Shown one piece after another: positions 1-64,000 of a stretch of 64,000 nucleotides of DNA (positions within the stretch are counted from its first letter, which is position 1; each line of letters starts with the position of its first letter). The notes under the pieces are model-generated. The model made no database searches, was not told the DNA's origin, and was given only the letters and a program-made list of their open reading frames with translations. This DNA is from Candidatus Saccharimonadota bacterium. Its GTDB lineage: Bacteria > Patescibacteriota > Saccharimonadia > UBA4664. The stretch is from assembly GCA_019352195.1 (NCBI GenBank), contig JACAFG010000005.1, positions 27,582 to 91,581 on the forward strand. Direction: 5' to 3'. A program made the position numbers and the translations under genes.

Positions 1-671
1 AGACACTTAAGTATCGATGCGTATGAACGAGAGCTAATAGCCACTTGCTGGTTGGTAGCTAGACTGCCAAAAGTAAGGGTAAGGTCCAAACTACGAAATG
101 AGTCGCTTGAGCTATCTATGATGGGAATTATACGATCTTTGATGAGCGACAGAGTCGTATTATCAGAATATTTTAGGGTTATTTGGGCGGCCTGGCGGAG
201 GGTTAATTTGTCACCGATTCTTAAATGAGTTGGATTACCGTACACCGGATCAGCGTCTAGATCGACAGGATTCACAGTGCTTACATTATCGAGGCTTATC
301 TTGCCTTGTTCTGCGAGCTTATATAAATCCATTACAAGCGGAGTTTTGAGAAGTGAGGCAGCCTGCGAAGTGTTGTCATCACCGTCGCGAATGTTTACGC
401 CATTGGGCAGATATTCGAAATAGAGGCTGTGTGACACATTTAGACCGGCCAAATAGAGTTTGAGGTTTTGACGTAATGGATCAAAATTTATGATCTCAGG
501 ATGTGTGGCTGAATCGCTAACGGATGGGTCGAGAAGCGAGTATGGGGCGGCACTAGTCAGGGGCTTCTGAGTAGAAGTCTGATGGTCGTGCCCAAGAATA
601 AAACCACCACCAACCAGCGCGGCCGCTACTAGAGTTGCAGCAAGAGATTTAATAACTGTTGACAGTGCCAT
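1..671 (-). CDS. class A beta-lactamase-fold serine hydrolase (partial; C-terminus runs off window start)
   Basis: Manual minus-strand translation from ATG at 671-669 is open to position 1. It is missing from the ORF track because it is open-ended. N-terminal signal/TM is MALSTVIKSLAATLVAAALVGGGF. An S-x-x-K motif (QAASLLK) and an S-D-N motif (YSDNTT) lie ~60 aa apart, as in class A beta-lactamases/PBP-like enzymes. Confidence 0.55.
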   Translation of the reverse strand, partial: MALSTVIKSLAATLVAAALVGGGFILGHDHQTSTQKPLTSAAPYSLLDPSVSDSATHPEIINFDPLRQNLKLYLAGLNVSHSLYFEYLPNGVNIRDGDDNTSQAASLLKTPLVMDLYKLAEQGKISLDNVSTVNPVDLDADPVYGNPTHLRIGDKLTLRQAAQITLKYSDNTTLSLIKDRIIPIIDSSSDSFRSLDLTLTFGSLATNQQVAISSRSYASILKC

Positions 672-714
672 TGGAAGAAATTATATCAACAAAGCGAGCC
701 AATGGGCTAATTAG

Positions 715-1665
715 CTACTGCGTGACAAAATAGTCGTAGCTAAGAGTTGAGCCGGCGGGAGGGGGAGTGTCGGTATGGACCGTAAAGCCGGTGGCATTGC
801 GGGTAACGTAGGCTGGCGTGCTGGCGGCGGCACTCGTGAGGGGAGTCAGCAACACGTGGGTGGTGGCGGTGTAGGCGGCCCGAAATACTACGGTGATAAT
901 TACGCCGGCCGGCGGGCCTGAACCAATGTTGGCGTTAAAGGTGCCGGACGTGTCATTGCCAGAAATTGAGATCGTTCCGCCACCACCGATGGCCGTACCG
1001 CCGGTACCGGTGGGGACAGTGCCTTGGGTTTGGAGATGGCTAATAATGAGGGCGCCCGTGATCGAAATATTTTTTACCGAAATGCTCGCCGCATTAATAG
1101 CATTAATACTGGCAGTCCCGGCCACGTTGAGGCCGCTGTTGATAGTAACAACATCGTTGACGCTGAGGCTTTTTTGGAGGGTGGTCGTGCCGCCAACCGT
1201 GAGGTTAGACCCGACATTGAGGCCCGTGAGCGCGGTGGTACCGGTAATATTGAGCTGGCTGAGTACGACCGGACCATTGGCATTAAAGCGGCCGGTGACT
1301 GATAAATCACCTCCAATGCCAACATTGCCTTTGAATAAACTATCGGCGCCAATACTAAGGGTTTGACCGGTGCTCCCCAGCGTACCGCCCGCTTGTGATA
1401 ATTTGCTCAGCTCGTCTGGGGTTAGGGTCTGCACGGTTGTCGTTGAGTTACCTGAAGGGGAATTGAAGGCGCGATTGGTAAAGAAGCCACCGACTCCTCC
1501 AAGCACAAGGAGCGTCAGCAATAAAACGGCGACACCCGAGACGGTGTTAGCCCGCGCTTTCATGGCGGCCCATGAGCGCGGATGTTTTGGTTTGGGCGGC
1601 TTTACGGGCCCCGTAGGCGGGGGTGTTACAACGGGCGATCCCGATGATGGTGTTAGTGGCGGCAT
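715..1665 (-). CDS. membrane-anchored Gly/Thr/Asn-rich beta-helix-like repeat surface protein
   Basis: 316-aa ORF. It has a Pro-rich cytoplasmic N-tail, a single TM (VAVLLLTLLVLGGVGGFF), then degenerate ~15-aa G/N/T-rich repeats. The overlapping + strand ORFs 893..1366 and 1024..1302 are taken as spurious. Confidence 0.6.
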   Translation of the reverse strand: MPPLTPSSGSPVVTPPPTGPVKPPKPKHPRSWAAMKARANTVSGVAVLLLTLLVLGGVGGFFTNRAFNSPSGNSTTTVQTLTPDELSKLSQAGGTLGSTGQTLSIGADSLFKGNVGIGGDLSVTGRFNANGPVVLSQLNITGTTALTGLNVGSNLTVGGTTTLQKSLSVNDVVTINSGLNVAGTASINAINAASISVKNISITGALIISHLQTQGTVPTGTGGTAIGGGGTISISGNDTSGTFNANIGSGPPAGVIITVVFRAAYTATTHVLLTPLTSAAASTPAYVTRNATGFTVHTDTPPPAGSTLSYDYFVTQ

Positions 1666-1726
1666 AGCTAGCCATTATTATACTCCAAGCACAAGCACGT
1701 TGCCAAAATTCTTATTTTGGATCAAA

Positions 1727-2515
1727 ATGCCTGATATGACGGTGGTGCGACGTGTTGGGTTTCTGGTGGCGGCTGGGGCATTAAGTCTCTGGCCAGCGGC
1801 GCTGTGGGCCGATGCCACACAGCTTAGTCCCAGTTACAGTATTAATGAAAGCCAAATCGGCGGCATTGGTGATAATGGTAGCCAATCAACCAGCTATAGT
1901 TTTAAGCCCAGCGTGTCCGACGGGGGATCAACGCTTGGAGACAGCTTTACCGGCAACTCCGCTTCAACTATTTATCAAATCAATTCGGGCTTCAACACGG
2001 CGTCCAGCCCAACGCTTAGCTTTAGTGTTACCAGCAGCAGTGTTAACCTCGGCACATTATCAACTTCGGTGGTTCGAACTGGTACGGCGACCTTTAATGT
2101 TAAAAACTATACGTCGTCGGGGTATGTCGTGCAGGTGATCGGAGCGGGGCTTACGAGCGGCTCTCACACGCTGAGCGCATTATCAACCGACACTGCCAGC
2201 TCCCCCGGCACCGAGCAATTTGGTCTTAATACCGTATTTAATACCGTGGCGGGGGTTGGCGCCAACCCGGTGCAAAACCCAGCCGGCTTTGGCTATGGAG
2301 TGGCCGGTGACGGCGCTACCGGTACCTTTGGTACGACGCGTCCTTATACTATCCCCGACAAATACCGGTTCGTGAGTGGCGATACCATTGCTTCGGCACC
2401 CAGTAGTTCGGGCGAAACTGACTATACAACCACATTTATGGCCAACATTAGTAACCTAACTCCCGGAGGAACGTACCAAGGCAATATCATATTTGTTGCC
2501 ACCGGCACGTTTTAA
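1727..2515 (+). CDS. secreted Ser/Thr-rich surface protein, WxL-like family paralog 1
   Basis: The ORF 1370..2515 contains an internal ATG at 1727, followed by signal peptide MPDMTVVRRVGFLVAAGALSLWPAALWA. It carries a conserved SQFG/EQFGLN motif and a C-terminal IIFVATGTF shared with the next three genes. Confidence 0.55.
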   Translation: MPDMTVVRRVGFLVAAGALSLWPAALWADATQLSPSYSINESQIGGIGDNGSQSTSYSFKPSVSDGGSTLGDSFTGNSASTIYQINSGFNTASSPTLSFSVTSSSVNLGTLSTSVVRTGTATFNVKNYTSSGYVVQVIGAGLTSGSHTLSALSTDTASSPGTEQFGLNTVFNTVAGVGANPVQNPAGFGYGVAGDGATGTFGTTRPYTIPDKYRFVSGDTIASAPSSSGETDYTTTFMANISNLTPGGTYQGNIIFVATGTF

Positions 2516-2623
2516 ACAGTTGTCCAAGCTATAAGTTTGGTAGTGTTGTAAAGATAGCTTGACCCAGTCATTCCGCTTATGTTAATTTGTTTACATAAAG
2601 GGTAAGGGTTAAAAAGGGAAAAT

Positions 2624-3784
2624 ATGTTACTCAAGTATATTAAATATGAGCTCGAACGGCTTCATGTCGGCGTCTGGCTCGGAGTTGCTGCAGTAGCCGC
2701 ATCGCTGCTCGTTCCAATGACTGCTAGCGCAGCCGGACAAATTACAACCAGGAGTGTTACGCCGAGTACCTCTGCAGGGGCAGCAACTGGTGTTACCTAC
2801 ACCTCAACGTTCACGCTCGCAACTTCGGCTCAGACACTCGGATCCATTAAGGTTGAAATCTGCGACTCACCGCTAGCCACTACGGCTTGTTCGGCGAGTT
2901 CAACCAGCGGTGTTAATTCAAACGGTGCATCATTTAGCTCTGCCACGCTAACCAGCTTGACTGGTGCCGGTGGTGGTGCTTTTTCTGCCAGCACTAAGAC
3001 CGGTGCTTCAACGTCTGGTACCTCGTTTATCTTCACTCGTTCGGCGAGCGCTGTAACGGGTACGCCAACCTTGGTTTTAACAATTGGTAACGTTACCAAC
3101 CCAACGGGTGTTAACCAAGCCTATTACTTCCGTATCTCAACCTACTCAGATACAGCGGCTACAACGCCTAGCTACCCTGGTACCGACTTCGGTGCAGTAG
3201 CCATGGATACTACGCAAAGCGTTACTGTTAATGCTAACGTGCAAGAATCTTTGACCTTCTGCGTTGGCACGGTTGCCACGCCTGCCAACTGTGCGGCTGA
3301 GACTGGTTCGACAGTTAACATTGGTACCGGTACGGACAACATCCTGTCAACTTCACCTTCAGGTGGTATTTCGACGATGCTCGCTTCTACCAACGCTTCG
3401 TCCGGATACGCGATAACCTACACGGCCGGCAACTTAAGTTCTTCCAGTGACACCATTACCGCTATCAACGGTGGTTCCGGCACGAAGCTAGCCCTGCCTG
3501 GTGCTGGTACAGCCGCCTTTGGCATCAACCTCATGAGCAACACAGCTCCAAGTATTACCAACTCGGCAGCTGTTGCTGGTTCGGGTACCGGTGTTGCTAG
3601 TACGAACTATGCCACCACCAACCAGTTTGCCTTTGTTCCGGCTACTGCAACCACCATGGCGTCGGCCGCTGGCCCAACCGTATCAAACACTTACACGGTT
3701 TCTTACGCGGCTCAAGCTGGTGCTACTACCAAGCCTGGTGCGTTTACGACGACCTTTAATTACATTGCGACCGGCACGTTCTAA
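2624..3784 (+). CDS. secreted Ser/Thr-rich surface protein, WxL-like family paralog 2
   Basis: 386-aa ORF with signal peptide ending ASAAG. It has an AFGINL motif and a C-terminal FNYIATGTF. AAGGGA lies upstream of the ATG. Confidence 0.7.
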   Translation: MLLKYIKYELERLHVGVWLGVAAVAASLLVPMTASAAGQITTRSVTPSTSAGAATGVTYTSTFTLATSAQTLGSIKVEICDSPLATTACSASSTSGVNSNGASFSSATLTSLTGAGGGAFSASTKTGASTSGTSFIFTRSASAVTGTPTLVLTIGNVTNPTGVNQAYYFRISTYSDTAATTPSYPGTDFGAVAMDTTQSVTVNANVQESLTFCVGTVATPANCAAETGSTVNIGTGTDNILSTSPSGGISTMLASTNASSGYAITYTAGNLSSSSDTITAINGGSGTKLALPGAGTAAFGINLMSNTAPSITNSAAVAGSGTGVASTNYATTNQFAFVPATATTMASAAGPTVSNTYTVSYAAQAGATTKPGAFTTTFNYIATGTF

Positions 3785-3854
3785 GGACGTCCGGCCGACG
3801 GGTCGGCCGGCATAGATGATCCCGATATTACGACCCCCCTTAAACCCCAACTCG

Positions 3855-4907
3855 ATGAAAATCAAACGCTTTATAGAACAACTCGCACTCGTTGCACTCG
3901 CCGCTTCTGCGGTGGGGGTGACGGGTGCGAATGCTGCTGGCGGGATTACTTCGCGAAGTGATCTGATGGGTTCTGCCGCGGCCAGCGCGACCACGACCCA
4001 CCAGATTTCATTCACGACTGCGAGTTCGGCGAGCATTGGTTCGGTTAGCTTTACCTACTGTACGACGGCGTATTCTGCCTGTGTCGTTCCTGCCGGACTG
4101 AGCACGACTACGGCTAGTCTGAGCTCGCAAAGCGGTACCGGCGGCACCGGGTTTAGCATTGTGAACGGTACTAATGGTGCGCCCTACGTTACTCGTTCGT
4201 CTTCGGCCATTGGCAGTAGCGTGGCTCTAAGCTATACCCTCAGCGGTGTGGTTAACCCTAGCAGTACTAACACGGAGTTTTACGTTCGCGTCGCCACCTA
4301 TACGGGTACCGATGGGGCTACCGGAGTAGTAGATAACGGTGTCATCGCTATCTCCACTTCGCAAGAGATTACCGTCACGGGGACGATGCCCGAAAGTTTG
4401 GTATTTTGTGTCGGGACCGCAGGCACAGACTGCACTAATATGACCGGGTCGGCGGTTGGGCTGGGTATTTTCTCGCCGGCGGTCGCTTCGACTGGTACGA
4501 GTGTCATGAGCGCTTCAACGAACGCTTCGTTTGGTTACGCCATCACGATTACCGGTACTACGATGCAAAGCGGCGCTAATACGCTGCCGGCGATGGGAAC
4601 ACAAACGCAAAACTCCAGTAATAATGCGGCCTCGGCTACCGGATCGAGTCAGTTTGGGACTAATGTTCGCGCTAATACCACTCCGGCCGTGGGTAGTGAT
4701 GTTTCGGGATCTGGTACTGCTGTTGGCCAAGGTGGCTATAACACCGTCAATGGCTTCCGATTTATGAGCGGCGACATTGTGGCGGGAGTTGCGGGGCCGA
4801 CTAATGCCAACTTGTTTACGAATACCTATCTCGTAAACGTTGGCGGCAACCAAGCGGCCGGCGTATATACCTCAACCTTTACTTACATTTGTACGGCGAC
4901 GTTTTAA
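3855..4907 (+). CDS. secreted Ser/Thr-rich surface protein, WxL-like family paralog 3
   Basis: Internal start MKIKRF... with signal peptide ending ANAAG. It has an SSQFGTN motif and a C-terminal FTYICTATF. It is a clear paralog of the 4907..5947 gene. Confidence 0.7.
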   Translation: MKIKRFIEQLALVALAASAVGVTGANAAGGITSRSDLMGSAAASATTTHQISFTTASSASIGSVSFTYCTTAYSACVVPAGLSTTTASLSSQSGTGGTGFSIVNGTNGAPYVTRSSSAIGSSVALSYTLSGVVNPSSTNTEFYVRVATYTGTDGATGVVDNGVIAISTSQEITVTGTMPESLVFCVGTAGTDCTNMTGSAVGLGIFSPAVASTGTSVMSASTNASFGYAITITGTTMQSGANTLPAMGTQTQNSSNNAASATGSSQFGTNVRANTTPAVGSDVSGSGTAVGQGGYNTVNGFRFMSGDIVAGVAGPTNANLFTNTYLVNVGGNQAAGVYTSTFTYICTATF

Positions 4908-5947
4908 TGACGACGAATATGTTTCATTCACGCATTCGTAACAAACTGGTAGCTGCGGCGGCCGCGTTAATCGTATTCTCGCCGCTCACGGCCGACGCGG
5001 CGGGGTTAACGGCGCGCTCCGATGTTATGGGAACGTCGGAGGCCGGTATCAGCACCACACACATTATTTCGATGACAACGGCCACCGCGGCCAGTATTGG
5101 TTCAATTGGCTTTTTGATGTGCACTACTTCGTCCGGTGCGTGTACCGTACCTTCAGGACTGGTAACTATCAGTGCTACGTTGTCAGCCCAGAGTGGCACC
5201 GGTGGGACCGGGTTTACACTGAACGCAACCACCAACGGTGCGCCCTATATAACCCGCACGGCAGCGGCCATTGCGGCTAGTGTTCCGCTTAGCTATACAT
5301 TGTCGAACGTTACTAACCCAACCGCTACTGATACCACGTTTTATATCCGTATTACGACCTATACCGGCTCGGACGGAGCAACCGGCGCCACTGATACCGG
5401 CCAGATTGCCGCTTCAACCGCGACGCCAATTCAGCTGACCGGGGTAACCCCGCCAATTTTGGTATTTTGCGTCGGTACGAGTATCCCGACCGACTGTACG
5501 AGTGCCACGGGGAATACCATCGACTTCGGTGATTTCTCGCCGGCTAGCACCAACATCGGAACCAGCGTGATGCAGGCGCAAACCAACGCGGCTAACGGCT
5601 ATACCATAACCGTAAACGGCACCACGCTGTCGTCCGGTACCAATACGATAACCGCTATGAGCGGCGCTGCTAGCACCACCGGATCGAGTCAGTTTGGCCT
5701 TAACTTACGGGTAAATACCGCGCCGGCGGTGGGCGCCGATGTTACCGGACCGGGAAGTGGGGTGCCAGTGTTCAACTACGCGAGTGCCAATAACTATCGT
5801 TTTAATACGGGCGATGTGGTGGCTTCGGCAGCGCTGCCCACGAACGCTAATACCTTTACGACCAGCTATATTGTGAACATTGGCGGAGCTCAGGCGGCGG
5901 GTGTATATACCGCCACCATGACCTACATCTGTACGGCTAGTTTCTAA
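4907..5947 (+). CDS. secreted Ser/Thr-rich surface protein, WxL-like family paralog 4
   Basis: Its ATG overlaps the previous stop (TAATG). Signal peptide ends ADAAG. It has an SSQFGLN motif and a C-terminal MTYICTASF. Confidence 0.7.
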   Translation: MTTNMFHSRIRNKLVAAAAALIVFSPLTADAAGLTARSDVMGTSEAGISTTHIISMTTATAASIGSIGFLMCTTSSGACTVPSGLVTISATLSAQSGTGGTGFTLNATTNGAPYITRTAAAIAASVPLSYTLSNVTNPTATDTTFYIRITTYTGSDGATGATDTGQIAASTATPIQLTGVTPPILVFCVGTSIPTDCTSATGNTIDFGDFSPASTNIGTSVMQAQTNAANGYTITVNGTTLSSGTNTITAMSGAASTTGSSQFGLNLRVNTAPAVGADVTGPGSGVPVFNYASANNYRFNTGDVVASAALPTNANTFTTSYIVNIGGAQAAGVYTATMTYICTASF

Positions 5948-5980
5948 TAATCCGCTAAGGACCAACTTAACCGTGACTGA

Positions 5981-7069
5981 GTGAGTATGAAAATCTTAGT
6001 AGTCAAGGTGCGTCTATCCAAAGATGTTACTTATGCTATACTGGCTTTAATGAAGCGGTGGACGATTGGTTTTGTGGTAGCTATGGTTGCTGTTGCGGCA
6101 CCTTGGGCGGCGGCGTTAGCCGCGACGCCTGTGGCGTCGCCAGCTGCCGCTACGGCTAATCCCGGCCAAGGCCTCGAGATCTCGCCGCCGGTGCTCGAAC
6201 TTAACGCTGATCCAGGTCAAACGGTAACGGCGGTGATTCGCGTTCGCAACGTGAGCTCGGGAACGTTGGTTGCGACTGGTAAGGCCGACGACTTTGGCGC
6301 TTCCGGTGAAGACGGTAAGCCGAAGCTGCTGCTGGATGAAACCTCGGCGACGCGCTATTCGCTCAAGTTTTGGGTTGCATCGGTACCAACGTTAATTTTG
6401 GCGACCCAAGAGTTGAAGACTGCCACTGTGCAAATTGTGGTCCCAAAGGACGCTGAGCCGGGTGGTCACTATGGGGTAATTCGCTTTACGGGTACGCCGC
6501 CAAACTTGCAGGGAACCGGAGTATCGCTCTCGGCTAGTGTTGGCACATTAGTATTGCTGCGCGTGAGCGGCGCCATCACCGACAGCGTGAAAGTAGCTAG
6601 CTTTACCACCAATCAAGCGGCAGTCCCGGCCGATGCTAGCCATAAGGCCCAGCCAGCCGGCCTGACCTCGAGTTTCTTTGAGCATGGACCAATTAACTTC
6701 GTACTGCGCATTCAAAATGACGGTACGGTGCACGAGCAGGTGAAGGGCAACATTGTTGTTAAGAACACCTTCGGCAAAACGGTCGCTACTGTTACCGTTA
6801 ATCCCGACGGCGGCAATGTACTCCCCGGGACGATTCGCCGCTTTGAGCAGAGTATGGCCAACAAGCGTATGTTTGGCTACTATAAGGCAACCTTTACCGG
6901 CAGCTACCTCGACGACAACCACAAGCTGGCTTCAACCGTTAGCTTTTGGGTCATTCCGTGGAAACTCATACTCCTCATTATCCTTGGCATTGCGATCTTA
7001 ATCTGGCTGCTGCGCCTGGCCTTCCGTCGCTATAACGCCTTTATTATTGCCCAGGCTCGCAAGCGCTAG
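5981..7069 (+). CDS. DUF916/DUF3324-like (CscA-like) cell-surface protein with C-terminal membrane anchor
   Basis: It has an N-terminal signal sequence. A motif GLEISPPVLELNADPGQTVTAVIRVRNVS follows, typical of DUF916 Ig-like domains. The C-terminus has a TM plus basic tail (WKLILLIILGIAILIWLLRLAFRRYNAFIIAQARKR). The true start may be the internal Met at ~6050. Confidence 0.6.
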   Translation: MSMKILVVKVRLSKDVTYAILALMKRWTIGFVVAMVAVAAPWAAALAATPVASPAAATANPGQGLEISPPVLELNADPGQTVTAVIRVRNVSSGTLVATGKADDFGASGEDGKPKLLLDETSATRYSLKFWVASVPTLILATQELKTATVQIVVPKDAEPGGHYGVIRFTGTPPNLQGTGVSLSASVGTLVLLRVSGAITDSVKVASFTTNQAAVPADASHKAQPAGLTSSFFEHGPINFVLRIQNDGTVHEQVKGNIVVKNTFGKTVATVTVNPDGGNVLPGTIRRFEQSMANKRMFGYYKATFTGSYLDDNHKLASTVSFWVIPWKLILLIILGIAILIWLLRLAFRRYNAFIIAQARKR

Positions 7070-7128
7070 GCGGATAAGCTAGCGACAGATATATTACGCT
7101 TATGCTACACTAGTGCCATGATATTCAC

Positions 7129-8064
7129 GTGCTATCCATGCTAGGCGCTGAACATAATTTGCGTCTGCGAGCGCATTCGCATACTTCGTATCCTGGCTTG
7201 TTATTTGCCTTGTTACTCACTGGTGTAATCGTATTGGGTGCCAGCATTGGCGCCCAGGGAGCGGTGCAAAATCCGCAATCGGGATCGGTTGGGCTTACCG
7301 GCACCGTGCCGGGTCCGGCGCCAACCCAGCCCGGCGTTATTACGAGCCCGAGTTCGGGCAGTCATACTACGTCGAGTCCTATTACCGTGGCAGGGACGTG
7401 TCCGGCCAATACTTTTGTCTTCATCGAGAAAAATGGCGTCCTCGCCGGGCAAGCCGCTTGCAACGGCGGTAGCTTTAGCCTGCAGGCCGACTTGTTTGCT
7501 GGTTCAAATCAGCTGGTGGCGCGCGTCGTGGACGGACTTGGCCAATACGGGCCTGATTCTGCCGCTATTACCGTGGTATACGATCAGCCCACCTCGCAAA
7601 CGGCAGGTATTGCCGTAGGACGCCAACTCTTCATTGAGAGCGGTGCTACCGTCGTCGCCGGTGAACCAAATACGGCTCTAGCGCGCGAGGTAAGGATTGT
7701 GGGTGGTACCGCGCCTTATGCGGTGTCGTGGGACTTCGGTGATGGTTCAAATAGCCTTATGACCGTAGCAGTTGAGGGCCCGGTGAGCGCGCTCCATACG
7801 TATACCTCGCCGGGAACGTATCAAGTGCTGGTTCGGGTTACCGATTCATTGCAAAATGCGGCGTTTATCCAATTGATTACGGTGGTAAATGGCCCGATAG
7901 CAGCGGTAACGGGAAGTAGTACCCAATCGGAGCTACCCGGTTCGCTGGTGGCCGCGTGGCCATTATTAGGTCTGGCAATATTTCTTGTGGGCGCGTTTTG
8001 GTTGGGTGAGCGGCGTGCTATGCACCGTCAGATGCTGCGTGATCGTTTGCGGCCTGTAGTGTAA
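7129..8064 (+). CDS. PKD-domain membrane protein
   Basis: It has an N-terminal TM. A PKD signature is present (YAVSWDFGDGS...HTYTSPGTYQVLVRVTD). A C-terminal TM is followed by a basic tail. Confidence 0.65.
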   Translation: MLSMLGAEHNLRLRAHSHTSYPGLLFALLLTGVIVLGASIGAQGAVQNPQSGSVGLTGTVPGPAPTQPGVITSPSSGSHTTSSPITVAGTCPANTFVFIEKNGVLAGQAACNGGSFSLQADLFAGSNQLVARVVDGLGQYGPDSAAITVVYDQPTSQTAGIAVGRQLFIESGATVVAGEPNTALAREVRIVGGTAPYAVSWDFGDGSNSLMTVAVEGPVSALHTYTSPGTYQVLVRVTDSLQNAAFIQLITVVNGPIAAVTGSSTQSELPGSLVAAWPLLGLAIFLVGAFWLGERRAMHRQMLRDRLRPVV

Positions 8065-8591
8065 TTCGGCTGTTCATATAGTCAGCGATGGGGCATAGGA
8101 CGGAGCTATCGACACCAATTCAAAAAATTAAAATGTCATAAGCAGCAATCTTGTCAATATCTAAATCTGAATTATCATTCAACATAATGAGCAAAAATCA
8201 ATATAAATTGTGTAGCATTTTTTTACAACTATATTGAGTTCGGCAATTTAATCTTAATTTTCATGTTGTAAATTGTGCTTTTGCAAAGTATATAAACGCT
8301 TGTAATTGAATTCTGTTTTGAGGAAGTTGCTATTTAATGCATTAAGAGTACTCCAATTGTAGGGCCTAAGTATTTCACCGTCTCCATGATTTTATAGCAA
8401 CATAATTGTTTGATTATTTCAAAGTCTATTATTAGGGTACTCATGCCACGCCTGTGTAAAAAACTCACATAAAGGCTTGGTTCTTGTTTGGGAGTGTGTT
8501 TGTTACGCGTAGATGCGGCTACATATGGGCATAAAATGTGGGGCAAAATGGGGTAGTGATAAATTGCTTAGCAAAGGCATTAAAATCGCCT

Positions 8592-8667
8592 ATATGGCTT
8601 GTGTTTTCAGATATGGCTTGTGTTTTTAGATAATGCTTGTGTTTTCAGATATGGCTTGTGTTTTCAG
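8592..8667 (+). repeat. 4 tandem copies of a 19-bp unit ATATGGCTTGTGTTTTCAG
   Basis: Direct reading gives units at 8592-8610, 8611-8629, 8630-8648 and 8649-8667, with 1-2 nt variation. They sit inside an AT-rich ~600-nt intergenic region (8065-8683). The last unit supplies the -35 of the downstream promoter. Confidence 0.8.
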
Positions 8668-8684
8668 ATAAAAACGCTTATGAT
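8656..8684 (+). promoter_or_regulatory. sigma70-like promoter TTGTGT-17-TATGAT of the giant surface-protein gene
   Basis: -35 TTGTGT 8656-8661, 17-nt spacer, -10 TATGAT 8679-8684. The same promoter with the same AAACGCTTATGATT spacer/-10 recurs at 14886-14914. Downstream is GGAGA-3nt-GTG. Confidence 0.5.
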
Positions 8685-8713
8685 TGGAACAGTATTTTTG
8701 TGTTTGGAGACCT

Positions 8714-11700
8714 GTGAGCAGACTTTGGCTGTTAAAGCTAAATAAGCGTCCCGCCATAACACGAATCTACACCGCCCTAGCGCTTGCCGGGCTGTTTTGG
8801 GTTGGACTTATCACGCTTAACATACCCACAGCTTCGGCTACTGGTGCAGCGGGAATCTATTCAACCATCAATTACCAAGGGCGTTTGCTGACTTCGACGG
8901 GCGCCGTGGTTCCCGATGGAACGTATAACATGGAATTTCAGATTTGGCAGGACGGCAACGGTTGTGTTACCGGCTGTACTTCGGCCAATGCGTCAACCAA
9001 CAACGGCGGTACGCTTAAATGGACCGAGGACTACGTTTATGGCACCGGCTCTCCAGACAACCGCGTGACGGTGAAAAATGGCTATTTCTCGGTGAGCCTT
9101 GGTTCGATTACATCGCTGTCTAGTGTCAACTTCAACTGGGACACAAACTACCTCACGACTAATATTGGTAATACTTCGACAGCCGCTACCTTTAGCGTGG
9201 CTTCGGGCGATGGATACATGATTCCGTTTAAGCGCCTCAGCGCTAATCCTTATGCCCTTAACTCGTCGCAGCTGGGCGGCCTCACCAGTTCACAGTACAC
9301 GCAGCTCGGCCAGGGTATCCAGGGTGCCGCAACTACCGGTACGACGGCGCTTATTGGCCTCAACCAAACCTCCACCGGTACCATTTTGGACCTGCAAAAA
9401 GGTGGCGCCGACGTACTGCTTATCGACTCAACTGGATCAACTTTGTTCCGTCCCACTACCGACTCGGCTATCGCACTGCAGGTACAAAAAGCCGGTACCA
9501 CCACGACGGTGTTTACGGTAGATTCGTCCAACTCGCGCATTGGCATTGGCACGGCGGCACCAGCCTACGCCGTGGACGCGGTGGGCTCGATTAATGCTTC
9601 CACGAGCCTCAAAGTTGCTGGAACTGATGTTTGTACCACGGCTGGCTGTACCGCTGATCCGGCCTCAGCTATCAAGAACCAAAACAGTGCCCAGCAGACG
9701 AGTGCCAACTTTTGGATTTCAGGCAGCGGACGCGCTGATACAAGTATTCTCACCCCTGGACTCGATACCGCCACTGGTGTTGCCCTTGCGATTGGAACCA
9801 CGAATGCTACGAGTATTAACCTCAACGAGAGCACCAATGTAGCCACGGGCAAAACTTTTACCACAAACGGCAGTGGTTTTGACGCTACCGGTAAACTTGG
9901 CATTGGCACTACCAGCCCGGCGGCCAACCTGGACGTACACAGTACCGCCACGACTGGAAATGCGCTGAGCGTTACGGCGAACAACCTAACCACCGGTATC
10001 GCCGTCAATGTCTCCAGTAGCCCTACCGCCGGGACAGGCGGCGCGCTTATTAATGCCAGTCAGTCAGGAACTATAACTACGTCTGGTACCGTGGGTGGCT
10101 CGCTGCTCAATGTGCAGCGCAGTATTACGGCCAATGTGTCAGCAGCAAGTGCGATCACGTTTGATTCTAAAACCACATCTTCGAGCTACACGTGGTCGCA
10201 CACCGTAGCCAGCCAAACGAACCGAATTTTAATTGTGGAATGTGATTCTTCGAGTGCAGCCACTAGTGCTACCTATAACGGCGTTGCTATGACTTTGATT
10301 GGCACCATCACGAACCCATCGAACCCATCAGCGTTAACCTTCTGGAAGCTCCTTGCTCCGGCCACTGGAACTCACGCGGTTACTATGGACCAAAACTGCA
10401 ACGTTGGTGCTGCTATAGGTGGCGTTTCCAGTAGTTGGTATAACGTTGATCAGACTACAGGCACAGGGACGTTCAGTAGCAATGACGCGGCGGCTAACAA
10501 TGTCTCGGTCAGCGTGGCATCGTTATTTGGCCAGGTGGTGATTGACGGAGCCGATGCCTACTTAAACGGTTATAGTTCATGGACAAATATTCCTGGCTCG
10601 GGTCAAACTATGCTCCTCAATCCTTCGTTGAGTTACGATTCGGTAGGGGCTAGTTATAAGGCTGGGGCCGCCACCTCAACTACTATGACCTGGAACTTCA
10701 GCGCTGGCGCTGGTGTACATATCTATATCGGTGGTTTTGCGCTTATTCAAGCACCGACTGGTTCCGCGGTAAACCTAGTGGGTTCGATTGTAAACCTTGG
10801 CTCCAACTGCACTAACACCGCGGGCGGATGTGCCGACAACAGTAGTATTTTGAGCCTAAACCAGCAGTACGCTAGTGCTTCAGGCGCTGTGGCAACGTTG
10901 CAGAATGCTGGAACCGGAGATATGGTCGATTTCCTGAACGGCTCATCGAGCATACTATCGGGCTTCGACTCGAGCGGTAACCTGTTTTTCAATAACTCTA
11001 CCTTCAAGTCCACGCTGAGTACGGGTACCCTCTCAGCGCCGCGATCGATCACGTTGCCAGACGCGAGCGGCACGGTGTGTTTGTCGGTAGGTAACTGTAG
11101 TGCAGCGGGTGGGTACATTGTCAATGGCACGAGCTTGCAGGCCAGCTCTAACTTCCATATTTCGGGCAGTGGAACGGCCGACACGAGCCTGTTGACCCCG
11201 ACCTTGGATACGGCGAGTGCTAGTGCATTGTCGATCGGAGTCACTGCAGCTACCACCATCGGCCTCGGCCGTAGCGGCCAAACGCTCAACATTGGCAGCG
11301 ATGCGATTAACCTCAATAACGGCTATTTGAATGTGGCAGGTACCACGTCGGCCACCAATTCGAAAGCATCGCTGGCTGGGACCGTGGCCTCGAGTACTAC
11401 TTCGCAATATGGGTTGGATAACGAAGTGGCCTTTAATCCGCAAGTAGCTATTACCGGCGCGGTGTATGGCAGCGTCAATATTCCCAACTTGTCGGGCAGC
11501 GCTCTGGCTGTTAGTTCGCTGCAAGGCTTTACCGCCGGAGTAAAAGAAACGGGCGGCGTTGGCAATTTTACCGGTACGGTTACGGACGCAATCGGGCTCA
11601 ACATTACCTCACCTCAAATCACGGGTGGTGGCAATAAATTTACCACCTACACGGGAGTCGACGTGGGTGCCAACTCCATTAACGGCGGTAACACCTCCGG

Positions 11701-14700
11701 TATCCTCACGAACAACGGCATCATCGTCGAGAGTATTTCGGCCGGCGCGGGTTCCGGTGGGACGGTTAATAACTACGGTATTAATCTCGCCCAGCCGAGT
11801 GGTAGCGGTACCGGCACGACCAACAACTACGGCATTAACATTCAGGGTGCGGGTGGTGGCTCTAACAACTACTCCATCTACAACCAATCGACGGCGGCCA
11901 GTTACTTCTCGGGCAATGTTGGCATTAACCAACTGACCACCGGCTCCTACAACCTGAATGTAAACGGCACGGCTAACTTTGCGACCAGTATTAATGTGCC
12001 GAGCATTACATCGAGTGCGGGCCTCACCTTGGCGACTACGGGGACGAACGGTCTGACGGCTGATACAGGTGGAGCAGGGACTATCAAAGTTGGTGCGGCC
12101 AACGCCAACAGTATTTTGATTGGAACAGCGACAACAGCCCAGGCATCTGGCGCGACAGGCACTATCTTCATTGGCAACACGAACTCAACAATTGTCGGTA
12201 TTTCGGGTCAAACGGTTGGTGTTGGTTCACCCTCCGGTGGCGCGCTGTTTATTACGGGCGGCGGTGTCAATGTGCAAGGTGCGTCGGCATTGGCGATGCT
12301 TTTCAATGTCACCAACACATCAAACAAGACCATCCTTCATGTCGATAGTAGCGCTAATGTGGTGAGCTTGGGCCAAACTTCAAACCTGACTGGCCAACTG
12401 CAATTTAGTAATGCGACGAACGCGTTTACGTCGACGATTCAGGGTAACACGGCAGCAACGGCGAGCTACACGTCGATTTTGCCCGGCGCGGTAGGGTCGG
12501 CTGGTCAATGTTTGACCGTGGCTAGCGTGGCCTCGACAACGCAAACCCTGGGTTATAGCGCTTGTGGCGGCGGTAGCTACGTAACGTTGCAAGGTGTTAC
12601 GCCCGGCACGGCCGATACTGGTAATCTCAATATTACTGGCACGGGTATCTTTGCTACTCAGATAACTTCGCCGATCGTTAAGACAACGAACCTGCGCCCA
12701 ACGGCCGACGGCACCTCGGCTATTCAATTCCAGAACGCTGCTGGCACCACTAACGTGTTGACGGTTGATACTACGAATAGTCGAATTAACGTAGGTACCA
12801 ATGGCACACCGACTGGGCAATTGTATGTTTCGGGTACTTTGCCGACGGCTGCGGCTGGATCGGTATCAACTGGCTCAGCTCCTAATAACATTTACGTTCA
12901 AGGTCATTACGCCTATACAGCCAACTATAGCTCTAGCACGCTCGGTATTTATGATGTCAGTAACCCCGCCGCCCCTTTCAGTGTAGGGTCGGTCTCTATC
13001 TCCATAGCGACCAATGTCTATGTTCAGGGTCGTTATGCCTATGTTACAAGCCAGGGCAGCGGTGGCATTGTCATTGTTGATGTCAGTAATCCAAGCAGTC
13101 CGATCAGTGTTGGCTCGGTAGCTACGGGGAGTAATCCCAAGAGTATATTTGTACAAGGAAGTTATGCGTACGTAGTCAATAACGGAGCTAGTACCATAAG
13201 CATTGTTGATGTTCACAATCCGGCAAGCCCCACAATCATCGGATCTACGGCTACAGGCCTCAATCCAAGCAGTGTTTATGTCCAGGGCAGGTATGCCTAT
13301 GTGATAAATAATACTGCGAGTACCTTGAGCATTATTGATGTCAACAATCCGGCAAGTCCATCCAGTGTTGGATCGGTAGCTACTGGCTCCAACCCAAATG
13401 CCGTCTTTGTTCAAGATAACTATGCATATGTAACAAATAACAGCGGTGCCGGGATGAGCGTCATTGATGTCTCGGCCCCAAGTGCGCCATCGAGCGTGGG
13501 TACCGTAGCAACCGGTACGTCTCCCAACGGTATTTACGTTCAAGGACGGTACGCCTATGTGGCAAATAGTGGCTCAAACACAATTGGCATTTACGATGTT
13601 GGTGGCGCCTACACGCAGCAACTGGAGGCGGGCGGAGCACAGCTAGGTATGCTGGCCGTGGATGGCAACTCTACGTTGGCTGGAGATGCCTCGGTGCAGG
13701 GCGGCCTGCAGGTAGGGCAGAGCGTCCAAATTGGGGGCGATGCCGGTATTAACGGTGGCTTGTCGGTGGGGGGCTCGGCGTCATTCGATGGTCCCGTGCA
13801 GGTAGGTTCATCGCTTACCGACACGACGCAGGTAAACTTGCAGCTCGATTCGACGAGCTTGTTCGCAGATAGCGGCACTTGCAGCACCACCACTAATCAG
13901 GGTGCCTTGTATTACAATACCAACACCAACGCCATCCGGAGTTGTGTGGGCGGAGCGTGGGAAGACGTGATAACGACGAGTGGTCTTGGCCTGGTATTAT
14001 TTGGTATTGTGCCCGACGGTGTAGCAACAACCGGTGTCGGCGACTTGGCTGGTGCCGGCGGATATAATTCGGGTCCGTGCAAAGTTTACATGAGCGGTAC
14101 GGCAAATATTATTGTCTGGAACTCGTGTACGGCGTACTCGAGTGGCCGCAAAGTGGCGGTGGCCGCCGGTACAGCGACGGTGAGTTCGAGCACGAGTGTC
14201 TTCCAAAACTTGTGTATCAATACATCGGGCGTGGCGGCGCTGGTGGGAACGGCTAACGCCACAGAAACTACCGCTGGCCTGTTCCCGGCCTTTTCACCGA
14301 GCGCACCAATACTGTGTTTGGCTACCATAAAAACGGCGACGGTAGCGAATAAAGTGGCGGCAATTTACGATACGCGCGTATATACCACCGATGACAAGAC
14401 CATTGCGACCATTGCAACTACTACCGGCCTTGGATCGATGGTCACAAACAACGGCACCCTCGGTCGCTATGCACCCACGAGTGCGGTAACCAACTCAATT
14501 ATGGGCGTGGTGGTGGCCTATAGCGGCACGGTGAGTACGGCAACGCCGAATGCGATTATTGTTACCTATGGTCCAGTGGCCATTAAAGGCACGGGTACTT
14601 CTGGCACGATTGCCCAGATGATTGAATGGGGTGCGGCCAACGGTTATGCCACCACGGTGGCGGCGGCGACGACGGCCACCAACCCTTATACGTATGCTGG

Positions 14701-14794
14701 TGTGGCCCAAAATACCAATGGTACCGTAGCGGCAGGCTGTGCTGTGTACACGGCATGTAGTGGGTCGTTGTTTACTACTTTTGCGCCAAGATAA
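8714..14794 (+). CDS. giant secreted cell-surface protein with LVIVD beta-propeller repeats
   Basis: The ORF track gives 8684..14794 (2036 aa) from a TTG that lies upstream of the predicted transcription start site (TSS). The likely start is GTG 8714, preceded by GGAGA, giving MSRLWLLKLNKRP... plus a hydrophobic core and ASA cleavage site. Seven tandem ~40-aa LVIVD-type repeats (YVQGRYAYV...IVDVSNP) lie at ~12890-13600. The protein is T/S/G/A-rich, with GIGTTSPAANLDV tail-fibre-like motifs. Confidence 0.8.
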   Translation: MSRLWLLKLNKRPAITRIYTALALAGLFWVGLITLNIPTASATGAAGIYSTINYQGRLLTSTGAVVPDGTYNMEFQIWQDGNGCVTGCTSANASTNNGGTLKWTEDYVYGTGSPDNRVTVKNGYFSVSLGSITSLSSVNFNWDTNYLTTNIGNTSTAATFSVASGDGYMIPFKRLSANPYALNSSQLGGLTSSQYTQLGQGIQGAATTGTTALIGLNQTSTGTILDLQKGGADVLLIDSTGSTLFRPTTDSAIALQVQKAGTTTTVFTVDSSNSRIGIGTAAPAYAVDAVGSINASTSLKVAGTDVCTTAGCTADPASAIKNQNSAQQTSANFWISGSGRADTSILTPGLDTATGVALAIGTTNATSINLNESTNVATGKTFTTNGSGFDATGKLGIGTTSPAANLDVHSTATTGNALSVTANNLTTGIAVNVSSSPTAGTGGALINASQSGTITTSGTVGGSLLNVQRSITANVSAASAITFDSKTTSSSYTWSHTVASQTNRILIVECDSSSAATSATYNGVAMTLIGTITNPSNPSALTFWKLLAPATGTHAVTMDQNCNVGAAIGGVSSSWYNVDQTTGTGTFSSNDAAANNVSVSVASLFGQVVIDGADAYLNGYSSWTNIPGSGQTMLLNPSLSYDSVGASYKAGAATSTTMTWNFSAGAGVHIYIGGFALIQAPTGSAVNLVGSIVNLGSNCTNTAGGCADNSSILSLNQQYASASGAVATLQNAGTGDMVDFLNGSSSILSGFDSSGNLFFNNSTFKSTLSTGTLSAPRSITLPDASGTVCLSVGNCSAAGGYIVNGTSLQASSNFHISGSGTADTSLLTPTLDTASASALSIGVTAATTIGLGRSGQTLNIGSDAINLNNGYLNVAGTTSATNSKASLAGTVASSTTSQYGLDNEVAFNPQVAITGAVYGSVNIPNLSGSALAVSSLQGFTAGVKETGGVGNFTGTVTDAIGLNITSPQITGGGNKFTTYTGVDVGANSINGGNTSGILTNNGIIVESISAGAGSGGTVNNYGINLAQPSGSGTGTTNNYGINIQGAGGGSNNYSIYNQSTAASYFSGNVGINQLTTGSYNLNVNGTANFATSINVPSITSSAGLTLATTGTNGLTADTGGAGTIKVGAANANSILIGTATTAQASGATGTIFIGNTNSTIVGISGQTVGVGSPSGGALFITGGGVNVQGASALAMLFNVTNTSNKTILHVDSSANVVSLGQTSNLTGQLQFSNATNAFTSTIQGNTAATASYTSILPGAVGSAGQCLTVASVASTTQTLGYSACGGGSYVTLQGVTPGTADTGNLNITGTGIFATQITSPIVKTTNLRPTADGTSAIQFQNAAGTTNVLTVDTTNSRINVGTNGTPTGQLYVSGTLPTAAAGSVSTGSAPNNIYVQGHYAYTANYSSSTLGIYDVSNPAAPFSVGSVSISIATNVYVQGRYAYVTSQGSGGIVIVDVSNPSSPISVGSVATGSNPKSIFVQGSYAYVVNNGASTISIVDVHNPASPTIIGSTATGLNPSSVYVQGRYAYVINNTASTLSIIDVNNPASPSSVGSVATGSNPNAVFVQDNYAYVTNNSGAGMSVIDVSAPSAPSSVGTVATGTSPNGIYVQGRYAYVANSGSNTIGIYDVGGAYTQQLEAGGAQLGMLAVDGNSTLAGDASVQGGLQVGQSVQIGGDAGINGGLSVGGSASFDGPVQVGSSLTDTTQVNLQLDSTSLFADSGTCSTTTNQGALYYNTNTNAIRSCVGGAWEDVITTSGLGLVLFGIVPDGVATTGVGDLAGAGGYNSGPCKVYMSGTANIIVWNSCTAYSSGRKVAVAAGTATVSSSTSVFQNLCINTSGVAALVGTANATETTAGLFPAFSPSAPILCLATIKTATVANKVAAIYDTRVYTTDDKTIATIATTTGLGSMVTNNGTLGRYAPTSAVTNSIMGVVVAYSGTVSTATPNAIIVTYGPVAIKGTGTSGTIAQMIEWGAANGYATTVAAATTATNPYTYAGVAQNTNGTVAAGCAVYTACSGSLFTTFAPR

Positions 14795-14885
14795 GCGTTT
14801 GATGGCCCGTTCTAATCGGCTTGGATGGGCGCTTAGGCTTGGTGATAATTGGTCTAAAACAGGCCGGTTTTGAGCGCCATAATGC

Positions 14886-14914
14886 TTGTGTTTATAGATA
14901 GAAACGCTTATGAT
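14886..14914 (+). promoter_or_regulatory. second copy of TTGTGT-17-TATGAT promoter
   Basis: TTGTGT 14886-14891, spacer ttatagatagaaacgct, TATGAT 14909-14914. It is followed by GGAGA (14936-14940), then 3 nt, then GTG 14944. This is the same architecture as at 8656-8716. Confidence 0.5.
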
Positions 14915-14943
14915 TAGCCTTGTAACATGTGTGATGGAGAAGA

Positions 14944-15261
14944 GTGACTACCCCTTGGGATATCCAAGCTAAGAGCCACCGACTATTTAATCGTAGGTTG
15001 ACCGCCCTGCTGGCAGCCGGGCTTTTTGGTGTTGGTATCTTTGTAACGGCGCCGGGGGCACACGCCACGTACGCGACGAGCGTCACGTTCACTGCCGGCA
15101 GCACGGCCCAAACGTCGACGACGGCCGGCTACGCCACCCAAGCCGCGACGGCCGCAGCATATAAAGATTTGGGACTGGTATTGAATCCGCCGCTCAATAC
15201 CGCGTGTAGCGCTTCCACCGACTGCCAGTTCTCGATGCTCGTAAATGTGGCCCCACACTAA
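14944..15261 (+). CDS. small secreted protein (105 aa), hypothetical
   Basis: GTG start, signal peptide LTALLAAGLFGVGIFVTAPGAHA. It is T/A-rich and co-regulated with the giant protein by the shared promoter. Confidence 0.5.
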   Translation: MTTPWDIQAKSHRLFNRRLTALLAAGLFGVGIFVTAPGAHATYATSVTFTAGSTAQTSTTAGYATQAATAAAYKDLGLVLNPPLNTACSASTDCQFSMLVNVAPH

Positions 15262-15305
15262 GCTAAGCTAGATACAGTGGCAGGTGATCTGGTACTATAA
15301 ACTAC

Positions 15306-15797
15306 ATGAAACGCTTATGGTGGTGGGTTGTTGGCGCCGTGCTGGTGGTGGGTCTGATTGTGATCATGGGCTTACTTCTGGCACCCAAAAACCCCATCCC
15401 GGGTCCAATTAAGAAGCAGGTGACGTCGACGCTGCTCATGCCGCGGGGTGCCGGTGCAGTGGTGGATCGGCAGAGTGTGAAATATGACAGTGCGCAAAAG
15501 CTGCTTACCTTTAATGTGGCCTATGCGGGTACCTCGATTGTTGTGAGTCAGCAGCCGACTCCCGATCAATTTGTCGATATCCCAGCGGTGTATACCAAAC
15601 TCATTGATAGCCTGGTCAATTATCAATCGTTTGACACGAGCATTGGCACGGTCCATCTGACGCAACCAAAACAGCTTAATGGCAAGCAGGCGGCGGTCCT
15701 TAATACGATGGGCACGCTCATGTTTGCCAAGCCAGATAAAAATTTATCTGATGATCAGTGGCGGAGCTTATTTAATCACATGGCAGCAATAAATTAG
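15306..15797 (+). CDS. N-terminally membrane-anchored hypothetical protein
   Basis: 163-aa ORF with a single N-terminal TM (WWWVVGAVLVVGLIVIMGLLLA). Confidence 0.55.
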   Translation: MKRLWWWVVGAVLVVGLIVIMGLLLAPKNPIPGPIKKQVTSTLLMPRGAGAVVDRQSVKYDSAQKLLTFNVAYAGTSIVVSQQPTPDQFVDIPAVYTKLIDSLVNYQSFDTSIGTVHLTQPKQLNGKQAAVLNTMGTLMFAKPDKNLSDDQWRSLFNHMAAIN

Positions 15798-15863
15798 TGA
15801 TTGCGGCATTGCAATAAGCATAAGTGTGTTAACATAATCGCATTAAGGACAGAACGTTAGAGC

Positions 15864-17499
15864 ATGCCAAAGGTCGTTCACTCCACGCCTCTTCGTCCGA
15901 AAAACCGATTTAGCTCATCAGTAGCTTCCTTATGCGCAGCAGTTTTAGCTGCTATTGGCATTTATGTCGTGGCTGGCAGTCATGCTGCCACGGACGGATT
16001 ATATCTTACTCCCGCTAATGCTTCAGTTGAAGTTGGCCAAACGGTAACGGTGTACGCCGATTCGGGTTCGGTGCCAGTGAACGCAGCCCAAGCTAACTTG
16101 TCATACGACCCAGCTCTCCCGCAATACGTTAGCTTTGATAATACCGGCACCCAGCTGCCACTCGACGCGCAGCCAATTGTTGGGACGCCAACTACCGGCA
16201 GTCTGCAGATTGTTCATGCCACGCAGGGCGGGGCCACACCACCGTCGGGAACAATTCTTTTGACGACGCTCACGTTTAAGGCATTGGCCGGATCGGGCTC
16301 AGCGGCCATTACCTTTGGATCAGGCTCCGCAGTTTACGCTGCGTCCGGTTCAAGCAACATTGTGACTTCTACTGGTAGCTCGACGATCGCCCTTACTTCA
16401 CCGGCAGCTACGCCTACTCCAACCGTAGATCCAACCGCCACGCCGACTTCAACACCGACTAAAACTCCAACCCCGACTCCGACGCCTACGCCCACACTGG
16501 CCGCCGCGCCAACGACAGCCCCCGCTACGCTCTATCTGTCGCCTGGCACCGGTGCCGTTGTATCGGGAGCAGCTTAAAGTTGCGGTTCGCCTAAAAACGA
16601 CTACGCCGGTTAACGCGGTCCAAGTAACACTTGGCTATCAGGCCTCAAACCTCAACTTTGACTCGATCTCGACCGTTGGGAGTGCCTTTGCAGTCACTGC
16701 TCAAGGTAATGGTGCTGGCGGCGTAAATACCATAGTTCGATCTATTAGTGGCGGCGGTACGCCGGTCACGGGCGATGTCTTGGTAGCAACGGTCACCTTT
16801 GTAGCCAAGTTATCTGGTACTACCGCGGCGATTAAATTTGCCCCCAGCAGCATGGTGCTTACGGCAGCCGACAGCAAAAGTATCTTGGCTACACCCGTGA
16901 GCGGATCATATGCCTTATTGGCACCTGTTACCCCGGCTTCCACGTCCGCTCCAGCACCAACTACGGACACCGTAGTTACCCTGCCTCCGTCGGGCACGGG
17001 CGTTTCGGTTCCGGTATCGGGTGCCATCACCGTTAAAACTCCAGCTACTGACAGTAATTCCAGCGTAGCGTATCAGCTTGACGGTAAGAGTATCAGTTCG
17101 CCAACCATTGATACCACCGAACTCAGCAATGGTACTCATACCGTTACCGGCGTTGTCGCCAGTCCTAATGGCACGCGCCAAACCGTCACGCAGCCAATGG
17201 CTGTCAGTAACGATCTGTCGGCATGGCAGATGACGCGAAACACAATCGTGGCCGCCTTTGGCGGTAGCTCGACGGTGGCAGTTAGCACTATCGTGATCCT
17301 ACTCTTCATCATGATCGGCGGGATTGGCTTCGTCATCCTGTGGTCCCATTTTGAAGCCAGCGCAATGCAAAAGCGCTTGCTGAGCCAGCCAGAAGTTCAC
17401 ACGCCTGAAATTACGAACGATGCGAACTTGGTCATGCCCCAGTCTCCGTCTGCCGATGATAATGACTCCGACGATTCCAGCCCCACCGTTAACCTATAG
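15864..17499 (+). pseudogene. cohesin-like-domain membrane surface protein, reading frame interrupted by a 1-nt frameshift near 16568-16572
   Basis: ORFs 15864..16577 and 16552..17499 together are collinear with the intact paralog 17623..19671. The frames switch between ...AVVSG and QLKVAVRLKTTTPVNAVQ. The paralog reads ...SVANGTKLTVGIRMKTASLVNSVQ at the same place. Confidence 0.5.
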
Positions 17500-17622
17500 C
17501 CCATCAACTTCGATCTGATGTTGCCTCGTTGTGTCAGTTACTTCGCAGGGTCTAAAATCTGTTGTAATAAGCATAACTGTGATAGCATAATCTGAAGAAT
17601 GCTTTAAAAGACTCTTAAATTT

Positions 17623-19671
17623 ATGCCACAAGTTACCCCGCATTCATCTGCGTTTCGGCCCGCGCACCGTTTTAGTGCTTCGCTTGCATCTATTTGCGCG
17701 GCTGTCTTAGCTGTCATTGGTGTGTATGCGATTGCGGGGAGCCATGCCTCAACGAGCCAGCTTTACTTATCACCAAGTAATACCTCGGTTCTCAATGGCC
17801 AAAACGTAACCGTGGTGGTGTACGCTAACGCCGGCTCGGTGCCCGTGAACGCGGCGCAGGCTAACCTGTCCTACAACCCCAGTCAGTTGCAATACGTGGG
17901 TTACAGCAATGCCGGCAGTTTGCTTCCTCTCGACGCGCAGTCAGCCTCGGGTACCCCCAACACAGGTAGTTTGCAGTTTGTGCGCAGTACTCAGGGCGGT
18001 GGTGGGGCTCCGAGCGGTACCTTTATCGTCTTGAGCGTTACCTTTAAAGCCGTCGCCGGCTCTGGTACGGCGGCAGTAACATTTGGCTCGGGCTCGGCGC
18101 TGTACGCAGCGTCTGATTCGAGCAATATTGTTACCTCTACCGGTAGCTCCACGATTGGGTTAACCTCACCTGCGGTACCGACGCCCACTCCGACTCCGGC
18201 CGCAACACCGGCTCCCGCAGCTACGCCCACGCCCGTGTCCGGCAAAACAACTACCCCTACTCCTGCATCCCCAAAAACCGGCGCGACCGCCAGCGCACCC
18301 AATCCAGCTGTGGTAGCGGCAGCTGGTACCGCAGCTCTGTATTTGTCACCTGCCAGCGGTAGTGTGGCAAACGGCACCAAACTAACCGTTGGCATTCGGA
18401 TGAAAACCGCTTCACTGGTAAACTCCGTTCAGGCGAATCTAACCTACCAGACATCCGGACTAACGTTTGATTCGATTTCTGGCGACGGCAGCGCCTTCCC
18501 GCTGTCAGCCCAGGGTAATGGCGGTAACGGTACGGTAACCGTTGTTCGTGCTACCAATGGTGGGGGAGCGCCCGTAACGGGCGATGTCCTGATGGCCAAC
18601 ATTACCTTTATCGCGACCGCAAATTCGGGCACAGCCACGATCAAATTTGGGGCGGGGAGTGTGGTCCTGACAGCGGCCGATAGTAAGAATATTTTGGCAA
18701 ACCCGGTTGGGGGGACCTATTCGCTGATCAGCGGATCAAACTCGACTTCGGGCGCAGTTACTGCCAGCCATTTTGATGGCACCACTATTACGTTGCCGAC
18801 TACTGGTACTGGAACGCCGGTTGCGGTATCTGGCACCGTCAACTTACAGCCAAACGGGGTCGCCAGCGGTGAAACGGAGACCTATCAAATTGACGGCCAC
18901 AGTATTGGTTCGACCAAAATCAACACCACCTATCTCACCAATGGTACGCATATCGTAACGGCTATTACAACTAAGGCTGACGGGAGCAAAGCTACCATTA
19001 CGCAACCGCTGTCGGTGAATAACGCCCTAACTAGTTGGCAGATGTCGCGTAATACCGTGGTAGCTGCGTTTGGCGGCAATTCGAGCGTGGCCTTGGGCAC
19101 GGTAGTGACTCTGTCCTTACTCCTAGCTGCAGCGGTCGCTTTCCTGGTACTACGACCCCATCTTGAGGCCAGCCAAATTCAGAGCCAATTTGTTCATCAC
19201 GAGGCGGCCACTGGTCCAACAGGCTTTGGAGTGCCCAACGTGGTAATGCCGGCCGGCAGCGAACCGGCTTCACCGCTCGTTGACGTTAAGGTTTCGGCTG
19301 AGCCCAAGCCCACTGAGCCCCAAGTTGTCGAGCCGAGCCCAGAAGCCCCGGTGACAATTCAGCCAGCTGTAGAGACACCGTCTGCAGCCGAGCCAAGTAC
19401 GGACACGACCGAGTTGCCAGCTCCAGTCAAAACGAGCGATCCAATCGAAGAAAGTAACGTCAAAACCGATGAAACAAAGCCGGCCGATTCAGCCGAGGTG
19501 AAGTCTGAGACCGAAGCTGACGCGACGAGTGGTAAGCCGGCAGGTGAGACTGTTCCTAGCACATCAGACGATATGGCACCGGCCGCCGACGAAGCTGCCC
19601 CGGTAACCGAGACGAAGCCGGACTCAAGTGACGGTTCGACCCCGATTACCATTAATAAGCCCAAAGTTTAG
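17623..19671 (+). CDS. cohesin-like-domain surface protein with N-terminal anchor, C-terminal TM and long acidic tail
   Basis: 682-aa ORF, paralog of 15864..17499. It has a PT-rich linker, a TM (VVAAFGGNSSVALGTVVTLSLLLAAAVAFLVL), then an E/P/T-rich tail. Confidence 0.7.
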   Translation: MPQVTPHSSAFRPAHRFSASLASICAAVLAVIGVYAIAGSHASTSQLYLSPSNTSVLNGQNVTVVVYANAGSVPVNAAQANLSYNPSQLQYVGYSNAGSLLPLDAQSASGTPNTGSLQFVRSTQGGGGAPSGTFIVLSVTFKAVAGSGTAAVTFGSGSALYAASDSSNIVTSTGSSTIGLTSPAVPTPTPTPAATPAPAATPTPVSGKTTTPTPASPKTGATASAPNPAVVAAAGTAALYLSPASGSVANGTKLTVGIRMKTASLVNSVQANLTYQTSGLTFDSISGDGSAFPLSAQGNGGNGTVTVVRATNGGGAPVTGDVLMANITFIATANSGTATIKFGAGSVVLTAADSKNILANPVGGTYSLISGSNSTSGAVTASHFDGTTITLPTTGTGTPVAVSGTVNLQPNGVASGETETYQIDGHSIGSTKINTTYLTNGTHIVTAITTKADGSKATITQPLSVNNALTSWQMSRNTVVAAFGGNSSVALGTVVTLSLLLAAAVAFLVLRPHLEASQIQSQFVHHEAATGPTGFGVPNVVMPAGSEPASPLVDVKVSAEPKPTEPQVVEPSPEAPVTIQPAVETPSAAEPSTDTTELPAPVKTSDPIEESNVKTDETKPADSAEVKSETEADATSGKPAGETVPSTSDDMAPAADEAAPVTETKPDSSDGSTPITINKPKV

Positions 19672-19750
19672 CCCACCGTCTCGACCACAAGCGTAATCTG
19701 ATATAATGGGTACAGAGCGAACTTTGGTTTGCCGTGGTAAAGAGGGACCA

Positions 19751-20527
19751 GTGACAAAGATTATTGCGATTGCAAATCAGAAAGGTGGCGTGGGTAAAAC
19801 TACTACCACCATCAATTTAGGGGCGTATCTGGCTGAACGCAAACAGCGCGTCCTCATTGTTGACCTCGATCCCCAAGGCAATACTTCCAGTGGACTGGGG
19901 ATTACGGGTGATCAGCTGTCAGGCGATTTGTACGATGTGCTACTTGAGGGCACGCCGGCCGCGGCCGTGGCGCGGGCCACGGCGGTTGATGGTTTAAGTT
20001 TGCTGCCGGCTTCACCTGTGTTGGCGGCGGCCGAAGTTGAGCTAGTGAGCGCTAAAGGGCGGGAATTTAAACTGCGCGAAGCGTTAGTAGATCTTGATTA
20101 CGATTACGTACTGATTGATTGCCCGCCGTCGCTGGGCATTCTAACGCTCAATGGGCTGGTAGCGGCACACGAACTTATCATCCCGGTGCAGGCTGAGTTT
20201 TACGCTTTGGAAGGGCTGGGGCAGCTCGTTCAAACTGTTCAGCGGGTCCGTAAAGGTCTCAATCCCGAGCTGGGGTTGATGGGAGTGTTGGTAACGATGC
20301 ATAACGGGCGTACCACCCTCAGCACACAAGTTCACGAAGAAGTGAAACGACACTTTCCGGACACCGTTTTTCATACGGTCATACCGCGCAATGTGCGGCT
20401 GGCTGAGGCGCCAAGTTTTGGTAAGCCAATTATGCATTACGACCGCTGGAGCAGGGGTGCCAAGGCCTACAAGGATCTAGCCAAAGAAGTGATGGAACGA
20501 TCGAAAATTAAGACAGGGACAAAATAA
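19751..20527 (+). CDS. parA: ParA/Soj chromosome partitioning ATPase
   Basis: Walker A motif KIIAIANQKGGVGKTTT. GTG at 19751 is preceded by AAGAGGGA. The ORF track starts at an upstream ATG, 19706. Confidence 0.9.
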   Translation: MTKIIAIANQKGGVGKTTTTINLGAYLAERKQRVLIVDLDPQGNTSSGLGITGDQLSGDLYDVLLEGTPAAAVARATAVDGLSLLPASPVLAAAEVELVSAKGREFKLREALVDLDYDYVLIDCPPSLGILTLNGLVAAHELIIPVQAEFYALEGLGQLVQTVQRVRKGLNPELGLMGVLVTMHNGRTTLSTQVHEEVKRHFPDTVFHTVIPRNVRLAEAPSFGKPIMHYDRWSRGAKAYKDLAKEVMERSKIKTGTK

Positions 20528-21417
20528 TGGCGGAACAAAAACGCGGACTAGGACGGGGATTTGACTCACTCATTCCAACTAAACTGGTTGAGGCCGAATT
20601 TGATGTTACTTCCGAGACCACAAATACCGGTGATGGTTTACGCGAACTACCCGTTGATTTAATTGATCCCAACCCTCATCAGCCTCGCCTTGATTTTGAT
20701 CCCATTGAGCTAGAAAGTTTGGCTGCTAGCATCCAGGTCCATGGCATCTTGCAGCCGCTCGTGGTAACACGTACCGGTGAGCGTTATGAGCTGGTGGCGG
20801 GCGAGCGCCGACTGCGAGCATCAAAACTTAACGGTATGAAAACGGTGCCGGCGGTGGTACGCACGCTCGATGAGCAAAGCAAGCTCGAGCTCGCGCTCAT
20901 CGAAAACTTGCAGCGTGAAGACCTAAATCCCATGGAAATGGCGACGGCGTATCAGAAGCTGGCCGACCAGTTTAGCTTAAGTTTTGAAGAAATTGGCGCT
21001 CGGGTTGGCCGTGATCGTTCGACGGTTCAAAACGTCACGAGGCTGCTCATGCTACCTCTGGAGGCCAAGCGCGAAGTGGCGGCGGGTAACCTTACCGAAA
21101 CCATGGGCCGCACCTTGCTCATGATGCCGGACGAGCAGCGTCAGCTGGAGTTTATGAATTTGATTTTTAAGCACAAATGGAGCGTTCGCCAAGCAGAAAA
21201 CTACGCTCGTGGGTATATGGAAAAGGGTTCTCATACGCACGCCAAGAAAATGGTCCGTAAAAGTACTCCCATTACGCGCTCATTAACGGAATATTTAGGT
21301 ACGAAGGTACTGCAGCAAAACACGGCTAAAGGCGGCAAGCTCATTATTGAGTATTACTCCGAAGAAGAGCTGGAGCGCATTTACAAAGCGATTCAACCGG
21401 GTGGCGACGGCGCTTAA
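20527..21417 (+). CDS. parB: ParB/Spo0J partition protein
   Basis: GLGRGFDSLIP and ELVAGERRLRAS motifs. The start overlaps the parA stop. Confidence 0.9.
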   Translation: MAEQKRGLGRGFDSLIPTKLVEAEFDVTSETTNTGDGLRELPVDLIDPNPHQPRLDFDPIELESLAASIQVHGILQPLVVTRTGERYELVAGERRLRASKLNGMKTVPAVVRTLDEQSKLELALIENLQREDLNPMEMATAYQKLADQFSLSFEEIGARVGRDRSTVQNVTRLLMLPLEAKREVAAGNLTETMGRTLLMMPDEQRQLEFMNLIFKHKWSVRQAENYARGYMEKGSHTHAKKMVRKSTPITRSLTEYLGTKVLQQNTAKGGKLIIEYYSEEELERIYKAIQPGGDGA

Positions 21418-21444
21418 ACCGCCGTAGCGCGGTCAATTCAAACG

Positions 21445-21480
21445 CAATGCGCCCCCAAACAGAGGCGCATTGCTGCTGTT
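21445..21480 (+). terminator. hairpin CAATGCGCC-loop-GGCGCATTG after parB
   Basis: A 9-bp inverted repeat at 21445-21453 / 21464-21472 is followed by a moderately U-rich ctgctgttt. Confidence 0.45.
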
Positions 21481-21496
21481 TGAGGGCGTAAATCGG

Positions 21497-21769
21497 TTAT
21501 GTCGGGAGCTGCTTGATTTGACCCGGTTTGTCCGGACCGGGGTACTGCTGGCCCACTGCATAGCGGCTGAAGGTGGCTTCGTCAATAGACACGTACCCGG
21601 TGAGACCGTGTCGGACGATTTTAAGTCCCCATTTTTCGGCGTATACGTCACCTCCCCACATATACACTCCATCTGTATTCACTGGAGTGGTCTGGGTCGG
21701 CGTATGTTTTTTGGACAAAATGAGCCCTTGTTTGATGCGGAACCGATTACGGCTGTTGAACCAGGCCAT
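21497..21769 (-). CDS. hypothetical protein downstream of atpC
   Basis: 90-aa ORF with minus-strand codon usage. A candidate TM segment lies upstream but is separated by an in-frame TAG. Confidence 0.3.
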   Translation of the reverse strand: MAWFNSRNRFRIKQGLILSKKHTPTQTTPVNTDGVYMWGGDVYAEKWGLKIVRHGLTGYVSIDEATFSRYAVGQQYPGPDKPGQIKQLPT

Positions 21770-21998
21770 AGCGATAAAACCAACTGCGATGAGGGCATAG
21801 ACGGCCCATATTACTACGAACTAGATCACAAGAGCCACGAACACTAGCCAGATCAGTATGAGGCTGACTTTGATGGTGGTGCGAGAGGCAAACAATATGA
21901 TATGCCCTCCATACGGATGGTCGATGGGCCCAATGACCGTTAGGCCAAATGACAAGCTACTATAATATCACAGTCCTTTTATTGCGAGAGTTAGCTTG

Positions 21999-23827
<1,829 letters not shown>

Positions 23828-24691
23828 CTAATTATTGCTAACCGCTTCGGCGCCGCCGGAAATTTCGGCAAGTTCCTGCGTGATGGCGGATTGGCGGGCA
23901 TTGTTACGGGCGAGCGTTAAGTCGTCGATAATATCGGACGCATTATCGGACGCGTTCATCATGGCCAGCATGCGGGCGGCCTGCTCGGAAGCGCGTGCTT
24001 CAACGATCGAAAGATACACTTCGGCCTCAAGTAATCGCTCGGTGGCGGTAGCCAGCACGGTCTCCGGGTTGGGCTCGGCCTCGGGTGAGGCCGCAGTTGA
24101 GCTACTGTCGCTTGAGGCTACCGGAAGGAGCTGCCGCGAGTCGACTGTTTGGACAGATGACGACACAAATCGGGTCGAAATAAGATGAACCACGTCGCAT
24201 TTACCGCTTAAAAACAGCTCCTTGGCTTCGGCGAGAATGGGCCGCGCCAAGCCGGCATCGGCGTCGCGCGAGTCCATTTCGTAGGCGGCAATTTCGTCGA
24301 TGCCGGTAATGCGCGACAGATGTAATGAGCCCCGCTTGCCGACGGTTATTATGGCGAGTTCGCCGCCCGTTTGGCGTTGTAACTTACTCAGTTCACGAAA
24401 AATATTATTGTTGTACGCGCCGGCCAGACCACGGTCGGCGGTAACTACAATAGCCAGCGCGTTGATAGCCTCACGGCGTTGATACAACGGGCTTTGGGCG
24501 GCATCTACCGAACTGCCGAGTCGTGACAACATGTCGCGAATGGCTGCCAAATAGGGCTGCGGGGCCAAGGCGGCCATTTGGGCACGGCGCAGCTTACTGG
24601 CGGCCACCAGCTGCATGGCTTTGGTAATTTGGCGCGTATTGCTTACAGAGCGCAACCGCCGCTTAATTGCCTGGAGCTCAGCCATTGGCAT
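23828..24691 (-). CDS. atpG: F1 ATP synthase gamma subunit
   Basis: [24 protein letters not shown] is a gamma N-terminus. The ORF-track N-terminal extension overlaps atpA and is taken as not translated. Confidence 0.9.
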
Positions 24692-26222
24692 CCTCGCCGA
24701 CCATAAAGGTTTCGGCCGTGGCTTTGGCGATGGTGGCGATGGCTTTGGTCTCATCTTCGGTGGGCTTGGTACCAGCGTTTAGATTGGTTACCAGCTTAGC
24801 GTGACTCTTTTTGACGCTGCGTAGCAAGCCATGAATGGCGCTCTCGAGGTGCTTACTGGGCAGATTGTCGAATTCGCCGCTAGCAGCTGCCGACAAAATG
24901 ACGACCTGCTCAGCGGGGCTGTAGGGAGCAAACTGCCGTTGTTTTAATGCTTCAGTGAGCAGGCGGCCGCGGTCGAGCCGACTCTTGGTTTCGTCATCTA
25001 GGTCGGTGGCAAACTGCGAGAAGGCGGCCAGTTCGCGGAATTGAGCGAGCTCGATGCGTAAGCTTCCGGCGACACTCTTGATGGCTTTGGTTTGGGCGTC
25101 GCCACCAACGCGGCTGACTGACAAACCAACCGAAATGGCGGGACGGATACCTTGGTAAAACAAATCGGTTTCGAGGAAAATCTGGCCATCGGTAATAGAA
25201 ATCACGTTGGTCGGGATGTAGGCAGAAACGTCACCAGCTTGCGTTTCAATAATCGGCAAAGCGGTTAAACTGCCGCCGCCTAGCTCGTCGGACAACTTAG
25301 CCGAACGTTCGAGCAAGCGTGAATGGAGATAGAAAACGTCACCCGGATAAGCCTCACGACCCGGGGGACGGCGTAGCAGCAACGAGAGCTGGCGATAAGC
25401 GACGGCGTGCTTAGACAGGTCGTCATACACAATCAGGCCGTGCTGTTTGTTATCGCGGAAGTACTCGCCGATGGCCGTACCAGCGTAGGGCGCGAGGTAG
25501 AGCAGCGAAGCGGGATCGGCAGGGCTGGTGGCCACCACAATGGATTGGTCCATGGCACCTTCGCGCTTGAGGCGCTCGACTAACGCGGCTACTTTGGAGT
25601 TTTTCTGGCCAATGGCCACGTAAATATTGATCACGCCGGTATCGCGTTTGGCCTGGTTGAGCATGGTGTCGATGGCAATGGCGGTTTTACCGGTTCCGCG
25701 GTCGCCAATGATGAGCTCGCGCTGACCGCGACCAATCGGTACCATCGTGTCGATGGCTATAATGCCGGTCGCCATTGGTTCATGCACACTCTTACGAGCC
25801 ATAACACCGGGTGCAACTTGTTCGACCGGTGCTGTCCGGGTGGTCTTGATGTCGCCAAGGCCATCGAGCGGACGGCCAAGGGGATCGACCACGCGGCCCA
25901 TGAGTTCGGGTCCAACGGGGATGCTGAGCAAGCGGCCGGTAAGTTTTACTTTGGCTCCAGCGCTGACGGCGCTTTCGTTGCCAAGCAACACGGCCCCGAG
26001 CTCGTCTTCGCCGAGGCTGAGAACAAAGGCTTCGGCCACGCCGCCCGCGGTTTCAATTGATACTACTTCACTAAAACCAGCGCTGCGCAAACCGTATATC
26101 CAGGCGACACCATCACCAACTCGGGTTACGACGCCAATTTGGCTGAAGTCGCCGGTGGCACTAAGGCCGCCAATGGCAGCCTGCAGCTCGGCGGTTAATT
26201 CTTGGACGCGTAAATCGCTCAC
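24678..26222 (-). CDS. atpA: F1 ATP synthase alpha subunit
   Basis: P-loop GDRGTGKT. 514 aa. Confidence 0.95.
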
Positions 26223-26605
26223 AGGCTCATCTCCGTTACAAAGGCGCGTAGTTTGGTGCTGGTGGTAGCGTCCAATTCGGCGTCAGGCAGGGTTAATTTG
26301 ATGCCGCCACCAACCGTTGGATCAACGGTGGTTGCCAGCTCGACAGAGCGGGCGGAGGTGGTGCGGCGAATGTAGGTTTCAAGTTCAGACTTAATAGCGG
26401 GCGGGAGGGGTTTGGCGGACGTGGCTGTAGCCGATACGTAGCCACTGAGAGCCAAAATACTGGCGATGTCGCGACTTAGGAGCGCCACATCCTTGGTACG
26501 GTGATTGTCGATTAGCCAGGCAGCCGCTATCTGGAGGCGGTGCTGGCGGTCGGAGCTAAGACCGTCCGCGACGTAGGCAGCCAAACGGCGGCGGGTGAGC
26601 TTCAT
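26219..26605 (-). CDS. atpH: ATP synthase delta (OSCP) subunit, short
   Basis: Its position between atpF and atpA, and its helical composition. Confidence 0.7.
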
Positions 26606-27138
26606 GATTTGGCCTCCAGACTACGCTTAATGAGGGCACTGTCGCCAGCGCCGTCGAGTTTGTCACCTAAGACAGTTTCGGTAGCCTGGGCGACCAAGGC
26701 GGCGGTTTCAGCGCGGAGGGTGCGCCGGGCCGAGGCAACGTCTTTGGTGAGCTGTTCGCGCGATTCAGTCACAATACGGTCGGCTTCCGAGGCCGCCCGA
26801 GTGCGGGCGGCGGTCACGGTTTCGGCAGCTTCGGCTTTGGCAGCGTCGATGAGCTCGTCGGCTGAAACTTGGGCTGCGCCTAAGATGGCGTGGCGCTCTT
26901 GCTCGGCCTTAGCCAGTTCGGCGGCGGCTTGAGACTGCATTTTGGTGGCGGCAGTGAGCTCATTGGCCTTGGCGTCGAGGGCTTTGTTTAAAACGGGGTA
27001 CACATACTTGCCGAGCAGCCACACAATAATGAGGAAGGCAATGATGTTTAACAACAAGGCTTTCCAATCGATGCCGAGCGCGCCGAGCAGACCTCCCGAA
27101 GCGGCATCGGCCATATAACTAGTTGGCAAGAATGTCAT
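26602..27138 (-). CDS. atpF: Fo ATP synthase b subunit
   Basis: An N-terminal TM is followed by a long A/E/K-rich coiled coil. Confidence 0.8.
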   Translation of the reverse strand: MTFLPTSYMADAASGGLLGALGIDWKALLLNIIAFLIIVWLLGKYVYPVLNKALDAKANELTAATKMQSQAAAELAKAEQERHAILGAAQVSADELIDAAKAEAAETVTAARTRAASEADRIVTESREQLTKDVASARRTLRAETAALVAQATETVLGDKLDGAGDSALIKRSLEAKS

Positions 27139-27142
27139 CGGC

Positions 27143-27358
27143 CTAGTGGAGGAACTTAATGATAAGCGCGACTACCAAGCCAATGATGGCGAGAGCGTCG
27201 ACGAATGACATAGCAAAGATCATGAGCGTACGGATTTTGGGCAGGGCGTCGGGGTTACGGCCGACAGCGCTAACGGCTGCAGCACCAACCAGGCCAACGC
27301 CGACAGCGGCGAGTCCGGCGGCGATCGAATAAGTTAAACCAAATGCGAGCGATTCCAT
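27143..27358 (-). CDS. atpE: Fo ATP synthase c subunit
   Basis: 71-aa two-helix proteolipid with a conserved carboxylate in helix 2. Confidence 0.85.
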   Translation of the reverse strand: MESLAFGLTYSIAAGLAAVGVGLVGAAAVSAVGRNPDALPKIRTLMIFAMSFVDALAIIGLVVALIIKFLH

Positions 27359-27431
27359 TACTTAAAACTCCTTAAATTTTGATACCCAAGCGAAAAGGCG
27401 TCCAGGTTGGACGTCATGCCCTGTAATCCTA

Positions 27432-28232
27432 TCACACCGCCCGAGCCTCTCCTATGGCTGTTGTGGCTTCCTCGCCATGTTCCTTGGTGGCGGTGGCACC
27501 AATTGAGATAAAGGCGACGGTTAGCATGAAGAAAATGTAGGCCTGGATGGCGCCTACAAACAGTTCGAGCGCTAGAAATACCGGCAGCGCTAGCGGTGAG
27601 GCGTAGCCCGAAATGTAGGCGATAACGGCTAGTAAGACTTCACCGCCAAAGATGTTGCCGAAGAGTCGCATCGACAGCGCAATGAGGCGGGAGAATTCGG
27701 CGATTAGTTCCAAAAAGCCAATAAAACAGTGGAGCGGATCTTTGAACGGGTTACCAAAATAGCGGCCTAAATTGCCAAAGAAACCAAGGTTTTTGATGGC
27801 CCACAGTTGTGCTGTCACCATGGTGATTATGGCGAGCGCAAAGGTGAAGTTGAGATCGGCCGCCATGCCCCGGAATAAGCCTTCACCGTGAAAGGTGACG
27901 GGGCCCACAATGGGTAGGAGCTCGAGCCAGTTATCGAGAAGGATGAGGAAAAATAGCGTCACAGCCAAGGGCGCAATTTTTCGGGCGAGGGCTTTGTCGC
28001 CGTTACCCAGCACTTCTTCGGTAGTATTCGTTAGCATTTCGTAACCCCACAGCATAGCAATGGAGAGTTTGGTATGTTGGCTATTTAGGACGCGTTTGCG
28101 GGTGTAAAACATCAGCCAAAACAAAATGATGATACCGGCAGCGCCCAGAATCATCGAGTTATGAATCGGTACACCAAAGACGCTTATAAGCGTTTGTGAA
28201 GGCAGACTAACGGTGGGGGCGGCGGCAAACAT
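27432..28232 (-). CDS. atpB: Fo ATP synthase a subunit
   Basis: Polytopic membrane protein with the essential Arg region (SMRLFGNIFGGE). The start is chosen at MFAAAP, whose ATG overlaps the upstream stop (TAATG). Confidence 0.85.
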   Translation of the reverse strand: MFAAAPTVSLPSQTLISVFGVPIHNSMILGAAGIIILFWLMFYTRKRVLNSQHTKLSIAMLWGYEMLTNTTEEVLGNGDKALARKIAPLAVTLFFLILLDNWLELLPIVGPVTFHGEGLFRGMAADLNFTFALAIITMVTAQLWAIKNLGFFGNLGRYFGNPFKDPLHCFIGFLELIAEFSRLIALSMRLFGNIFGGEVLLAVIAYISGYASPLALPVFLALELFVGAIQAYIFFMLTVAFISIGATATKEHGEEATTAIGEARAV

Positions 28233-28477
28233 TAAGGCAGCTCTTTCAATTGACGTTTTATGAGGGCGCCGGCAATCCCAAAACCAAGGAGGGTACCGAG
28301 CAGCGTACACCAAGGCTTGGTAGCAAATTTTAGGTCGGCGCCAATGCCCAAAAGGGCGAGGCTAATGGTGGGGACTACGATACGCCAGGTGGTGTCGGCC
28401 AGCGTTGCGAAAATTGCCAACGCGCCATTGGGTTGGGGTTTGGCAGCTTTGTTACGCGGCTTTGTCGAAGTCATCAT
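28232..28477 (-). CDS. AtpI/AtpZ-like small membrane protein
   Basis: 81-aa two-TM basic protein, stop-start coupled to atpB. Confidence 0.45.
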   Translation of the reverse strand: MMTSTKPRNKAAKPQPNGALAIFATLADTTWRIVVPTISLALLGIGADLKFATKPWCTLLGTLLGFGIAGALIKRQLKELP

Positions 28478-28531
28478 CAGCTATCTTAGCAGAAACCCAG
28501 GTTCTCCCCAAGATGGCGTGCTGATTTGGTG

Positions 28532-29389
28532 TTAGAGGATTTTGACCGAGTCGAGTGGCAGCAAGCGTAGGACGGCGTTGCCGATGATGTAGCTTGATGG
28601 CAGCTCGCCCCAATCGCGCGAGTCATAAGAGCCACCGGGAGTACGGTTGTCGCCCATCACAAAGACGTTGCCGGGTTGGATGATCTCGTCGGTATCGATG
28701 AGCGTAGTCGTGCCAGCGGGTTCGTAGGCAGCGTCGGGATTGTAACCATTGGGGTGATCTTTGGTGTAGAGCGTCACGGTGCCGCTCTTAATAACGAGGT
28801 GATCGCCCGGTTCAGCAATAACACGCTTCACAAAGACCTCGGTTGGGTCCTTGGGATAATGGAAGACGATGATCTGACCGCGTGAGGGCAAATACAGTGA
28901 GTCCTTGTGGAAGAGACGGCCAACCAAGGCTTCGGTGTAGCCAACTTTCGAGACAATTAGGTAGTCGGTCTGCTGTAACGTTGGATTCATACTGGTGCCA
29001 ATAACGTGATAGGCCTGAAAAATAAAGAAGTGCAAAATAAGCACAACCGCCAAAGGGAAAATAATCCAGCTAAAGACGCTGCCCAAAACCGACATAAAGC
29101 CGGAACTGACTTTTTGCAAAGCGCTTGGACGAGGAGCATTTTCGGGTTCATCGTCGGCCGTAGGCCGTGGGGGAGTAGCGAGCATCGCCGCCAATTCTTC
29201 ATTGGTAGGAGCGGTCGCCGGTGGTACGCCGGGGATTACTGGATCGGGGGTAGGAGCGGCCGCTGCGGCAGGCGGACGAACGGTATCAACGGGCGTCACT
29301 GCAGGGGTTGGTGTGGCCGGCGTGGGCTGGTCCGAGGGAGTTTTGTTTTCGTCGTTCATATGGAATTTAGTATAGCGATGACAAGGCAT
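28532..29389 (-). CDS. lepB: signal peptidase I with Pro-rich N-terminal extension
   Basis: SMNPTL (box B, catalytic Ser) and GDNRTPGGSYDSR (box E). Confidence 0.85.
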   Translation of the reverse strand: MPCHRYTKFHMNDENKTPSDQPTPATPTPAVTPVDTVRPPAAAAAPTPDPVIPGVPPATAPTNEELAAMLATPPRPTADDEPENAPRPSALQKVSSGFMSVLGSVFSWIIFPLAVVLILHFFIFQAYHVIGTSMNPTLQQTDYLIVSKVGYTEALVGRLFHKDSLYLPSRGQIIVFHYPKDPTEVFVKRVIAEPGDHLVIKSGTVTLYTKDHPNGYNPDAAYEPAGTTTLIDTDEIIQPGNVFVMGDNRTPGGSYDSRDWGELPSSYIIGNAVLRLLPLDSVKIL

Positions 29390-29419
29390 CTGAACAAGCG
29401 CTGATGTGATTATTGGCGT

Positions 29420-31030
29420 TTGCGTGGATGCTCATTATGGTTATACTTGGTGGTAATGGATACGCCTCAGCCACCCAGTGGACGCCGTTTTGACGGACCT
29501 GCTCGACGCGTTCGCCGGCAACCAGAAATTACTCCGGTAGTTGCTCCTACCCAGCAAACTCCGCCCGAAGGTGACCCTTGGGCGGACGGTTTAGCCTTGC
29601 CCGCGCGTGAGCCGGTGGCACCCGTGATGCCGGCTATTCAGCCAGAGACCACTCCCAAGCAGGGGAGCGGAAAAGTTAAGCGACCTCATCGACGGCGCCG
29701 GTGGATCACCGCTATTGTTAGCCTGATTGTGGTAGGTGTTGTGGCTTGGTTTGGTATTCACGCGTGGCTTGCTCTCCGCAGTATTATTCAAAAACACACG
29801 GGTACGAATGCCCTCAATGGGGAACTCGATTTATCGAGTCTCAAAGGTGAAGGATCTGGTCGCGTGAATATTTTGGTTATGGGTATTGGGGGTGAAGGGC
29901 ACGACGGTCCTAACCTGAGCGATACGATGATGGTTTGGAGTATTGATCCGAAAACCTACGACGTGGCGGCCATTTCGGTGCCGCGCGATTTATACGTTAA
30001 AATCCCCGGTTACGGCTATGGCAAGATCAATGCCGCTAACTCGGATGGTGGTCCGGCGTTGGCTGAAAAAGTGGTGAGTAACGTGCTTGGCGTTACGATC
30101 AATTACTACGTGGTGGCCGATTTCTCTGGCTTTAAGCAGGCGGTAGACGCCGTAGGCGGGGTTGATATCAATGTTGCGACCGCGTTATATGACACCACCT
30201 ACCCGTGTGATGTTGGTAACGGCATTTGTCCCTATCATCAGCCGGCCGGACTGATACATATGAACGGGGCGACGGCGCTGAAATATTCGCGATGTCGTCA
30301 CGACGCCCCCGTGGGCAACTGCGGTAACGATTATGGCCGGGCAGCGCGTCAGCAGCAGGTGATTGAAGCTGTAAAAGCCAAAGCATTGTCGGCGGGAACA
30401 CTCACTAATCCGGCTAAGCTGACCGCGCTTATCGATACTGTCGGCGGACACGTTAAGACCGACTTACAGTTGTCGGACATTAAAAAGCTGGCGCTATTGT
30501 CGACCAAAATCGACAGCTCAAAAATCACCAATAAAGTGCTCGATGACGCACCCGACAATTATCTGGTTGGTGGCACTGATATTATTCCGGCGGCCGGCTA
30601 CATTTATGTCCCTAAGGCGGGAACGTTTAACTACTCTGATATCCATGATTTCGTTAAAAACATTTTTGTCGATCATTACATCACCAACGAAAATGCAATC
30701 GTCGAAGTTGATAATGGCTCCGGTGTAACGGGGATAGCTGGCACGGTCGTTACTAGCTTGAAAGCCGCACATTATAACGTCTTGCCGGCCGCCAACGCTG
30801 ACGCCACCTATCAGACTACTGTTATTTACGACTATACGAACGGTAAAAAGCCGTATACTATCAAGTACCTGGAGGATCGGTTTGGAGTGACAGCCAAAAA
30901 GATGACGGCTTCGCCCACCCCAACCGCAACGAGCACTGTTGCTCAAGCCACGACGGCTCAAACCCCAGAGATAAGGATTATTCTTGGCCGCGACTTTGCC
31001 ACGTCTTCCCAGGCCAACACGTCGAACTAA
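29420..31030 (+). CDS. LytR-CpsA-Psr (LCP) family cell-wall polymer transferase
   Basis: LCP core GRVNILVMGIGGEGH...DTMMVWSID...SVPRDLYV, plus a C-terminal LytR_C-like domain. Confidence 0.85.
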   Translation: MRGCSLWLYLVVMDTPQPPSGRRFDGPARRVRRQPEITPVVAPTQQTPPEGDPWADGLALPAREPVAPVMPAIQPETTPKQGSGKVKRPHRRRRWITAIVSLIVVGVVAWFGIHAWLALRSIIQKHTGTNALNGELDLSSLKGEGSGRVNILVMGIGGEGHDGPNLSDTMMVWSIDPKTYDVAAISVPRDLYVKIPGYGYGKINAANSDGGPALAEKVVSNVLGVTINYYVVADFSGFKQAVDAVGGVDINVATALYDTTYPCDVGNGICPYHQPAGLIHMNGATALKYSRCRHDAPVGNCGNDYGRAARQQQVIEAVKAKALSAGTLTNPAKLTALIDTVGGHVKTDLQLSDIKKLALLSTKIDSSKITNKVLDDAPDNYLVGGTDIIPAAGYIYVPKAGTFNYSDIHDFVKNIFVDHYITNENAIVEVDNGSGVTGIAGTVVTSLKAAHYNVLPAANADATYQTTVIYDYTNGKKPYTIKYLEDRFGVTAKKMTASPTPTATSTVAQATTAQTPEIRIILGRDFATSSQANTSN

Positions 31031-31772
31031 GACGCCGTTTCGCTACGGGGGACTCATTACATCGGTTTTGCTCGCAGTCGGCGTTGGCTGGCTGGCTCAC
31101 TATGGCTTGGCACGCGAGTGGCTGGTGGGCTTGGTTGTACTGCTTATTATTGCGGTGGAATCGCTGCCTTACCGGACCAACCTAAAAACGGATTGGCTCA
31201 TGGCGATGCCCTTGATCTTGGGAGGCGCGTCGGTAGCCGTCATTATTGCCTTATCGCCGCGCGCGCTTACCCAAATTGTGGTCGTAGCAGTGTACGCCGC
31301 GTGGCGGGGCTGGCGCGCAGCCAAACCAGAGCGCACGCAATCGTTTAGCGAACTCTTGGTTATGTTGGCACTGGTTTACGAAGCAATTTTCTTGGCGGCG
31401 GCGGTGTGGCGAACGCCGGCGTGGATCTGTTTGGTGTTATTATACGCGGCGTCATATATTTTGGTGTATCAGGGGCTGCACATACGGGGTGAGCGCTTGG
31501 CCCGGGTATTGGCAGCTACATGGGCGCTGATTGTGGTGCAAGTGAGTTGGGTATTTTTGAACTGGCTCGTGACATACGTATTGGTTGGTAACTACTTTAT
31601 TATTCCACAAGCGGCGCTCATTTTAACCGGCTTGGCGTATTGCTTTGGGGGTATTTATTTGTCGCAACGTCAACAGGCTCTGACGCGCATGCGTCTGGCC
31701 GAGTATCTGTTGATTGCATTGTTGCTCGTAATAATTGTCGCCTCGTCGACTCCGTGGCGCGGCACCCTGTAA
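30984..31772 (+). CDS. polytopic membrane protein, hypothetical
   Basis: Multiple hydrophobic helices. The 5' end overlaps the LCP gene, so the true start is probably internal. Confidence 0.45.
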   Translation: MAATLPRLPRPTRRTKTPFRYGGLITSVLLAVGVGWLAHYGLAREWLVGLVVLLIIAVESLPYRTNLKTDWLMAMPLILGGASVAVIIALSPRALTQIVVVAVYAAWRGWRAAKPERTQSFSELLVMLALVYEAIFLAAAVWRTPAWICLVLLYAASYILVYQGLHIRGERLARVLAATWALIVVQVSWVFLNWLVTYVLVGNYFIIPQAALILTGLAYCFGGIYLSQRQQALTRMRLAEYLLIALLLVIIVASSTPWRGTL

Positions 31773-31861
31773 ACGAGAGGCTAAAACTTGGCTTCAGACT
31801 AATCTCAGACAAAAGCGTTTATACTAAGATACAAGTACAAGCGTTTTAATGAGGAGTCAGT

Positions 31862-33061
31862 ATGTCCGACGAGCCATCATCTGTAGCCACTACCGCCGAA
31901 GCGGAGGCGCCGGAGGTAACCGTTTCCACGGCCCGCCACAAAAAGTGGCAGCGTAAGCGACCAAACCCCGCTCAGGTAGCATTGCCAACGGTGCTGGTGA
32001 TCGGACTGGTGGGCGGCGTGGCAGGATCCTACGGCTTTGTGCACTTTTTCCCGGGTTCAATTCCGGTGAGCAAACAGCAACTAGTGGTACAAGAAAGCTC
32101 CGCTGTCGTTGATGTTGCCAGCAAGGTCTCGCCCAGTGTGGTGTCTATCACGACCAAATCGGTGCAGGCAGGAGCATTTGGTTTCGGTCAGCAAACCGCC
32201 CAGGGCGCCGGCACGGGTATGATACTGACCTCGGACGGTCTTATTCTTACCAATAATCATGTGATTGATGGCTCGACCTCGGTTACCGTCTTTACGAGTG
32301 ACGGTAAGCAGTATACCGGTGCCGTCGAGGCCAGCAGCCCGTCAAGCGATTATGCCTTTGTTCGCATCAAAGCCACAGGCCTGAAGCCGGTGACGCTGGG
32401 TGATTCTTCGAGCGTTCAAATCGGCCAGAGTGTTATTGCTATTGGTAACGCACTTGGCCAGTATCAAAATACCGTAACCTCCGGCATCATCTCGGGCAAA
32501 GGCCGCCCGGTGACGGCCAGTGACAGTAACGGAAGTTCGTCGGAGAGTTTGGTGGATTTGCTGCAAACTGATGCCGCTATAAACGAGGGTAACTCCGGGG
32601 GCCCGCTCGTTAACTTGGCCGGACAGGTAATTGGTATGAATACGGCCATCTCGGCCGACGGGCAGAACGTTGGCTTTGCGATTCCGATTAACGAAGTAAA
32701 ATCAGCCATTGAAAGCGTGAAGAGCAAGGGTGTAATCCAGCGGCCATACCTGGGCGTACGCTATATTCCGGTCACGTCCGACTTTGCGACCGCTAATAAT
32801 TTGAGCGTTCAAAACGGGGCTTATGTATCGGGTGATGCATCAAGCCCGGCGGTCGTGCCTGGTTCGCCAGCCGAAGCCGCGGGCTTGAAAAACGGCGATG
32901 TTATCACCAAAGTCGATGGTAAAACCATCGACGAAAACCATTCGCTCACCTCGATCTTGGCTGACGACAAAATTGGTCAGACGGTGAAGCTGACGGTGCT
33001 GCGAGATGGTAAAACTATTACCTTGTCGGCCACGTTGGCATCGGCGCCAAGCGGCTCGTAG
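31862..33061 (+). CDS. htrA: HtrA/DegP-family serine protease with PDZ domain
   Basis: TNNHVIDG and GNSGGPLVN catalytic motifs, with a C-terminal PDZ. Confidence 0.9.
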   Translation: MSDEPSSVATTAEAEAPEVTVSTARHKKWQRKRPNPAQVALPTVLVIGLVGGVAGSYGFVHFFPGSIPVSKQQLVVQESSAVVDVASKVSPSVVSITTKSVQAGAFGFGQQTAQGAGTGMILTSDGLILTNNHVIDGSTSVTVFTSDGKQYTGAVEASSPSSDYAFVRIKATGLKPVTLGDSSSVQIGQSVIAIGNALGQYQNTVTSGIISGKGRPVTASDSNGSSSESLVDLLQTDAAINEGNSGGPLVNLAGQVIGMNTAISADGQNVGFAIPINEVKSAIESVKSKGVIQRPYLGVRYIPVTSDFATANNLSVQNGAYVSGDASSPAVVPGSPAEAAGLKNGDVITKVDGKTIDENHSLTSILADDKIGQTVKLTVLRDGKTITLSATLASAPSGS

Positions 33062-33125
33062 TCGATCGATACGCACCACAACGGCCGCGCGGATCTTACC
33101 GGCGGCCGTTGTTTGTTGCTAGGTT

Positions 33126-33959
33126 TTACGCCTGGAGTTTAAAACCTAAAATAAAATAGCCTTGCTCGACGGGCGCGAGGCCGTATTTGGCGGCTTCGGC
33201 GATTAGGCCTTCGTGCTGCCAAGGATCGCACTCGGTGAAGAGATAGCCATTCGGGTTTAAGTGATCTTTGAGGCCAACCAAAAAGCGGCGGTATAAATCG
33301 AGTCCATCGGTGCCACCAAACAAAGCCACGGCCGGTTCGCGGCGAACTTCGGGCATAAGATCGGCATCGTCGCGCAGGTAGGGGAGGTTAGTAACAATCG
33401 TGTCAAAGCTTGGTTCCACGCTGTCCCACAGGTCCGATTCGATGAACGTGAGCTCGACATCGTGGCGTCTGGCGTTGGTCTTAGCGACCTCGAGGGCCGC
33501 CAGTGACACCTCGGTTGCCGTAACGGCCAGATCGCTGCGGTTGAGCTTGATAGCAATAGCAATGGCGCCGGAGCCGGTGCCAATATCGATGAGGGAGGAT
33601 GTGGGCGGAGCGTATTTTATCGCCCATTCAACCATTTGCTCGGTTTCAACGCGCGGCGTTAAGACGTCGGGGGTAATAGTGAAATCAAAACCATAAAATT
33701 CGCGGCTGCCGACCAAATGCACCAGGGGCTCGCGGTTGACTCGGCGCTGGACGAGGGCGGCGTAGGCGCTCGTTTGGTCGTCGGTGATGGGTTCGTCATC
33801 GTGAGCGGTTAGCCATTCGCGCGGGCGGCCAATGACATGCGCCAATAGCAGCTCGGCATCGAGCCGAGCGGAGCCGATGCCGGCTTTGTTCAGGGTGCTA
33901 GTCGTGGTTTTAATAAGATTCTCGATGGTCATAGGAATTTTCCCGTATAATAAAGCCAT
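33126..33959 (-). CDS. prmC: release-factor glutamine N5-methyltransferase
   Basis: SAM-binding IDIGTGSGAIAIA and IVTNLPY (NPPY-type) motif. It is adjacent to prfA. Confidence 0.85.
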   Translation of the reverse strand: MALLYGKIPMTIENLIKTTTSTLNKAGIGSARLDAELLLAHVIGRPREWLTAHDDEPITDDQTSAYAALVQRRVNREPLVHLVGSREFYGFDFTITPDVLTPRVETEQMVEWAIKYAPPTSSLIDIGTGSGAIAIAIKLNRSDLAVTATEVSLAALEVAKTNARRHDVELTFIESDLWDSVEPSFDTIVTNLPYLRDDADLMPEVRREPAVALFGGTDGLDLYRRFLVGLKDHLNPNGYLFTECDPWQHEGLIAEAAKYGLAPVEQGYFILGFKLQA

Positions 33960-33960
33960 T

Positions 33961-34761
33961 ATGCCTGAATTAGTTTACCTCACCAGCCTGCAAAATCCAC
34001 GTCTAAAAGCCCTAGTGGCGCAACGCCGCCACAAGCAGCGCGAGGCCCGCGGCACTATTTTGATAGAAGGCCGAGCGGAGCTTGAGCTGGTTTTGACGCA
34101 TGGTTTGGTACCCAAATCGGTGTATTACGCGCCCGATATGATGGCTCCCGAGAGCTCTCAGCGTTTGCTTGAACTCGTTACCGACGCCACCGAGCACGTG
34201 GTACTTTCGCCCGAAGCGTTCGCCAAAGTGAGCTACCGCGATTCGCCCGATGGTTGGCTGGGTGAATTTGCATCGCCGGTTTTACCCTTATCTAAGCTAA
34301 AGATTGGTAGTTTGCCGTTGGTTATTGTGGCCGAAGGCATTGAAAAGCCGGGTAATTTGGGCGCCTTGTTGCGGACGGCCGATGCGGTTGGGGCCGACGG
34401 AGTGGTGGCCGCCAGTGAAATTACCGATTGGCTTAACCCTAACGTGGTGCGGGCCAGTAAAGGTACGGTCATGACGCTGCCGGTGGCGAGCTGCAGTACA
34501 TCTGAGTTAGTAACGTGGGCGCACGGCCACGGCCTGAAAATTGTGGTGGCGACACCGGAAGCTGAGGCAAATTACACCGAGGTGAACTTAGCGCAGCCAA
34601 TTGCGATTGTAGTGGGCGCCGAGCATAGCGGAGTGAGTGAAGAGCTTAAGGCCGCCGCTGACATCACGGTTTCGATTCCTATGACGGGCACGATCGACTC
34701 ACTGAACGCGGCGACCGCTGGGGCCTTGCTCGCTTATGAGGCGTTGCGACAGCGAGCTTAA
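33961..34761 (+). CDS. SpoU/TrmH-family RNA 2'-O-methyltransferase
   Basis: Start MPELVYLTSLQNPRLKAL. The C-terminal SPOUT knot has VVGAEHSGVS...IPMTGTIDSLNAATA. TATAAT lies 11 nt upstream of the ATG, suggesting a leaderless mRNA. Confidence 0.8.
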   Translation: MPELVYLTSLQNPRLKALVAQRRHKQREARGTILIEGRAELELVLTHGLVPKSVYYAPDMMAPESSQRLLELVTDATEHVVLSPEAFAKVSYRDSPDGWLGEFASPVLPLSKLKIGSLPLVIVAEGIEKPGNLGALLRTADAVGADGVVAASEITDWLNPNVVRASKGTVMTLPVASCSTSELVTWAHGHGLKIVVATPEAEANYTEVNLAQPIAIVVGAEHSGVSEELKAAADITVSIPMTGTIDSLNAATAGALLAYEALRQRA

Positions 34762-34870
34762 ACGCCGGCGGTAACAAACCTTATTGTCATCCTCGCCCAA
34801 GTTTAGGATGACAATGGGGCTTGCCAGACTCTTCAGCGACTTCCAGATCTAGAAGTGTGACTTAGAGACT

Positions 34871-34908
34871 TAAAAACAATGGTTCGTCGAGTGAATCGAC
34901 GAACCATT
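34871..34908 (-). terminator. rho-independent terminator for gene 34937..35257
   Basis: 13-bp perfect hairpin AATGGTTCGTCGA-gtgaa-TCGACGAACCATT (34878-34908), followed on the minus strand by GTTTTTA. Confidence 0.6.
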
Positions 34909-34936
34909 TGGTTTGCAATGATGGTCAGCCGGGCTG

Positions 34937-35257
34937 CTACGACGCTAATACGGGTTGCAGCAGCATGCCGTTGTCGTCCGGGTGAATCATCATGATTACG
35001 CTGAAGTGCTGGTCCAACAAACTCTTAAACTTGGCAGCGAGCTCAATAATGAGCTCATCTCGCGCGCATGAAGTGCTAGAGACACTTAAATCGATGTCGA
35101 TACCCTTCCGGTGGAGTCGAATGCCAAATCTCAGATCGGTGGTGGTAGCGATGACGATCTGCTGCATGGCGCCAAATATGGCGTGGTTAAGGGGAGCGTA
35201 AACCATCCCTTCGTTGCTCGCCTCATTGTGGGTGGCGCGGATGCTGATCATTTTCAT
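34937..35257 (-). CDS. hypothetical small protein
   Basis: 106-aa ORF with a dedicated terminator. Confidence 0.5.
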   Translation of the reverse strand: MKMISIRATHNEASNEGMVYAPLNHAIFGAMQQIVIATTTDLRFGIRLHRKGIDIDLSVSSTSCARDELIIELAAKFKSLLDQHFSVIMMIHPDDNGMLLQPVLAS

Positions 35258-35333
35258 GAGAGAACGACCTTTCGGACGGGTTTTTGTGGTCGGTCAAATT
35301 ATAGCAAGGTTGATGGCTGCTGGCGAAATTGGC

Positions 35334-36392
35334 TTAAACGCCGGCTGTCTCGAGCTTGAGTCGCAAATCTTCATTGCGCAAAGCTTCCAGCATGCCGCCG
35401 ATGTCGCCCATCATAAAGCCAGGTAGATTGTGACGGGTCTCACCAATCCGGTGATCGGTCACGCGGTCTTGGGGGAAATTGTAGGTGCGTACTTTTTCAG
35501 AGCGGTCGCCAGTGCCAATTTGGCTTAAACGGGCGGCGCGGTCGGCCTTTTCTTCTTCTTCACGTTGGATAGCCAGCAGCCGCGAACGCAGTACGCCCAT
35601 GGCTTTAATTTTGTTTTTCAGTTGGCTTTTTTCATCCTGACAAGTAACCACGAGGCCCGATGGAATGTGGGTTATGCGCACGGCCGAGTCGGTAGTGTTG
35701 ACGCTTTGGCCGCCATTGCCGCTGGAGCGGTAAACGTCGATGCGCAAATCGTTGTCACTAATTTCCAAATCGTGTTCTTCGGCTTCGGGAAGAACGGCTA
35801 CCGTCACTGTGGAAGTATGAATTCGACTGCCGGACTCGGTTTCCGGTACGCGCTGGACGCGGTGAACGCCGCTCTCGTATTTGAGCCAGCCGTAGGCACC
35901 GTCGCCTTTAATCTCAAAAATAATTTCTTTGTAGCCGCCAACATCGGAGGGGCTTTCGCTGACCAGTTCGACACGCCAGTTGCGCGTTTCCAGGTAGCGC
36001 AAATACATCCGATAGAGTTCGCCTGCAAACAAACTAGCTTCGTCGCCGCCGGCGCCGGCCCGAATTTCGATAATGGCATTTTTGGCGTCGGCGGGATCTT
36101 TGGGTACCAAGGCCACGCGCAGTTCATCGTCGATGGCCACAAGGGCCGCCTCGAGCGCGGGTAACTCTTCGCGGGCTAGCTCAGCCAGTTCGGGGTCGCC
36201 TAAAGCTTCGGTGGTACCCGCGATGCTATCGCGAAGTTTGGCACGCTTGTCGTACAAGTCGATGGTGGGCTGGAGCTCGCTTTGGCGCTTAGCTAGCGCC
36301 ACCGCTTCGTGGGTACCAAAAGTCTCCGGGTCGCTCATGCGCTCGGTTACGGTTTGGTATTCGGTTCGAAAGGCAGTTTCGGTGATATCCAT
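35334..36392 (-). CDS. prfA: peptide chain release factor 1
   Basis: GGQ motif ([10 protein letters not shown]) and RF1-type PET/PxT tripeptide region ([16 protein letters not shown]). Confidence 0.9.
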
Positions 36393-36780
36393 AATCAATG
36401 TCGTATTATACAGGTATAAATGGTTTGCGCCCATCCGAGATGAGGGCTGGGCGCATGGAACTGGGCGTCGTTGTTACCGGCTTCGTTTAGTGATCCAAGT
36501 GAAACACCTCGACTACCAGCCGCACGACGGCAACCAAGCTCCGGCGATCATTTCGGGCAATGCCGAGGAACAAAGTGTAGGCGCCAAGCCCAATGAGGCA
36601 GATACCAGCAATGAGGAGAGCTGTCACGGTCAGCTTCTTTCTAGTTGAGGAAGCTACGGATGGTTGACGCTGGTAATCCAAAGGGCAATTAAAATATTAT
36701 AATACTAATTGACATAAAAAGCAAGACTATTTGATGTAACAAAAAAGCGCCAGTGAGGCGCTTGTTTGCGGGTGGGCCGA

Positions 36781-37125
36781 TTACTTAGTATCGGCTTCGG
36801 TAACGGGCGACGGGTCTTCGGGTTGGACTTTGTCGACCGTTTCGCTCTCGAGCTCAGCCTGAACTTTGGCCAGCTTGTCGTCCTTGGCGTTTTGGCGGCC
36901 AGCTTCAACTTCGGCAGCTTTGGTAGCGGCAGCCTGGCGGGCGCGGAACTTGTCGACGCGACCGGCCGTGTCAATCAGCTTCTGCTTGCCCGTATAGAAC
37001 GGGTGGCAGTTGGAGCAGATTTCAACCGTGATCTCTTCAACGGTGGTGTGCAACGTAAAGTTGGTGTCACAGCCGTTGCAGTGAACCTTGGTTTCGAAGA
37101 GGTGGGGATGAATAGCGGTTTTCAT
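36781..37125 (-). CDS. rpmE: ribosomal protein L31 with C-terminal acidic extension
   Basis: MKTAIHP...CNGCDT...[10 protein letters not shown] zinc ribbon. Confidence 0.85.
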
Positions 37126-37280
37126 AACTTAACGAGTGTAGCGTATCTGGCGAGGTTTGGCAAGGGTCGTTGGAGCTAACAGCGTATGACCGGTCAAGTA
37201 GCTTAGGTTTAGGCGCAAAGCAGTCGAAAAATGGAAACCGCCCGCCCTCGAAATGGATCGAAGAGCGGACGGCACGAGCG

Positions 37281-37595
37281 TTACGAGCCAGAGCTAACAG
37301 CTCCCAAAAGCACCAGATTGGCCTCGTGGATGAGGTCTGGCCGAGCTTCGAACAGAGCGGCCTCGGCATGGATGATACGGGCCAAATTGCACCGGATTTG
37401 CTGCTGGTGCGGGCTACCGGGTTCGCTGGCCAAATAGGCGAGCAGAGCGTCCGCATCCACCCAGAGGGCGCAGTATTCGGCCAGTTCGCGCTGCTTCACA
37501 GCGCTACCGGTCATGAAGTAAAGGCCGGCCTCGATGAGGCCAAGATGTGGCGGCAGGGTGGCCGACACGTTTGTCGAAGAGCGAGGAGTCGTCAC
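37281..37595 (-). CDS. hypothetical protein (104 aa), island gene a
   Basis: GTG 37595 is preceded by AGGAGG-5nt. It has its own TTGACA-17-CATAAT promoter at 37647-37675. GC is ~60%. Confidence 0.5.
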   Translation of the reverse strand: MTTPRSSTNVSATLPPHLGLIEAGLYFMTGSAVKQRELAEYCALWVDADALLAYLASEPGSPHQQQIRCNLARIIHAEAALFEARPDLIHEANLVLLGAVSSGS

Positions 37596-37674
37596 GGCGA
37601 CCTCCTTTCTAGAGTTGAAGTCGCGTAAACGCATCGGGTTGGCGAAATTATGCGAGAAAATACAACAAGTGTCA

Positions 37675-37723
37675 ACAAAAGCGAAACCGCCCGCTCCCAA
37701 GCTGTAAACTCGGGAGCGGGCGG
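37675..37723 (-). terminator. rho-independent terminator after island gene b
   Basis: 12-bp GC stem CCGCCCGCTCCC / GGGAGCGGGCGG (37687-37723), followed on the minus strand by TTTCGCTTTTGTTG. Confidence 0.6.
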
Positions 37724-37741
37724 CGGATTTCGATGAGCGGG

Positions 37742-38563
37742 TCAGTAGGCCTTGGCCCGATGGCTGCTCGCGTGACGCCAAGCATTGCGTGCGTGGACCG
37801 ACCTGGCTCGGCCGATGGGGCCAAATTGCTGGCCCGTGCCAGGTCCAGTCGTTGGGGCATCAGAAGGCAGGGACCTTCGCAACAGCGAATCTTGCAACCA
37901 GGCGTCGGTCGCCGATTTGGCGGGAGCCTTGTTGGCCAACGTATGGCCCGGGCTAGCCGGATCGACGAAGACCGTCTGGAAAGTATGCCGCTTCGGAAGC
38001 AAAGGATCCGCGACGGCGACTGAACGTTGGACCGCGTCGAGTTGATCCTGATCCCAGCGCGACAAGGCTTCCTTGGTCCCGGGGAGCCATCCGTTGCCGC
38101 TGATGTCGGCGATGGCCCATTGATGTCTGGCCCTGAAGCGTCGCCGCTCATCTGAAACCTGCTCGAATCTACTCAAGACATCCACGAGCGAGGAAAAAGT
38201 CTCCCTTGCCTTCGCGTTCTGGAGGGAATGCTCACCCTCGTAGAGCGGGTTTCTGAAGCGCTGGTAGCCCTCTGTCATATCGGTCCAGTCGAATATATTA
38301 GTGGTCCTTGTGAGATCAACATGAGCACCATCCTCGCCGAATCCGTAGGGCTTTTCCTGCCAACGCGGATAGAGGCGTTCGGTGAGCTCGTCCGTTCGGG
38401 CGAAGATGTCATCGCCTGGCTGCTCTGGCGGCGCGGTCAACTTGGCGGCGGCGAGTCGGGCCGTGAATGCGTCACGGATGGACGGCAAGTCCTCGCCGTT
38501 GTCGCTGGTCAAGGCGATGAGGCGGCGAAATGGATTCTCCTGCGGCGGTTCGGGAATGGTCAT
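37742..38563 (-). CDS. hypothetical protein (273 aa), island gene b
   Basis: Its ATG overlaps the stop of the upstream 60-aa gene (ATGA). It is R/D-rich with no family recognised. Confidence 0.6.
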   Translation of the reverse strand: MTIPEPPQENPFRRLIALTSDNGEDLPSIRDAFTARLAAAKLTAPPEQPGDDIFARTDELTERLYPRWQEKPYGFGEDGAHVDLTRTTNIFDWTDMTEGYQRFRNPLYEGEHSLQNAKARETFSSLVDVLSRFEQVSDERRRFRARHQWAIADISGNGWLPGTKEALSRWDQDQLDAVQRSVAVADPLLPKRHTFQTVFVDPASPGHTLANKAPAKSATDAWLQDSLLRRSLPSDAPTTGPGTGQQFGPIGRARSVHARNAWRHASSHRAKAY

Positions 38564-38742
38564 GGCAGAAGCCTTTCGGAAGTTGGGGACGCGGGGAGTT
38601 GGGGCGTGACGGGTATGTGGTCAGATTCGGCGACGGGCCAGAGCGCGTCAGTGACGCGCACTTGGGCCGGTACACCGGGAGCAATCGACCACATGGTGAC
38701 AACGACGAGCTCGCGCGCGTCGGGGACTTGGGATATGGGCAT
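38560..38742 (-). CDS. hypothetical small protein (60 aa), island gene c
   Basis: ATG 38742 is preceded by GAGGAG-7nt. It is translationally coupled to gene b. Confidence 0.55.
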   Translation of the reverse strand: MPISQVPDARELVVVTMWSIAPGVPAQVRVTDALWPVAESDHIPVTPQLPASPTSERLLP

Positions 38743-38810
38743 ACAACAACTCCTCTGGTTGGGGCGCAAATTGTGGAGAGCTGGGTTTTGAGACAAAACT
38801 TGATTGCATA

Positions 38811-38839
38811 ATTATGTGTGTAAAAGTGCTTTTTGTCAA
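38811..38839 (-). promoter_or_regulatory. TTGACA-17-CATAAT promoter of c-b operon
   Basis: Minus-strand -35 is the complement of 38834-38839; -10 is the complement of 38811-38816. The identical hexamers are used for gene a. Confidence 0.5.
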
Positions 38840-39211
38840 CAACTAAATGCCTTACAAACGAAAGGACCCACCTTCTCGTGATACTTGAGAGGATGGGCCG
38901 GTAAACGGCAACCAGGTACGGTCGTCGTTTAGATGGTGAACGGGGAGCGGCAGGCTGAGTTGCGTCGCATGAACGCGGCGGGCAGGCTAGCGCCGGGTCG
39001 GTAGGCCATGCGAGCCGAATCGATGACCGGCGGGGCGGAGCGTGTCTGTCGAGTGCGAGATTTCGCAGGGCTGCAGGATAGGCGTTGGGATTGTTTTTCA
39101 GCAGTGTTCTGATGTCCTCGTTGCTGAGTCCATCAGTCGCCGAGATGCTGGCGGGGCTGAAATCCGTCATGGGACGGTCCTTTCGATCGAGCTGGGTTGA
39201 GAGTTGAACTG

Positions 39212-39499
39212 TTACCGCTTGAGAATGGCGGCCATTTGTTGGCCGACGCCGCTGATGAATAACTCGGGGCGGCGAACCATGGCCCCGCGGATGAGCGCCA
39301 GGGCATCCATTTGGTTGTCGGTGAGATAGGCTCCATTCATGATGATCCTCAGATAGCCGGGATCGATGAACTGCATCGCCACCGTGATGCCGGTATCCAG
39401 CCCGGCCGTGAAAAGCGCATTTGACGCGGGGTCGGTGTCGGCCGCCTCACGCACGGCGTGGATGAGAGCGAGCAGGGTCGGGGCGGTGGTATCCGTCAC
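39212..39499 (-). CDS. hypothetical protein (95 aa), island gene d2
   Basis: GTG 39499 is preceded by AAAGGA. A TTGACT-17-TATGAT promoter lies at 39554-39582. The 20-nt RBS region TCGATCGAAAGGACCGTC is duplicated at 39171-39190, in front of a degenerate second copy. Confidence 0.45.
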   Translation of the reverse strand: MTDTTAPTLLALIHAVREAADTDPASNALFTAGLDTGITVAMQFIDPGYLRIIMNGAYLTDNQMDALALIRGAMVRRPELFISGVGQQMAAILKR

Positions 39500-39716
39500 T
39501 TGACGGTCCTTTCGATCGATGTAAACCAGCACGACAGAACTGCCGATTAAGTTATCATAGCACAAAATATGGTAATAGTCAACTATTCGCATCACCCATT
39601 GTTGCTTAGGTAAGGGAGATCTGGTATGCTTGCTCGGTCAAATCAACGAACGAAGCAACCTAACCGTAATCCTCCCGCTCGGGTGGTTAGGCGAAGCCGA
39701 AAGGACACAATTTAAA

Positions 39717-40439
39717 ATGGCAACTGCCAACCTCAAAGAATTATTGGAGGCCGGAGCTCACTTCGGTCACCAAACCCGTCGATGGAACCCTAAGATGAAA
39801 CAATACATCTACGGTGCTCGTGGTGGTGTACATATTATTGACCTCGTTCAAACGGGTCCATTGCTGGACGCTGCGATTAAATTTGTTCATGACACCACGG
39901 CCGGTGGTGGCAAAGTACTGTTTGTAGCTACCAAGCGTCAGGCAGCTGGGATTGTAAAGGCAGAGGCAGAAGCTGCTGGTATGCCGTTTGTAACCGAGCG
40001 CTGGCTTGGCGGTATGCTGACCAACTTCCGAACGATCCGGACGCAAGTTGCCCGCCTCAAGAAAATTGAAGCAGGGCTTGAGAGTGGCGATTACGCGACT
40101 AAGTACAACAAGAAAGAGCAGCTGGACTTTACCAATGAAGCTGCTCGCCTCAACCGCATTTTTGGCGGCATCAAGAACATGGACGCGTTACCAGCGGCAA
40201 TTTTTGTAGTCGACGCTCCCAAGGAAGACCTGGCTATTGCTGAGGCTCGTAAACTGGGTATTCCGGTGGTTGCTATGGCCGATACCAACGCTGACCCCGA
40301 TCTCATCGACTATCTGATTCCCGCGAACGATGATGCCATTAAGACGGTTAAGATTATCACTCACCTCATTGCTGAGGCCGCGTCTAATGGTAACCAAATC
40401 GCCTCAGTTCGCGCCAAAGAAGCTGCTGACCAAGCGTAA
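39717..40439 (+). CDS. rpsB: 30S ribosomal protein S2
   Basis: MATANLKELLEAGAHFGHQTRRWNPKM, with an AAAGGA SD. The ORF-track N-terminal extension is taken as not translated. Confidence 0.9.
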   Translation: MATANLKELLEAGAHFGHQTRRWNPKMKQYIYGARGGVHIIDLVQTGPLLDAAIKFVHDTTAGGGKVLFVATKRQAAGIVKAEAEAAGMPFVTERWLGGMLTNFRTIRTQVARLKKIEAGLESGDYATKYNKKEQLDFTNEAARLNRIFGGIKNMDALPAAIFVVDAPKEDLAIAEARKLGIPVVAMADTNADPDLIDYLIPANDDAIKTVKIITHLIAEAASNGNQIASVRAKEAADQA

Positions 40440-40511
40440 TTTTCCGATCACAAAACTATAAGACGTAAATGAGATCTCAAATTAAGTTTGGGATGATAGA
40501 GAGGAGATAGT

Positions 40512-41099
40512 ATGGCTGTTTCAATTGAAGATATTAAGAAGCTCCGCGACGCTACGGGCGCCGGGATGATGAAGGCCAAAGAAGCATTGGAGGCTGCCAG
40601 CGGCGACTTCGATAAGGCGATCGAACACTTGCGCAAAAGTGGTGCGGCATCGGCGGCTAAAAAGGCTGACCGTGAAGCACGCGACGGTGTTATCGAAGGC
40701 TACGTTCACTCCGGTCGCATCGGTGTACTCGTGGAAATTAACTGTGAGACCGACTTTGTGGCTCGCACTGAAGATTTCAAAGGCTTTGCCCGCGATATTG
40801 CGATGCACATTGCCGCCGCTAACCCAACCTACGTAACCCCGGCCGAAGTCCCCGCCGACGTTATCGAAGCCGAAAAGCGCGTCTACGCCGAGGACACCAA
40901 GGGCAAGCCGGAGGAAATTGCTGCCAAAATTATTGACGGTAAGCTGGCCAAGTTTTACGAAAACGTTTGTCTGGTCAAGCAGCCCTTTGTCAAAGACCCG
41001 GACAAGAGCATAGAAACGCTCACCGGCGAGCTGGTTGGTAAACTGGGTGAAAACATCGTTATTCGCCGCTTTACCCGCATGGAGCTCGGTCAGCTCTAA
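40512..41099 (+). CDS. tsf: elongation factor Ts
   Basis: IKKLRDATGAGMMKAKEAL signature. A short 195-aa form. Confidence 0.9.
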   Translation: MAVSIEDIKKLRDATGAGMMKAKEALEAASGDFDKAIEHLRKSGAASAAKKADREARDGVIEGYVHSGRIGVLVEINCETDFVARTEDFKGFARDIAMHIAAANPTYVTPAEVPADVIEAEKRVYAEDTKGKPEEIAAKIIDGKLAKFYENVCLVKQPFVKDPDKSIETLTGELVGKLGENIVIRRFTRMELGQL

Positions 41100-41153
41100 G
41101 GCAAAGCTAGACGGATGAGGGGTAATTAACCCCTAAAATCTCTGAGCAACCCT

Positions 41154-41183
41154 CAAAAACACCGCTTGTGGCGGTGTTTTTGG
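41154..41183 (+). terminator. bidirectional terminator after tsf
   Basis: AAAAAC-ACACCGC-ttgtg-GCGGTGT-TTTTTGG. Confidence 0.6.
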
Positions 41184-41227
41184 TATAACGGGCGCCTTGG
41201 TGATAACTTATGCCTAGCAGCAACGAA

Positions 41228-41254
41228 GCCCCACAGCGGGGCACGCCGTGGGGC
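41228..41254 (-). repeat. variant copy of the GC-rich palindromic element (GCCCCAC-13nt-GTGGGGC)
   Basis: It has the same 7-bp stem and the CGAAGCCCCAC flank as the five main copies. It lies downstream of the 41283..41615 ORF. Confidence 0.6.
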
Positions 41255-41282
41255 AGCAATGATGAGGAAGTGCACAGATTGG

Positions 41283-41615
41283 TCAGCTCCCGCGAACCTT
41301 CGAAATTCGCTGAACCGGACCGGTCACAAATGGGAAACTATATTTCAAACTGAACAGCCACATTGGCTCGCCGCATTTGATGACGGTTGCTGCAGGGTGG
41401 TAGGGATCATGATGCGGGCAGAGGAGCTTGACGTCGCTTGCAAATGGAAAGGTGGAAAAGGGGGTTGTCCCAAATGCTTCCCACGTAGTGGCGAGTCTCC
41501 AAATCTTGATTGTGTCGTCATCGCTAAGCTGTATGACATAGCTGCCACTTACGCGGACCCCGGTATCTATTTGATACCTGCCGCAGCCGACGGTGGTGTC
41601 GAGTTGGTTCCTCAC
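41283..41615 (-). CDS. hypothetical ORF with WD40-repeat-like fragment
   Basis: 110 aa. The motif SGSYVIQLSDDDTIKIWRL resembles a WD40 blade. It may be a remnant. Confidence 0.3.
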   Translation of the reverse strand: MRNQLDTTVGCGRYQIDTGVRVSGSYVIQLSDDDTIKIWRLATTWEAFGTTPFSTFPFASDVKLLCPHHDPYHPAATVIKCGEPMWLFSLKYSFPFVTGPVQRISKVRGS

Positions 41616-41683
41616 GTGAGGGCTCTTTTCTATGACGAGGGTTTTGTTTTGGATATAGTGACCCCAGCACGGTTATTTGGCAA

Positions 41684-41720
41684 GGCGAAGCCCCACTGGC
41701 AATGGGGTCGCCGGTGGGGC
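41684..41720 (-). repeat. GC-rich palindromic element copy 1 (terminator-like)
   Basis: GCGAAGCCCCACTGGCAATGGGGTCGCCGGTGGGGC lies immediately 3' of the A1 stop. Confidence 0.75.
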
Positions 41721-41727
41721 AGGATGG

Positions 41728-42447
41728 TCAGTGGGACAGATTGTAGTGCCGGATGAGCGCGCCGGCCAGCGCAGTGAGGACCTCAGTGTCGCCGGTGCTC
41801 AATTGGTGCCCCCCGTTTCGCAACTGGCGCAAGTGGACAGCAATCGACTGGGGCGTGTAGCCGATGAGGTCGCCGAGCTGAGCCAAGCCGCAGGCTTTCA
41901 ACAGCTCCAGTTTACGCCTCGAAATATCGATGCGTGGGTGCTTTATGCGGAACATGTCGTTGCAGGCTCTCGTCAGCGTGATGGCCCGAAACTGGTCCAA
42001 CGGCACATAGATAGCGCCGTTGATGGTGGGGTAAGTGAACCAGTCGGCGCGGTTACCGGCTGCCGAACCCAGTTCCACCCCAGCCCGCGAGAGCAAGCCG
42101 AGGATGATGTTGACGCGGTTGACGCCCAGGCCTCTGATATCGGAAAGCTCCTTACGAGTGATCAACGCACAGTCGGCCAGGGAATTGATCCACAGATGCT
42201 CCTTGAGAGGGCACACCGCCGTGAGCTCCTCACCCTGGAGCTGGCGGCTCAGATCGAGGAGCGGCATGTCAGGGTCAAGCTTAGGCTTGGGCCCGGCCGA
42301 ACTGAAGGCCATCACCCTGTCGTCCACCGCGGCAAAGTAGCGATTGGAGCCATTAGCCGTGAGCACGAGGCGTGGGTCGGACAAAAGTATTTGTGTGACA
42401 GCGTCGGTGTCGTCGGGCTTAACCTCGAGAACAATTCGTGTGCGCAT
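41728..42447 (-). CDS. family A protein 1: tandem alpha-CTD-like helix-hairpin-helix domains
   Basis: 239 aa. The segments ADCALITRKELSDIRGLGVNRVNIILGLLSRAGVELG and ISRRKLELLKACGLAQLGDLIGYTPQSI both match the RpoA C-terminal domain pattern (LSxRxxNxLKxxxIxxIGDL...EL...G...I..L..RG). Confidence 0.7.
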   Translation of the reverse strand: MRTRIVLEVKPDDTDAVTQILLSDPRLVLTANGSNRYFAAVDDRVMAFSSAGPKPKLDPDMPLLDLSRQLQGEELTAVCPLKEHLWINSLADCALITRKELSDIRGLGVNRVNIILGLLSRAGVELGSAAGNRADWFTYPTINGAIYVPLDQFRAITLTRACNDMFRIKHPRIDISRRKLELLKACGLAQLGDLIGYTPQSIAVHLRQLRNGGHQLSTGDTEVLTALAGALIRHYNLSH

Positions 42448-42484
42448 GGGAGCGCCTCTCTGTGAGGAACGATTTTGAAATCAG

Positions 42485-42518
42485 GTTATATCAAAGCAAA
42501 ATAATCCTCAAAAGTCAA
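42485..42518 (-). promoter_or_regulatory. promoter of A1 (extended -10 TGaTATAAC; TTGACT upstream)
   Basis: Minus strand reads TTGACT...TGATATAAC. The -35/-10 spacing is 22, so it is probably extended-minus-10 driven. Confidence 0.4.
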
Positions 42519-42531
42519 TATTTGCGCCCAA

Positions 42532-42568
42532 GACGAAGCCCCACTGGCAATGGGGTCGCCGGTGGGGC
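42532..42568 (-). repeat. GC-rich palindromic element copy 2
   Basis: Identical 37-mer lying 3' of the A2 stop. Confidence 0.75.
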
Positions 42569-42576
42569 AGGGAAGA

Positions 42577-43293
42577 CTAGAGCTTGATATCGCAGTGGGA
42601 GGCAATCTGCCACAAGAAGATGGCTACATGGGGCGGCATATTTTGGCCGTTGGCTTGCAGCTGCCGCGAATTGATAGAGTCTATGGTCTGGCCGCGCAGA
42701 TCTCCCAGCGTACGCAAGTCCAGGGCCGCCAGCGTGGTATCGCTGATGTAGACATCGGGGCGATGCTGATGGTCGAGGGTGCATTTTACCCCGATCCAGC
42801 TGTCAGCCCACCTGAGCGGGATGGCACGAAACTGAGCTGGGGGGACCAATTCATCCAGAAATTTGTAGCCGCTACGCTGGTACTTGGCCAGCGAACCCAC
42901 GGTTACATGCGCTTCTTCGAGCAGGTCGATCAAAGCCTGGAGCTTCATTGGGCCCATACCCAGGAGACGGCCGAGCTCCGCTTCGGTGACGAAGGAACAG
43001 TCGGCGAGCCGATTAATCCACAAATGCCGCTCCATTAAAATGGGGACGGCACTGGATTGGTGGCCGCTCAGGTGGGGCACGAGATCGCTGAACGGTACGT
43101 CGGCCAAGTCGTCGACATAATTATCGACCCGAATATTGTTTTGGGCGCACAGACGCAACAGCTGCGCGCTCAAGCTCTCCTTGCCTAAGGGCGGAGCCGG
43201 CGTTCCTTCCGCCGTGGCTTGGATAGCGGCGCACAATCTCAGGACGAGACGGAAATCAATGTCGGCGGCTGGATTTACCACGGTATTGGTCAT
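42577..43293 (-). CDS. family A protein 2 (paralog of 41728..42447)
   Basis: 238 aa. It shares HLWIN[SR]LADC...GLG and PxxQFRAI blocks with A1. Confidence 0.7.
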   Translation of the reverse strand: MTNTVVNPAADIDFRLVLRLCAAIQATAEGTPAPPLGKESLSAQLLRLCAQNNIRVDNYVDDLADVPFSDLVPHLSGHQSSAVPILMERHLWINRLADCSFVTEAELGRLLGMGPMKLQALIDLLEEAHVTVGSLAKYQRSGYKFLDELVPPAQFRAIPLRWADSWIGVKCTLDHQHRPDVYISDTTLAALDLRTLGDLRGQTIDSINSRQLQANGQNMPPHVAIFLWQIASHCDIKL

Positions 43294-43339
43294 GGCATAC
43301 TCATTTCAAGGTCAGAAGGGATAGGAAGGGAGTAGAAGT

Positions 43340-43368
43340 CTTATAACACTATATTATTCTTAAGTAAA
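43340..43368 (-). promoter_or_regulatory. promoter of A2, TTTACT-17-TATAAG
   Basis: -10 is the complement of 43340-43345; -35 is the complement of 43363-43368. Confidence 0.5.
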
Positions 43369-43383
43369 GAAATGATGGTCCAA

Positions 43384-43420
43384 GACGAAGCCCCACTGGC
43401 AATGGGGTCGCCGGTGGGGC
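43384..43420 (-). repeat. GC-rich palindromic element copy 3
   Basis: Identical 37-mer lying 3' of the B1 stop. Confidence 0.75.
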
Positions 43421-43439
43421 AGGGAACGAGCTAGAGGTG

Positions 43440-44003
43440 CTACTCGAACGATTCGGTATCAGGGTTAAAGGGGACGTAAGTCGTTCTCGCTGCCACGTAC
43501 GTAATGGGATCGAGAGGGTCGGTGATATGGGGTCCCTGCGCTTGCAGCATCGTGGTGAGTATCGAAATAGAGTTGAGCCAATCGTTGGGCACGAAGACGA
43601 TGCTCATATCGTCGTTGCCGCTATCGCGCCGGATAGCCTGTGCAAGCACTTGCATCTCCGCCAGATTCAAGGGATCGACCTGGCAGAAGGCGTCAACGAG
43701 AAACGCTTCGAGCGAGGTACCGAGGAGATCCCAAGTGATGTTCTTGCGGTTCTCGTGCCATAACTGCGCAGACGGTGCTTCGCCTATTCTCGTTTGGCGG
43801 TGATCGTGCAACCGCGGTCTGGTCATGCGGTCGAAGTACTCCCCGATGAGGGGATCATTGACCGCGACGAGGATCGCTACTTCGTGGCGTCCGTAGTTCG
43901 GATTGGTGAAGGTCCAAACTTTATTCACCGGACGAAGTTTGAGGAGCTCTCTGGCGAAGAGCTCAGACCTCATGAGCCGAGATACTTCCTGTTGGGGCGA
44001 CAT
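43440..44003 (-). CDS. family B protein 1 (unknown function)
   Basis: The ORF track gives 43440..44129, but its 5' part runs through the upstream element and promoter. The predicted TSS is ~44060. The start is chosen at MSPQQ (GGAGA-4nt-ATG, 44003). The alternative MTSGDP start is at 44021. The conserved C-terminus is FNPDTESFE. Confidence 0.65.
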   Translation of the reverse strand: MSPQQEVSRLMRSELFARELLKLRPVNKVWTFTNPNYGRHEVAILVAVNDPLIGEYFDRMTRPRLHDHRQTRIGEAPSAQLWHENRKNITWDLLGTSLEAFLVDAFCQVDPLNLAEMQVLAQAIRRDSGNDDMSIVFVPNDWLNSISILTTMLQAQGPHITDPLDPITYVAARTTYVPFNPDTESFE

Positions 44004-44066
44004 AGGGTCTCCAGATGTCATGGGGTGCAAAAGCCGTGGCCGGATGGTCATAGCTTGGTTATGGTA

Positions 44067-44095
44067 TTTATAACTTGAAATGCTAAAAAAGTCAA
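44067..44095 (-). promoter_or_regulatory. promoter of B1, TTGACT-17-TATAAA
   Basis: -10 is the complement of 44067-44072; -35 is the complement of 44090-44095. Confidence 0.6.
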
Positions 44096-44110
44096 TGATT
44101 GAGTGCAAAC

Positions 44111-44147
44111 GACGAAGCCCCACTGGCAATGGGGTCGCCGGTGGGGC
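44111..44147 (-). repeat. GC-rich palindromic element copy 4
   Basis: Identical core lying 3' of the B2 stop. Confidence 0.75.
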
Positions 44148-44157
44148 TGAGTGAAGG

Positions 44158-44733
44158 TCACTCGTGGTCCTCGAAGGAGGCGGTATCTGGATTGAAGCGG
44201 GCGTAGGTCAGGGCCGCCAGGTTGAAGGTCTCGGGTTCGAGTGGGTCGGTGATGGAATCTACTCCCAGTCGGTACAGCTTTTCTGTCAGCACCGAAACAC
44301 AGTCGAGCCAGTTGTTAGGCGCCAGAATGATGCTCATGTTGTGGTTGCCGCTATCGCGCTGCATAACGCCAGCCAGCTCCTGCATCGTCGCCAGATTCGC
44401 GGGCTCGATCTGGCAGAAGGCGCGGACGAGAAACGCTTCGAACGAGGTGCCGAGGAGATCCCAGGTGATGGTCTGGCGGTCCTCTACCCAATACCTATCC
44501 GACGTCAAGTCGTTGTATCGGGTGCGGCGGTGACGGTGAGCCCATGGCAGGGCCAGGCGCTTGAAGTACTCGTCGACCAGGCGGTCGCGGACCGATACGA
44601 GCATGGCCGTTTCCGGGTGTCCGAAGTTGGGGTTGGTAATCGCCCAAACTTTGATCACGGGGTCAAGCTTGAGCAGCTCTCTGGCCATGAGAGCAGGCCC
44701 GGTGAGCCGAGATACTTCCTGTTGAGTCGACAT
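44158..44733 (-). CDS. family B protein 2 (paralog of B1)
   Basis: The 5' UTR-start region ATGACATCTGGAGACCCTATGTCG is conserved at nucleotide level with B1. The protein shares WDLLGTS[LF]EAFLV and FNPDTASFE. The start is chosen at MSTQQ (44733); the alternative is 44751. Confidence 0.65.
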   Translation of the reverse strand: MSTQQEVSRLTGPALMARELLKLDPVIKVWAITNPNFGHPETAMLVSVRDRLVDEYFKRLALPWAHRHRRTRYNDLTSDRYWVEDRQTITWDLLGTSFEAFLVRAFCQIEPANLATMQELAGVMQRDSGNHNMSIILAPNNWLDCVSVLTEKLYRLGVDSITDPLEPETFNLAALTYARFNPDTASFEDHE

Positions 44734-44796
44734 AGGGTCTCCAGATGTCATGAGGTGCGAAAGCCGTGAGCGGGTGCTGACGGCTTGGTTATACAA

Positions 44797-44825
44797 TTTA
44801 TAACTTTAAATTGTTAAAATGTCAA
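44797..44825 (-). promoter_or_regulatory. promoter of B2, TTGACA-17-TATAAA
   Basis: -10 is the complement of 44797-44802; -35 is the complement of 44820-44825. Confidence 0.6.
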
Positions 44826-44840
44826 TGTTTTGGTGCGGAC

Positions 44841-44877
44841 GACGAAGCCCCACTGGCAGTGGGGTCGCCGGTGGGGC
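44841..44877 (-). repeat. GC-rich palindromic element copy 5 (one substitution, CAGT for CAAT)
   Basis: Lies 3' of the B3 stop. Confidence 0.75.
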
Positions 44878-44887
44878 TGAGTGAGGG

Positions 44888-45439
44888 TTACTCGTTGATG
44901 AGGAGGTACCGGGCGAAGTCGCCGGTGCCCGGGCGATAGAGCTGGGGGGCGTTGGCCGCGACGGAGAAGGCGCGGGCCTCGAGCGGATCGACCACCTCCT
45001 GGGTGGGCAGGCGGGCGTCGAGATGATCGGCGTTGTAGCGCCAGAAGGGTGCCACCAAGACGATGTCCAGGCGCCCGAGGAACAGGTCATCGATGAGTGC
45101 CGCGCCTTCATCGCCGTACTGCTGGTAGAGCTCACCGACGAGTTCTTCCCAGCGGATGTCAAGGAGGTCCCAGACGAGTTCGAGGCGGGTTTCGGGCGCC
45201 TCCGTGGTCCAGCTGTGGCCGTTGTCGTCGGAATCGGTATCGACGATGATGTACGGGACGGCCAGCCGTTCCATGTAGACCTCGGCGAGCTCGGGGGTGA
45301 CCTCGACCGCGAGGCGGGCCACGGCATTGTTGGCATCGTTCGGTGCGACGGCGACCCGGCAGATCTCGGTCACGCATTCGAGGCGAAACAGCACCTGGGC
45401 GGCCAGGTGCACGGTGGTGAGTTCGACGCTTGCGGGCAT
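44888..45439 (-). CDS. family B protein 3 (divergent acidic paralog)
   Basis: It shares WDLL..., the [LI]V[FL]V[PA][NP][DF]W block, and the C-terminal YRPGTGDF (cf. FNPDTESF). The start is chosen at MPASVELT (GGAG-6nt-ATG). The alternative MELLMPAS start is at 45451. The ORF-track start at 45550 lies upstream of the promoter. Confidence 0.55.
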   Translation of the reverse strand: MPASVELTTVHLAAQVLFRLECVTEICRVAVAPNDANNAVARLAVEVTPELAEVYMERLAVPYIIVDTDSDDNGHSWTTEAPETRLELVWDLLDIRWEELVGELYQQYGDEGAALIDDLFLGRLDIVLVAPFWRYNADHLDARLPTQEVVDPLEARAFSVAANAPQLYRPGTGDFARYLLINE

Positions 45440-45505
45440 GAGTAACTCCATGTTGTGACCAGGGTGCGAAGCTCGCACCAGTTGAGGGTAGAGCTTGATT
45501 AGGCA

Positions 45506-45534
45506 ATTATAACTATGTTGACACAATAAGTCAA
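45506..45534 (-). promoter_or_regulatory. promoter of B3, TTGACT-17-TATAAT
   Basis: -10 is the complement of 45506-45511; -35 is the complement of 45529-45534. It overlaps, face to face, a plus-strand TTGACA at 45518-45523 upstream of frr. Confidence 0.6.
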
Positions 45535-45615
45535 TACTATTTAACCACAACCGGCAACGATACGCCTCGTTGTGATAAAATTAGTGAGAATTTCAGCTAA
45601 TATCCGAGGTAACAA

Positions 45616-46176
45616 ATGGTACGACAAATTATTGATGGCGCCGATCCAAAAATGCAAAAAGCGATTGAGCACTTAGACTCGGAGATGACCTCGTTGCGAA
45701 CGGGACGAGCTTCGACGTCGCTGGTTGATAGCCTGATCGTTGAGGTTTACGGCGTGCCGCAGCCGCTCAAGGCCATTGCCAGTATTAACACGCCGGACTC
45801 GCGTTCAATTGCCATTACGCCTTGGGACCGGACGAGTTTGCCAATTATCGAAAAAGCCATCCGCGAAAACCAGCAGCTGGGGCTCAATCCGAATAACGAC
45901 GGTACGGTGATCCGCCTCAACATCCCTTCGATGACCGAAGATCGTCGCCGCGAAGTGGTTAAGAGCCTGGGCGCCAAAGTCGAGGATTGCCGCATCGCGC
46001 TGCGCAATATTCGTCACGATACGCTCGGTGAAGTTAAGAAGCTGGAAAAAGCTAAAGAAGCGACGCAAGACGACGTTAAATTTGCTGAAACCGAGCTCAA
46101 TAAGAAAATTGAGACGTTTCAGCGTAAAATTGAAGAATTGGAAGCGGCCAAAACCAAAGAGATTATGTCGGTTTAG
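45616..46176 (+). CDS. frr: ribosome recycling factor
   Basis: 186 aa, with typical RRF conservation (VIRLNIPSMTEDRRRE). Confidence 0.9.
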   Translation: MVRQIIDGADPKMQKAIEHLDSEMTSLRTGRASTSLVDSLIVEVYGVPQPLKAIASINTPDSRSIAITPWDRTSLPIIEKAIRENQQLGLNPNNDGTVIRLNIPSMTEDRRREVVKSLGAKVEDCRIALRNIRHDTLGEVKKLEKAKEATQDDVKFAETELNKKIETFQRKIEELEAAKTKEIMSV

Positions 46177-46237
46177 TCGACTGGCGCCGATTCTTTTGTT
46201 AGATTAAGGCGTAAGCAATTTACTGTAATAACATTTC

Positions 46238-46942
46238 ATGAGCTCACTTGCCCACAATCAAGACGTTCCTTACCATCTTGGCATCGTGCCGGATGGTAAT
46301 AGGCGTTGGGCGCGTGCCAACGGACTCACTGCCTTTGAAGGCCATCGCCGGGGCGTAGACGTGACGCGTGATATCGCAATTGCCGCCTATGAACGGGGTG
46401 TAAAAGTGCTGACATTTTACGCGTTTTCGACCGAAAACTGGCAGCGAACCCAAGAAGAGGTTGGCTATCTCATGGAGTTGTTTTTTCGCGTGATTGTCAC
46501 GGAGTATAAAGAACTTGAGGCGCGCAACGTACGTTTTCGCTTTGTAGGTCGCCGAGACCGTTTAAGCGCCAAAATGATTAAGGCGATTGATGATACCGAG
46601 GCGCGTACGGCGCACCTTAGTGAAGGCATGTTTGTGTTGTGTCTGAACTACGGGGGCCAGCAGGAAATTGCTGACGCCGCCGCGGCGCTCATCACGGCGG
46701 GGGTAGCCGCGCAAGACGTCACGCCCGAGCGCTTTGCTCAGGCATTGTATGCTCCGGATGTTCCGCCGGTCGATCTGATCATCCGGACCTCTGGCGAGCA
46801 GCGGCTGAGCGGTTTTATGCTGTGGCGCTCAAGCTACGCGGAGCTGCTCTTTGTCGATCAGCATTGGCCGGCCTTTACGGCCGGTGACCTCGACGCAGCG
46901 CTGGCTGAGTTTGCCGTTCGGCAAAGGCGTTTCGGGAACTAA
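46238..46942 (+). CDS. uppS: undecaprenyl diphosphate synthase
   Basis: HLGIVPDGNRRWA and the C-terminal RFGN motif. Confidence 0.9.
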   Translation: MSSLAHNQDVPYHLGIVPDGNRRWARANGLTAFEGHRRGVDVTRDIAIAAYERGVKVLTFYAFSTENWQRTQEEVGYLMELFFRVIVTEYKELEARNVRFRFVGRRDRLSAKMIKAIDDTEARTAHLSEGMFVLCLNYGGQQEIADAAAALITAGVAAQDVTPERFAQALYAPDVPPVDLIIRTSGEQRLSGFMLWRSSYAELLFVDQHWPAFTAGDLDAALAEFAVRQRRFGN

Positions 46943-46968
46943 GCATAATCGGGTACAATGAAACGTAA

Positions 46969-48072
46969 GTGTTTACCGTAATTATCATCATTTTGTTGTT
47001 CGCGTCGCTGGTGCTCCTGCACGAGCTGGGTCATTTCATTATGGCTCGGCGTAATGGGGTCGAGGCCGAGGAGTTTGGGGTTGGCTTCCCGCCCAAGCTT
47101 TATGGTAAGCAAATTGGCAAAACCTTTTACTCAATCAACCTGCTCCCGCTGGGTGGATTTGTGCGAATGAAAGGCGAGGATGCGGCCGATACTGAGCCGG
47201 GCTCGTTTGGTGCCGCCTCTTTTGGATCGCAGACCAAAATTCTGTTTGCTGGGGTAGTGATGAACTTGTTGACGGCAGTGGTGCTGCTTTACGTGCTAGC
47301 GCTGACCGGCTTACCGGGGCTGGGACCACAGTTTGAGCCAACTTTCTTGCACTCCACCTACGCGCAACCCAAGCAGTTGCTGTTGGTGGAAGTGGTGCCG
47401 GGTTCGCCGGCGGCACAGGCTGGCCTCAAGCGCGGTGATTACGTGTTGACGGCCAACGGCACGATGCTGACGACCGACGTCCAGCTGAGTGATTTTACGC
47501 GTAACCATGCCGGCGAAACGGTCAGTTTGGGCGTGAAGACCGCTAGCGGTACGCACGTGGCGCAGATTAAATTGTTGCCGCCCACGGCCAAAGACGGGTA
47601 TTTGGGCGTGAGTAGCCAGCAGATTTATAAACTGCGCTATGATCCGCTTCGCGCCGTCGTGGCGGCCGGTTACATTACGTTCGTTTTGTTGTGGGAAACC
47701 CTCCTCGGCGTCTTCTCGCTGTTTTGGCATTTCCCCAGTTTGATTGCGGGACTATTTGGGCATGGGGTGCCGGCCGCGGCCGAAGCGACGTCGGGCCCGA
47801 TTGGGATTGTCTTTATTCTCAAGAGTATCTCAACGCTTGGATGGTCGTACGTGGTGTTATTTATGGCAAACATTTCGGTGGCTTTGGCCGCGTTTAACAT
47901 TTTGCCACTGCCGGCGCTCGACGGTGGTCGCTGGTTTGTGCTGGCGGTCCAAAAGGTGACGGGACGTAAGTGGAGTGCTGATGCCGAAGCACGGTATCAC
48001 GCGGTTGGCTTCTTGTGTCTGATTGGGCTCATGGTGCTTATTTCGGTCTATGACGTCCGAAAGTTCTTCTAA
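46969..48072 (+). CDS. rseP: RseP-type site-2 zinc metalloprotease
   Basis: HELGHF zinc motif in TM1, an internal PDZ, and LPLPALDGG. Confidence 0.85.
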   Translation: MFTVIIIILLFASLVLLHELGHFIMARRNGVEAEEFGVGFPPKLYGKQIGKTFYSINLLPLGGFVRMKGEDAADTEPGSFGAASFGSQTKILFAGVVMNLLTAVVLLYVLALTGLPGLGPQFEPTFLHSTYAQPKQLLLVEVVPGSPAAQAGLKRGDYVLTANGTMLTTDVQLSDFTRNHAGETVSLGVKTASGTHVAQIKLLPPTAKDGYLGVSSQQIYKLRYDPLRAVVAAGYITFVLLWETLLGVFSLFWHFPSLIAGLFGHGVPAAAEATSGPIGIVFILKSISTLGWSYVVLFMANISVALAAFNILPLPALDGGRWFVLAVQKVTGRKWSADAEARYHAVGFLCLIGLMVLISVYDVRKFF

Positions 48073-48077
48073 GATGA

Positions 48078-48821
48078 GTGGGGCGTATTGTGGCTAAGCC
48101 GCTGCCCGAATTTTTACGGGTGCCATGGACGGTGCCGCAATCGCTGGGAATTTTTGTGACGGCCTGGTTTGCGCTGCCCGTCGGTTTGGTGGTGCTCATT
48201 GTGGCCTTAGCTCAGGTGTTTTCGCCGGTTCATACTCTGCTCGTGCTGATTCAGGGCAGCAGTTTGCAGGTGAGTTTTATTTTTGATCTTATTACCGCCG
48301 TTACCGCCTTGGGGTTGGTGTGGCTGGCCCTGCGCCATTACCAGGTGGGCTGGGCTGAAGTGGGCTGGCGCAAGTTTGATTTTTGGAAGACCGCCTTGTA
48401 CCTCGTCGGCGGATTCGTTGGCTTCACGCTGGTGGCGGCGCTGCTGATTGCGCTAGTGAGTTATTTGGTACCGAGCTTTAACGCTAATCAGGCGCAGAGT
48501 AATGACTTTACCGGTGCGGTTAAAACGCATGTTAGTCTCACGCTGATCGCGTTGGTGCTCATTCCGCCCATTATTGAGGAAACGGTATTTCGCGGGTTTA
48601 TTTTTCCCGCCATTGCCAAAAAATGGGGCGTATGGGGCGGTGCGATTGCCTCTAGTGTGTTGTTTGGATTGGCTCACTGGCAGGCAAATGTGAGCATTTA
48701 CACGTTTGTTTTGGGTCTGGTGCTATGTTTTTTGTACGTCAAGCTCAAAAGCATTTTCCCCGGCATGCTCATTCATATGCTCAATAACTTACTGGCGTTT
48801 TACGCTCTAGCATCGAAGTAG
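48078..48821 (+). CDS. CAAX/CPBP-family intramembrane metalloprotease
   Basis: EETVFRG and FGLAHW motifs. Confidence 0.75.
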   Translation: MGRIVAKPLPEFLRVPWTVPQSLGIFVTAWFALPVGLVVLIVALAQVFSPVHTLLVLIQGSSLQVSFIFDLITAVTALGLVWLALRHYQVGWAEVGWRKFDFWKTALYLVGGFVGFTLVAALLIALVSYLVPSFNANQAQSNDFTGAVKTHVSLTLIALVLIPPIIEETVFRGFIFPAIAKKWGVWGGAIASSVLFGLAHWQANVSIYTFVLGLVLCFLYVKLKSIFPGMLIHMLNNLLAFYALASK

Positions 48822-48869
48822 CCTAGGCCCAAGGCGGGCGAGCTCTCCTGAGCGAAGATACTAGACGTT

Positions 48870-49092
48870 GATGGTTACGACGGCTACAATGAGCACAAAG
48901 CAATGAAAGAGCCCCCACTCTGGAGCTGACGGCGATGAGCCGGTCCGTTTTTATCCAACGTCACTGGATTGGTCCGTTTAGGCGGACCGCAAGGCAGTCG
49001 TCGCGAGGCGATTGCAAAGATAGGATGGTACCGCGGCCTCGTCGCTCCTATCAACACTGCAGTTCTGTGGTGTTGTGAGGGCGATTTTTTAA
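48870..49092 (+). promoter_or_regulatory. T-box riboswitch-like leader of proS
   Basis: The T-box sequence AGGATGGTACCGCGG lies at 49022-49036. A terminator hairpin TCGCTCCTATCAACAC...GTGGTGTTGTGAGGGCGA follows, then TTTTTT at 49085-49090, directly before the proS start. Confidence 0.5.
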
Positions 49093-49105
49093 TGAGGATA
49101 CAACG

Positions 49106-50353
49106 ATGCGACTGAGTCATAATTTTACGAAAACCCGCCGCGACGCCCCAAAAGATGAAACCGCTCGAAACGCGCAACTGCTTATTCGGGCTGGATATGT
49201 TCACAAGATGATGGCCGGTGTGTACGCTTACTTGCCGCTCGGTAAACTTGTTCTCGATAACATTGCGCAAATTGTGCGAGAAGAAATGAACGCAGTTGGT
49301 GGTCAAGAAGTGCAAATGACCGTGCTTCAGCCCAAAGAATTGTGGGAGAAAACTGATCGTTGGGATGACAAAAAAGTTGATAACTGGTTCAAGACTAAAC
49401 TGGCTAATGGTACCGAAGTCGGCGTTGGACTATCACATGAGGAGCCAATTGTAGACTCGCTGAAGGCGTTTGTCGGCTCATACAAAGATTTACCGATCAC
49501 GATCTACCAGATTCAGAGCAAGTTTCGCAATGAACTTCGCGCCAAGAGCGGTTTACTGCGCGGTCGCGAGTTCATTATGAAAGATATGTATACTTTCGCT
49601 CAGACTCAGGAAGAGCACACCAAGCTGTATGAGCAAATTGCTGAGGCCTATATACGGATTTTTGAACGATTGGGACTGGGTGACAGCACTTACCGTACCT
49701 ATGCGGATGGCGGTTACTTCACTGAGAAATTTAGCGACGAATTCCAAACCGTCAGTCCAATCGGTGAAGACACAATTTACGTCGATGAAAAAAAACGCAT
49801 TGCTATCAACAAGGAAATCTACACTGACGAAAACCTCGCCAAGCTGAACTTTAATCGAGCCGATTTGGTGGAAAAGCGTGGTGTCGAAGTGGGCAATATT
49901 TTCCCGCTTGAAAGTAAATATTCCGATGCGCTCGATTTATATTACGTTGACGAGAAGGGCCAACGTCAGTCCATTATTATGGGCTGTTATGGCATTGGAA
50001 TTAGCCGTCTGGTGGGTATGATTGCGGAGCATTTTGCTGATGACAACGGTCTCGTCTGGCCGGCATCGATTGCGCCGGCCGAGGTGCATCTGGTGGCGTT
50101 AGGAACTGACGCGGAAATTGTGGCGGCGGCCGACGATTTGTACCACGAGCTGACAGCGGCAGGGCATGAGGTTATTTATGATGATCGTGACGTGCAGGCC
50201 GGGCTGAAGTTTGCTGATGCCGATCTCATGGGCATGCCGCTACGCATCACCGTCTCTAAGAAAACTTTGGCCGAAGGCAGCGTCGAGTTTAAAGCCCGCA
50301 CCGAAGAGGAAACGCGCATGGTGAAGCTAGCAGACGTGATTACGGCGCTCTAG
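49106..50353 (+). CDS. proS: prolyl-tRNA synthetase (short form)
   Basis: Class II core motifs and a C-terminal anticodon-binding domain. 415 aa. Confidence 0.9.
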   Translation: MRLSHNFTKTRRDAPKDETARNAQLLIRAGYVHKMMAGVYAYLPLGKLVLDNIAQIVREEMNAVGGQEVQMTVLQPKELWEKTDRWDDKKVDNWFKTKLANGTEVGVGLSHEEPIVDSLKAFVGSYKDLPITIYQIQSKFRNELRAKSGLLRGREFIMKDMYTFAQTQEEHTKLYEQIAEAYIRIFERLGLGDSTYRTYADGGYFTEKFSDEFQTVSPIGEDTIYVDEKKRIAINKEIYTDENLAKLNFNRADLVEKRGVEVGNIFPLESKYSDALDLYYVDEKGQRQSIIMGCYGIGISRLVGMIAEHFADDNGLVWPASIAPAEVHLVALGTDAEIVAAADDLYHELTAAGHEVIYDDRDVQAGLKFADADLMGMPLRITVSKKTLAEGSVEFKARTEEETRMVKLADVITAL

Positions 50354-50359
50354 GGTCGT

Positions 50360-51394
50360 TTATTTCATGTTAACTTTGAGAAACGACAAGGTATTAGTAA
50401 GGAATGCGGCCCCGGAACCGGCTTGGCTGTACTGGTGATCGCCGCCTGCGTAGGTGTAGTAAACATGAGGAATGTTGGCGGCGGTAAGGCTAGAGTCGAG
50501 GCTAGCGCTAAAGGCGATTGGCACGACCGTATCGGCGGTACCATGGTTAATCTCGACCGGTGCGGTAATGGCGCTGACATAGTTGATAGCGGAAATATCG
50601 TGCCAGAAGGCGGGACTCGATTTTGGCGTGCCATGCGCAGTGATGAAGGCGGCTTTTTGCGGTATAAGATCGGCTGGTAGCATGGCAACTGGCCAATTAT
50701 TGAGGGTGTCGTCAACTGAACCAACCACGCCCGAAGCGGTGATAATAGCTTTGACGGGCAAATTGTGGCTGGCGACGGCGGCACGCAAGACCACGGCCCC
50801 GCCCATACTGTGACCAAGCCAGGCCACTTGGTTGGCATTAACGCCCGACAGGTTGACGAGCGAGGCGGTGAGACCCAGCAAATCGTAGGTATAGCCCGCC
50901 TCTAGGTCGCCGACGGTAGGGGAACCGGCGGAGCTGCCGTTGCCCCGATAATCGAGCTTAAGGATAGCGTAACCGGCGCTACAGAACGTATTCATAAAAC
51001 CCTGGTAATCGGTAGCGTCGGTTTTATAGGTGGTGGGCGCGATGTAGCCGTGAGCCAAAATGATGACCGGGTAGCCGCCGCTGGGAGCGGCGGTAGATGG
51101 TTGTTGGAATAAAGCGTATTCGGTGAGGCCGTCGACACGAAACGACACCACCTTGGTGGGGCAGCCGCCGCGGCTGGGTAAGGTTTGGGTCACCGTGACG
51201 GGGCTTGGAACCACGGGGTGAGCGCGTACCGCAGCAATACTGAGGGGATTTGGCGGCGCCACCGTCGGCGAGGCAGAGACTTTGGGGCGTGGTGTTGGCG
51301 CCTTGGCGGGAGCACTTGTTAGCACGATCAGGCCAATGGCGGAGCCAACAGATAATACTATCAGCACAATGATGGCAATGAGGAGACGCTTCAT
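50360..51394 (-). CDS. secreted/anchored alpha/beta hydrolase (dienelactone hydrolase/S9-like)
   Basis: GHSMGG nucleophile elbow and an N-terminal TM. Confidence 0.7.
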   Translation of the reverse strand: MKRLLIAIIVLIVLSVGSAIGLIVLTSAPAKAPTPRPKVSASPTVAPPNPLSIAAVRAHPVVPSPVTVTQTLPSRGGCPTKVVSFRVDGLTEYALFQQPSTAAPSGGYPVIILAHGYIAPTTYKTDATDYQGFMNTFCSAGYAILKLDYRGNGSSAGSPTVGDLEAGYTYDLLGLTASLVNLSGVNANQVAWLGHSMGGAVVLRAAVASHNLPVKAIITASGVVGSVDDTLNNWPVAMLPADLIPQKAAFITAHGTPKSSPAFWHDISAINYVSAITAPVEINHGTADTVVPIAFSASLDSSLTAANIPHVYYTYAGGDHQYSQAGSGAAFLTNTLSFLKVNMK

Positions 51395-51412
51395 AGAGCT
51401 AGTATACCTGGG

Positions 51413-52417
51413 CTAACTGTCGTAAGCGGCCAAAAAGGCGTTGTTGTTTTTTAGCAGGTCGGATAGTCCGGTAGGATTTACAAACAGGTGACCAGTATCA
51501 GGGTACGTAAAATACTCGTGAGTTTTACCCGCGGCGGTGAGGGCGAGGTTGAGCTTAGCTGCAAAGGCCGGAGGGACACTGACATCGGTGAGGCCTTGGT
51601 TGATTTGTACCGGTACTGATAAACTTGAAACGTAGTTGATGGAAGATGCGTCATGCCAGTAGGCCGGATTTTGGCTGGGCGGCCCTTCGGCGCCGAGCAC
51701 TTGGCGGCGCTTGATGGCGACATCTGGTGGAACACGGCCGGTCCAATGAAATGCCAGGTTGGGGAGTGAATCGACGGCGCCAGCAATGGTAATGAGGCCG
51801 CGAATCGGCATGTTATGGGGCGCAACACCGGCGCGGAGGATTATCGCGCCGCCCATGCTATGGCCAATGAGGACGATTCGACTGGGATTTGCCAGAGGAT
51901 AGGTAGGCATGGAAGCGGCCAGGTTTAAGACATCGTAGGTATCATCCGGCGAAAATAAGCCGTTGCTGGCAACTCCCTGGGAGCTGCCAACGCCGCGGTA
52001 ATCGGGTTTTAAGATGAGATAGCCGTGTTGGCAGTACGATTCGATCATGGCTTGATACTGGGTGTTGTCGGTCTTGTAGGTTTTGGAATCGGTGTAGCCA
52101 TGCGCAAAAATAATTACCGGGTAGCCGCCGCGCGGCATGGCGGCCACGGGACGGGTAGCCAGCGCGTACTGAGTGAGGCCGTCGGAGTGAAATGACACGA
52201 TGTTCGTAGGACAGCCGGCGCGGGGCGCGACGGTTTTGACGGCGGCAATAACGCCGGGGGTGAGGGGATGCAGCCGGACCGCTTCAATGGCAGCTGGGTT
52301 GGGTTCGTCACCGTCTGGTTCAGGTTTCGTAAAACTCGTCACGCCAAAAATCGCCAGGGCAAGACTGCCCAGCGACGCGGTGATGATGAGAGCGAAAAGC
52401 GCGCGTTGTTTAACCAT
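51413..52417 (-). CDS. alpha/beta hydrolase paralog
   Basis: GHSMGG, with overall collinearity to 50360..51394. Confidence 0.7.
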   Translation of the reverse strand: MVKQRALFALIITASLGSLALAIFGVTSFTKPEPDGDEPNPAAIEAVRLHPLTPGVIAAVKTVAPRAGCPTNIVSFHSDGLTQYALATRPVAAMPRGGYPVIIFAHGYTDSKTYKTDNTQYQAMIESYCQHGYLILKPDYRGVGSSQGVASNGLFSPDDTYDVLNLAASMPTYPLANPSRIVLIGHSMGGAIILRAGVAPHNMPIRGLITIAGAVDSLPNLAFHWTGRVPPDVAIKRRQVLGAEGPPSQNPAYWHDASSINYVSSLSVPVQINQGLTDVSVPPAFAAKLNLALTAAGKTHEYFTYPDTGHLFVNPTGLSDLLKNNNAFLAAYDS

Positions 52418-52568
52418 AACTACCTTTATAATACAGGATCTATCGAGGCTAGGGTCGCGGTTTGCTGCGTAGCCTGCTGGAACAAGGTCGTAATCAAACC
52501 TTGCTCGTATCAGATAGGAACGGTATGCTAGAAAGGCATAACCACTTAGCTGGGATAATTTCGTCTTT

Positions 52569-53621
52569 ATGTTTAACCGCCTTCTGGGACTTGTGTCTCA
52601 CGACATTGGAATCGACCTTGGGACTGCCAACACTCTCGTCTATGTACGGGGCAAAGGGATCGTTATTAACGAGCCCAGCGTTGTGGCGGTAAATACCAAA
52701 ACTAAGCAGGTGCTGGCAATTGGCGATGAAGCCAAAGCCATGGTTGGCAAAACGCCGGCCTCAATTGTGGCTACGCGTCCGCTGGTTGATGGTGTGGTGA
52801 GTGATTTTGAAGTGACTGAGCAAATGCTCAAATATTTCATTAATAAAGTCCACAAAGAAAGCTATGCAATTTTCCCGCGTCCGCGCGTGGTGATTGGGAT
52901 CCCGAGCGGCGTGACCGAAGTTGAAAAACGGGCCGTGGAAGACGCTGCCACGAATGCCGGCGCCCGCCAAACTTTTTTGATTGAAGAGCCCATGGCTGCC
53001 GCCATTGGTTCGCGGCTACCGATTCAAGATGCGGCCGGTTCGATGATTGTGGACATTGGCGGCGGCACCACCGAAGTGGCGGTTATTAGTTTGGGTGGGA
53101 TTGTGGCATCGAGGAGCCTACGTATCGCCGGGGATGAACTGAGTGATGATATTATTCAATTCGCGCGCGAGCACTTTAGCCTGCAAATTGGTGAACGAAC
53201 GGCTGAAAATATTAAGATTCAGATTGGTTCGGCTCACTTGGTGGCGGGTATGAAGCCGGTACCAATGCGCGGGCGCGACTTGGTGACGGGTTTGCCGAAG
53301 CAAATTATGATTGAGCCTGAACAAGTACGATTGGCGTTGTCAAAAAGTGTGCGCGAGATCGTCGAGGCCATCAAAATCACGATCGAGGAGACACCCCCCG
53401 AGCTGGTCGCCGACATTATGGACCGGGGGATCATTTTGGCGGGTGGCGGTGCATTGCTGAAAGGGCTGGATGTCATGATCCTCAACGAAACCCGCATGCC
53501 CGTTCATATTGCCGATGATCCGCTGACGGCGGTGGCGCGGGGGACAGGTCTGGTGCTCGAAGACATCGATGCGCTTAAGGACGTCCTTGTGCCAACGCAA
53601 TTTGGCAAGATTCCGAGGTAG
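52569..53621 (+). CDS. mreB: rod-shape determining actin homolog MreB
   Basis: DIGIDLGTANTLVYV and GGGTTEVAVISLGG. Confidence 0.9.
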   Translation: MFNRLLGLVSHDIGIDLGTANTLVYVRGKGIVINEPSVVAVNTKTKQVLAIGDEAKAMVGKTPASIVATRPLVDGVVSDFEVTEQMLKYFINKVHKESYAIFPRPRVVIGIPSGVTEVEKRAVEDAATNAGARQTFLIEEPMAAAIGSRLPIQDAAGSMIVDIGGGTTEVAVISLGGIVASRSLRIAGDELSDDIIQFAREHFSLQIGERTAENIKIQIGSAHLVAGMKPVPMRGRDLVTGLPKQIMIEPEQVRLALSKSVREIVEAIKITIEETPPELVADIMDRGIILAGGGALLKGLDVMILNETRMPVHIADDPLTAVARGTGLVLEDIDALKDVLVPTQFGKIPR

Positions 53622-53729
53622 GCAGTTGGATCAGCAATTCCTTAGGTTGGGTAAGGTATGGTGGGTGAGCGACGCGGTTATGCTTGGCCGGATTCGAGGT
53701 GGTCAAAACTTTAGAGGGCAAAGAACAAG

Positions 53730-54524
53730 ATGAAGTTGACGCGGAGCAATCGCCGCATTGTTATTATTGTCGGCATTGGCGCAGCGCTGGTGCTGGCCGG
53801 TGTATTAGGGATTTTGTCGCCGGTGCGGTGGGTGTTTGATCATACGGTATTGCCAATTGGCACCGGCCTGGCATCGGTGGGCAGCTCAACGAGTCAAACC
53901 ATTGCCAATATCACCAACGTGCAGGATTTAGCCAAGCAAAACGATGCCTTAGCCCGTGAGAATGCGGCGCTGCGACAGCGTTTAGCTGCCGATGCTAACA
54001 CCCGCAGCGATAATGACGAGCTGCGGCGCGAGCTTGGTCTGCAAATAGCGGGTTCGCCGCATGAGGTAGCGGCCGAAGTTATTGCGTATGAGCCAAATTC
54101 GTATCGACAGTTTGTCACGATAAATTCGGGCAGCCAAGCCGGGCTTAAAGTTGGTATGGCGGTCATGAGTGATGGGGTTTTGGTAGGACTCGTTAACGAC
54201 GTTCAAGCGAGCGTATCGCGGGTGATTTTAGTGAGCGATCCGGAGTTCAAACTGACGGCCAAAGATCAGGATACGGGGGCAACGGGCTTGGTTCAGGGAC
54301 AACTGGGGGCGGGCTTGATTATGGCCGAGATTGGACAAACTGATCAAGTGCATCCAGGCGACACGGTGACGACGGCGGGGCTTGGTGGTTCGGTTCCGGC
54401 AGGGCTCTTGATTGGTAAAATTGAGTCGGTTAACGGTTCGACCAACGCGGTCTTCCAATCGGCTGAACTGTCAACCTCGGTCCGGCCAAATTTGCTCCGT
54501 TTTGTGATGGTGGTAACGGGATGA
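53730..54524 (+). CDS. mreC: MreC
   Basis: An N-terminal TM, a coiled coil, then a beta-rich domain. It follows mreB. Confidence 0.8.
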   Translation: MKLTRSNRRIVIIVGIGAALVLAGVLGILSPVRWVFDHTVLPIGTGLASVGSSTSQTIANITNVQDLAKQNDALARENAALRQRLAADANTRSDNDELRRELGLQIAGSPHEVAAEVIAYEPNSYRQFVTINSGSQAGLKVGMAVMSDGVLVGLVNDVQASVSRVILVSDPEFKLTAKDQDTGATGLVQGQLGAGLIMAEIGQTDQVHPGDTVTTAGLGGSVPAGLLIGKIESVNGSTNAVFQSAELSTSVRPNLLRFVMVVTG

Positions 54525-55024
54525 AACCATTAATGCTTAGTGGAGTAGCGGTGGTTATTTTTATGCTGCAGCTAAGCTTTATTCCCGCACTGCGGCCGTT
54601 TGGGGTTGTTCCTAACGCGGGACTCGTCTTAGTAGCGCTGGTGGGGCTGTACGGGACGGCAAGTTTGGCCCTGATAATTGCTGTAGCGGGCGGTTTGACG
54701 CTCGACTTAGTGAGTGGCGCAAATTTTGGTTTGTATGTGGCTCTTTTTACCGTCGTGGCCCTCGCGGCGGGTTATATTCACCGCGCTGGACTCAACTGGG
54801 TCGGCCCTTCGATGGCGATTGGTCTCGTGATTGTCGCTACGCTCGTGCAGAACTTCATTATTTTGGGTGGGCTGCTGCGGGTTACGAGTAGCTGGCCGCT
54901 CGGGTATGTGCTGGGTCAAACGGGGCTCGAACTTATTCTTAACACCTTTCTCGTGCTGGTGCTGCGGCCGCTCGTGCAGTGGCTGTTGCCAACGGGCCGG
55001 GGTGAGTTGGAGATTGATAACTAA
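54521..55024 (+). CDS. mreD: MreD
   Basis: 167-aa polytopic membrane protein overlapping the mreC stop. Confidence 0.7.
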   Translation: MKPLMLSGVAVVIFMLQLSFIPALRPFGVVPNAGLVLVALVGLYGTASLALIIAVAGGLTLDLVSGANFGLYVALFTVVALAAGYIHRAGLNWVGPSMAIGLVIVATLVQNFIILGGLLRVTSSWPLGYVLGQTGLELILNTFLVLVLRPLVQWLLPTGRGELEIDN

Positions 55025-56835
55025 TGCCACGATCAATTTTTGGATATTTGGAAGGTCGGCCACCCAGTGAACTGGGCGATATGGCGATTTCAGGTGGCAG
55101 CGGCAAGTCCGAGGCCTGGTCGGAAGCGATCTTACCGGCCGACGCTTCAATTTCGCCCGAATCCGCTACCGACCGTCGGCCGCTGCTTATTTTTGGCTTG
55201 GTGGTGGCAGCAGCAGTGTCGGTGCTAGGGCTGAGATTGTTTTGGCTACAAGTAGTTACCGGCAGTCACAACTTAGCGTTGGCGGATGGTAACCGTATTC
55301 GTGAGCAGGTGGAGCGGGCTCCGCGAGGACTTATTTATGACCGCAATGGAGTCTTGCTGGCACAAAACCAAGCTAGTTTTGATGTCACGGTTATTCCGCA
55401 ACAACTACCAACCACTCCAGCGGCACGTCAGGCCGAATACGCTTTGGTGGGGCCGCTGATTGGCTTAACCCCGGAGCAGGTGGCGGCCAAGGCCGAGATA
55501 ACCTGTGCGGCAGATAAGACGGCCGACTGTCTCCAGACCCCGGTGCCACAGCTCATCTTATCGGGCCTCGGGCGCGATCAGGCGTTGGTGTTTGATCAAA
55601 ACAGCGCCAATGGTAAGCCAATTCGGGTGCTAGCGAGTGTTGACCCTGTGGCAGGGAGCAGCCTGGTGCTGTCGATTGATGATGCCCTCGAGCAACATTT
55701 GGCGGCGGCCATTCAGGCGCAGATGACGGCATCAGGGGCGGTACGCGCCTCTGGCGTGGCGGTAGATCCGCGTACCGGTCAGGTCCTCGCCGTCGTCTCG
55801 CTCCCGTCGTACGACAACAACTTGTTTGCCAAAGGCATTTCGCAAACCGATTACAATAGCTTGCTCTCCAACCCTGGTCAGCCGCTGTTTAACAAAGTTA
55901 TTAGTGGCGTGTATCCAACCGGCTCCATTATCAAACCGCTCGGAGCCTCGGCGGCGCTGCAGCAAGGCGTGATTGATACCTCGACGATCGTGAATGACAC
56001 CGGCAAAATTGTGGTTCCAAATCAATACGACCCCGCCAATCCCGCAATTTACTATGGCTGGGAACGTACGACCGGGCTGGGGCCAGTAAATGTGGTGCAG
56101 GCGTTAGCCCAGAGTTCGGATATTTTCTTCTACGAAGTCATGGGTGGTTTTACCGACTTTCTTCATTATTTGGGTGTGGATAAACTTGCGAGCTATTATC
56201 AATACTTTGGTTTGGGCTCCAAAACCGGGATCGATGTTCCTGGTGAGGCCGCCGGACGAGTGCCGACCCCCGCTTGGAAAAAAGCTTTCTCGGGCCAAGC
56301 CTGGTATACCGGGGATACCTACAATGTTTCGGTAGGGCAGGGGGACTTGCTGGCTTCGCCGCTGCAAATGGTAATGGCGATTTCCGCAATTGCGAACGGT
56401 GGGACTTTGTACCAGCCGCACTTGGTGTCGCAGGTAAAAGATACTACCGGTAAAGTCGTGCAAACGATAGCGCCCCACATTGTGCGTCAAGGCTTCATTT
56501 CGGCGTCTAACTTAAACATTGTGCGCCAAGGCATGATGGCGGCTGTTACAGAGCCTAAGGGGACCGCCTGCTGCAAGATTCGGGACCAGGTCCCGGTGTC
56601 GGTGGCCGCCAAAACCGGTACGGCCGAGACCGTGAATCATGACACCGGCGCTAGCGCCGCGACCCAAAGCAAGCCAGAGGCGTGGTTTGAAGCTTTTGCG
56701 CCAGCTACCGGGGACCCAAAAATTGCGATCGTGATTCTTATTGAGAACTCGGGTGAAGGCGCAGCGTACGCAGCGCCGGCCGCGCGCGAAACGTTGGCGT
56801 GGTATTTTACTCAAGGTGCGGGTTCTAAGCCCTAA
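55024..56835 (+). CDS. mrdA: penicillin-binding protein 2 (transpeptidase)
   Basis: SxxK (TGSIIKP), SxN and KTGT motifs. The true start may be the internal Met. Confidence 0.85.
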   Translation: MPRSIFGYLEGRPPSELGDMAISGGSGKSEAWSEAILPADASISPESATDRRPLLIFGLVVAAAVSVLGLRLFWLQVVTGSHNLALADGNRIREQVERAPRGLIYDRNGVLLAQNQASFDVTVIPQQLPTTPAARQAEYALVGPLIGLTPEQVAAKAEITCAADKTADCLQTPVPQLILSGLGRDQALVFDQNSANGKPIRVLASVDPVAGSSLVLSIDDALEQHLAAAIQAQMTASGAVRASGVAVDPRTGQVLAVVSLPSYDNNLFAKGISQTDYNSLLSNPGQPLFNKVISGVYPTGSIIKPLGASAALQQGVIDTSTIVNDTGKIVVPNQYDPANPAIYYGWERTTGLGPVNVVQALAQSSDIFFYEVMGGFTDFLHYLGVDKLASYYQYFGLGSKTGIDVPGEAAGRVPTPAWKKAFSGQAWYTGDTYNVSVGQGDLLASPLQMVMAISAIANGGTLYQPHLVSQVKDTTGKVVQTIAPHIVRQGFISASNLNIVRQGMMAAVTEPKGTACCKIRDQVPVSVAAKTGTAETVNHDTGASAATQSKPEAWFEAFAPATGDPKIAIVILIENSGEGAAYAAPAARETLAWYFTQGAGSKP

Positions 56836-56838
56836 TAA

Positions 56839-56864
56839 TCAGCTTGTTATCAGCTGAGTTTTAT
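56839..56864 (+). terminator. terminator after mrdA
   Basis: TCAGCT-tgttatc-AGCTGA-GTTTTAT. Confidence 0.55.
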
Positions 56865-57083
56865 AGGGTAAGGCCAGTCAGGCCGGCGTTAGGAGATGAT
56901 ATTTTCGCTAAACAATAGTAACTCTTGACGTTCATCGCAACCTGCGGGAACATGTATAAGCAAAACGAAGAACAAATCGAACGGTTAAGTTTGAAGCAGC
57001 GTAATGAGCCACCTCGGGCATAAGCTCGGGCCTTTTTTTCACCCCCATACAGTGGTTACGCTTTACGAAGGAGCTATCTAAAT

Positions 57084-57551
57084 ATGAATACCATGAGCAA
57101 CGAATTTTTACTGACGAGTGACGGCATTGCCACGCTCAAAGAAGAGCTGAACACACTTATTAAAGTTGAGCGTCCCGACATTGCCGAAAAGCTTAAAGAA
57201 GCTAAGGCAGAGGGCGATCTTAGCGAAAACGCCGGCTGGGACGCCGCACGCGACAAGCAGGGCTTTGTGGAAGGCCGTATCTCAGAAATTGAGCACATTT
57301 TGAAGCACGCCAAACTCATTCAGGCGAAAAGCAGCACGTCGGTGAGCCTGGGTTCAACCGTTCATGTCGAGCTTGAAGACGGCCGTCAGGAATACACCAT
57401 TGTTGGCCCAACCGAAGCTAACCCCGATAAGGGCATGATTTCGGATCAGTCGCCTCTCGGTATGGCTCTGCTTGGCAAGAAGCCTGGTGAAGAGGTCGAG
57501 ATTACCGTCCCCAACGGGACCATGACCTACAAAATCGTCAAAATCGCTTAG
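57084..57551 (+). CDS. greA: transcription elongation factor GreA
   Basis: GDLSENAGWDAARDKQ acidic finger region. Confidence 0.9.
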   Translation: MNTMSNEFLLTSDGIATLKEELNTLIKVERPDIAEKLKEAKAEGDLSENAGWDAARDKQGFVEGRISEIEHILKHAKLIQAKSSTSVSLGSTVHVELEDGRQEYTIVGPTEANPDKGMISDQSPLGMALLGKKPGEEVEITVPNGTMTYKIVKIA

Positions 57552-57601
57552 AGCGTCAGGCGGGATCACTGTATGTGATCTGGCGTCGGGACCTCAGGCT
57601 C

Positions 57602-57640
57602 ACAAACGCCACTTTCAGAAGAGAGTGGCGTTTGTGGCTT
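57602..57640 (+). terminator. terminator after greA
   Basis: 12-bp hairpin ACAAACGCCACT / AGTGGCGTTTGT. The ORF-track start of the next gene (57625) lies inside it. Confidence 0.5.
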
Positions 57641-57675
57641 TACCACAAGCTCACTCGAAAGGTACAATGGGGCGC

Positions 57676-59943
57676 ATGACAAACCCACAGACAACTGACT
57701 GGCTCGATAATTTAGTTGAGCAGATTTTGGTGGCGCGGCCGAAAGGCGAAATTATTGTGTCGAGCGGGCACTCGCCCTCGGGGACGTATCACGTCGGAAC
57801 CTTGCGTGAAGTTATGACGGCCAACGCGATTACCTGGGCCATACGACGGGCAGGGCGTGATGCTAAGCACGTTGATTTTGTGGATGATTTTGACGCTTTT
57901 CGCAAAGTGCCTCTGGGCATTGGGGTGCCCGAGAGTTGGTCGCAGTATTTGGGGCAGCCCCTGCGCGTGGTGCCTGATCCGTTTGAGTGTCACGAGTCGT
58001 ACGGTGCCCACTTTGTTACCGACTTATACGAAGGCCTCGCAGCGATTGGCGCGACGCCCGACGAAACGCTGTCGGGCTATGATCTGTATAAAGCGGGCAC
58101 CTACGCCGAGCAAATTGAAACGGCATTGGCTAAACTCGATGACATTCGTCATATTTTGACCGATGTTGGCGGTCGCCAGCTCGATGAGCGCTGGTCGCCG
58201 GTACAAATTTTGAGTGATAGTAATAATCTGCGTCAATGGAAATACGCCGGCTATAACGCCAGGACTAAAATGGTGAGCTGGACGGATGGTGACGGCGCAA
58301 CAGGTGAGCTGCCCATAGATACCGGGCGTATTAAGCTGGACTGGCGACTGGACTGGCCGGCGCGGTGGGCTAAGTGGGGAGTTGATGTCGAGCCATTTGG
58401 CCGCGATCACGCTACTAAAGGCGGGTCATACGATACGGGACGTGTCTTGGTGTCACAAATCTTCGGCGGTGAGGCACCCGTACCAGTCCCATATGAATTT
58501 ATTATGACGGTAGGCGAGACCAAGAAGATGAGTAAATCATCTGGTAACGTGTTAACGCCAAAAGATGCGCTAGAAGTTATGCCGCCTGAGCTCCTGCGCT
58601 ACTTCATTGTGAAAAACCGACCGGGGCGAACCCTTAATTTTGATGCCGGAGTCGGTCTGTATACCCTCATTGATGAGTACGTGCGTGAACGCGGATCAAG
58701 TTCGGCTGGCATTGCTTACGCCAATAGTGTGCTGACGACCGAAACGCTCAGCGATGTGCCGTTTAGCCATCTGGTGGCGGTCTCCCAGGCTGTTCCCGGT
58801 AATACCGAGGCTATTTATGAGGTGTTGGCCCGAACCGGCTATGCCAAGCAGGTGCAGTCTCAGCGCGATATTATTGCTCGCGAGTTGGTATTTGTGGCTA
58901 ACTGGCTGGCCAAACACGCCCCGGACAGCGTGAAGTTTAGCCTGCAAGCTGATCTGCCCGCCATGGAGTTATCAGAGGCGCAACAGGCATTGCTGGGCAA
59001 TCTAGCCGTGGCGATTCAAACTAATAATCTCGATGCCGAAGGCATGCATCTGGCAATCTACTCAGCTGCCGAGACGCATCAGCTCACGCCGGCACAGGCG
59101 TTTCAGGCGCTTTACCGCGTATTGCTCAACCAAGACTCTGGTCCCAAGGCCGGATGGTTTCTGGCGTCGCTAGCCGAGCAGGACAAGCCTTGGCTGGTAA
59201 AGCGGCTGAAGGCAGCCTCCGCTCCTCGTGCCGAGGTTTCGAACGCTCCTAAGTCGCTTGAGGCTGTGGTTGGCGGTAAGACGATATTTGCGATTGATCC
59301 GAAGGTTGTCGCGGCTTTTGCACAGCCATACGTGGGCTACGTCGTGGCTGATATTACGGTCAACTCAAGTGGCGACCAAGACGGTGCCTTGGCGCAAGTG
59401 AGCTTAGCCAACCGCGGTATTACTAAAGACACTATTACGGCCGAGCCGCTCATTGCCGTATGGCGTGATGTGTATCGCAGTTTCGGGGTTAAACCGAGCG
59501 ATTATCGTTCAAGTGTTGAGGCTTTGGTTCGGCGTGAGCTCGACGGCAAGCCGGCCAGTGTCAACTCAATCGTTGATTTGTATAATTTGGTTTCGGTACG
59601 CAATTTATTGCCCATGGGGGCTATGGATTTGGATCACGTGCATGGCACGATTCGGCTGCGGTTTGGCAAAGTCGGCGAAACGGCCGACCTGCTCGGTAAA
59701 GATAAGCCCGTGGATATTAGTTCTAAGCACGTCGTTTATGCCGATGACGACCATATTATTACGTGGCTATGGAATCATCGCGACGCCAAAGATACCGCAG
59801 TAACGACCGATACCAAGCACGCCATATTCTTCATCGACAGTGTTAGCGGGAGCGAAGTAGTGCAAACGGCGTTGGATGAATTAATAGCCGGCCTTGAAGC
59901 CTTGCCTGGTAATACGGTGCTGGCAAGTGGGGTTATCGGCTAG
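57676..59943 (+). CDS. lysK: class I lysyl-tRNA synthetase fused to C-terminal B3/B4-like domain
   Basis: SPSGTYHVGTLREV (class I LysRS HIGH region) and KMSKSSGN. The C-terminal ~230 aa carry the motif DLYNLVSVRNLLPMGAMDLDHVHGTIRLRFGK, which matches the PheT B3/B4 signature. The start is chosen at ATG 57676, 8 nt after TACAAT (leaderless). Confidence 0.8.
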   Translation: MTNPQTTDWLDNLVEQILVARPKGEIIVSSGHSPSGTYHVGTLREVMTANAITWAIRRAGRDAKHVDFVDDFDAFRKVPLGIGVPESWSQYLGQPLRVVPDPFECHESYGAHFVTDLYEGLAAIGATPDETLSGYDLYKAGTYAEQIETALAKLDDIRHILTDVGGRQLDERWSPVQILSDSNNLRQWKYAGYNARTKMVSWTDGDGATGELPIDTGRIKLDWRLDWPARWAKWGVDVEPFGRDHATKGGSYDTGRVLVSQIFGGEAPVPVPYEFIMTVGETKKMSKSSGNVLTPKDALEVMPPELLRYFIVKNRPGRTLNFDAGVGLYTLIDEYVRERGSSSAGIAYANSVLTTETLSDVPFSHLVAVSQAVPGNTEAIYEVLARTGYAKQVQSQRDIIARELVFVANWLAKHAPDSVKFSLQADLPAMELSEAQQALLGNLAVAIQTNNLDAEGMHLAIYSAAETHQLTPAQAFQALYRVLLNQDSGPKAGWFLASLAEQDKPWLVKRLKAASAPRAEVSNAPKSLEAVVGGKTIFAIDPKVVAAFAQPYVGYVVADITVNSSGDQDGALAQVSLANRGITKDTITAEPLIAVWRDVYRSFGVKPSDYRSSVEALVRRELDGKPASVNSIVDLYNLVSVRNLLPMGAMDLDHVHGTIRLRFGKVGETADLLGKDKPVDISSKHVVYADDDHIITWLWNHRDAKDTAVTTDTKHAIFFIDSVSGSEVVQTALDELIAGLEALPGNTVLASGVIG

Positions 59944-60104
59944 ATTCGGCTTAGTCGGTGGTTGCCCCGTCCTAGCTGGCTCGTCCGACAGATCATTGCG
60001 CTGTTACGAGCCGAAGGATCTAGTCGTATGGGCGGGGCGGAATTGACGTCGCGTGCTCGTGGTGTTTGCGCACACGCTCATTTCAGCCGTATAATCGAGT
60101 CACT

Positions 60105-61337
60105 ATGATTGACGTAAAATACCTCCGCGAAGCCCCCGAAGAATACCGTCACGCCGCCAAGGAGAAGGGGATGGGCGCTGAGGCTATCGAAGTCGCGCTT
60201 AAATTAGACGCATCCCGCCGCCAATTGATCGGCGAAGCTGAGCCAATCCGGGCTCAGTTGAATATTAAAGGTAAGCCAACGCCCGAAGAGTTAACCAAGC
60301 TGCAGACCGCCAAGGCGAAGCTCGCCGAAATCGACGTCAAATTGCAAACGGTGGAAGCCGAGTTTGCTCAGGCATTACTGAGTATTCCCAACTTACTGGC
60401 TCCAAATACCCCTTCAGGCGGGGAAGAGCACAACCGTGAAGATCGTGCTTGGGGTGGTCAGCCAAAGCATGACTTTGAAGCCAAAGAGCATTTGGCGATC
60501 GCCGAAGCGCATGGCTGGATCGACTTTGAGCGCGGAGCGAAAGTGGCTGGCTCCAAGTTTTACTACCTCAAGGGGGCAATTGTGCGGCTTGAGCTCGCTG
60601 TCACTCAGATGATTTTTGATCGCTTACACCAAGACGGTCTTGAGCCCGTGCTCGTGCCGCACATGGTGAATTCGCGGGTGCTGGAGGCCTCGGGCTATCA
60701 GCCTCGCGGTGAAGAACAGCAATCTTACAAAATTGAAGGTGATGATCTAACACTTATTGGTACGGCCGAAATTCCGCTGACAGGGTTTTATGGCGATGAA
60801 ATTCTCAGTGAGGCTCAATTGCCGTCGGCTTTTGCTGGTCTTAGTCCCGCCTACCGCCGCGAAGCTGGGGCTTATGGTAAGTACTCCAAAGGCCTGTACC
60901 GGGTGCATCAGTTTAACAAACTTGAGATGTATGTCTTTTGTAAGCCGGAAGAAAGCGCCAGTTGGCACCAAAAATTAGTAAAAATAGAAGAAGATATCTG
61001 CCAAGCGTTGGAGTTGCCCTACCGGGTAGTACGGATTGCGGCTGGGGATATGGGTGCTCCGGCCTATGAAAAATACGATATTGAGTACTGGAGCCCCTTG
61101 GAACAGACGTATCACGAGCTGATGAGCTGTAGTAATGTGACTGATTTTCAGGCTCGCAGGCTAAATATTCGTTATCGCGCCGATGACGGCAGCGTCCAAT
61201 TTGTGCATACTCTAAATGGAACAGCGGCCGCGTTTAGTCGAATGCCGATTGCGATCATCGAAAACCATCAGCAAGCCGACGGCTCGGTCCGTGTCCCACA
61301 GGCGCTATTACCTTACTTTGGAAGGGAGTCCCTATGA
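60105..61337 (+). CDS. serS: seryl-tRNA synthetase
   Basis: N-terminal coiled coil and class II motifs. TATAAT 60090-60095 lies 9 nt upstream of the ATG. The ORF-track TTG start lies within the promoter. Confidence 0.9.
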   Translation: MIDVKYLREAPEEYRHAAKEKGMGAEAIEVALKLDASRRQLIGEAEPIRAQLNIKGKPTPEELTKLQTAKAKLAEIDVKLQTVEAEFAQALLSIPNLLAPNTPSGGEEHNREDRAWGGQPKHDFEAKEHLAIAEAHGWIDFERGAKVAGSKFYYLKGAIVRLELAVTQMIFDRLHQDGLEPVLVPHMVNSRVLEASGYQPRGEEQQSYKIEGDDLTLIGTAEIPLTGFYGDEILSEAQLPSAFAGLSPAYRREAGAYGKYSKGLYRVHQFNKLEMYVFCKPEESASWHQKLVKIEEDICQALELPYRVVRIAAGDMGAPAYEKYDIEYWSPLEQTYHELMSCSNVTDFQARRLNIRYRADDGSVQFVHTLNGTAAAFSRMPIAIIENHQQADGSVRVPQALLPYFGRESL

Positions 61338-61732
61338 TCAAACTAGATGTGTCCGGACGCAACTACGAGGTCGACAAGCGACTTAAGGATTACTTAGAAG
61401 ATAAAATTGGCGGTTTGGAGCGATATTTGCCCCGTCAACTTAAAGATTCGGCCGAAGCTGTGGCAGTGCTATCAGATGACAAAAGCGGCCGAGAAGACAA
61501 TCGATTTGTTTGTGAAGTTATTATGAAAGTGAGCGGCGAGAAGTTTGTGGCCAAAGAAGGCACTGTCAACATGTACGCCGCCATCGATATTGTGGATGCG
61601 AAGCTCAAAGCCCAGCTCGCTACGTTTAAGGATAAATACACGCTCGAGCCACGCCGCGCCAAGATGCTGGGACGCCTCGTGGGGCGGACATCTGAGGCTG
61701 ATGAACCCCTCGCAGAGCCTGCGGCCGAGTAG
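61334..61732 (+). CDS. hpf: ribosome hibernation promoting factor (RaiA/HPF, short form)
   Basis: MIKLDVSGRNYEVDKRLKDYLEDKI. Confidence 0.8.
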   Translation: MIKLDVSGRNYEVDKRLKDYLEDKIGGLERYLPRQLKDSAEAVAVLSDDKSGREDNRFVCEVIMKVSGEKFVAKEGTVNMYAAIDIVDAKLKAQLATFKDKYTLEPRRAKMLGRLVGRTSEADEPLAEPAAE

Positions 61733-61793
61733 ATATCGCCTAAGCGAGTGGCATTTTTAGAATTTTCGGGCGCTTCGGTGTAAAATAGGGCAG

Positions 61794-64000
61794 ATGTCCA
61801 ATTTACTTACCAAAATTATTGGTGATCCGAGCGACCGCGAAATCAAGCGTGCCCGCGCGCTGGTCGATCGTATCAATAAGCATACCGACGCTATGTCGGC
61901 AAAATCTGACGATGAGCTGCGTAACGTCACGGCCGAGCTGCGAGCGCGCCTCGAAAAAGGTGAGAGTCTCGACTCGCTTTTGCCCGATGCCTTTGCGGCG
62001 GTGCGGGAAGCAGCGGGGCGGGTAATTGGCATGCGTCACTATGACGTTCAGCTGATAGGCGGCATTATTCTTCATCAAGGCAAAATTGCCGAAATGAAAA
62101 CGGGTGAGGGCAAGACCCTTACCGAAACTGCGCCAGCGTATCTCAACGCATTGAGCGGCAAAGGCGTGCATATTGTGACGGTAAACGATTACCTCGTACG
62201 CCGCGACGCCGGCTGGATGGCGCAAATTTACCACGCCCTCGGCATCACCACTGGCATTATTGTGCCCGACGCGGTGTTTGGGGTGTCGGCATTTGTTTTT
62301 GATCCCGATTTTGTCGACCCCGATGCTAACGATGAGCGTTTGGTGCACTTGCGTCCAGCCGCGCGGGCCGAGGCCTACGCCTGCGACGTCACCTATGGCA
62401 CGAATAATGAGTTTGGTTTCGATTATCTGCGCGACAACATGGTAGACGATTTGCGAAAGATGGTTCAGCGCCCGCTAAACTTCGCCATTGTCGACGAAGT
62501 AGACTCGATCCTAATTGATGAAGCCCGCACACCACTCATTATTTCGTCGCCGGCCAACGAAGCGACTGATAAGTATTATGATTTTGCCCGCATGGCGGCG
62601 GCGCTGAAGCCAACTGAGCACTACACGGTTGATGAAAAACTCAAAGCGGCCAGTCTAACTGATGAGGGTATTGAAGAGATCGAGCGGGTTTTGGGCGTTG
62701 ATAACGTCTATGAGGCCGGACGAATTGATGATGTCCACCATATCGAGCAGTCGCTTAGGGCGGTAGCGTTGTACCAGCGAGACCGCGACTACGTTATTCA
62801 AAACGGCGAAATTATTATTGTTGACGAGTTTACGGGACGACTTATGCCGGGACGCCGTTGGAGTGATGGCTTGCACCAAGCGGTTGAGGCCAAAGAAGGG
62901 GTTGAGATTAAGCAGGAGTCGCTGACGCTCGCCACGATTACCTTCCAGAACTTCTTCCGGTTATATAACAAATTGTCAGGAATGACAGGAACCGCCGCGA
63001 CAGAAGCTGAAGAATTTGGCAAAATATACAATTTGTATGTTGTAACGATTCCAACTAATCAGCCCAATGTGCGTGATGACCGCCCGGACCGCATTTATAA
63101 GACTGAGGAAGGCAAGTTTCGGGCCATCGCGCGCGAAGTTGCCGAGCGTCACGCCGCTGGGCAGCCGGTACTTATTGGTACGGTCTCGATCGCTAAGAAC
63201 GAGCTTTTGGGTACCTTTTTGACGCAGCTTCAAGTGCCGCATCAAATTTTGAATGCCAAAAACAACGAAACTGAGGCAGCTACGGTAGCGGCGGCGGGCG
63301 AGCGCGGGGCGGTAACTTTGGCCACCAATATTGCTGGCCGCGGCACCGACATTGTATTGGCCCCCGGAGTGGCCGATTTGGGCGGATTGCACGTGGTTGG
63401 GACTGAGCGTCATGAAAGTCGCCGGATTGATAACCAGCTGCGCGGTCGTGCTGGGCGTCAGGGTGATAATGGTTCGACCCAATTCTTCGTTTCGCTTGAA
63501 GATGATCTCATGCGTATATTTGGCGGTGAGCGAATTCAGAGCATGATGACGATGCTCGGGCTTGATGACGATACCCCAATTGAGAACAAAACCGTTTCTA
63601 AAAGCCTTGAAAGCGCCCAAAAACGTGTAGAAGGCCATAACTTTGATACCCGCAAACAGTTGGTTGAATATGACGATGTCATGAATAAGCACCGCGAGGC
63701 TATCTATAGCCGTCGCCGCCGCGCTCTTGAGCACTCTAAGCTCCGAGAAGAAATTGAGCCGATGATTCATGGTCAGCTGGAGGCAATGGTAACAGCGCAT
63801 ACCAACACGCGTACCAATGAAGTCGATTACCCGGCTTTGCTGGAGGCATTTGGCAGCATTTTGCCGCCGACGGCGGAAACGGCCGATAAACTGCAGCGCG
63901 CTCATGAATCCGAACTTATCGCGATTATGATGGATCAAATCTTGGCTGATTACGACGCGCGAACCGAGCACTTTACGCCCGAGGCCATGGCGCTTTTAGA
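61794..64000 (+). CDS. secA: preprotein translocase ATPase SecA (5' partial, continues beyond window)
   Basis: Manual translation from ATG 61794. The protein contains MKTGEGKTLTETAPAYLNALSGKGVHIVTVNDYLVRRD, FAIVDEVDSILIDEARTPLIIS and TNIAGRGTDI. It is not in the ORF track because it is open-ended. The minus-strand ORFs 61803..62348 and 62976..63971 are spurious. Confidence 0.9.
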   Translation, partial: MSNLLTKIIGDPSDREIKRARALVDRINKHTDAMSAKSDDELRNVTAELRARLEKGESLDSLLPDAFAAVREAAGRVIGMRHYDVQLIGGIILHQGKIAEMKTGEGKTLTETAPAYLNALSGKGVHIVTVNDYLVRRDAGWMAQIYHALGITTGIIVPDAVFGVSAFVFDPDFVDPDANDERLVHLRPAARAEAYACDVTYGTNNEFGFDYLRDNMVDDLRKMVQRPLNFAIVDEVDSILIDEARTPLIISSPANEATDKYYDFARMAAALKPTEHYTVDEKLKAASLTDEGIEEIERVLGVDNVYEAGRIDDVHHIEQSLRAVALYQRDRDYVIQNGEIIIVDEFTGRLMPGRRWSDGLHQAVEAKEGVEIKQESLTLATITFQNFFRLYNKLSGMTGTAATEAEEFGKIYNLYVVTIPTNQPNVRDDRPDRIYKTEEGKFRAIAREVAERHAAGQPVLIGTVSIAKNELLGTFLTQLQVPHQILNAKNNETEAATVAAAGERGAVTLATNIAGRGTDIVLAPGVADLGGLHVVGTERHESRRIDNQLRGRAGRQGDNGSTQFFVSLEDDLMRIFGGERIQSMMTMLGLDDDTPIENKTVSKSLESAQKRVEGHNFDTRKQLVEYDDVMNKHREAIYSRRRRALEHSKLREEIEPMIHGQLEAMVTAHTNTRTNEVDYPALLEAFGSILPPTAETADKLQRAHESELIAIMMDQILADYDARTEHFTPEAMALL

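Follow-up and report, generated by a model that had tools for sequence, protein, structure and literature searches.

Introduction

Conserved composite terminator/promoter motifs, the promoter-early stem-loops (PeSLs), flank orphan genes in phages of the T4 type. Their stems generally read GGGG...CCCC, homologous exchange and mini-circle formation take place through them, and PeSL modules have been proposed to shuffle orphan genes in these phages (Arbiol et al. 2010, PMC2839356; Comeau et al. 2014, PMC4122927). The locus that we analyse here lies in a window of 64,000 nucleotides, part of a metagenome-assembled genome of Candidatus Saccharibacteria, in which a GC-rich 37-base hairpin recurs, almost unchanged, behind five fast-evolving and functionally uncharacterised genes. 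We propose that this hairpin most likely ends the transcript of each gene and serves as the seam for the duplication or exchange of these self-contained cassettes. Stated in full, and with a probability that we put at roughly 0.45, our model is that the 37-mer is a terminator or insulator stem-loop fused to a sigma70-type promoter and homogenised by recombination among the cassettes. A first-pass annotation had already noticed the repeats; our analysis confirms that observation, supports its interpretation in part, and adds two new finds, namely a seventh, decayed copy (45545-45575) and the orthologous hairpin of a relative.

Results

The repeats belong to an array on the minus strand that spans 4.4 kb between tsf and frr. 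It consists of six genes (two of family A, three of family B and a single small, conserved ORF), and every gene has its own sigma70-like promoter. The small ORF, orf6 (41283..41615, 110 aa, GTG start), is uncalled by NCBI; it matches the ORF at the same position in the nearest relative, L133 (frr protein 89% identical), with a BLASTP E = 3e-9 over 126 aa, and since it is conserved it is probably a real small gene. Family A comprises A1 (HJC99_04675, 41728..42447, 239 aa), which is homologous to a 242 aa protein at the equivalent locus in the relative L137, and A2 (HJC99_04680, 42577..43293, 238 aa). Family B comprises B1 (HJC99_04685, 43440..44003, 187 aa), B2 (HJC99_04690, 44158..44733, 191 aa) and B3 (44888..45439, 183 aa), the last being the most ancestral-looking of the three. 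Adjacent paralogs had been thought to share some 40-50% identity; the actual values are 36% for A1/A2, 58% for B1/B2 and 24-28% for B3 against B1 or B2, and families A and B are unrelated to each other. B1 and B2 are clear tandem duplicates with similar promoters and 5'UTRs. Family A weakly resembles the C-terminal domain of the RNA polymerase alpha subunit (alpha-CTD), a suggestion that comes from helix-hairpin-helix similarity (Pfam E = 0.004-0.12; PDB alpha subunits E = 0.04-1.3) in which every match falls below curated thresholds, and a structural model of B3 weakly suggests a nucleotidyltransferase-like fold for family B. We found no phage homologs of the array genes. A second paralog array in the window (1370-5947), which serves as a within-genome control, is operon-like and has no repeated hairpin.

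Five copies of the 37-mer start on the plus strand at 41684, 42532, 43384, 44111 and 44841, exactly where the first-pass annotation had placed them, while 100 shuffles produced none by chance. On the coding (minus) strand, copy 1 (41684..41720) begins 7 nt past the stop codon of A1, copy 2 (42532..42568) 8 nt past that of A2, copy 3 (43384..43420) 19 nt past that of B1, copy 4 (44111..44147) 10 nt past that of B2 and copy 5 (44841..44877) 10 nt past that of B3, so that the distance is 7-19 nt for five genes; for orf6 it is 28 nt. An independent Logan assembly contig breaks within the sequence of copy 4. The copies differ at two positions, not at the single one first reported: both are A>G changes, one in the tail (41685) and one at the loop edge (44859), the latter being the one substitution of copy 5 and falling in the loop-closing pair. 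They are thus at least 97% identical. Downstream on the sense strand the tail is CUUCGUCUUGG behind B1 and A2, CUUCGUCGU behind B3 and B2, and CUUCGCC behind A1 (copy 1), and the flanks are of two types that track position in the array. All five copies agree in loop, C-A mismatch and unpaired tail; these features, with the tail as CUUCGUC, are also compatible with sequence-specific recognition.

Promoter-like sites follow the hairpins at a nearly constant distance. Copies 2 to 5 are followed by the site of A1 (42488..42518; TTGACT, an 18-19 nt spacer and TGATAT/GATATA) at 19 nt, and by those of A2 (43340..43368; TTTACT-17-TATAAG), B1 (44067..44095; TTGACT-17-TATAAA) and B2 (44797..44825; TTGACA-17-TATAAA) at 21 nt each, all on the minus strand. 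At these four junctions with clear promoters the spacer between hairpin and -35 hexamer varies in sequence with flank type and keeps its length. The B3 site (45506..45534, minus strand; TTGACT-17-TATAAT) matches the consensus at 11/12 positions.

The stem of 7-10 bp with an 11-17 nt loop that had been proposed is not what the sense strand folds into: 7 bp are followed by a C-A mismatch, a further 4-5 bp and a loop of 5-7 nt; the free energies lie between -22 and -25 kcal/mol (z between -2.3 and -3.4). The earlier statement that the plus strand pairs better holds slightly, for the five copies; a greater relevance of the plus strand is not supported, as the sense strand alone keeps its pairing family-wide. 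Four sequence types can be compared, namely the five copies, the variant, the decayed copy and the L133 ortholog, and standard sense-strand pairs are found at 43 of 44 pair positions. Two pairs have been altered on both sides, from C-G to A-U, and three changes turn G-C into G-U on the sense strand, where the other strand would have A-C mismatches. Pairing is preserved on the sense strand, via G-U pairs, and its retention across sequence types means that structure, and not just sequence, is kept in the diverged hairpins.

The loop has also to be considered as a possible contact. If the hairpins were 3'UTR-derived small RNAs, their C-rich loop (CCCC) could pair with G-rich mRNA sites as the loops of Xanthomonas sX13 do, and four copies indeed give Rfam matches to sX13 with a near base-for-base alignment to its terminal stem-loop, C-rich loop included. 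However, these matches reach 20-27 bits where the gathering threshold is 50, the remainder of the model falls on coding sequence, and the loops of the ortholog and of the right-end copy are not C-rich; moreover the four matches, being copies of one sequence, are not independent. We consider such a role hardly credible.

Both ends of the array carry a diverged hairpin. At the left edge of the variable locus lies a canonical bidirectional intrinsic terminator (AAAAACACCGCCACAAGCGGTGTTTTT, 41155..41190), common to tsf and the minus-strand array, and the same element adjoins tsf in L133 and L137. The variant that had been described as GCCCCAC-13nt-GTGGGGC is present at 41228-41254; we call it the founder hairpin (GCCCCACGGCG-UGCCC-CGCUGUGGGGC, then UUCGUU, minus strand, behind orf6). 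Its stem has 11 bp, one of them a G-U pair on the sense strand, and it is orthologous to a hairpin at 1370-1398 of L133 that carries several substitutions, which implies an ordinary evolutionary rate for the hairpin in single copy. The canonical terminator lies ~45 nt beyond the founder in the window and ~20 nt beyond the ortholog in L133, so the hairpin may have another role. At the right edge of the island, the decayed seventh hairpin (45545..45575, minus strand; UCACAAC-GA-GGCG-UAUCGU-UGCC-G-GUUGUGG) lies 10 nt upstream of the B3 -35 hexamer and overlaps the spacer of the frr promoter; the upstream homology of frr in relatives begins at 45573. It shares with the 37-mer a length of 31 nt and the inner stem, two outer pairs having gone from C-G to A-U on both sides, and folds with -18.3 kcal/mol (z = -3.15). 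In the founder, its ortholog and the right-end copy the bases of loop and internal loop differ, and pairing alone is kept.

How strongly are the internal copies conserved? Paralog synonymous divergence is high (dS = 0.61 for B1/B2 and at least 1.0 for the other paralog pairs), and the identity of the hairpins is therefore not neutral. At the duplicate junctions of B2 and B1, 2 of 49 positions differ in the hairpin block against 22 of 105 in the remaining intergenic DNA (Fisher p = 0.008), which bears out the claim of conservation far beyond neutral expectation; strict conservation is limited to the hairpin block of 37-49 nt. One could suppose that these are ordinary terminators, identical through recent tandem duplication with neither special selection nor continuing recombination, and the tandem origin of B1 and B2, with their similar promoters and 5'UTRs, and the two flank types that track array position would fit this. 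Yet with such dS values and 21% differences in the intergenic DNA around the block, descent alone is very unlikely to have left 36-37 of 37 positions identical, and one and the same element stands behind genes of two unrelated families. The sequence comparison thus already disfavours recent duplication, which we regard as distinctly unlikely.

Related genomes show how the locus varies. The gap between tsf and frr holds BtpA and an orf6 homolog in L133, a family A homolog and a 59 aa ORF in L137, and the six genes in our window; these fast-evolving accessory genes are a lineage-specific tandem array in a variable gap. Elsewhere, family B homologs occur as single promoter-gene-hairpin modules whose neighbours differ each time. 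In L002 and L003 a 13 bp GC hairpin lacking a U tract comes after the gene, with a promoter behind it, and in L004 a canonical terminator comes after the gene; the sites that correspond to our hairpins carry terminators in these relatives. One metagenome contains two family B genes, 43% identical, inside flanks that are 98-100% identical, the flank identity ending exactly at the ATG and the stop codon: this is cassette replacement in a relative.

A model for the junctions

In the model that we favour, an interrupted GC hairpin of 11-12 bp would form on the minus-strand transcript a few nt past each stop codon and would set the 3' end of the mRNA, acting either as a terminator or insulator with a weak U tract or as an obstacle to 3' exonucleases. 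Every cassette would then be its own transcription unit, since the hairpin would define where its mRNA ends. Such a role would need the fold alone, and the near-identical sequence would be best explained by concerted evolution: short identical junctions would recombine, cassettes would be duplicated, lost or replaced, and the internal hairpins would be kept uniform while the two end copies drift. From the layout we infer both termination at the hairpins and recombination between cassettes, the five uniform internal copies with two decayed end copies (41228-41254 and 45545-45575) being the signature expected of concerted evolution. A recombination or gene-conversion seam, one of the possibilities raised at first pass, is accordingly the best fit to the anatomy, given the uniform internal copies, the decayed ends and the differing tsf-frr cargo. 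Identity over 37-49 nt is close to the lower limit for RecA-dependent exchange, and with so short an identical block conversion would be inefficient. Products of recombination were not seen, whether as alternative junctions, changed cassette numbers or circles. A simple crossover inside the hairpin should have left a chimera, which the B2/B1 junction is not; rather, the flanks of this junction point to a duplication with a putative breakpoint ~22 nt upstream of the hairpin.

The same short block leaves room for a different explanation, doubtful but to be taken seriously, in which the hairpin is a sequence-specific recognition site under purifying selection, and a bound protein or RNase co-regulates all cassettes. 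Binding might be to RNA in the 3'UTR or to DNA ~60-75 bp upstream of the next promoter, and one possible binder would be the array's own alpha-CTD-like family A protein. Besides the inefficiency of conversion, this would account for the unvarying loop, C-A mismatch and unpaired tail, for the tail CGUC retained in the L133 ortholog (as CAUCGUC), and for the -35 distance held at 19-21 nt despite differing spacers; the separate terminator beyond the founder and the ortholog would imply that termination does not need the hairpin there, and family A has its weak helix-hairpin-helix similarity. On the other hand, the founder, the ortholog and the right-end copy keep pairing only, the outcome to be expected from a constraint on structure alone, the B3 promoter has just a decayed copy upstream, and the proposed binder is only a candidate whose alpha-CTD matches are all sub-threshold.

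Comparison with known systems

Sedentary chromosomal integrons, with the Vibrio VCRs as an example, have near-identical attC sites with one imperfect palindrome per gene 3' end in a same-direction array. Our array is like them in having one 3' imperfect palindrome with unpaired bases per co-directional gene, and repeats far more alike than the genes. An attC role, served by a tyrosine recombinase encoded elsewhere (as in an attC cluster lacking an integrase), is nevertheless scarcely plausible: the hairpin core measures 31 nt against 57-141 nt, the RYYYAAC / GTTRRRY (R/L) core sites are absent, every cassette has its own promoter, and no integrase came up in the 64 kb window, in gene calls over 9.7-54.7 kb and Pfam searches on large ORFs at both ends. 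Nor did these searches yield a transposase of the IS200/RAYT or Y1/HUH type or any other recombinase gene.

The first-pass idea of a REP-like element did not hold either. CGTC-tagged REPs have stems of 8-9 bp starting with A-T pairs and loops of 4-5 nt (Di Nocera et al. 2013, PMC3733652). Like REPs, the 37-mer is a GC-rich imperfect palindrome of 20-40 nt downstream of genes, probably transcribed, and like the CGTC-tagged ones it has an unpaired CGTC near one end, 2 nt from the stem in four of five copies and the L133 ortholog. However, the core GCCCCAC-N(8-22)-GTGGGGC has six sites in the 64-kb window (0.01 expected), where no copy lies outside the 4.4 kb island; all have one orientation, without head-to-head dimers or target-site duplications, their stem/loop geometry differs, and the exact 37-mer has no match in three public collections. 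A small mobile palindrome of REP or MITE type, spread by a transposase encoded elsewhere, is therefore very unlikely. REP, attC and CRISPR readings were all tried and did not hold up.

Intrinsic terminators share with the 37-mer a stable GC hairpin right after the stop codon and a partly U-rich tail (5 U in 9). As had been noted, though, it is no textbook example: a lenient terminator scan flags two of five copies, and an uninterrupted U tract, which the genome's clear terminators have (for instance at tsf), is missing. Intrinsic terminators need no invariant loop or tail, and every other terminator in the window has a sequence of its own; a generic genome-wide terminator finds no support within these 64 kb.

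Morons, according to Hendrix and colleagues, are reportedly autonomous promoter-gene-terminator modules inserted between conserved genes. The array recalls them in its consensus-like promoters and downstream hairpins, its placement between housekeeping genes, and the family B homologs that are single modules with different neighbours, whereas morons are prophage-defined and are not known to have a shared repeated terminator at their boundaries.

The closest counterpart is the PeSL. The array differs in lying on the chromosome of a bacterium of the candidate phyla radiation and not in a phage, in a strictly conserved block confined to the hairpin as against ~100 bp including the promoter spacer in PeSLs, and in that termination and exchange are here predicted from sequence and no mini-circle was seen. 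What it shares is the composite junction, a GC stem-loop joined to a strong sigma70-like promoter, flanking orphan genes in a hypervariable region and conserved more than the genes themselves, so that each cassette has its own putative terminator and promoter, and the junctions can be proposed, as in PeSLs, to act as homology patches for the insertion, deletion and replacement of cassettes.

Results

Distribution of the hairpin and content of the island

The GC-rich 37-mer GACGAAGCCCCACTGGCAATGGGGTCGCCGGTGGGGC lies on the + strand at 41684, 42532, 43384, 44111 and 44841, where chance would give no copy at all, and a repeat finder returns copy-to-copy spacings of 848, 852, 727 and 730 nt. The first-pass annotation had placed these five copies correctly but allowed them only one substitution; we count two, at positions 41685 and 44859. 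The core GCCCCAC-N(8-22)-GTGGGGC occurs at 6 sites in the 64 kb window, all of them within 41228-44877, against an expectation of 0.01. Within the window the repeat is thus restricted to one 4.4 kb island, where it occupies a fixed site between stop codon and promoter. The exact element, searched as 31-34-mers, is absent from GTDB representative genomes, JGI metagenomes and IMG/VR. Metagenomes contain more than 120 matches to the degenerate pattern CGAAGCCCCAC-N(8-22)-GTGGGGC, none with the element's loop; since all of them are generic GC hairpins with no relation to it, in many cases ordinary terminators, the outer stem motif by itself is not diagnostic.

An independent Logan assembly contig of the same island (SRR11551193, L001) terminates inside hairpin copy 4, at the equivalent of window position 44118, which is what one expects of a k-mer assembler faced with a 31-mer repeated five times. 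Hairpin arrays of this kind would usually come out fragmented in short-read assemblies.

The island is a minus-strand gene block between tsf (40512-41099, +) and frr (45616-46176, +), within the conserved run rpsB-tsf / frr-uppS-rseP. Protein matches trace it to a metagenome-assembled Candidatus Saccharibacteria genome; it carries locus tags HJC99_04675 to HJC99_04690 and is also present in GCA_017884045.1. Its genes, all on the minus strand and given in reading order, are B3 (44888-45439), B2 (44158-44733), B1 (43440-44003), A2 (42577-43293), A1 (41728-42447) and finally orf6 (41283-41615; 110 aa, GTG start), which is absent from the NCBI annotation. At the protein level B1 and B2 are 58% identical, B3 is 24-28% identical to either, and A1 and A2 are 36% identical; families A and B have no detectable similarity to each other. 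Because a homolog of orf6 (BLASTP E = 3e-9) stands at the equivalent position in L133, a related Saccharibacteria tsf-frr locus, orf6 is probably a real small gene that was missed. As for the idea that 41255-41683 is a decayed A or B cassette, tblastn came back empty, and the stretch holds a separate small conserved ORF instead.

Two diverged hairpins bound the array. The variant at 41228-41254 follows orf6 and lies ~45 nt ahead of the canonical bidirectional tsf terminator. In L133, the closest relative among the compared loci (frr protein 89% identical), the same spot holds the orf6 homolog, then the hairpin GCCCCAUGGCG-UUGUCAC-CGCUCUGGGGC-AUCGUC, then the tsf terminator, and for this reason we regard the variant as the ancestral "founder" copy. 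This single-copy hairpin differs by several substitutions between the window genome and L133. At the right edge, 10 nt upstream of the B3 -35 hexamer and exactly where homology to the relatives' frr upstream region starts (45573), lies the 31 nt hairpin UCACAAC-GA-GGCG-UAUCGU-UGCC-G-GUUGUGG (45545-45575; -18.3 kcal/mol, z = -3.15). It shares length and inner stem with the 37-mer, and two of its outer pairs have changed from C-G to A-U, with both sides altered. With these two added, the array comprises six genes and seven hairpins, of which the five internal ones are identical apart from the two substitutions and the two at the ends are decayed, all seven in the same orientation and 0.4-0.85 kb apart.

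What are the proteins? In a set of 5.8 billion proteins the only matches to families A and B are the members themselves and their paralogs; a profile search adds four remote family B clusters; no relatives of either family were found in GTDB representatives, IMG/VR or GenBank phages. The six array proteins gave nothing significant against Pfam, NCBIfam, PHROGs or PADLOC, with no phage, PHROG, IMG/VR or defence-system relatives, and family B had no match among PDB sequence profiles. Family A weakly resembles the C-terminal domain of the RNA polymerase alpha subunit (alpha-CTD): the member in the related tsf-frr locus L137 (L137:9130-9858, -) reaches a Pfam E of 0.004, and among PDB profiles alpha subunits are two of the top three matches, with another at rank four, all of these alpha-CTD matches being weak and falling under curated thresholds. 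The alpha-CTD-like similarity possibly occurs twice per family A protein (window 41728-43293, -, and L137:9130-9858, -).

Junction structure and conservation

Read on the sense (minus) strand, a junction runs from the stop codon across 7-19 nt (28 nt in the case of orf6) to the hairpin, its tail UUCGUC, a spacer, the promoter, a 5'UTR and the next gene. The sense hairpin is GCCCCAC-C-GGCGA-CCCCA-UUGCC-A-GUGGGGC, and the spacer from hairpin to promoter measures 21, 21, 21 or 19 nt at the four junctions. Each cassette has a promoter-like site, which at four junctions is sigma70-like (TTGACA/T, 17 nt, TATAAx) and for B3 agrees with the consensus at 11 of 12 positions. The near-invariant block extends from ~4-10 nt 5' of the hairpin to ~8-10 nt 3' of it and nowhere beyond; promoter hexamers and their spacing are retained as motifs, and spacers and UTRs have diverged at ~21% of positions. 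Two flank types can be distinguished: CYTCACTCA / hairpin / TTCGTCGTYYGCAC follows B3 and B2, and YCCCT / hairpin / TTCGTCTTGG follows B1 and A2 and, in a diverged form, A1. Flank type therefore tracks where a junction stands in the array, not which family its gene belongs to.

The stem had been thought to fold better on the plus strand, and its energy is indeed lower there: -25 to -28 kcal/mol for the antisense RNA and -22 to -25 kcal/mol (z = -2.3 to -3.4) for the sense RNA. Pair conservation, however, reverses this remark. In a tally on a hand-segmented alignment of four distinct sequence types, standard pairs occupy 43 of the 44 pair positions on the sense strand, several of them G-U, while the + strand has at least one A-C mismatch in every sequence type. 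Pairing is conserved on the sense strand, which favours a fold in the sense transcript. Of the two parts of an intrinsic terminator, a GC-rich hairpin and a run of U close behind it, the element has the hairpin; its tail is CUUCGUCUU or CUUCGUCGU, a weak U tract, and a lenient terminator scan flags two of the five copies.

The observation that the hairpin is conserved far more strongly than its neighbouring genes held up. B1/B2 have a dS of 0.61 and the other paralog pairs lie at 1.0-1.5, with dN/dS of about 0.5-0.85, and at the junctions of the B1/B2 duplication the hairpin block differs at 2 of 49 positions against 22 of 105 in the remaining intergenic DNA (Fisher p = 0.008). The identity of the hairpin is thus not neutral, and these two results (the dS range, and the difference between hairpin block and intergenic DNA) lead us to reject recent duplication alone as its cause. 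Along the B1 and B2 units, sliding identity has peaks over the hairpin, over the ribosome-binding site and start codon, and over a single segment within the coding sequence. The remaining terminators in the window are each unique in sequence, and a second, operon-like paralog array at 1370-5947, which served as a control, has no shared hairpin.

That second array (+) consists of four tightly packed paralogous ORFs (381, 386, 363 and 352 aa; 29-58% identical) with no Pfam match. It is followed by a 362 aa ORF dissimilar to the paralogs (5981-7069) and a PKD-domain protein (7129-8064). Further along, 8684-14794 (+) holds a 2036 aa ORF with LVIVD repeats, then cohesin-like and unannotated ORFs, probably a large surface protein cluster.

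Turnover of the tsf-frr gap in relatives

The minus-strand cargo of the tsf-frr gap turns over among relatives. L133 carries BtpA and the orf6 homolog; L137 carries a 242 aa protein distantly homologous to family A (22% identical to A1, E = 6e-7) along with an ORF of 59 aa that is closed by a canonical terminator; the window carries six genes. A separate observation concerns pyrH, which lies between tsf and frr in many bacteria. It is absent from the gap in all three Saccharibacteria loci (window 40512-46176, L133 and L137), which have lineage-specific genes on the opposite strand instead. EF-Ts is also short, at 195 aa.

A pair of loci from JGI metagenome 3300066484 (L002:1-800 and L003:9906-10720) carries two family B genes with only 43% identity to each other, set within flanks that are 98-100% identical. 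Upstream, the shared flank covers the promoter and 5'UTR, 98 nt in all as far as the ATG; downstream, it is ~100 nt long, begins at the stop codon and takes in a 13 bp GC hairpin and the promoter that follows. Identity thus ends at the ATG and returns at the stop codon. The two genes could be strain alleles or tandem copies. The pair represents either cassette replacement or very fast coding divergence, and under either option it is a hypervariable ORF in a frozen regulatory frame.

Discussion

We propose that each junction combines a terminator or insulator stem-loop with a promoter and has been homogenised by recombination among cassettes, a reading that we hold at a probability of about 0.45. 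The hairpin would form the 3' end of each cassette transcript, acting as a terminator/insulator or as an exonuclease block; with the fold energies and the weak U tail given above, it may be an effective transcription terminator. The uniformity of the copies would then arise from concerted evolution, through duplication, loss and replacement of cassettes by exchange at the junctions. Such recombination is what the identical internal and decayed end copies, the turnover of the locus and the replaced family B gene in a relative would indirectly point to.

Several observations temper this estimate. At 37-49 nt, the identical block offers little length for RecA-dependent exchange; the tail is only weakly U-rich; and the founder hairpin has a canonical terminator closely downstream. 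No recombinant junctions were seen, and the B2/B1 junction has the look of a duplication that broke ~22 nt upstream of the hairpin rather than of a crossover within it. Moreover, the invariant loop, the mismatch, the CUUCGUC tail and the constant distance to the -35 hexamer would fit a specific binding site equally well. These points together keep the combined terminator-promoter reading below even odds, and lead us to consider a sequence-specific recognition site a distinctly less probable explanation. More doubtful still is a bolder proposal, that a chromosomal system for capturing and shuffling cassettes, operating without a linked integrase in an ultra-small episymbiotic bacterium, has the hairpin-promoter junction as its working recombination site. 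Such a cellular counterpart of phage promoter-early stem-loops (PeSLs) or integron attC would exchange a population-level pool of fast-evolving, individually expressed alpha-CTD-like and nucleotidyltransferase-fold-like genes at a tsf-frr hot spot.

Saccharibacteria, whose genomes are tiny, live in dependence on host bacteria, and their lineage-specific orphan genes are likely interaction tools whose gain, expression and turnover are poorly understood. Our analysis suggests one route, in which the tsf-frr gap is a landing pad that accumulates self-contained promoter-gene-hairpin cassettes, and a dual role for a short hairpin that both insulates transcription and supplies homology for duplication and exchange. 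If this is confirmed, the hairpin would provide a sequence tag by which fast-evolving accessory genes could be located in genomes of the candidate phyla radiation. Should the hairpins be mere terminators kept alike by chance gene conversion, they are a local curiosity.

How does the array compare with known systems? REP elements are dispersed through the intergenic regions of a genome in many copies, frequently as head-to-head or tail-to-tail dimers. They are defined with an unpaired GTAG or CGTC tag at one end, and CGTC-tagged REPs are known (PMC3733652). Here four of the five copies, like the L133 ortholog, have a CGTC 2 nt off the stem; copy 1 has CGCC and the variant CGTT. The suggestion of a REP-like element fails: the copies are confined to one island of the 64 kb, in uniform orientation and with no inverted dimers, and gene calls and Pfam identify no IS200/IS605-type tyrosine transposase (RAYT) in the window. 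Integron attC sites have the architecture R''-L''...L'-R' with RYYYAAC / GTTRRRY cores and measure 57-141 nt. The hairpin core here is 31 nt, with neither GTTRRRY nor RYYYAAC in hairpin or flanks; each cassette has its own promoter-like site, where integron cassettes mostly lack one. Integrons also have an intI tyrosine recombinase with attI and Pc next to the cassettes, but the window contains no recombinase domain, nor did gene calls and Pfam reveal any recombinase, integrase or transposase gene there. A CRISPR array would have uniform non-coding spacers of about 25-70 nt and cas genes; the "spacers" here are protein-coding genes of 690-815 nt with promoters, and there are no cas domains. 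On these grounds we reject both the integron and the CRISPR readings.

Among RNA families, Rfam gives nothing at gathering thresholds for the hairpins. The hairpin within 43384-43485 (-) and the other copies align nearly base for base with the C-rich-loop terminal stem-loop of Xanthomonas sX13. The sub-threshold sX13 matches reach 27.4 bits at best against a gathering threshold of 50, and one terminal stem-loop drives the alignment. We therefore reject an sX13-like small RNA on its score and on the terminal stem-loop being the only convincing part; the resemblance probably means that GC terminator hairpins with CCCC loops have converged.

Of the systems described so far, the PeSL of T4-type phages comes closest. 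These conserved composite motifs join a terminator to a promoter and have stems generally of the form GGGG...CCCC; they flank the orphan genes of hyperplastic regions, where they mediate homologous exchange and give rise to mini-circles (PMC2839356, PMC4122927). Like them, the array sets a stem-loop directly beside a strong sigma70-like promoter in one intergenic unit and flanks orphan genes in a variable region, the tsf-frr gap. PeSLs are conserved over ~100 bp including the promoter; in the array, near-invariance covers a 37-49 nt hairpin block, with the promoter hexamers and their spacing kept as well. Whereas PeSLs belong to T4-type phage genomes, the array is chromosomal (rpsB-tsf / frr-uppS-rseP) and not of phage origin. 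On the evidence of one genome, the array is a real and non-trivial feature, best classed as a PeSL- or moron-like regulatory junction in a candidate-phyla-radiation chromosome. By this comparison it would work like a PeSL array rather than being a member of the family, and, if confirmed, would extend to cellular genomes the principle that a regulatory junction can double as a recombination seam, so far described only in T4-type phages.

Follow-up and report, generated by a model that had tools for sequence, protein, structure and literature searches.

The proS gene of the window, by which the whole 64,000-nucleotide stretch of DNA analysed here is meant, is preceded by an RNA leader which, judging from its sequence and modelled folds, is likely to be a T-box riboswitch that responds to tRNA(Pro) and regulates proS through transcription attenuation in Candidatus Saccharibacteria. 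An earlier note had placed a T-box-like leader at 48870-49092. The features named in it were found at the positions given, while the start at 48870 falls inside a promoter-like site and the RNA element itself begins at about 48896. The parts of the leader and its gene are the following.

48862-48867 and 48885-48890 (+): promoter-like site, TAGACG and TACAAT with a 17-nt spacer, 9 of 12 consensus matches
48899-48927 (+): ultrashort stem I, 28 nt, from the Rfam alignment, RNAalifold and pair counts
48902-48906 opposite 48922-48924: K-turn (GA motif), AAUGA opposite GGA, following the base helix AGC/GCU of stem I
48908-48911 with 48918-48921: upper helix of stem I, AGAG/CUCU, 4 bp
48912-48917 (+): terminal loop of stem I, CCCCCA
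48914-48916 (+): specifier CCC (Pro) with the 3' purine A48917, on the 3' side of the terminal loop
48928-48945 (+): miniature stem II, a 6-bp hairpin GACGGC/GCCG(g)UC with one bulge, from RNAalifold
48934-48938 (+): GAUGA pentaloop of stem II
48946-48968 (+): stem IIA/B pseudoknot, from a manual tally
48946-48948 with 48958-48960: IIB, CGU paired with ACG
48954-48957 with 48965-48968: IIA, UCCA paired with UGGA
48958-48964: F-box-like loop ACGUCAC (the F-box being CCGUUA)
48971-48988 (+): lineage-specific inserted hairpin GGUCCG-UUUAGG-CGGACC, between pseudoknot and stem III
48989-49021 (+): stem III region, consisting of GCAAGG, a helix at 48994-49015 (9 bp, GCGA loop) and AAAGAU
49020-49051 (+): antiterminator, -13.4 kcal/mol
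49020-49025 with 49046-49051: helix A1, AUAGGA paired with UCCUAU, 6 bp
49022-49036 (+): T-box sequence AGGATGGTACCGCGG
49026-49032 (+): T-box bulge UGGUACC, 7 nt, between A1 and A2
49033-49037 with 49041-49045: helix A2, GCGGC paired with GUCGC, 5 bp, loop CUC
49041-49090 (+): terminator, with 5' arm 49041-49061, 3' arm 49066-49085 and U6 at 49085-49090
49042-49057 and 49067-49084: terminator arms TCGCTCCTATCAACAC and GTGGTGTTGTGAGGGCGA, with two small internal loops
49094-49098 (+): SD GAGGA, from the sequence
49106-50353 (+): proS, ATG at 49106, an ORF of 415 aa

According to the proposed mechanism, transcription would begin at about 48896, and the anticodon of tRNA(Pro) would pair with CCC 48914-48916 in the terminal loop of the 28-nt stem I, while the small stem II hairpin and the stem IIA/B pseudoknot would pack beside stem I. 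The 3' ACCA end of the uncharged tRNA would pair with UGGU 49026-49029 of the bulge; this pairing would stabilise the weak antiterminator, and RNA polymerase would read through into proS. With the tRNA charged or absent, the stronger terminator (49041-49085 plus U6) would form, and transcription would stop 16 nt before the start codon. In textbook T-boxes, docking on the tRNA elbow falls to the distal part of stem I. As this part is missing here, recognition would have to rest on the G+C-rich codon-anticodon helix, on stem II with the pseudoknot, and on the acceptor end. Transcriptional T-boxes have been held to need the elbow contact for fast tRNA capture (PMC7583486), so that an ultrashort stem I coupled to a terminator runs against expectation.

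The T-box sequence at 49022-49036 upstream of proS was present as the earlier note had reported it. When a segment of 551 nt (48700-49250) was searched with RF00230, the T-box model of Rfam, a match was obtained at 48894-49052 that covered the full model (1-219) with an E-value of 2.9e-7 and a score of 39.3 bits, far under the Rfam gathering score of 93 bits for this family. A scan of the whole 64-kb window with Rfam at the gathering threshold found no family, and the same scan at E<=0.1 gave nothing, the latter because of speed filters. The low score results from stem I, in which 76 model positions are replaced by 6 nt; this is the sole large gap, and stem II through the antiterminator all align to RF00230. 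With a covariance model specific to the family, the window leader scored 104 bits (E~1e-23). The claim of a T-box leader is thus borne out by the full-length match and by the family model, while the RF00230 search proposed for it was negative at the curated threshold and positive as a sub-threshold match. Against RF00230, leaders with a long stem I, taken as controls, reached 110 bits (L180) and 89.8 bits (L196), and other ultrashort leaders 44-58 bits each. By its core features the window leader is a T-box, and it is invisible to annotation at the curated threshold. In L180 (reverse strand) the gene behind the canonical long-stem-I T-box is SerRS-like (ORF start at oriented position 3948) and has an in-frame TAG at codon 23, which could point to recoding or to an error in sequencing.

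The window leader and all relatives had a stem I of 28 nt. The AG bulge, the internal specifier loop and the distal loop, or elbow platform, of a long stem I were absent. From the alignment, a K-turn appears to be present at the base of stem I: GC-AAUGA...GGA-GC aligns to the K-turn positions of the model, with GA and GGAGC unchanged throughout the family. The helices of stem I (helices 1-2 of the pair counts) were 98-100% paired, with three pairs changed on both sides. The promoter-like site would set the transcript start about 6-7 nt downstream, just before the conserved AAAGC (about 48896). In all relatives, too, AAAGC is preceded at this distance by a -35/-10 pair (TTGACA...TATAGT in L099 and L207, for instance), and the conserved spacing leaves no room for a longer 5' strand of stem I.

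These data bear on the idea that the leader is a canonical T-box whose long stem I was missed, with the partner strand upstream of 48895, or whose truncation is an assembly artefact. Rfam-style models do expect about 100 nt of stem I, and deletions are possible in metagenome assemblies. The idea is nevertheless extremely improbable, as the promoter-like site ends 6 nt before the leader, the gene of the CPBP protease ends at 48821 and the promoter spacing is conserved, while the same short hairpin was found in independent NCBI, JGI and ENA assemblies, with six separate samples for L208-L213.

A Pro CCN codon had been expected as specifier in the earlier note, and CCC followed by A was found at 48914-48916 and 48917. 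With stem I reduced to a 28-nt hairpin, the codon was not to be found by eye where it usually lies. In all 10 relatives the stem I loop ends, on its 3' side, in CCN and a purine. In L040, L099, L146, L177, L207 and L208, CCC-G closes a loop of 7 nt, and the loop of L078, UUCCCAG, holds CCA-G in the same register, or CCC-A. The Bacillota proS leader L196, which has a long stem I, carries CU-CCC-A on the 3' side of its specifier loop. A purine 3' of the specifier stacks under the codon-anticodon helix (R90) (PMC7583486). The gene behind each related leader is proS, preceded by a csaA-like gene in L146. In that locus (2126-3917) the leader stands before an ORF of 110 aa with a csaA/Trbp111-like tRNA-binding domain (2315-2647), which slightly overlaps proS, and the T-box would there control an operon of two genes.

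Two other readings of the stem I loop were tried and rejected. Autoregulation by ProRS through a mimic of the anticodon arm was discarded, the loop being the complement of the tRNA(Pro) anticodon loop and no copy of it. Pairing of the G-rich 3' arm of the terminator with the specifier loop gave duplex energies no better than those of composition-matched shuffles. A fraction of 0.51 of the shuffles equalled or bettered the window duplex (0.02-0.5 overall), and the complementarity was dismissed as an effect of composition.

Stem II consists only of the 6-bp hairpin with the GAUGA loop, in which no AGUA/GAA motif of an S-turn was seen. At its second pair, where the other leaders have C-G, the window leader has A-U, a change on both sides. 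The GGCGAUGAGCC hairpin also occurs in the long-stem-I T-boxes L196 and L180. In the pseudoknot, IIB is CGU/ACG in the window and in L040 and CGG/CCG in the other leaders, and IIA covaries by manual tally (UCCA/UGGA, CCCG/CGGG, CCGA/UCGG, CCCA/UGGG, CUCA/UGAG and GCGC/GCGC). Stem III (helix 5) covaries strongly, with three of its four modelled pairs changed on both sides, and its flanks AAGG/GAGG and GAAG/AAAG are conserved in the alignment. A motif RRRxG-stem III-AA has been described for T-boxes (PMC7583486), and the flanks GCAAGG/AAAGAU of the window leader fit it.

The hairpin inserted between the pseudoknot and stem III is missing from most relatives; in L099 this site is occupied by another hairpin. 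In the window leader GGUCCGUUU occurs twice, at 48942-48950 and 48971-48979. The second GGTCCGTTT copy provides the 5' strand of the inserted hairpin; CGGACC 48983-48988 is a possible partner for either one. The inserted hairpin of L099 is unrelated and also has an F-box-like ACCGU. Both insertions may be duplications of the pseudoknot element.

Helices A1 and A2 of the antiterminator (helices 6-7) were 100% paired across the 11 leaders, with seven pairs changed on both sides. Next to the bulge, A2 has the pair G49033-C49045 in the window leader, A-U in the relatives and G-U in the Rfam consensus, in L196 and in L180. The A2 wobble pair has been described as a steric sensor of the aminoacyl group (PMC7583486). 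If the bulge-proximal pair is this wobble pair, as we have assumed, the sensor G-U is absent here.

The terminator arms and the U6 run just before proS were found as the earlier note had described them. The 5' arm of the terminator reuses the 3' strands of A2 and A1, and terminator and antiterminator are mutually exclusive. The stretch comprising discriminator and terminator folded with -28.5 kcal/mol, compared with -13.4 kcal/mol for the antiterminator. In all eight leaders folded, the terminator region had -23 to -30 kcal/mol against -5 to -15 kcal/mol for the antiterminator, and the terminator shared the 3' strand of the antiterminator and was followed by U5-U7. The SD lies 3 nt 3' of the U-run, outside the helix in both conformers. 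As modelled, this platform has the layout of a transcriptional T-box and no SD sequestration.

A translational T-box like the ultrashort class of Actinobacteria, with the 3' hairpin as a sequestrator that limits ribosome access, was also considered. The T-boxes with ultrashort stem I described so far are all translational (bioRxiv 10.1101/2023.02.28.530422; PMC7583486), and with the SD only 3 nt past the U-run the adjoining stable hairpin could reduce initiation. This reading is unlikely, since GAGGA 49094-49098 is in no helix of either conformer and the hairpin is directly followed by U6. The corresponding runs of U5-U7 in all eight folded leaders, including that of L078 with 37% G+C, are a signature of intrinsic terminators. 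Attenuation of transcription through tRNA sensing, already suggested in the earlier note, would best explain the leader, and it is put forward with good confidence.

The UGGU of the bulge predicts A73 as discriminator base. The sole related tRNA-Pro gene in the loci examined (L091, 4294-4367) has A73; its anticodon UGG mismatches CCC at the wobble position. The same contig also bears a cut copy of the leader. No tRNA gene was detected by ARAGORN within the 64-kb window.

Ten related leaders of the same architecture were found in Patescibacteria genomes and metagenomes (L040, L078, L099, L146, L177, L207, L208-L213). One homologous leader, L040, was obtained by nhmmer against 80 GTDB loci. A metagenome scan was carried out with the most conserved block, GGAGCTGNNGGCGATGAGCC; among the 120 matches listed, eight were leaders and most others were G+C-rich coding sequence. 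Short stems I were seen, among the matches listed, in L099, L146, L177 and L087/L091, and long ones in L196 and L180. Relatives of the L040 ProRS led to the leaders L207 and L208-L213, the latter from six samples and with the rseP-CPBP-leader-proS synteny of the window. A covariance model, R1, was built on eight leaders. When it was run on the window and 86 proS loci of Patescibacteria, no more than three leaders were detected, those of the window (104 bits), of L040 (155 bits) and of the AT-rich L078 (50 bits; 37% G+C), in agreement with a simple structural scan for antiterminators. Two extra hits of the structural scan, L005 and L030, were rejected as chance matches, as they lacked ACC and lay far upstream.

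The element was thus present in 3 of 81 genomes, the window and 2 of 80 GTDB species representatives. It was absent from L082/L083, despite a closer ProRS, the same CPBP-proS synteny and a gap of 272 nt, and also from L084-L086 and L214. On the sequences compared, the occurrence of the element appears sporadic, though some of the lineages that carry it have a ProRS with no more than 55-61% identity to that of the window. L081 and L082, the closest ProRS relatives (74-76% identity), lack a T-box. Upstream of proS they share a hairpin (C)CGCC-YCG-GCGG-TAAT followed by a T-rich stretch (L082 1430-1470, L081 8-40), which could belong to another leader or serve as terminator for the gene upstream.

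MAFFT misaligned the pseudoknot, as the window and L099 have an extra hairpin with an F-box-like CCGU; the insertions were trimmed and IIA was tallied by hand. From the plain MAFFT alignment, with the two insertions trimmed, RNAalifold recovered stem I, stem II, IIB, stem III, A1 and A2, and 11 of the 33 predicted pairs were changed on both sides. In the pair counts for 11 leaders, made on an alignment fitted to the covariance model and including several rows from close relatives, 99.1% of the cells were paired, compared with 88.7% in shuffles. Fifteen pairs were changed on both sides, a number reached by none of 500 shuffles, while slid controls gave 2-5. The pseudoknotted IIA lies outside the covariance model.

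The same data speak to the view that the leader is a decaying relic, what is left of a canonical proS T-box after deletion of the distal stem I, with no function now but that of a constitutive, leaky terminator. The sporadic occurrence (3 of 81 related genomes) and its absence from the closest ProRS relatives would fit a relic, as would the replacement of the conserved A2 G-U pair and the Bacillota leader L196, which resembles the undeleted form. The truncated form is, however, kept in at least eight distinct lineages with ProRS identities down to 55-61%. Compensatory changes are found in every helix, and the Pro codon with its purine and the competition between terminator and antiterminator are preserved. 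A dead element would not keep such features, and decay is therefore regarded as very unlikely compared with a tRNA-responsive leader.

The proS ORF scored above the TIGR00409 cutoff, and its best database matches were annotated as ProRS. The protein is of the bacterial type and lacks the INS editing domain; its alignment with the 437-aa NF008979 model runs over the full length at a score under the NF008979 cutoff, and the short form is common to all Patescibacteria homologues (410-435 aa). A protein in NCBI from "Candidatus Saccharibacteria bacterium" matches the window ProRS with 100% identity, relatives with 70-76% identity belong to Saccharimonadales and other Patescibacteria, and the best 80 GTDB loci by ProRS are nearly all from Saccharibacteria or other Patescibacteria. 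ProRS and the neighbouring genes identify the host of the window, at the level of sequence comparison, as a member of Candidatus Saccharibacteria/Saccharimonadales (Patescibacteria/CPR). The suggestion that the T-box places the organism near Firmicutes or Actinobacteria was therefore not upheld, and with an occurrence in 3 of 81 related proS loci the element is a poor taxonomic marker.

The genes 5' of proS are uppS, rseP and that of the CPBP protease. Two tandem paralogous genes for alpha/beta hydrolases follow on the 3' side in convergent orientation, at 50360-51394 (-) and 51413-52417 (-). Their products are secreted or membrane-anchored and match Peptidase_S9 (prolyl oligopeptidase family), Hydrolase_4 and Peptidase_S15 of Pfam. 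As these next genes are convergent, proS is monocistronic, and the hydrolase genes are outside the T-box transcription unit. Elsewhere in the window, an ORF of 2036 aa with LVIVD repeats (8684-14794, +), in which no other Pfam domain was detected, probably encodes a large surface protein.

Beyond proS, a T-box-like leader was observed before an IleRS-like gene (ORF start 4177) in a MAG of Moraniibacteriota (L021, 3935-4140, +). Its ultrashort stem I, GGGA-[AUAUCAA]-UCCC, holds AUC followed by A; its T-box AAGGUGGCACCACG is followed by a hairpin and a U-run, the bulge UGGC predicts a G73 discriminator base, and the Rfam score of 57.6 bits is under the gathering score. From this leader, ultrashort T-boxes coupled to terminators may be more general in Patescibacteria. 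On balance we lean towards an unrecognised T-box subclass in Patescibacteria in which an ultrashort stem I is joined to an intrinsic terminator. It is unseen by standard Rfam annotation, and its members would lie upstream of proS in Saccharibacteria and apparently of ileS in Moraniibacteriota (L021).

Should these leaders prove to be transcriptional switches, they would rank as the smallest transcriptional T-boxes in nature and as a counter-example to the view that co-transcriptional sensing of tRNA needs the contact between stem I and the elbow. CPR/Patescibacteria have reduced genomes and few known regulators. If the present reading holds, T-box regulation would extend to this group, and the ultrashort class would extend beyond ileS and tRNA(Ile). 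Models of T-box function couple stem I length to regulatory mode, a long stem with elbow contact serving the time-limited transcriptional decision and a short one the slower translational decision (PMC7583486). A terminator combined with a 28-nt stem I would then offer a direct test case for this kinetic argument and a compact scaffold for engineering. With scores of 39-58 bits against a gathering score of 93, such leaders are missed systematically by annotation, and the true distribution of T-boxes is probably underestimated.

In the literature, T-boxes with an intermediate or ultrashort stem I are translational and mostly from Actinobacteria (PMC7583486). In TBDB a truncated stem I belongs to the translational class II, which was searched for in Actinobacteria (PMC7778990). 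Ultrashort ileS T-boxes of Actinobacteria are attributed to Sherwood, Grundy and Henkin 2015, as summarised in PMC7583486 and bioRxiv 10.1101/2023.02.28.530422. The members of this class have the specifier in a terminal loop, all regulate ileS in response to tRNA(Ile), and act on translation by sequestration of the SD (bioRxiv 10.1101/2023.02.28.530422). The window leader shares with them the short stem I helix, the specifier in the terminal loop and the missing elbow platform, and like them it retains the K-turn, the IIA/B pseudoknot, stem III and the UGGN bulge. It differs in its CCC specifier and proS target in place of tRNA(Ile) and ileS, in the hairpin with U6 and the SD outside the helix, in having only a mini stem II, and in its phylum. 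No paper linking T-boxes with Saccharibacteria, Patescibacteria, CPR or TM7 was found in the literature searched, and the primary papers on Actinobacteria may mention a short stem I coupled to a terminator. We judge that the combination of proline specificity, terminator coupling and ultrashort stem I in a CPR bacterium is not described in the T-box literature searched.

T-boxes of glyQS have a G+C-rich codon-anticodon helix and lack a full stem II (PMC7583486). A similar logic is seen here, as the mini stem II goes together with CCC, while a long stem II is found in the AT-rich L078, where the codon presented by the loop may be CCA. The mini stem II would fit G+C-rich codon-anticodon pairs that need less lateral support. 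In other respects the two are opposites, the glyQS leaders having kept the long stem I and elbow platform without the IIA/B pseudoknot.

Compared with canonical transcriptional T-boxes (RF00230 class I, such as Bacillus glyQS and tyrS, and L196), the window leader lacks the AG bulge, the distal loop and the elbow platform, and its specifier lies in a terminal rather than an internal loop. It has no recognisable S-turn stem II, its A2 pair is G-C and not G-U, its host belongs to the Patescibacteria, and its Rfam score is 39 bits, compared with 90-110 for L196 and L180. It shares with this class the K-turn of stem I, the specifier followed by a purine, the IIA/B pseudoknot with an F-box-like loop, the purine-flanked stem III and the 7-nt UGGNACC bulge between A1 and A2. 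The competing terminator with its U-run and an aminoacyl-tRNA synthetase gene as target are also held in common. The nearest relative in sequence with a long stem I is L196 from Bacillota (68.8 bits with R1), which has the GGAGCUG-NN-GGCGAUGAGCC stem II hairpin, the K-turn, the pseudoknot and the CCC-A specifier in common with the window leader. In sequence, the saccharibacterial leader looks like L196 without the distal part of stem I.

Follow-up and report, generated by a model that had tools for sequence, protein, structure and literature searches.

Textbooks ascribe no editing domain to LysRS: class II enzymes depend on cyclisation before transfer, in the active site, and class I enzymes on tight substrate selection. 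We know of no case in which any LysRS proofreads tRNA(Lys). Neither class has been described with a dedicated post-transfer editing domain, and the editing reported for class II LysRS is solely pre-transfer and takes place in the active site (PMC7373986). Mischarging of tRNA(Lys) by LysRS is known, and trans-editing by ProXp-ST1/2 has been documented (PMC7373986). ProXp-ST1/ST2 and the YbaK-type proteins (INS superfamily) are free-standing deacylases acting in trans, documented to remove the wrong amino acid from tRNAs that a number of synthetases, including LysRS, have mischarged; their fold (PF04073) is unrelated to that of the domain described below.

A precedent for a cis post-transfer editing site within a synthetase is the B3/B4 fold (PF03483) of PheT, which is embedded in a class II heterotetramer. 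A free-standing B3/B4 protein, the canavanyl-tRNA(Arg) deacylase CtdA, has been shown by experiment to deacylate aminoacyl-tRNA (PMC10018355, PMC12449066), its target being tRNA(Arg) (PMC10018355). Its activity requires N105, found to be essential, and G116 (PMC12449066); C166 is said to be strictly conserved among CtdA proteins, C166 and Q173 tune or are required for canavanine hydrolysis, and Q173 is required for activity. The family has been described solely as standalone anti-canavanine enzymes (PMC10018355, PMC12449066, PMC12268091). Literature searches that covered all three of these articles, reviews of synthetases and combinations with CPR/DPANN turned up no fusion of LysRS or ArgRS with B3/B4 or CtdA. 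Term searches of the Nat Chem 2026 article 'tRNA-deacylase-directed discovery' met neither LysRS nor lysyl-tRNA, its single 'fusion' being an MBP tag.

A class I LysRS gene with a C-terminal extension

We analysed a 64,000-nucleotide stretch of DNA from a Candidatus Saccharimonadota bacterium (the window), in which one uninterrupted + strand ORF, 57625 (GTG) to 59943, joins a class I LysRS (LysK) to a second domain. The gene and its surroundings comprise:

57084 to 57551, + strand: greA, the upstream neighbour
57603 to 57634, + strand: strong, terminator-like hairpin after greA (ViennaRNA, -27.6 kcal/mol)
57667 to 59943, + strand: whole gene, class I LysRS plus CtdA-like B3/4 domain (single ORF; 758 aa from ATG 57667)
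57697 to 58692, + strand: class I LysRS catalytic (Rossmann-fold) domain, aa 8-339 (PF01921, E 9.5e-100)
57790 to 57801, + strand: HIGH-type signature HVGT, aa 39-42 (read from the sequence)
58525 to 58539, + strand: KMSKS signature, aa 284-288 (read from the sequence)
58693 to 59178, + strand: LysK helical C-terminal (anticodon-binding) part, aa 340-501 (TIGR00467 covers aa 8-501)
59221 to 59262, + strand: flexible linker of ~14 residues, about aa 516-529 (...AASAPRAEVSNAPKS...), placed by pLDDT and the ends of unfused enzymes
59263 to 59940, + strand: CtdA-like B3/4 domain, aa 530-755, predicted aminoacyl-tRNA deacylase (PF03483, CtdA matches, AF2, Foldseek)
59941 to 59943, + strand: stop codon TAG
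60105 to 61337, + strand: serS, the downstream neighbour, 410 aa from ATG (TIGR00414, 428 bits)
61334 to 61732, + strand: ribosome hibernation factor (Ribosomal_S30AE-type) in conserved synteny (ORF and orthologues)

The 755-aa product read from ATG 57676 is identical (100%) to NCBI protein P0001, named 'lysine--tRNA ligase [Candidatus Saccharibacteria bacterium]'. The true start is probably ATG 57667 (MGRMTNPQ...) and not the ATG 57676 used by the earlier note and by NCBI, since homologue N-termini read M-x-x-M and AAAGG lies 5 nt upstream; initiation at GTG 57625 is unlikely because that codon is covered by the -27.6 kcal/mol hairpin. The order greA - lysRS - serS - hpf is kept across Saccharimonadia relatives, and the hibernation-factor orthologues at two of these loci (L001 and L087) are 57-71% identical and carry PF02482. 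A scan of the window for tRNA genes or Rfam elements hinting at a special tRNA(Lys) found none.

The first 515 residues correspond to a normal LysK as known from archaea, spirochaetes and Saccharimonadia (~515 aa), and unfused Saccharimonadia LysK enzymes in the same synteny are 66-71% identical to this part; what canonical LysK lacks is the extra C-terminal domain (about 240 aa). Both profiles score well above their cut-offs, with 334.4 bits against 27 for PF01921 (tRNA-synt_1f, aa 8-339) and 369.8 bits against 147.55 for NCBIfam TIGR00467 (lysS_arch, aa 8-501). The HIGH-type signature lies inside SPSGTYHVGTLREV (aa 33-46, 57772-57813), and in alignment A3 G41 is invariant and H39 nearly so, while K284, S286 and S288 of the KMSKS signature are invariant; the full-length AF2 model places helices at 363-515. 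The class I assignment made earlier from these two motifs is thus borne out, and the synthetase part is, by sequence, an intact and complete class I LysRS, predicted to lysylate tRNA(Lys). We discarded the idea that editing makes up for a relaxed LysK active site: when 9 fused and 110 unfused LysK enzymes were compared column by column, no substitution in the core was consistently specific to the fused ones, and so there is no sign of such an active site.

The linker is disordered in the full-length AF2 model, with pLDDT <50 at aa 519-525, and the unfused proteins P0005, P0006 and P0008 stop just short of it (...RLRLNK, then stop). Since the pTM of this model is only 0.70 and its linker is disordered, no defined cis geometry is predicted. 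We considered whether two neighbouring genes had been joined by a sequencing or assembly error. Adjacent-gene arrangements do exist, as in L001, where a free copy of the domain follows the LysRS gene with a 14-nt overlap. The ORF in the window, however, has no interruption, and the same architecture recurs in 8 more, diverged protein clusters (41-62% identity in the LysK part) and in the genomes of 4 GTDB species, all independent assemblies, with a linker that can be aligned among the fused proteins. Because of this recurrence an assembly or frameshift artefact is so improbable that it can practically be discounted.

The CtdA-like domain and its remodelled pocket

The C-terminal region matches PF03483 (B3_4, aa 596-732) with an E value of 6.4e-24 and 84.9 bits against a gathering cut-off of 29.3. 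It contains the motif DLYNLVSVRNLLPMGAMDLDHVHGTIRLRFGK (aa 634-665, 59575-59670), quoted by the earlier note as its B3/B4 signature. Hence the B3/B4 assignment stands, and the region does not turn out to be a different domain, the outcome that the note had named as refuting it. Its nearest relatives in both sequence and fold are the standalone CtdA proteins. Among PDB sequences CtdA (9f7e/9mkl) matches with E 2e-18 and 2e-16, and PheRS-beta with only E 2e-3. The AF2 model of the domain (pLDDT 95.2, pTM 0.91) superposes on CtdA by Foldseek with TM 0.77-0.83 at 27-28% identity, the 9mkl match reaching, over 230 columns, TM 0.83 normalised to the query and 0.82 normalised to the target, at 28% identity; for PheRS-beta the values are TM ~0.62 and 15-17% identity. 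The domain shares with CtdA the full-length fold, including the CtdA-specific helical insert, and a similar size (about 226-231 aa), and by analogy ester hydrolysis on aminoacyl-tRNA may be presumed common to both. CtdA, in contrast, is free-standing and tied to canavanine catabolism and tRNA(Arg), whereas the window domain is fused to LysK in a single ORF and tied to LysRS.

Four short motifs carry the residues that can be compared with the CtdA pocket:

59575 to 59586, + strand: DLYN; N637 is the equivalent of CtdA N105 and E. coli PheT N254 (alignments)
59611 to 59628, + strand: PMGAMD; G648 corresponds to CtdA G116, M650 replaces E118, and D651 is invariant (alignment)
59758 to 59784, + strand: ITWLWNHRD; T697 replaces CtdA C166 and D703 replaces Q173 (alignment)
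59824 to 59841, + strand: IFFIDS; F719 replaces the CtdA pocket residue I189 (alignment)

Two of the six CtdA pocket residues are kept, the Asn, whose position is nearly invariant in alignments A1 and A2, and the Gly, which does not vary within the subfamily; the other four are changed (E118M, C166T, Q173D and I189F). That four of six differ argues for a substrate other than that of CtdA, and canavanine is not expected to be one, given how far the pocket is remodelled. A subfamily signature, [CTS]WLWN[HY][RK]D, spans the ITWLWNHRD motif, and across the 24 subfamily members the following residues, in domain numbering, are invariant: W67, S84, E86, R91, G119, D122, W168, N171 and D174. Identity between fused orthologues is 47-56% in the domain and 41-62% in the essential synthetase part, a similar level of conservation.

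The description of the domain as PheT-like holds at the level of the superfamily but not in detail, since it is a full-length CtdA homologue (E 2e-18, against 2e-3 for PheRS-beta). A PheT-type editing module hydrolysing Tyr- or m-Tyr-tRNA(Phe) would account for the common Pfam family, PF03483, and for the weak matches to pheT models. These matches are marginal: the pheT profile TIGR00472 gives 27.9 bits, short of its cut-off of 402.65, next to the PDB E value and the 15-17% identity above. Through the CtdA-PheT correspondence of PMC12449066 we compared the window domain with E. coli PheT R244, N254, Y255, H265, F267, A312, G318 and E334; the water-positioning Asn is the only PheT editing residue in common, with H265 replaced by Gly and G318 by Asp. 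The PheT-specific helices and pocket residues (H265, G318, E334, etc.) are absent, PheRS editing is not replaceable by CtdA (PMC12449066), and the window domain sits on a class I LysRS of monomeric type rather than in a class II heterotetramer. We regard PheT-type editing as very improbable.

Distribution of the fusions and of the free-standing copies

In Saccharimonadia, LysK with the C-terminal domain occurs in 9 of the 120 closest LysK clusters; these are scattered in quick neighbour-joining trees, which show scatter and clade membership and are unsuited to counting gains against losses. Most Saccharimonadia LysK enzymes lack it, including that of L087, the closest relative, with identical synteny, and the domain is therefore dispensable and patchily spread. 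Within this group the fusion is indeed uncommon, as had been claimed; overall it is not. Among DPANN archaea 62 of the 120 LysK clusters nearest a fused DPANN LysK carry the domain (C-terminal in 34, N-terminal in 28), and it is also present on class II LysRS and on ArgRS. The domain precedes a class II LysRS in Babeliales (L064, P0178, P0246 and P0370) and follows one in P0351 and P0356. L001, a syntenic Saccharimonadia relative, has a class II LysRS in place of LysK, followed by the overlapping free-standing B3_4 gene, whose product is 61% identical to the window domain. Likewise a CtdA-family domain on a basic-amino-acid synthetase, the fusions of other lineages (DPANN LysK, Babeliales class II LysRS and B3_4-ArgRS) represent independent events, their LysK parts being ~30% and their domains 31-39% identical to those of the window. 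Fusion to LysRS is repeated and independent, involves both LysRS classes and occurs in every arrangement.

The synthetase partners among the 150 best representatives are LysRS and ArgRS only, with ArgRS in 9 cluster representatives. The pocket signature of the window domain is NGMTDF, while most LysRS and ArgRS fusions of other lineages have the acidic NGDCEY or NGECEV. The window pocket type (hydrophobic 118, Asp 173) occurs in 13 LysRS fusions of both classes and in 0 ArgRS fusions, all 9 ArgRS fusions being CtdA-like acid-118 types; six pocket positions set a LysRS-only type apart from the types linked to ArgRS and CtdA. Some LysRS-fused domains of other lineages have NGECEV, as do ArgRS-fused ones.

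AlaX-like domains are also fused to some LysRS genes, namely in L001 and in the DPANN proteins P0393 and P0400. The canonical target of AlaX is tRNA(Ala). As LysRS carries such domains as well, fusion to LysRS does not by itself imply specificity for tRNA(Lys).

In 12 loci a free-standing copy has an exporter gene for basic amino acids (LysE/ArgO type) as its immediate neighbour on the same strand. In 8 Synergistota loci a gene for a YbaK-like deacylase lies at the free B3/4 homologue or no more than ~2 kb downstream of it, in several cases overlapping or abutting it. An apparent B3_4-YbaK fusion in L015 proved to come from an ORF that had been called too long; the genes lie side by side and are not fused.

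These data bear on whether the domain might be an active deacylase working in trans on another tRNA, for example canavanyl- or analogue-tRNA(Arg), with LysRS as a mere carrier or 'editing hub' in organisms that have reduced genomes and depend on hosts. CtdA itself acts on tRNA(Arg) (PMC10018355), ArgRS also carries CtdA-like domains, AlaX-like domains occur on LysRS, the NGECEV pocket is common to some LysRS-fused and ArgRS-fused domains, and exporters of the LysE/ArgO family handle Arg and canavanine besides Lys. On the other hand, the window pocket type is never found on ArgRS, the four changed pocket residues include C166 and Q173, and chance carriage is hard to invoke when the domain has been joined at least five times independently to LysRS of two non-homologous classes. 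Such action in trans seems to us rather unlikely, although it deserves serious consideration.

Alternatively, catalysis could have been lost and the domain could serve LysK as an additional module for binding or chaperoning tRNA, helping it to capture tRNA(Lys). Synthetases commonly have appended tRNA-binding domains, and B3/B4 is annotated as one. Amino-acid activation by class I LysRS, moreover, needs tRNA (PMC7373986). Against this, the catalytic Asn and the pocket Gly are kept, the pocket-lining D122, W168, N171 and D174 are invariant, the nearest relatives are free-standing enzymes beside exporters and YbaK-like deacylases, and most Saccharimonadia LysK enzymes work without the domain. 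A pure binding role is accordingly improbable.

A predicted proofreading role on tRNA(Lys)

We favour, with moderate confidence, a post-transfer editing domain that clears mischarged tRNA(Lys) within a bifunctional LysRS-deacylase enzyme. This role is preferred because the LysRS is intact, the fold is of CtdA type, the key residues are kept and fusions to LysRS recur, and further because of the partner specificity, the context of the free copies and the precedent of mischarging by LysRS. The addition of tRNA binding or editing had been suggested in the earlier note, and of the two, editing, as a prediction, is the better-supported reading.

As we envisage it, the N-terminal 515 residues would act as an ordinary class I LysRS charging tRNA(Lys), and the ~14-residue linker would tether to it a ~226-residue deacylase of the CtdA (free-standing B3/B4) type. 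When LysK puts a wrong amino acid on tRNA(Lys), the tethered domain would capture the 3' end, either before release or through rebinding. N637 would then position a water molecule that hydrolyses the ester bond, and the cognate lysyl group would be kept out. The wrong amino acid would most likely be a basic look-alike of lysine or arginine, possibly non-protein and taken from the host.

More tentatively, and beyond the single enzyme, it is possible that LysRS has dedicated proofreading in several lineages, that CtdA-type domains were captured independently by both of its non-homologous classes, as well as by ArgRS, and that the WLWNHRD subtype represents a new deacylase specificity for a basic, lysine-like and possibly non-protein amino acid. 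If so, these fusions would represent a cis-editing synthetase not known before, would give the CtdA family a further specificity, and would point to an unrecognised lysine-like antimetabolite relevant to episymbiotic and intracellular microbes. The fusion itself names the partner tRNA, which makes the hypothesis directly testable, and the fusions could yield new orthogonal-translation tools for lysine analogues. Such a lysine-like amino acid would endanger organisms whose amino acids are imported from their hosts; the lineages with fusions are mainly genome-reduced and host-dependent, namely Saccharibacteria (CPR), DPANN archaea and Babeliales.

Fold and relatives of the C-terminal domain

57676-59943, forward strand: class I LysRS (LysK) with a C-terminal CtdA-like B3/4 domain

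The reading frame is unbroken on the forward strand from GTG 57625 to 59943, in a single frame, and a fusion created by assembly artefact is unlikely. ATG 57676, the start taken in the earlier note, gives a 755-aa product 100% identical to an NCBI protein labelled only "lysine--tRNA ligase [Candidatus Saccharibacteria bacterium]". The real start is probably ATG 57667, judging from the M-x-x-M N-termini of homologues, AAAGG 5 nt upstream, and the position of GTG 57625 inside a hairpin after greA (-27.6 kcal/mol). The gene order (mreBCD-type genes, PBP2, greA, lysRS, serS, hpf) is Saccharimonadia-like and common to relatives. Re-reading the sequence placed the HIGH region, KMSKS and the B3/B4 signature exactly where that note had quoted them. 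The synthetase part matches PF01921 (tRNA-synt_1f, aa 8-339, E 9.5e-100; Pfam) and TIGR00467 (lysS_arch, aa 8-501, 369.8 bits; NCBIfam), and the PF03483 (B3_4) assignment of the C-terminal region was borne out by a Pfam match at aa 596-732 (E 6.4e-24), with 84.9 bits against a cut-off of 29.3.

The domain had been called PheT-like. Its B3_4 family membership holds, but PDB sequence search and Foldseek both place it closest to CtdA, a canavanyl-tRNA(Arg) deacylase (PMC12449066), and not to PheT. In the sequence search, aa 501-755 matched the CtdA structures 9f7e and 9mkl with E values of 2.2e-18 and 2.2e-16, whereas the best for PheRS-beta was 2e-3. Against the PDB in Foldseek, the domain model aligned with the same two CtdA structures along its entire length (TM 0.77 and 0.83, 27-28% identity), compared with a TM of ~0.6 and 15-17% identity for PheRS-beta; with such relatives, a PheT-type Tyr editing module is unlikely. 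AlphaFold, given 68 sequences, modelled aa 530-755 with a pLDDT of 95.2 and a pTM of 0.91. The full-length model (pLDDT 89.9, pTM 0.70) consists of two well-folded halves with aa 519-525 disordered, and unfused relatives end ...RLRLNK, immediately ahead of the linker.

Pocket residues and predicted activity

The aminoacyl pocket of S. enterica CtdA is formed by N105, G116, E118, C166, Q173 and I189; function is lost with N105A, with substitutions at G116 and with Q173G, and specificity is modulated by C166 (PMC12449066). Sequence alignments pair these residues with the window domain as follows.

Table. Pocket residues of CtdA and of the window domain
CtdA; window; state
N105; N637; kept
G116; G648; kept
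E118; M650; changed
C166; T697; changed
Q173; D703; changed
I189; F719; changed

Across the closest relatives (24 aligned sequences), at least 90% keep the catalytic Asn, and the Gly, the Asp following the PMGA motif, and W168, N171 and D174 (domain numbering, within the subfamily signature [CTS]WLWN[HY][RK]D) are invariant. This conservation, taken with the four changed pocket residues, shows that the catalytic scaffold is kept while the specificity pocket differs. We infer from the alignments that the domain would still be catalytically active, deacylating a substrate that is not canavanine, and it is unlikely to be a non-catalytic tRNA-binding module. An acid at the Q173 position with hydrophobics at 118 and 189 would suit an amine-ended aliphatic chain.

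That the domain may add editing, as proposed earlier, is the best-supported explanation, given the CtdA fold and the retained N637 and G648. The window enzyme is rather likely to be a LysRS to which a post-transfer editing domain has been added, one that would clear mischarged tRNA(Lys). The main rival, which we consider fairly improbable, is a trans-acting deacylase carried by LysRS without action on tRNA(Lys). It would fit the AlaX-like domains co-fused to LysRS in L001 (a syntenic relative with a class II LysRS) and in the DPANN proteins P0393 and P0400, as well as the NGECEV pocket shared by some LysRS-fused and some ArgRS-fused domains; against it, the window's pocket type is, among synthetases, fused to LysRS only.

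Table. Pocket type and synthetase partner
Pocket type; proteins sampled; LysRS fusions; ArgRS fusions
Hydrophobic-118/Asp-173 (window's type); 181; 13; 0
Acid-118 (CtdA-like types); 81; 5; 9

Distribution of the fusion

Among the 120 LysK clusters closest to the window enzyme, nine carry the domain, in line with the earlier description of the fusion as uncommon; this does not extend to DPANN, where, with P0298 (a distant LysK carrying the domain at its C-terminus) as query, B3/4 was fused in 62 of the 120 nearest clusters (34 C-terminal, 28 N-terminal). In neighbour-joining trees, the nine fused LysK are scattered among unfused enzymes, while their B3/4 domains form one clade, which implies one origin, with later loss or exchange inside the phylum. 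The window enzyme shares 66-71% identity with the unfused P0005, P0006 and P0008 and only 41-62% with the other fused enzymes. In L087, its closest unfused relative, the synteny is identical and the domain is absent. L001 is also syntenic (PBP2 67%, GreA 66%, HPF 57% identical) and differs in the LysK slot (greA...serS-hpf):

L001:2156-4471: 771-aa class II LysRS whose C-terminus bears an AlaXM-like editing domain (motifs HxxxH and CxxxH; 100 bits to NF040865, under the cut-off)
L001:4458-5144: free-standing B3/4 gene directly after it, with a 14-nt overlap

This free-standing B3/4 is the nearest relative of the window domain (61% identity), and the locus is a swap from class I to class II LysRS with the deacylase kept.

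The fused DPANN clusters are named Diapherotrites, Woesearchaeota, Nanoarchaeia or just "archaeon", and their domains share no more than 31-39% identity with the window's, so these events are independent of that in Saccharimonadia. Two proteins of this search set (P0385-P0480), P0393 and P0400, are ~1,010-1,020 aa long and have AlaX-type domains as well (PF01411; P0400 also PF07973), which makes them triple fusions. A subfamily-signature scan of 185,579 species genomes found the LysK fusion in four CPR genomes; free-standing copies turned up in many Synergistota and Chlamydiae, as well as in some Legionellales and Francisellaceae. In the Babeliales locus L064, one 755-aa ORF places the domain N-terminal to a complete class II LysRS, as does P0178.

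A phmmer search run exhaustively over 1.84 billion representatives, with architectures taken from the 150 best, a sample biased towards query similarity, added the domain before class II LysRS (P0246, P0370), after it (P0351, P0356) and before LysK (P0295). Nine proteins (P0320, P0327, P0334, P0335, P0338, P0339, P0378, P0381, P0307) have the CtdA-like B3/4 N-terminal to a complete ArgRS, one with two tandem copies, and would be natural candidates for a cis-editing ArgRS, perhaps against canavanine. No other synthetase partner occurred among these 150. Single fusions with a GNAT acetyltransferase (P0343, before B3/4), an amidase (P0353, after it) and ATP-grasp (P0255, before it) may be detoxification or biosynthetic pairings. 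Many ankyrin-repeat fusions were found (P0183, P0241 from Legionellales, P0243, P0249, P0252, P0262-P0268, P0276, P0291, P0301), with the window's pocket subtype. Such repeats typify the effectors that intracellular bacteria secrete, and host tRNAs might therefore be the target of some family members.

The CtdA family has been described as standalone, in two clades, one of them uncharacterised and suspected of different specificity (PMC12449066), and synthetase fusions, including those with ArgRS, are not mentioned in the CtdA papers PMC10018355, PMC12449066 and PMC12268091. Editing reviewed for LysRS comprises class II pre-transfer editing, at the active site only, and trans-editing by ProXp-ST1/2 (PMC7373986). 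For LysRS-B3/4 fusions we found nothing in a literature search of incomplete coverage, which does not prove absence; the proteins are already public in databases, labelled simply lysine--tRNA ligase. We thus rate the deacylase fold and the cis-editing synthetase design as known and the LysRS partner as new, the specificity probably so; the window fusion is not a new category.

Genomic neighbours

A LysE-type translocator gene adjoins the free-standing B3/4 gene on the same strand in 12 loci (L024, L038, L040, L044, L060, L067, L070, L075, L079, L083, L084, L086), mostly from Chlamydiae, plus Francisellaceae and one gammaproteobacterium. It matches PF01810; its best NCBIfam match is "L-lysine exporter" (168 bits, below cut-off), with ArgO next. 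An ACT_7-like small protein follows in four of these loci (Pfam-checked in L075 only). A YbaK-like (PF04073) deacylase gene lies downstream, directly or within ~2 kb, in eight Synergistota loci, and a lysA-like decarboxylase gene directly downstream in the fused Saccharimonadia locus L088. The exporter, YbaK-like and lysA-like contexts fit translation quality control and basic amino acid detoxification.

Three further window genes were noted:

60105-61337, forward strand: SerRS
49106-50353, forward strand: bacterial-type ProRS, 415 aa, without the INS editing domain
8684-14794, forward strand: 2,036-aa ORF

The SerRS shares only 41% identity with that of L087, while PBP2, GreA, HPF and LysK share 82, 77, 71 and 71% with theirs; with the SerRS of L010, another fused-LysK genome, it shares 55%, which suggests that serS beside the fusion junction has been replaced or recombined. 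The ProRS matches TIGR00409/NF006625 in two stretches, the insertion being skipped, and also resembles NF008979, a 437-aa "exception" ProRS model. Since in L088, a distant relative with the fusion, the ProRS is 603 aa long and has a tRNA_edit domain at the equivalent position, the window's ProRS has lost a cis-editing domain in the same genome in which LysRS gained a probable one. The 2,036-aa ORF, whose sole Pfam match is the LVIVD repeat, is probably a large surface protein.
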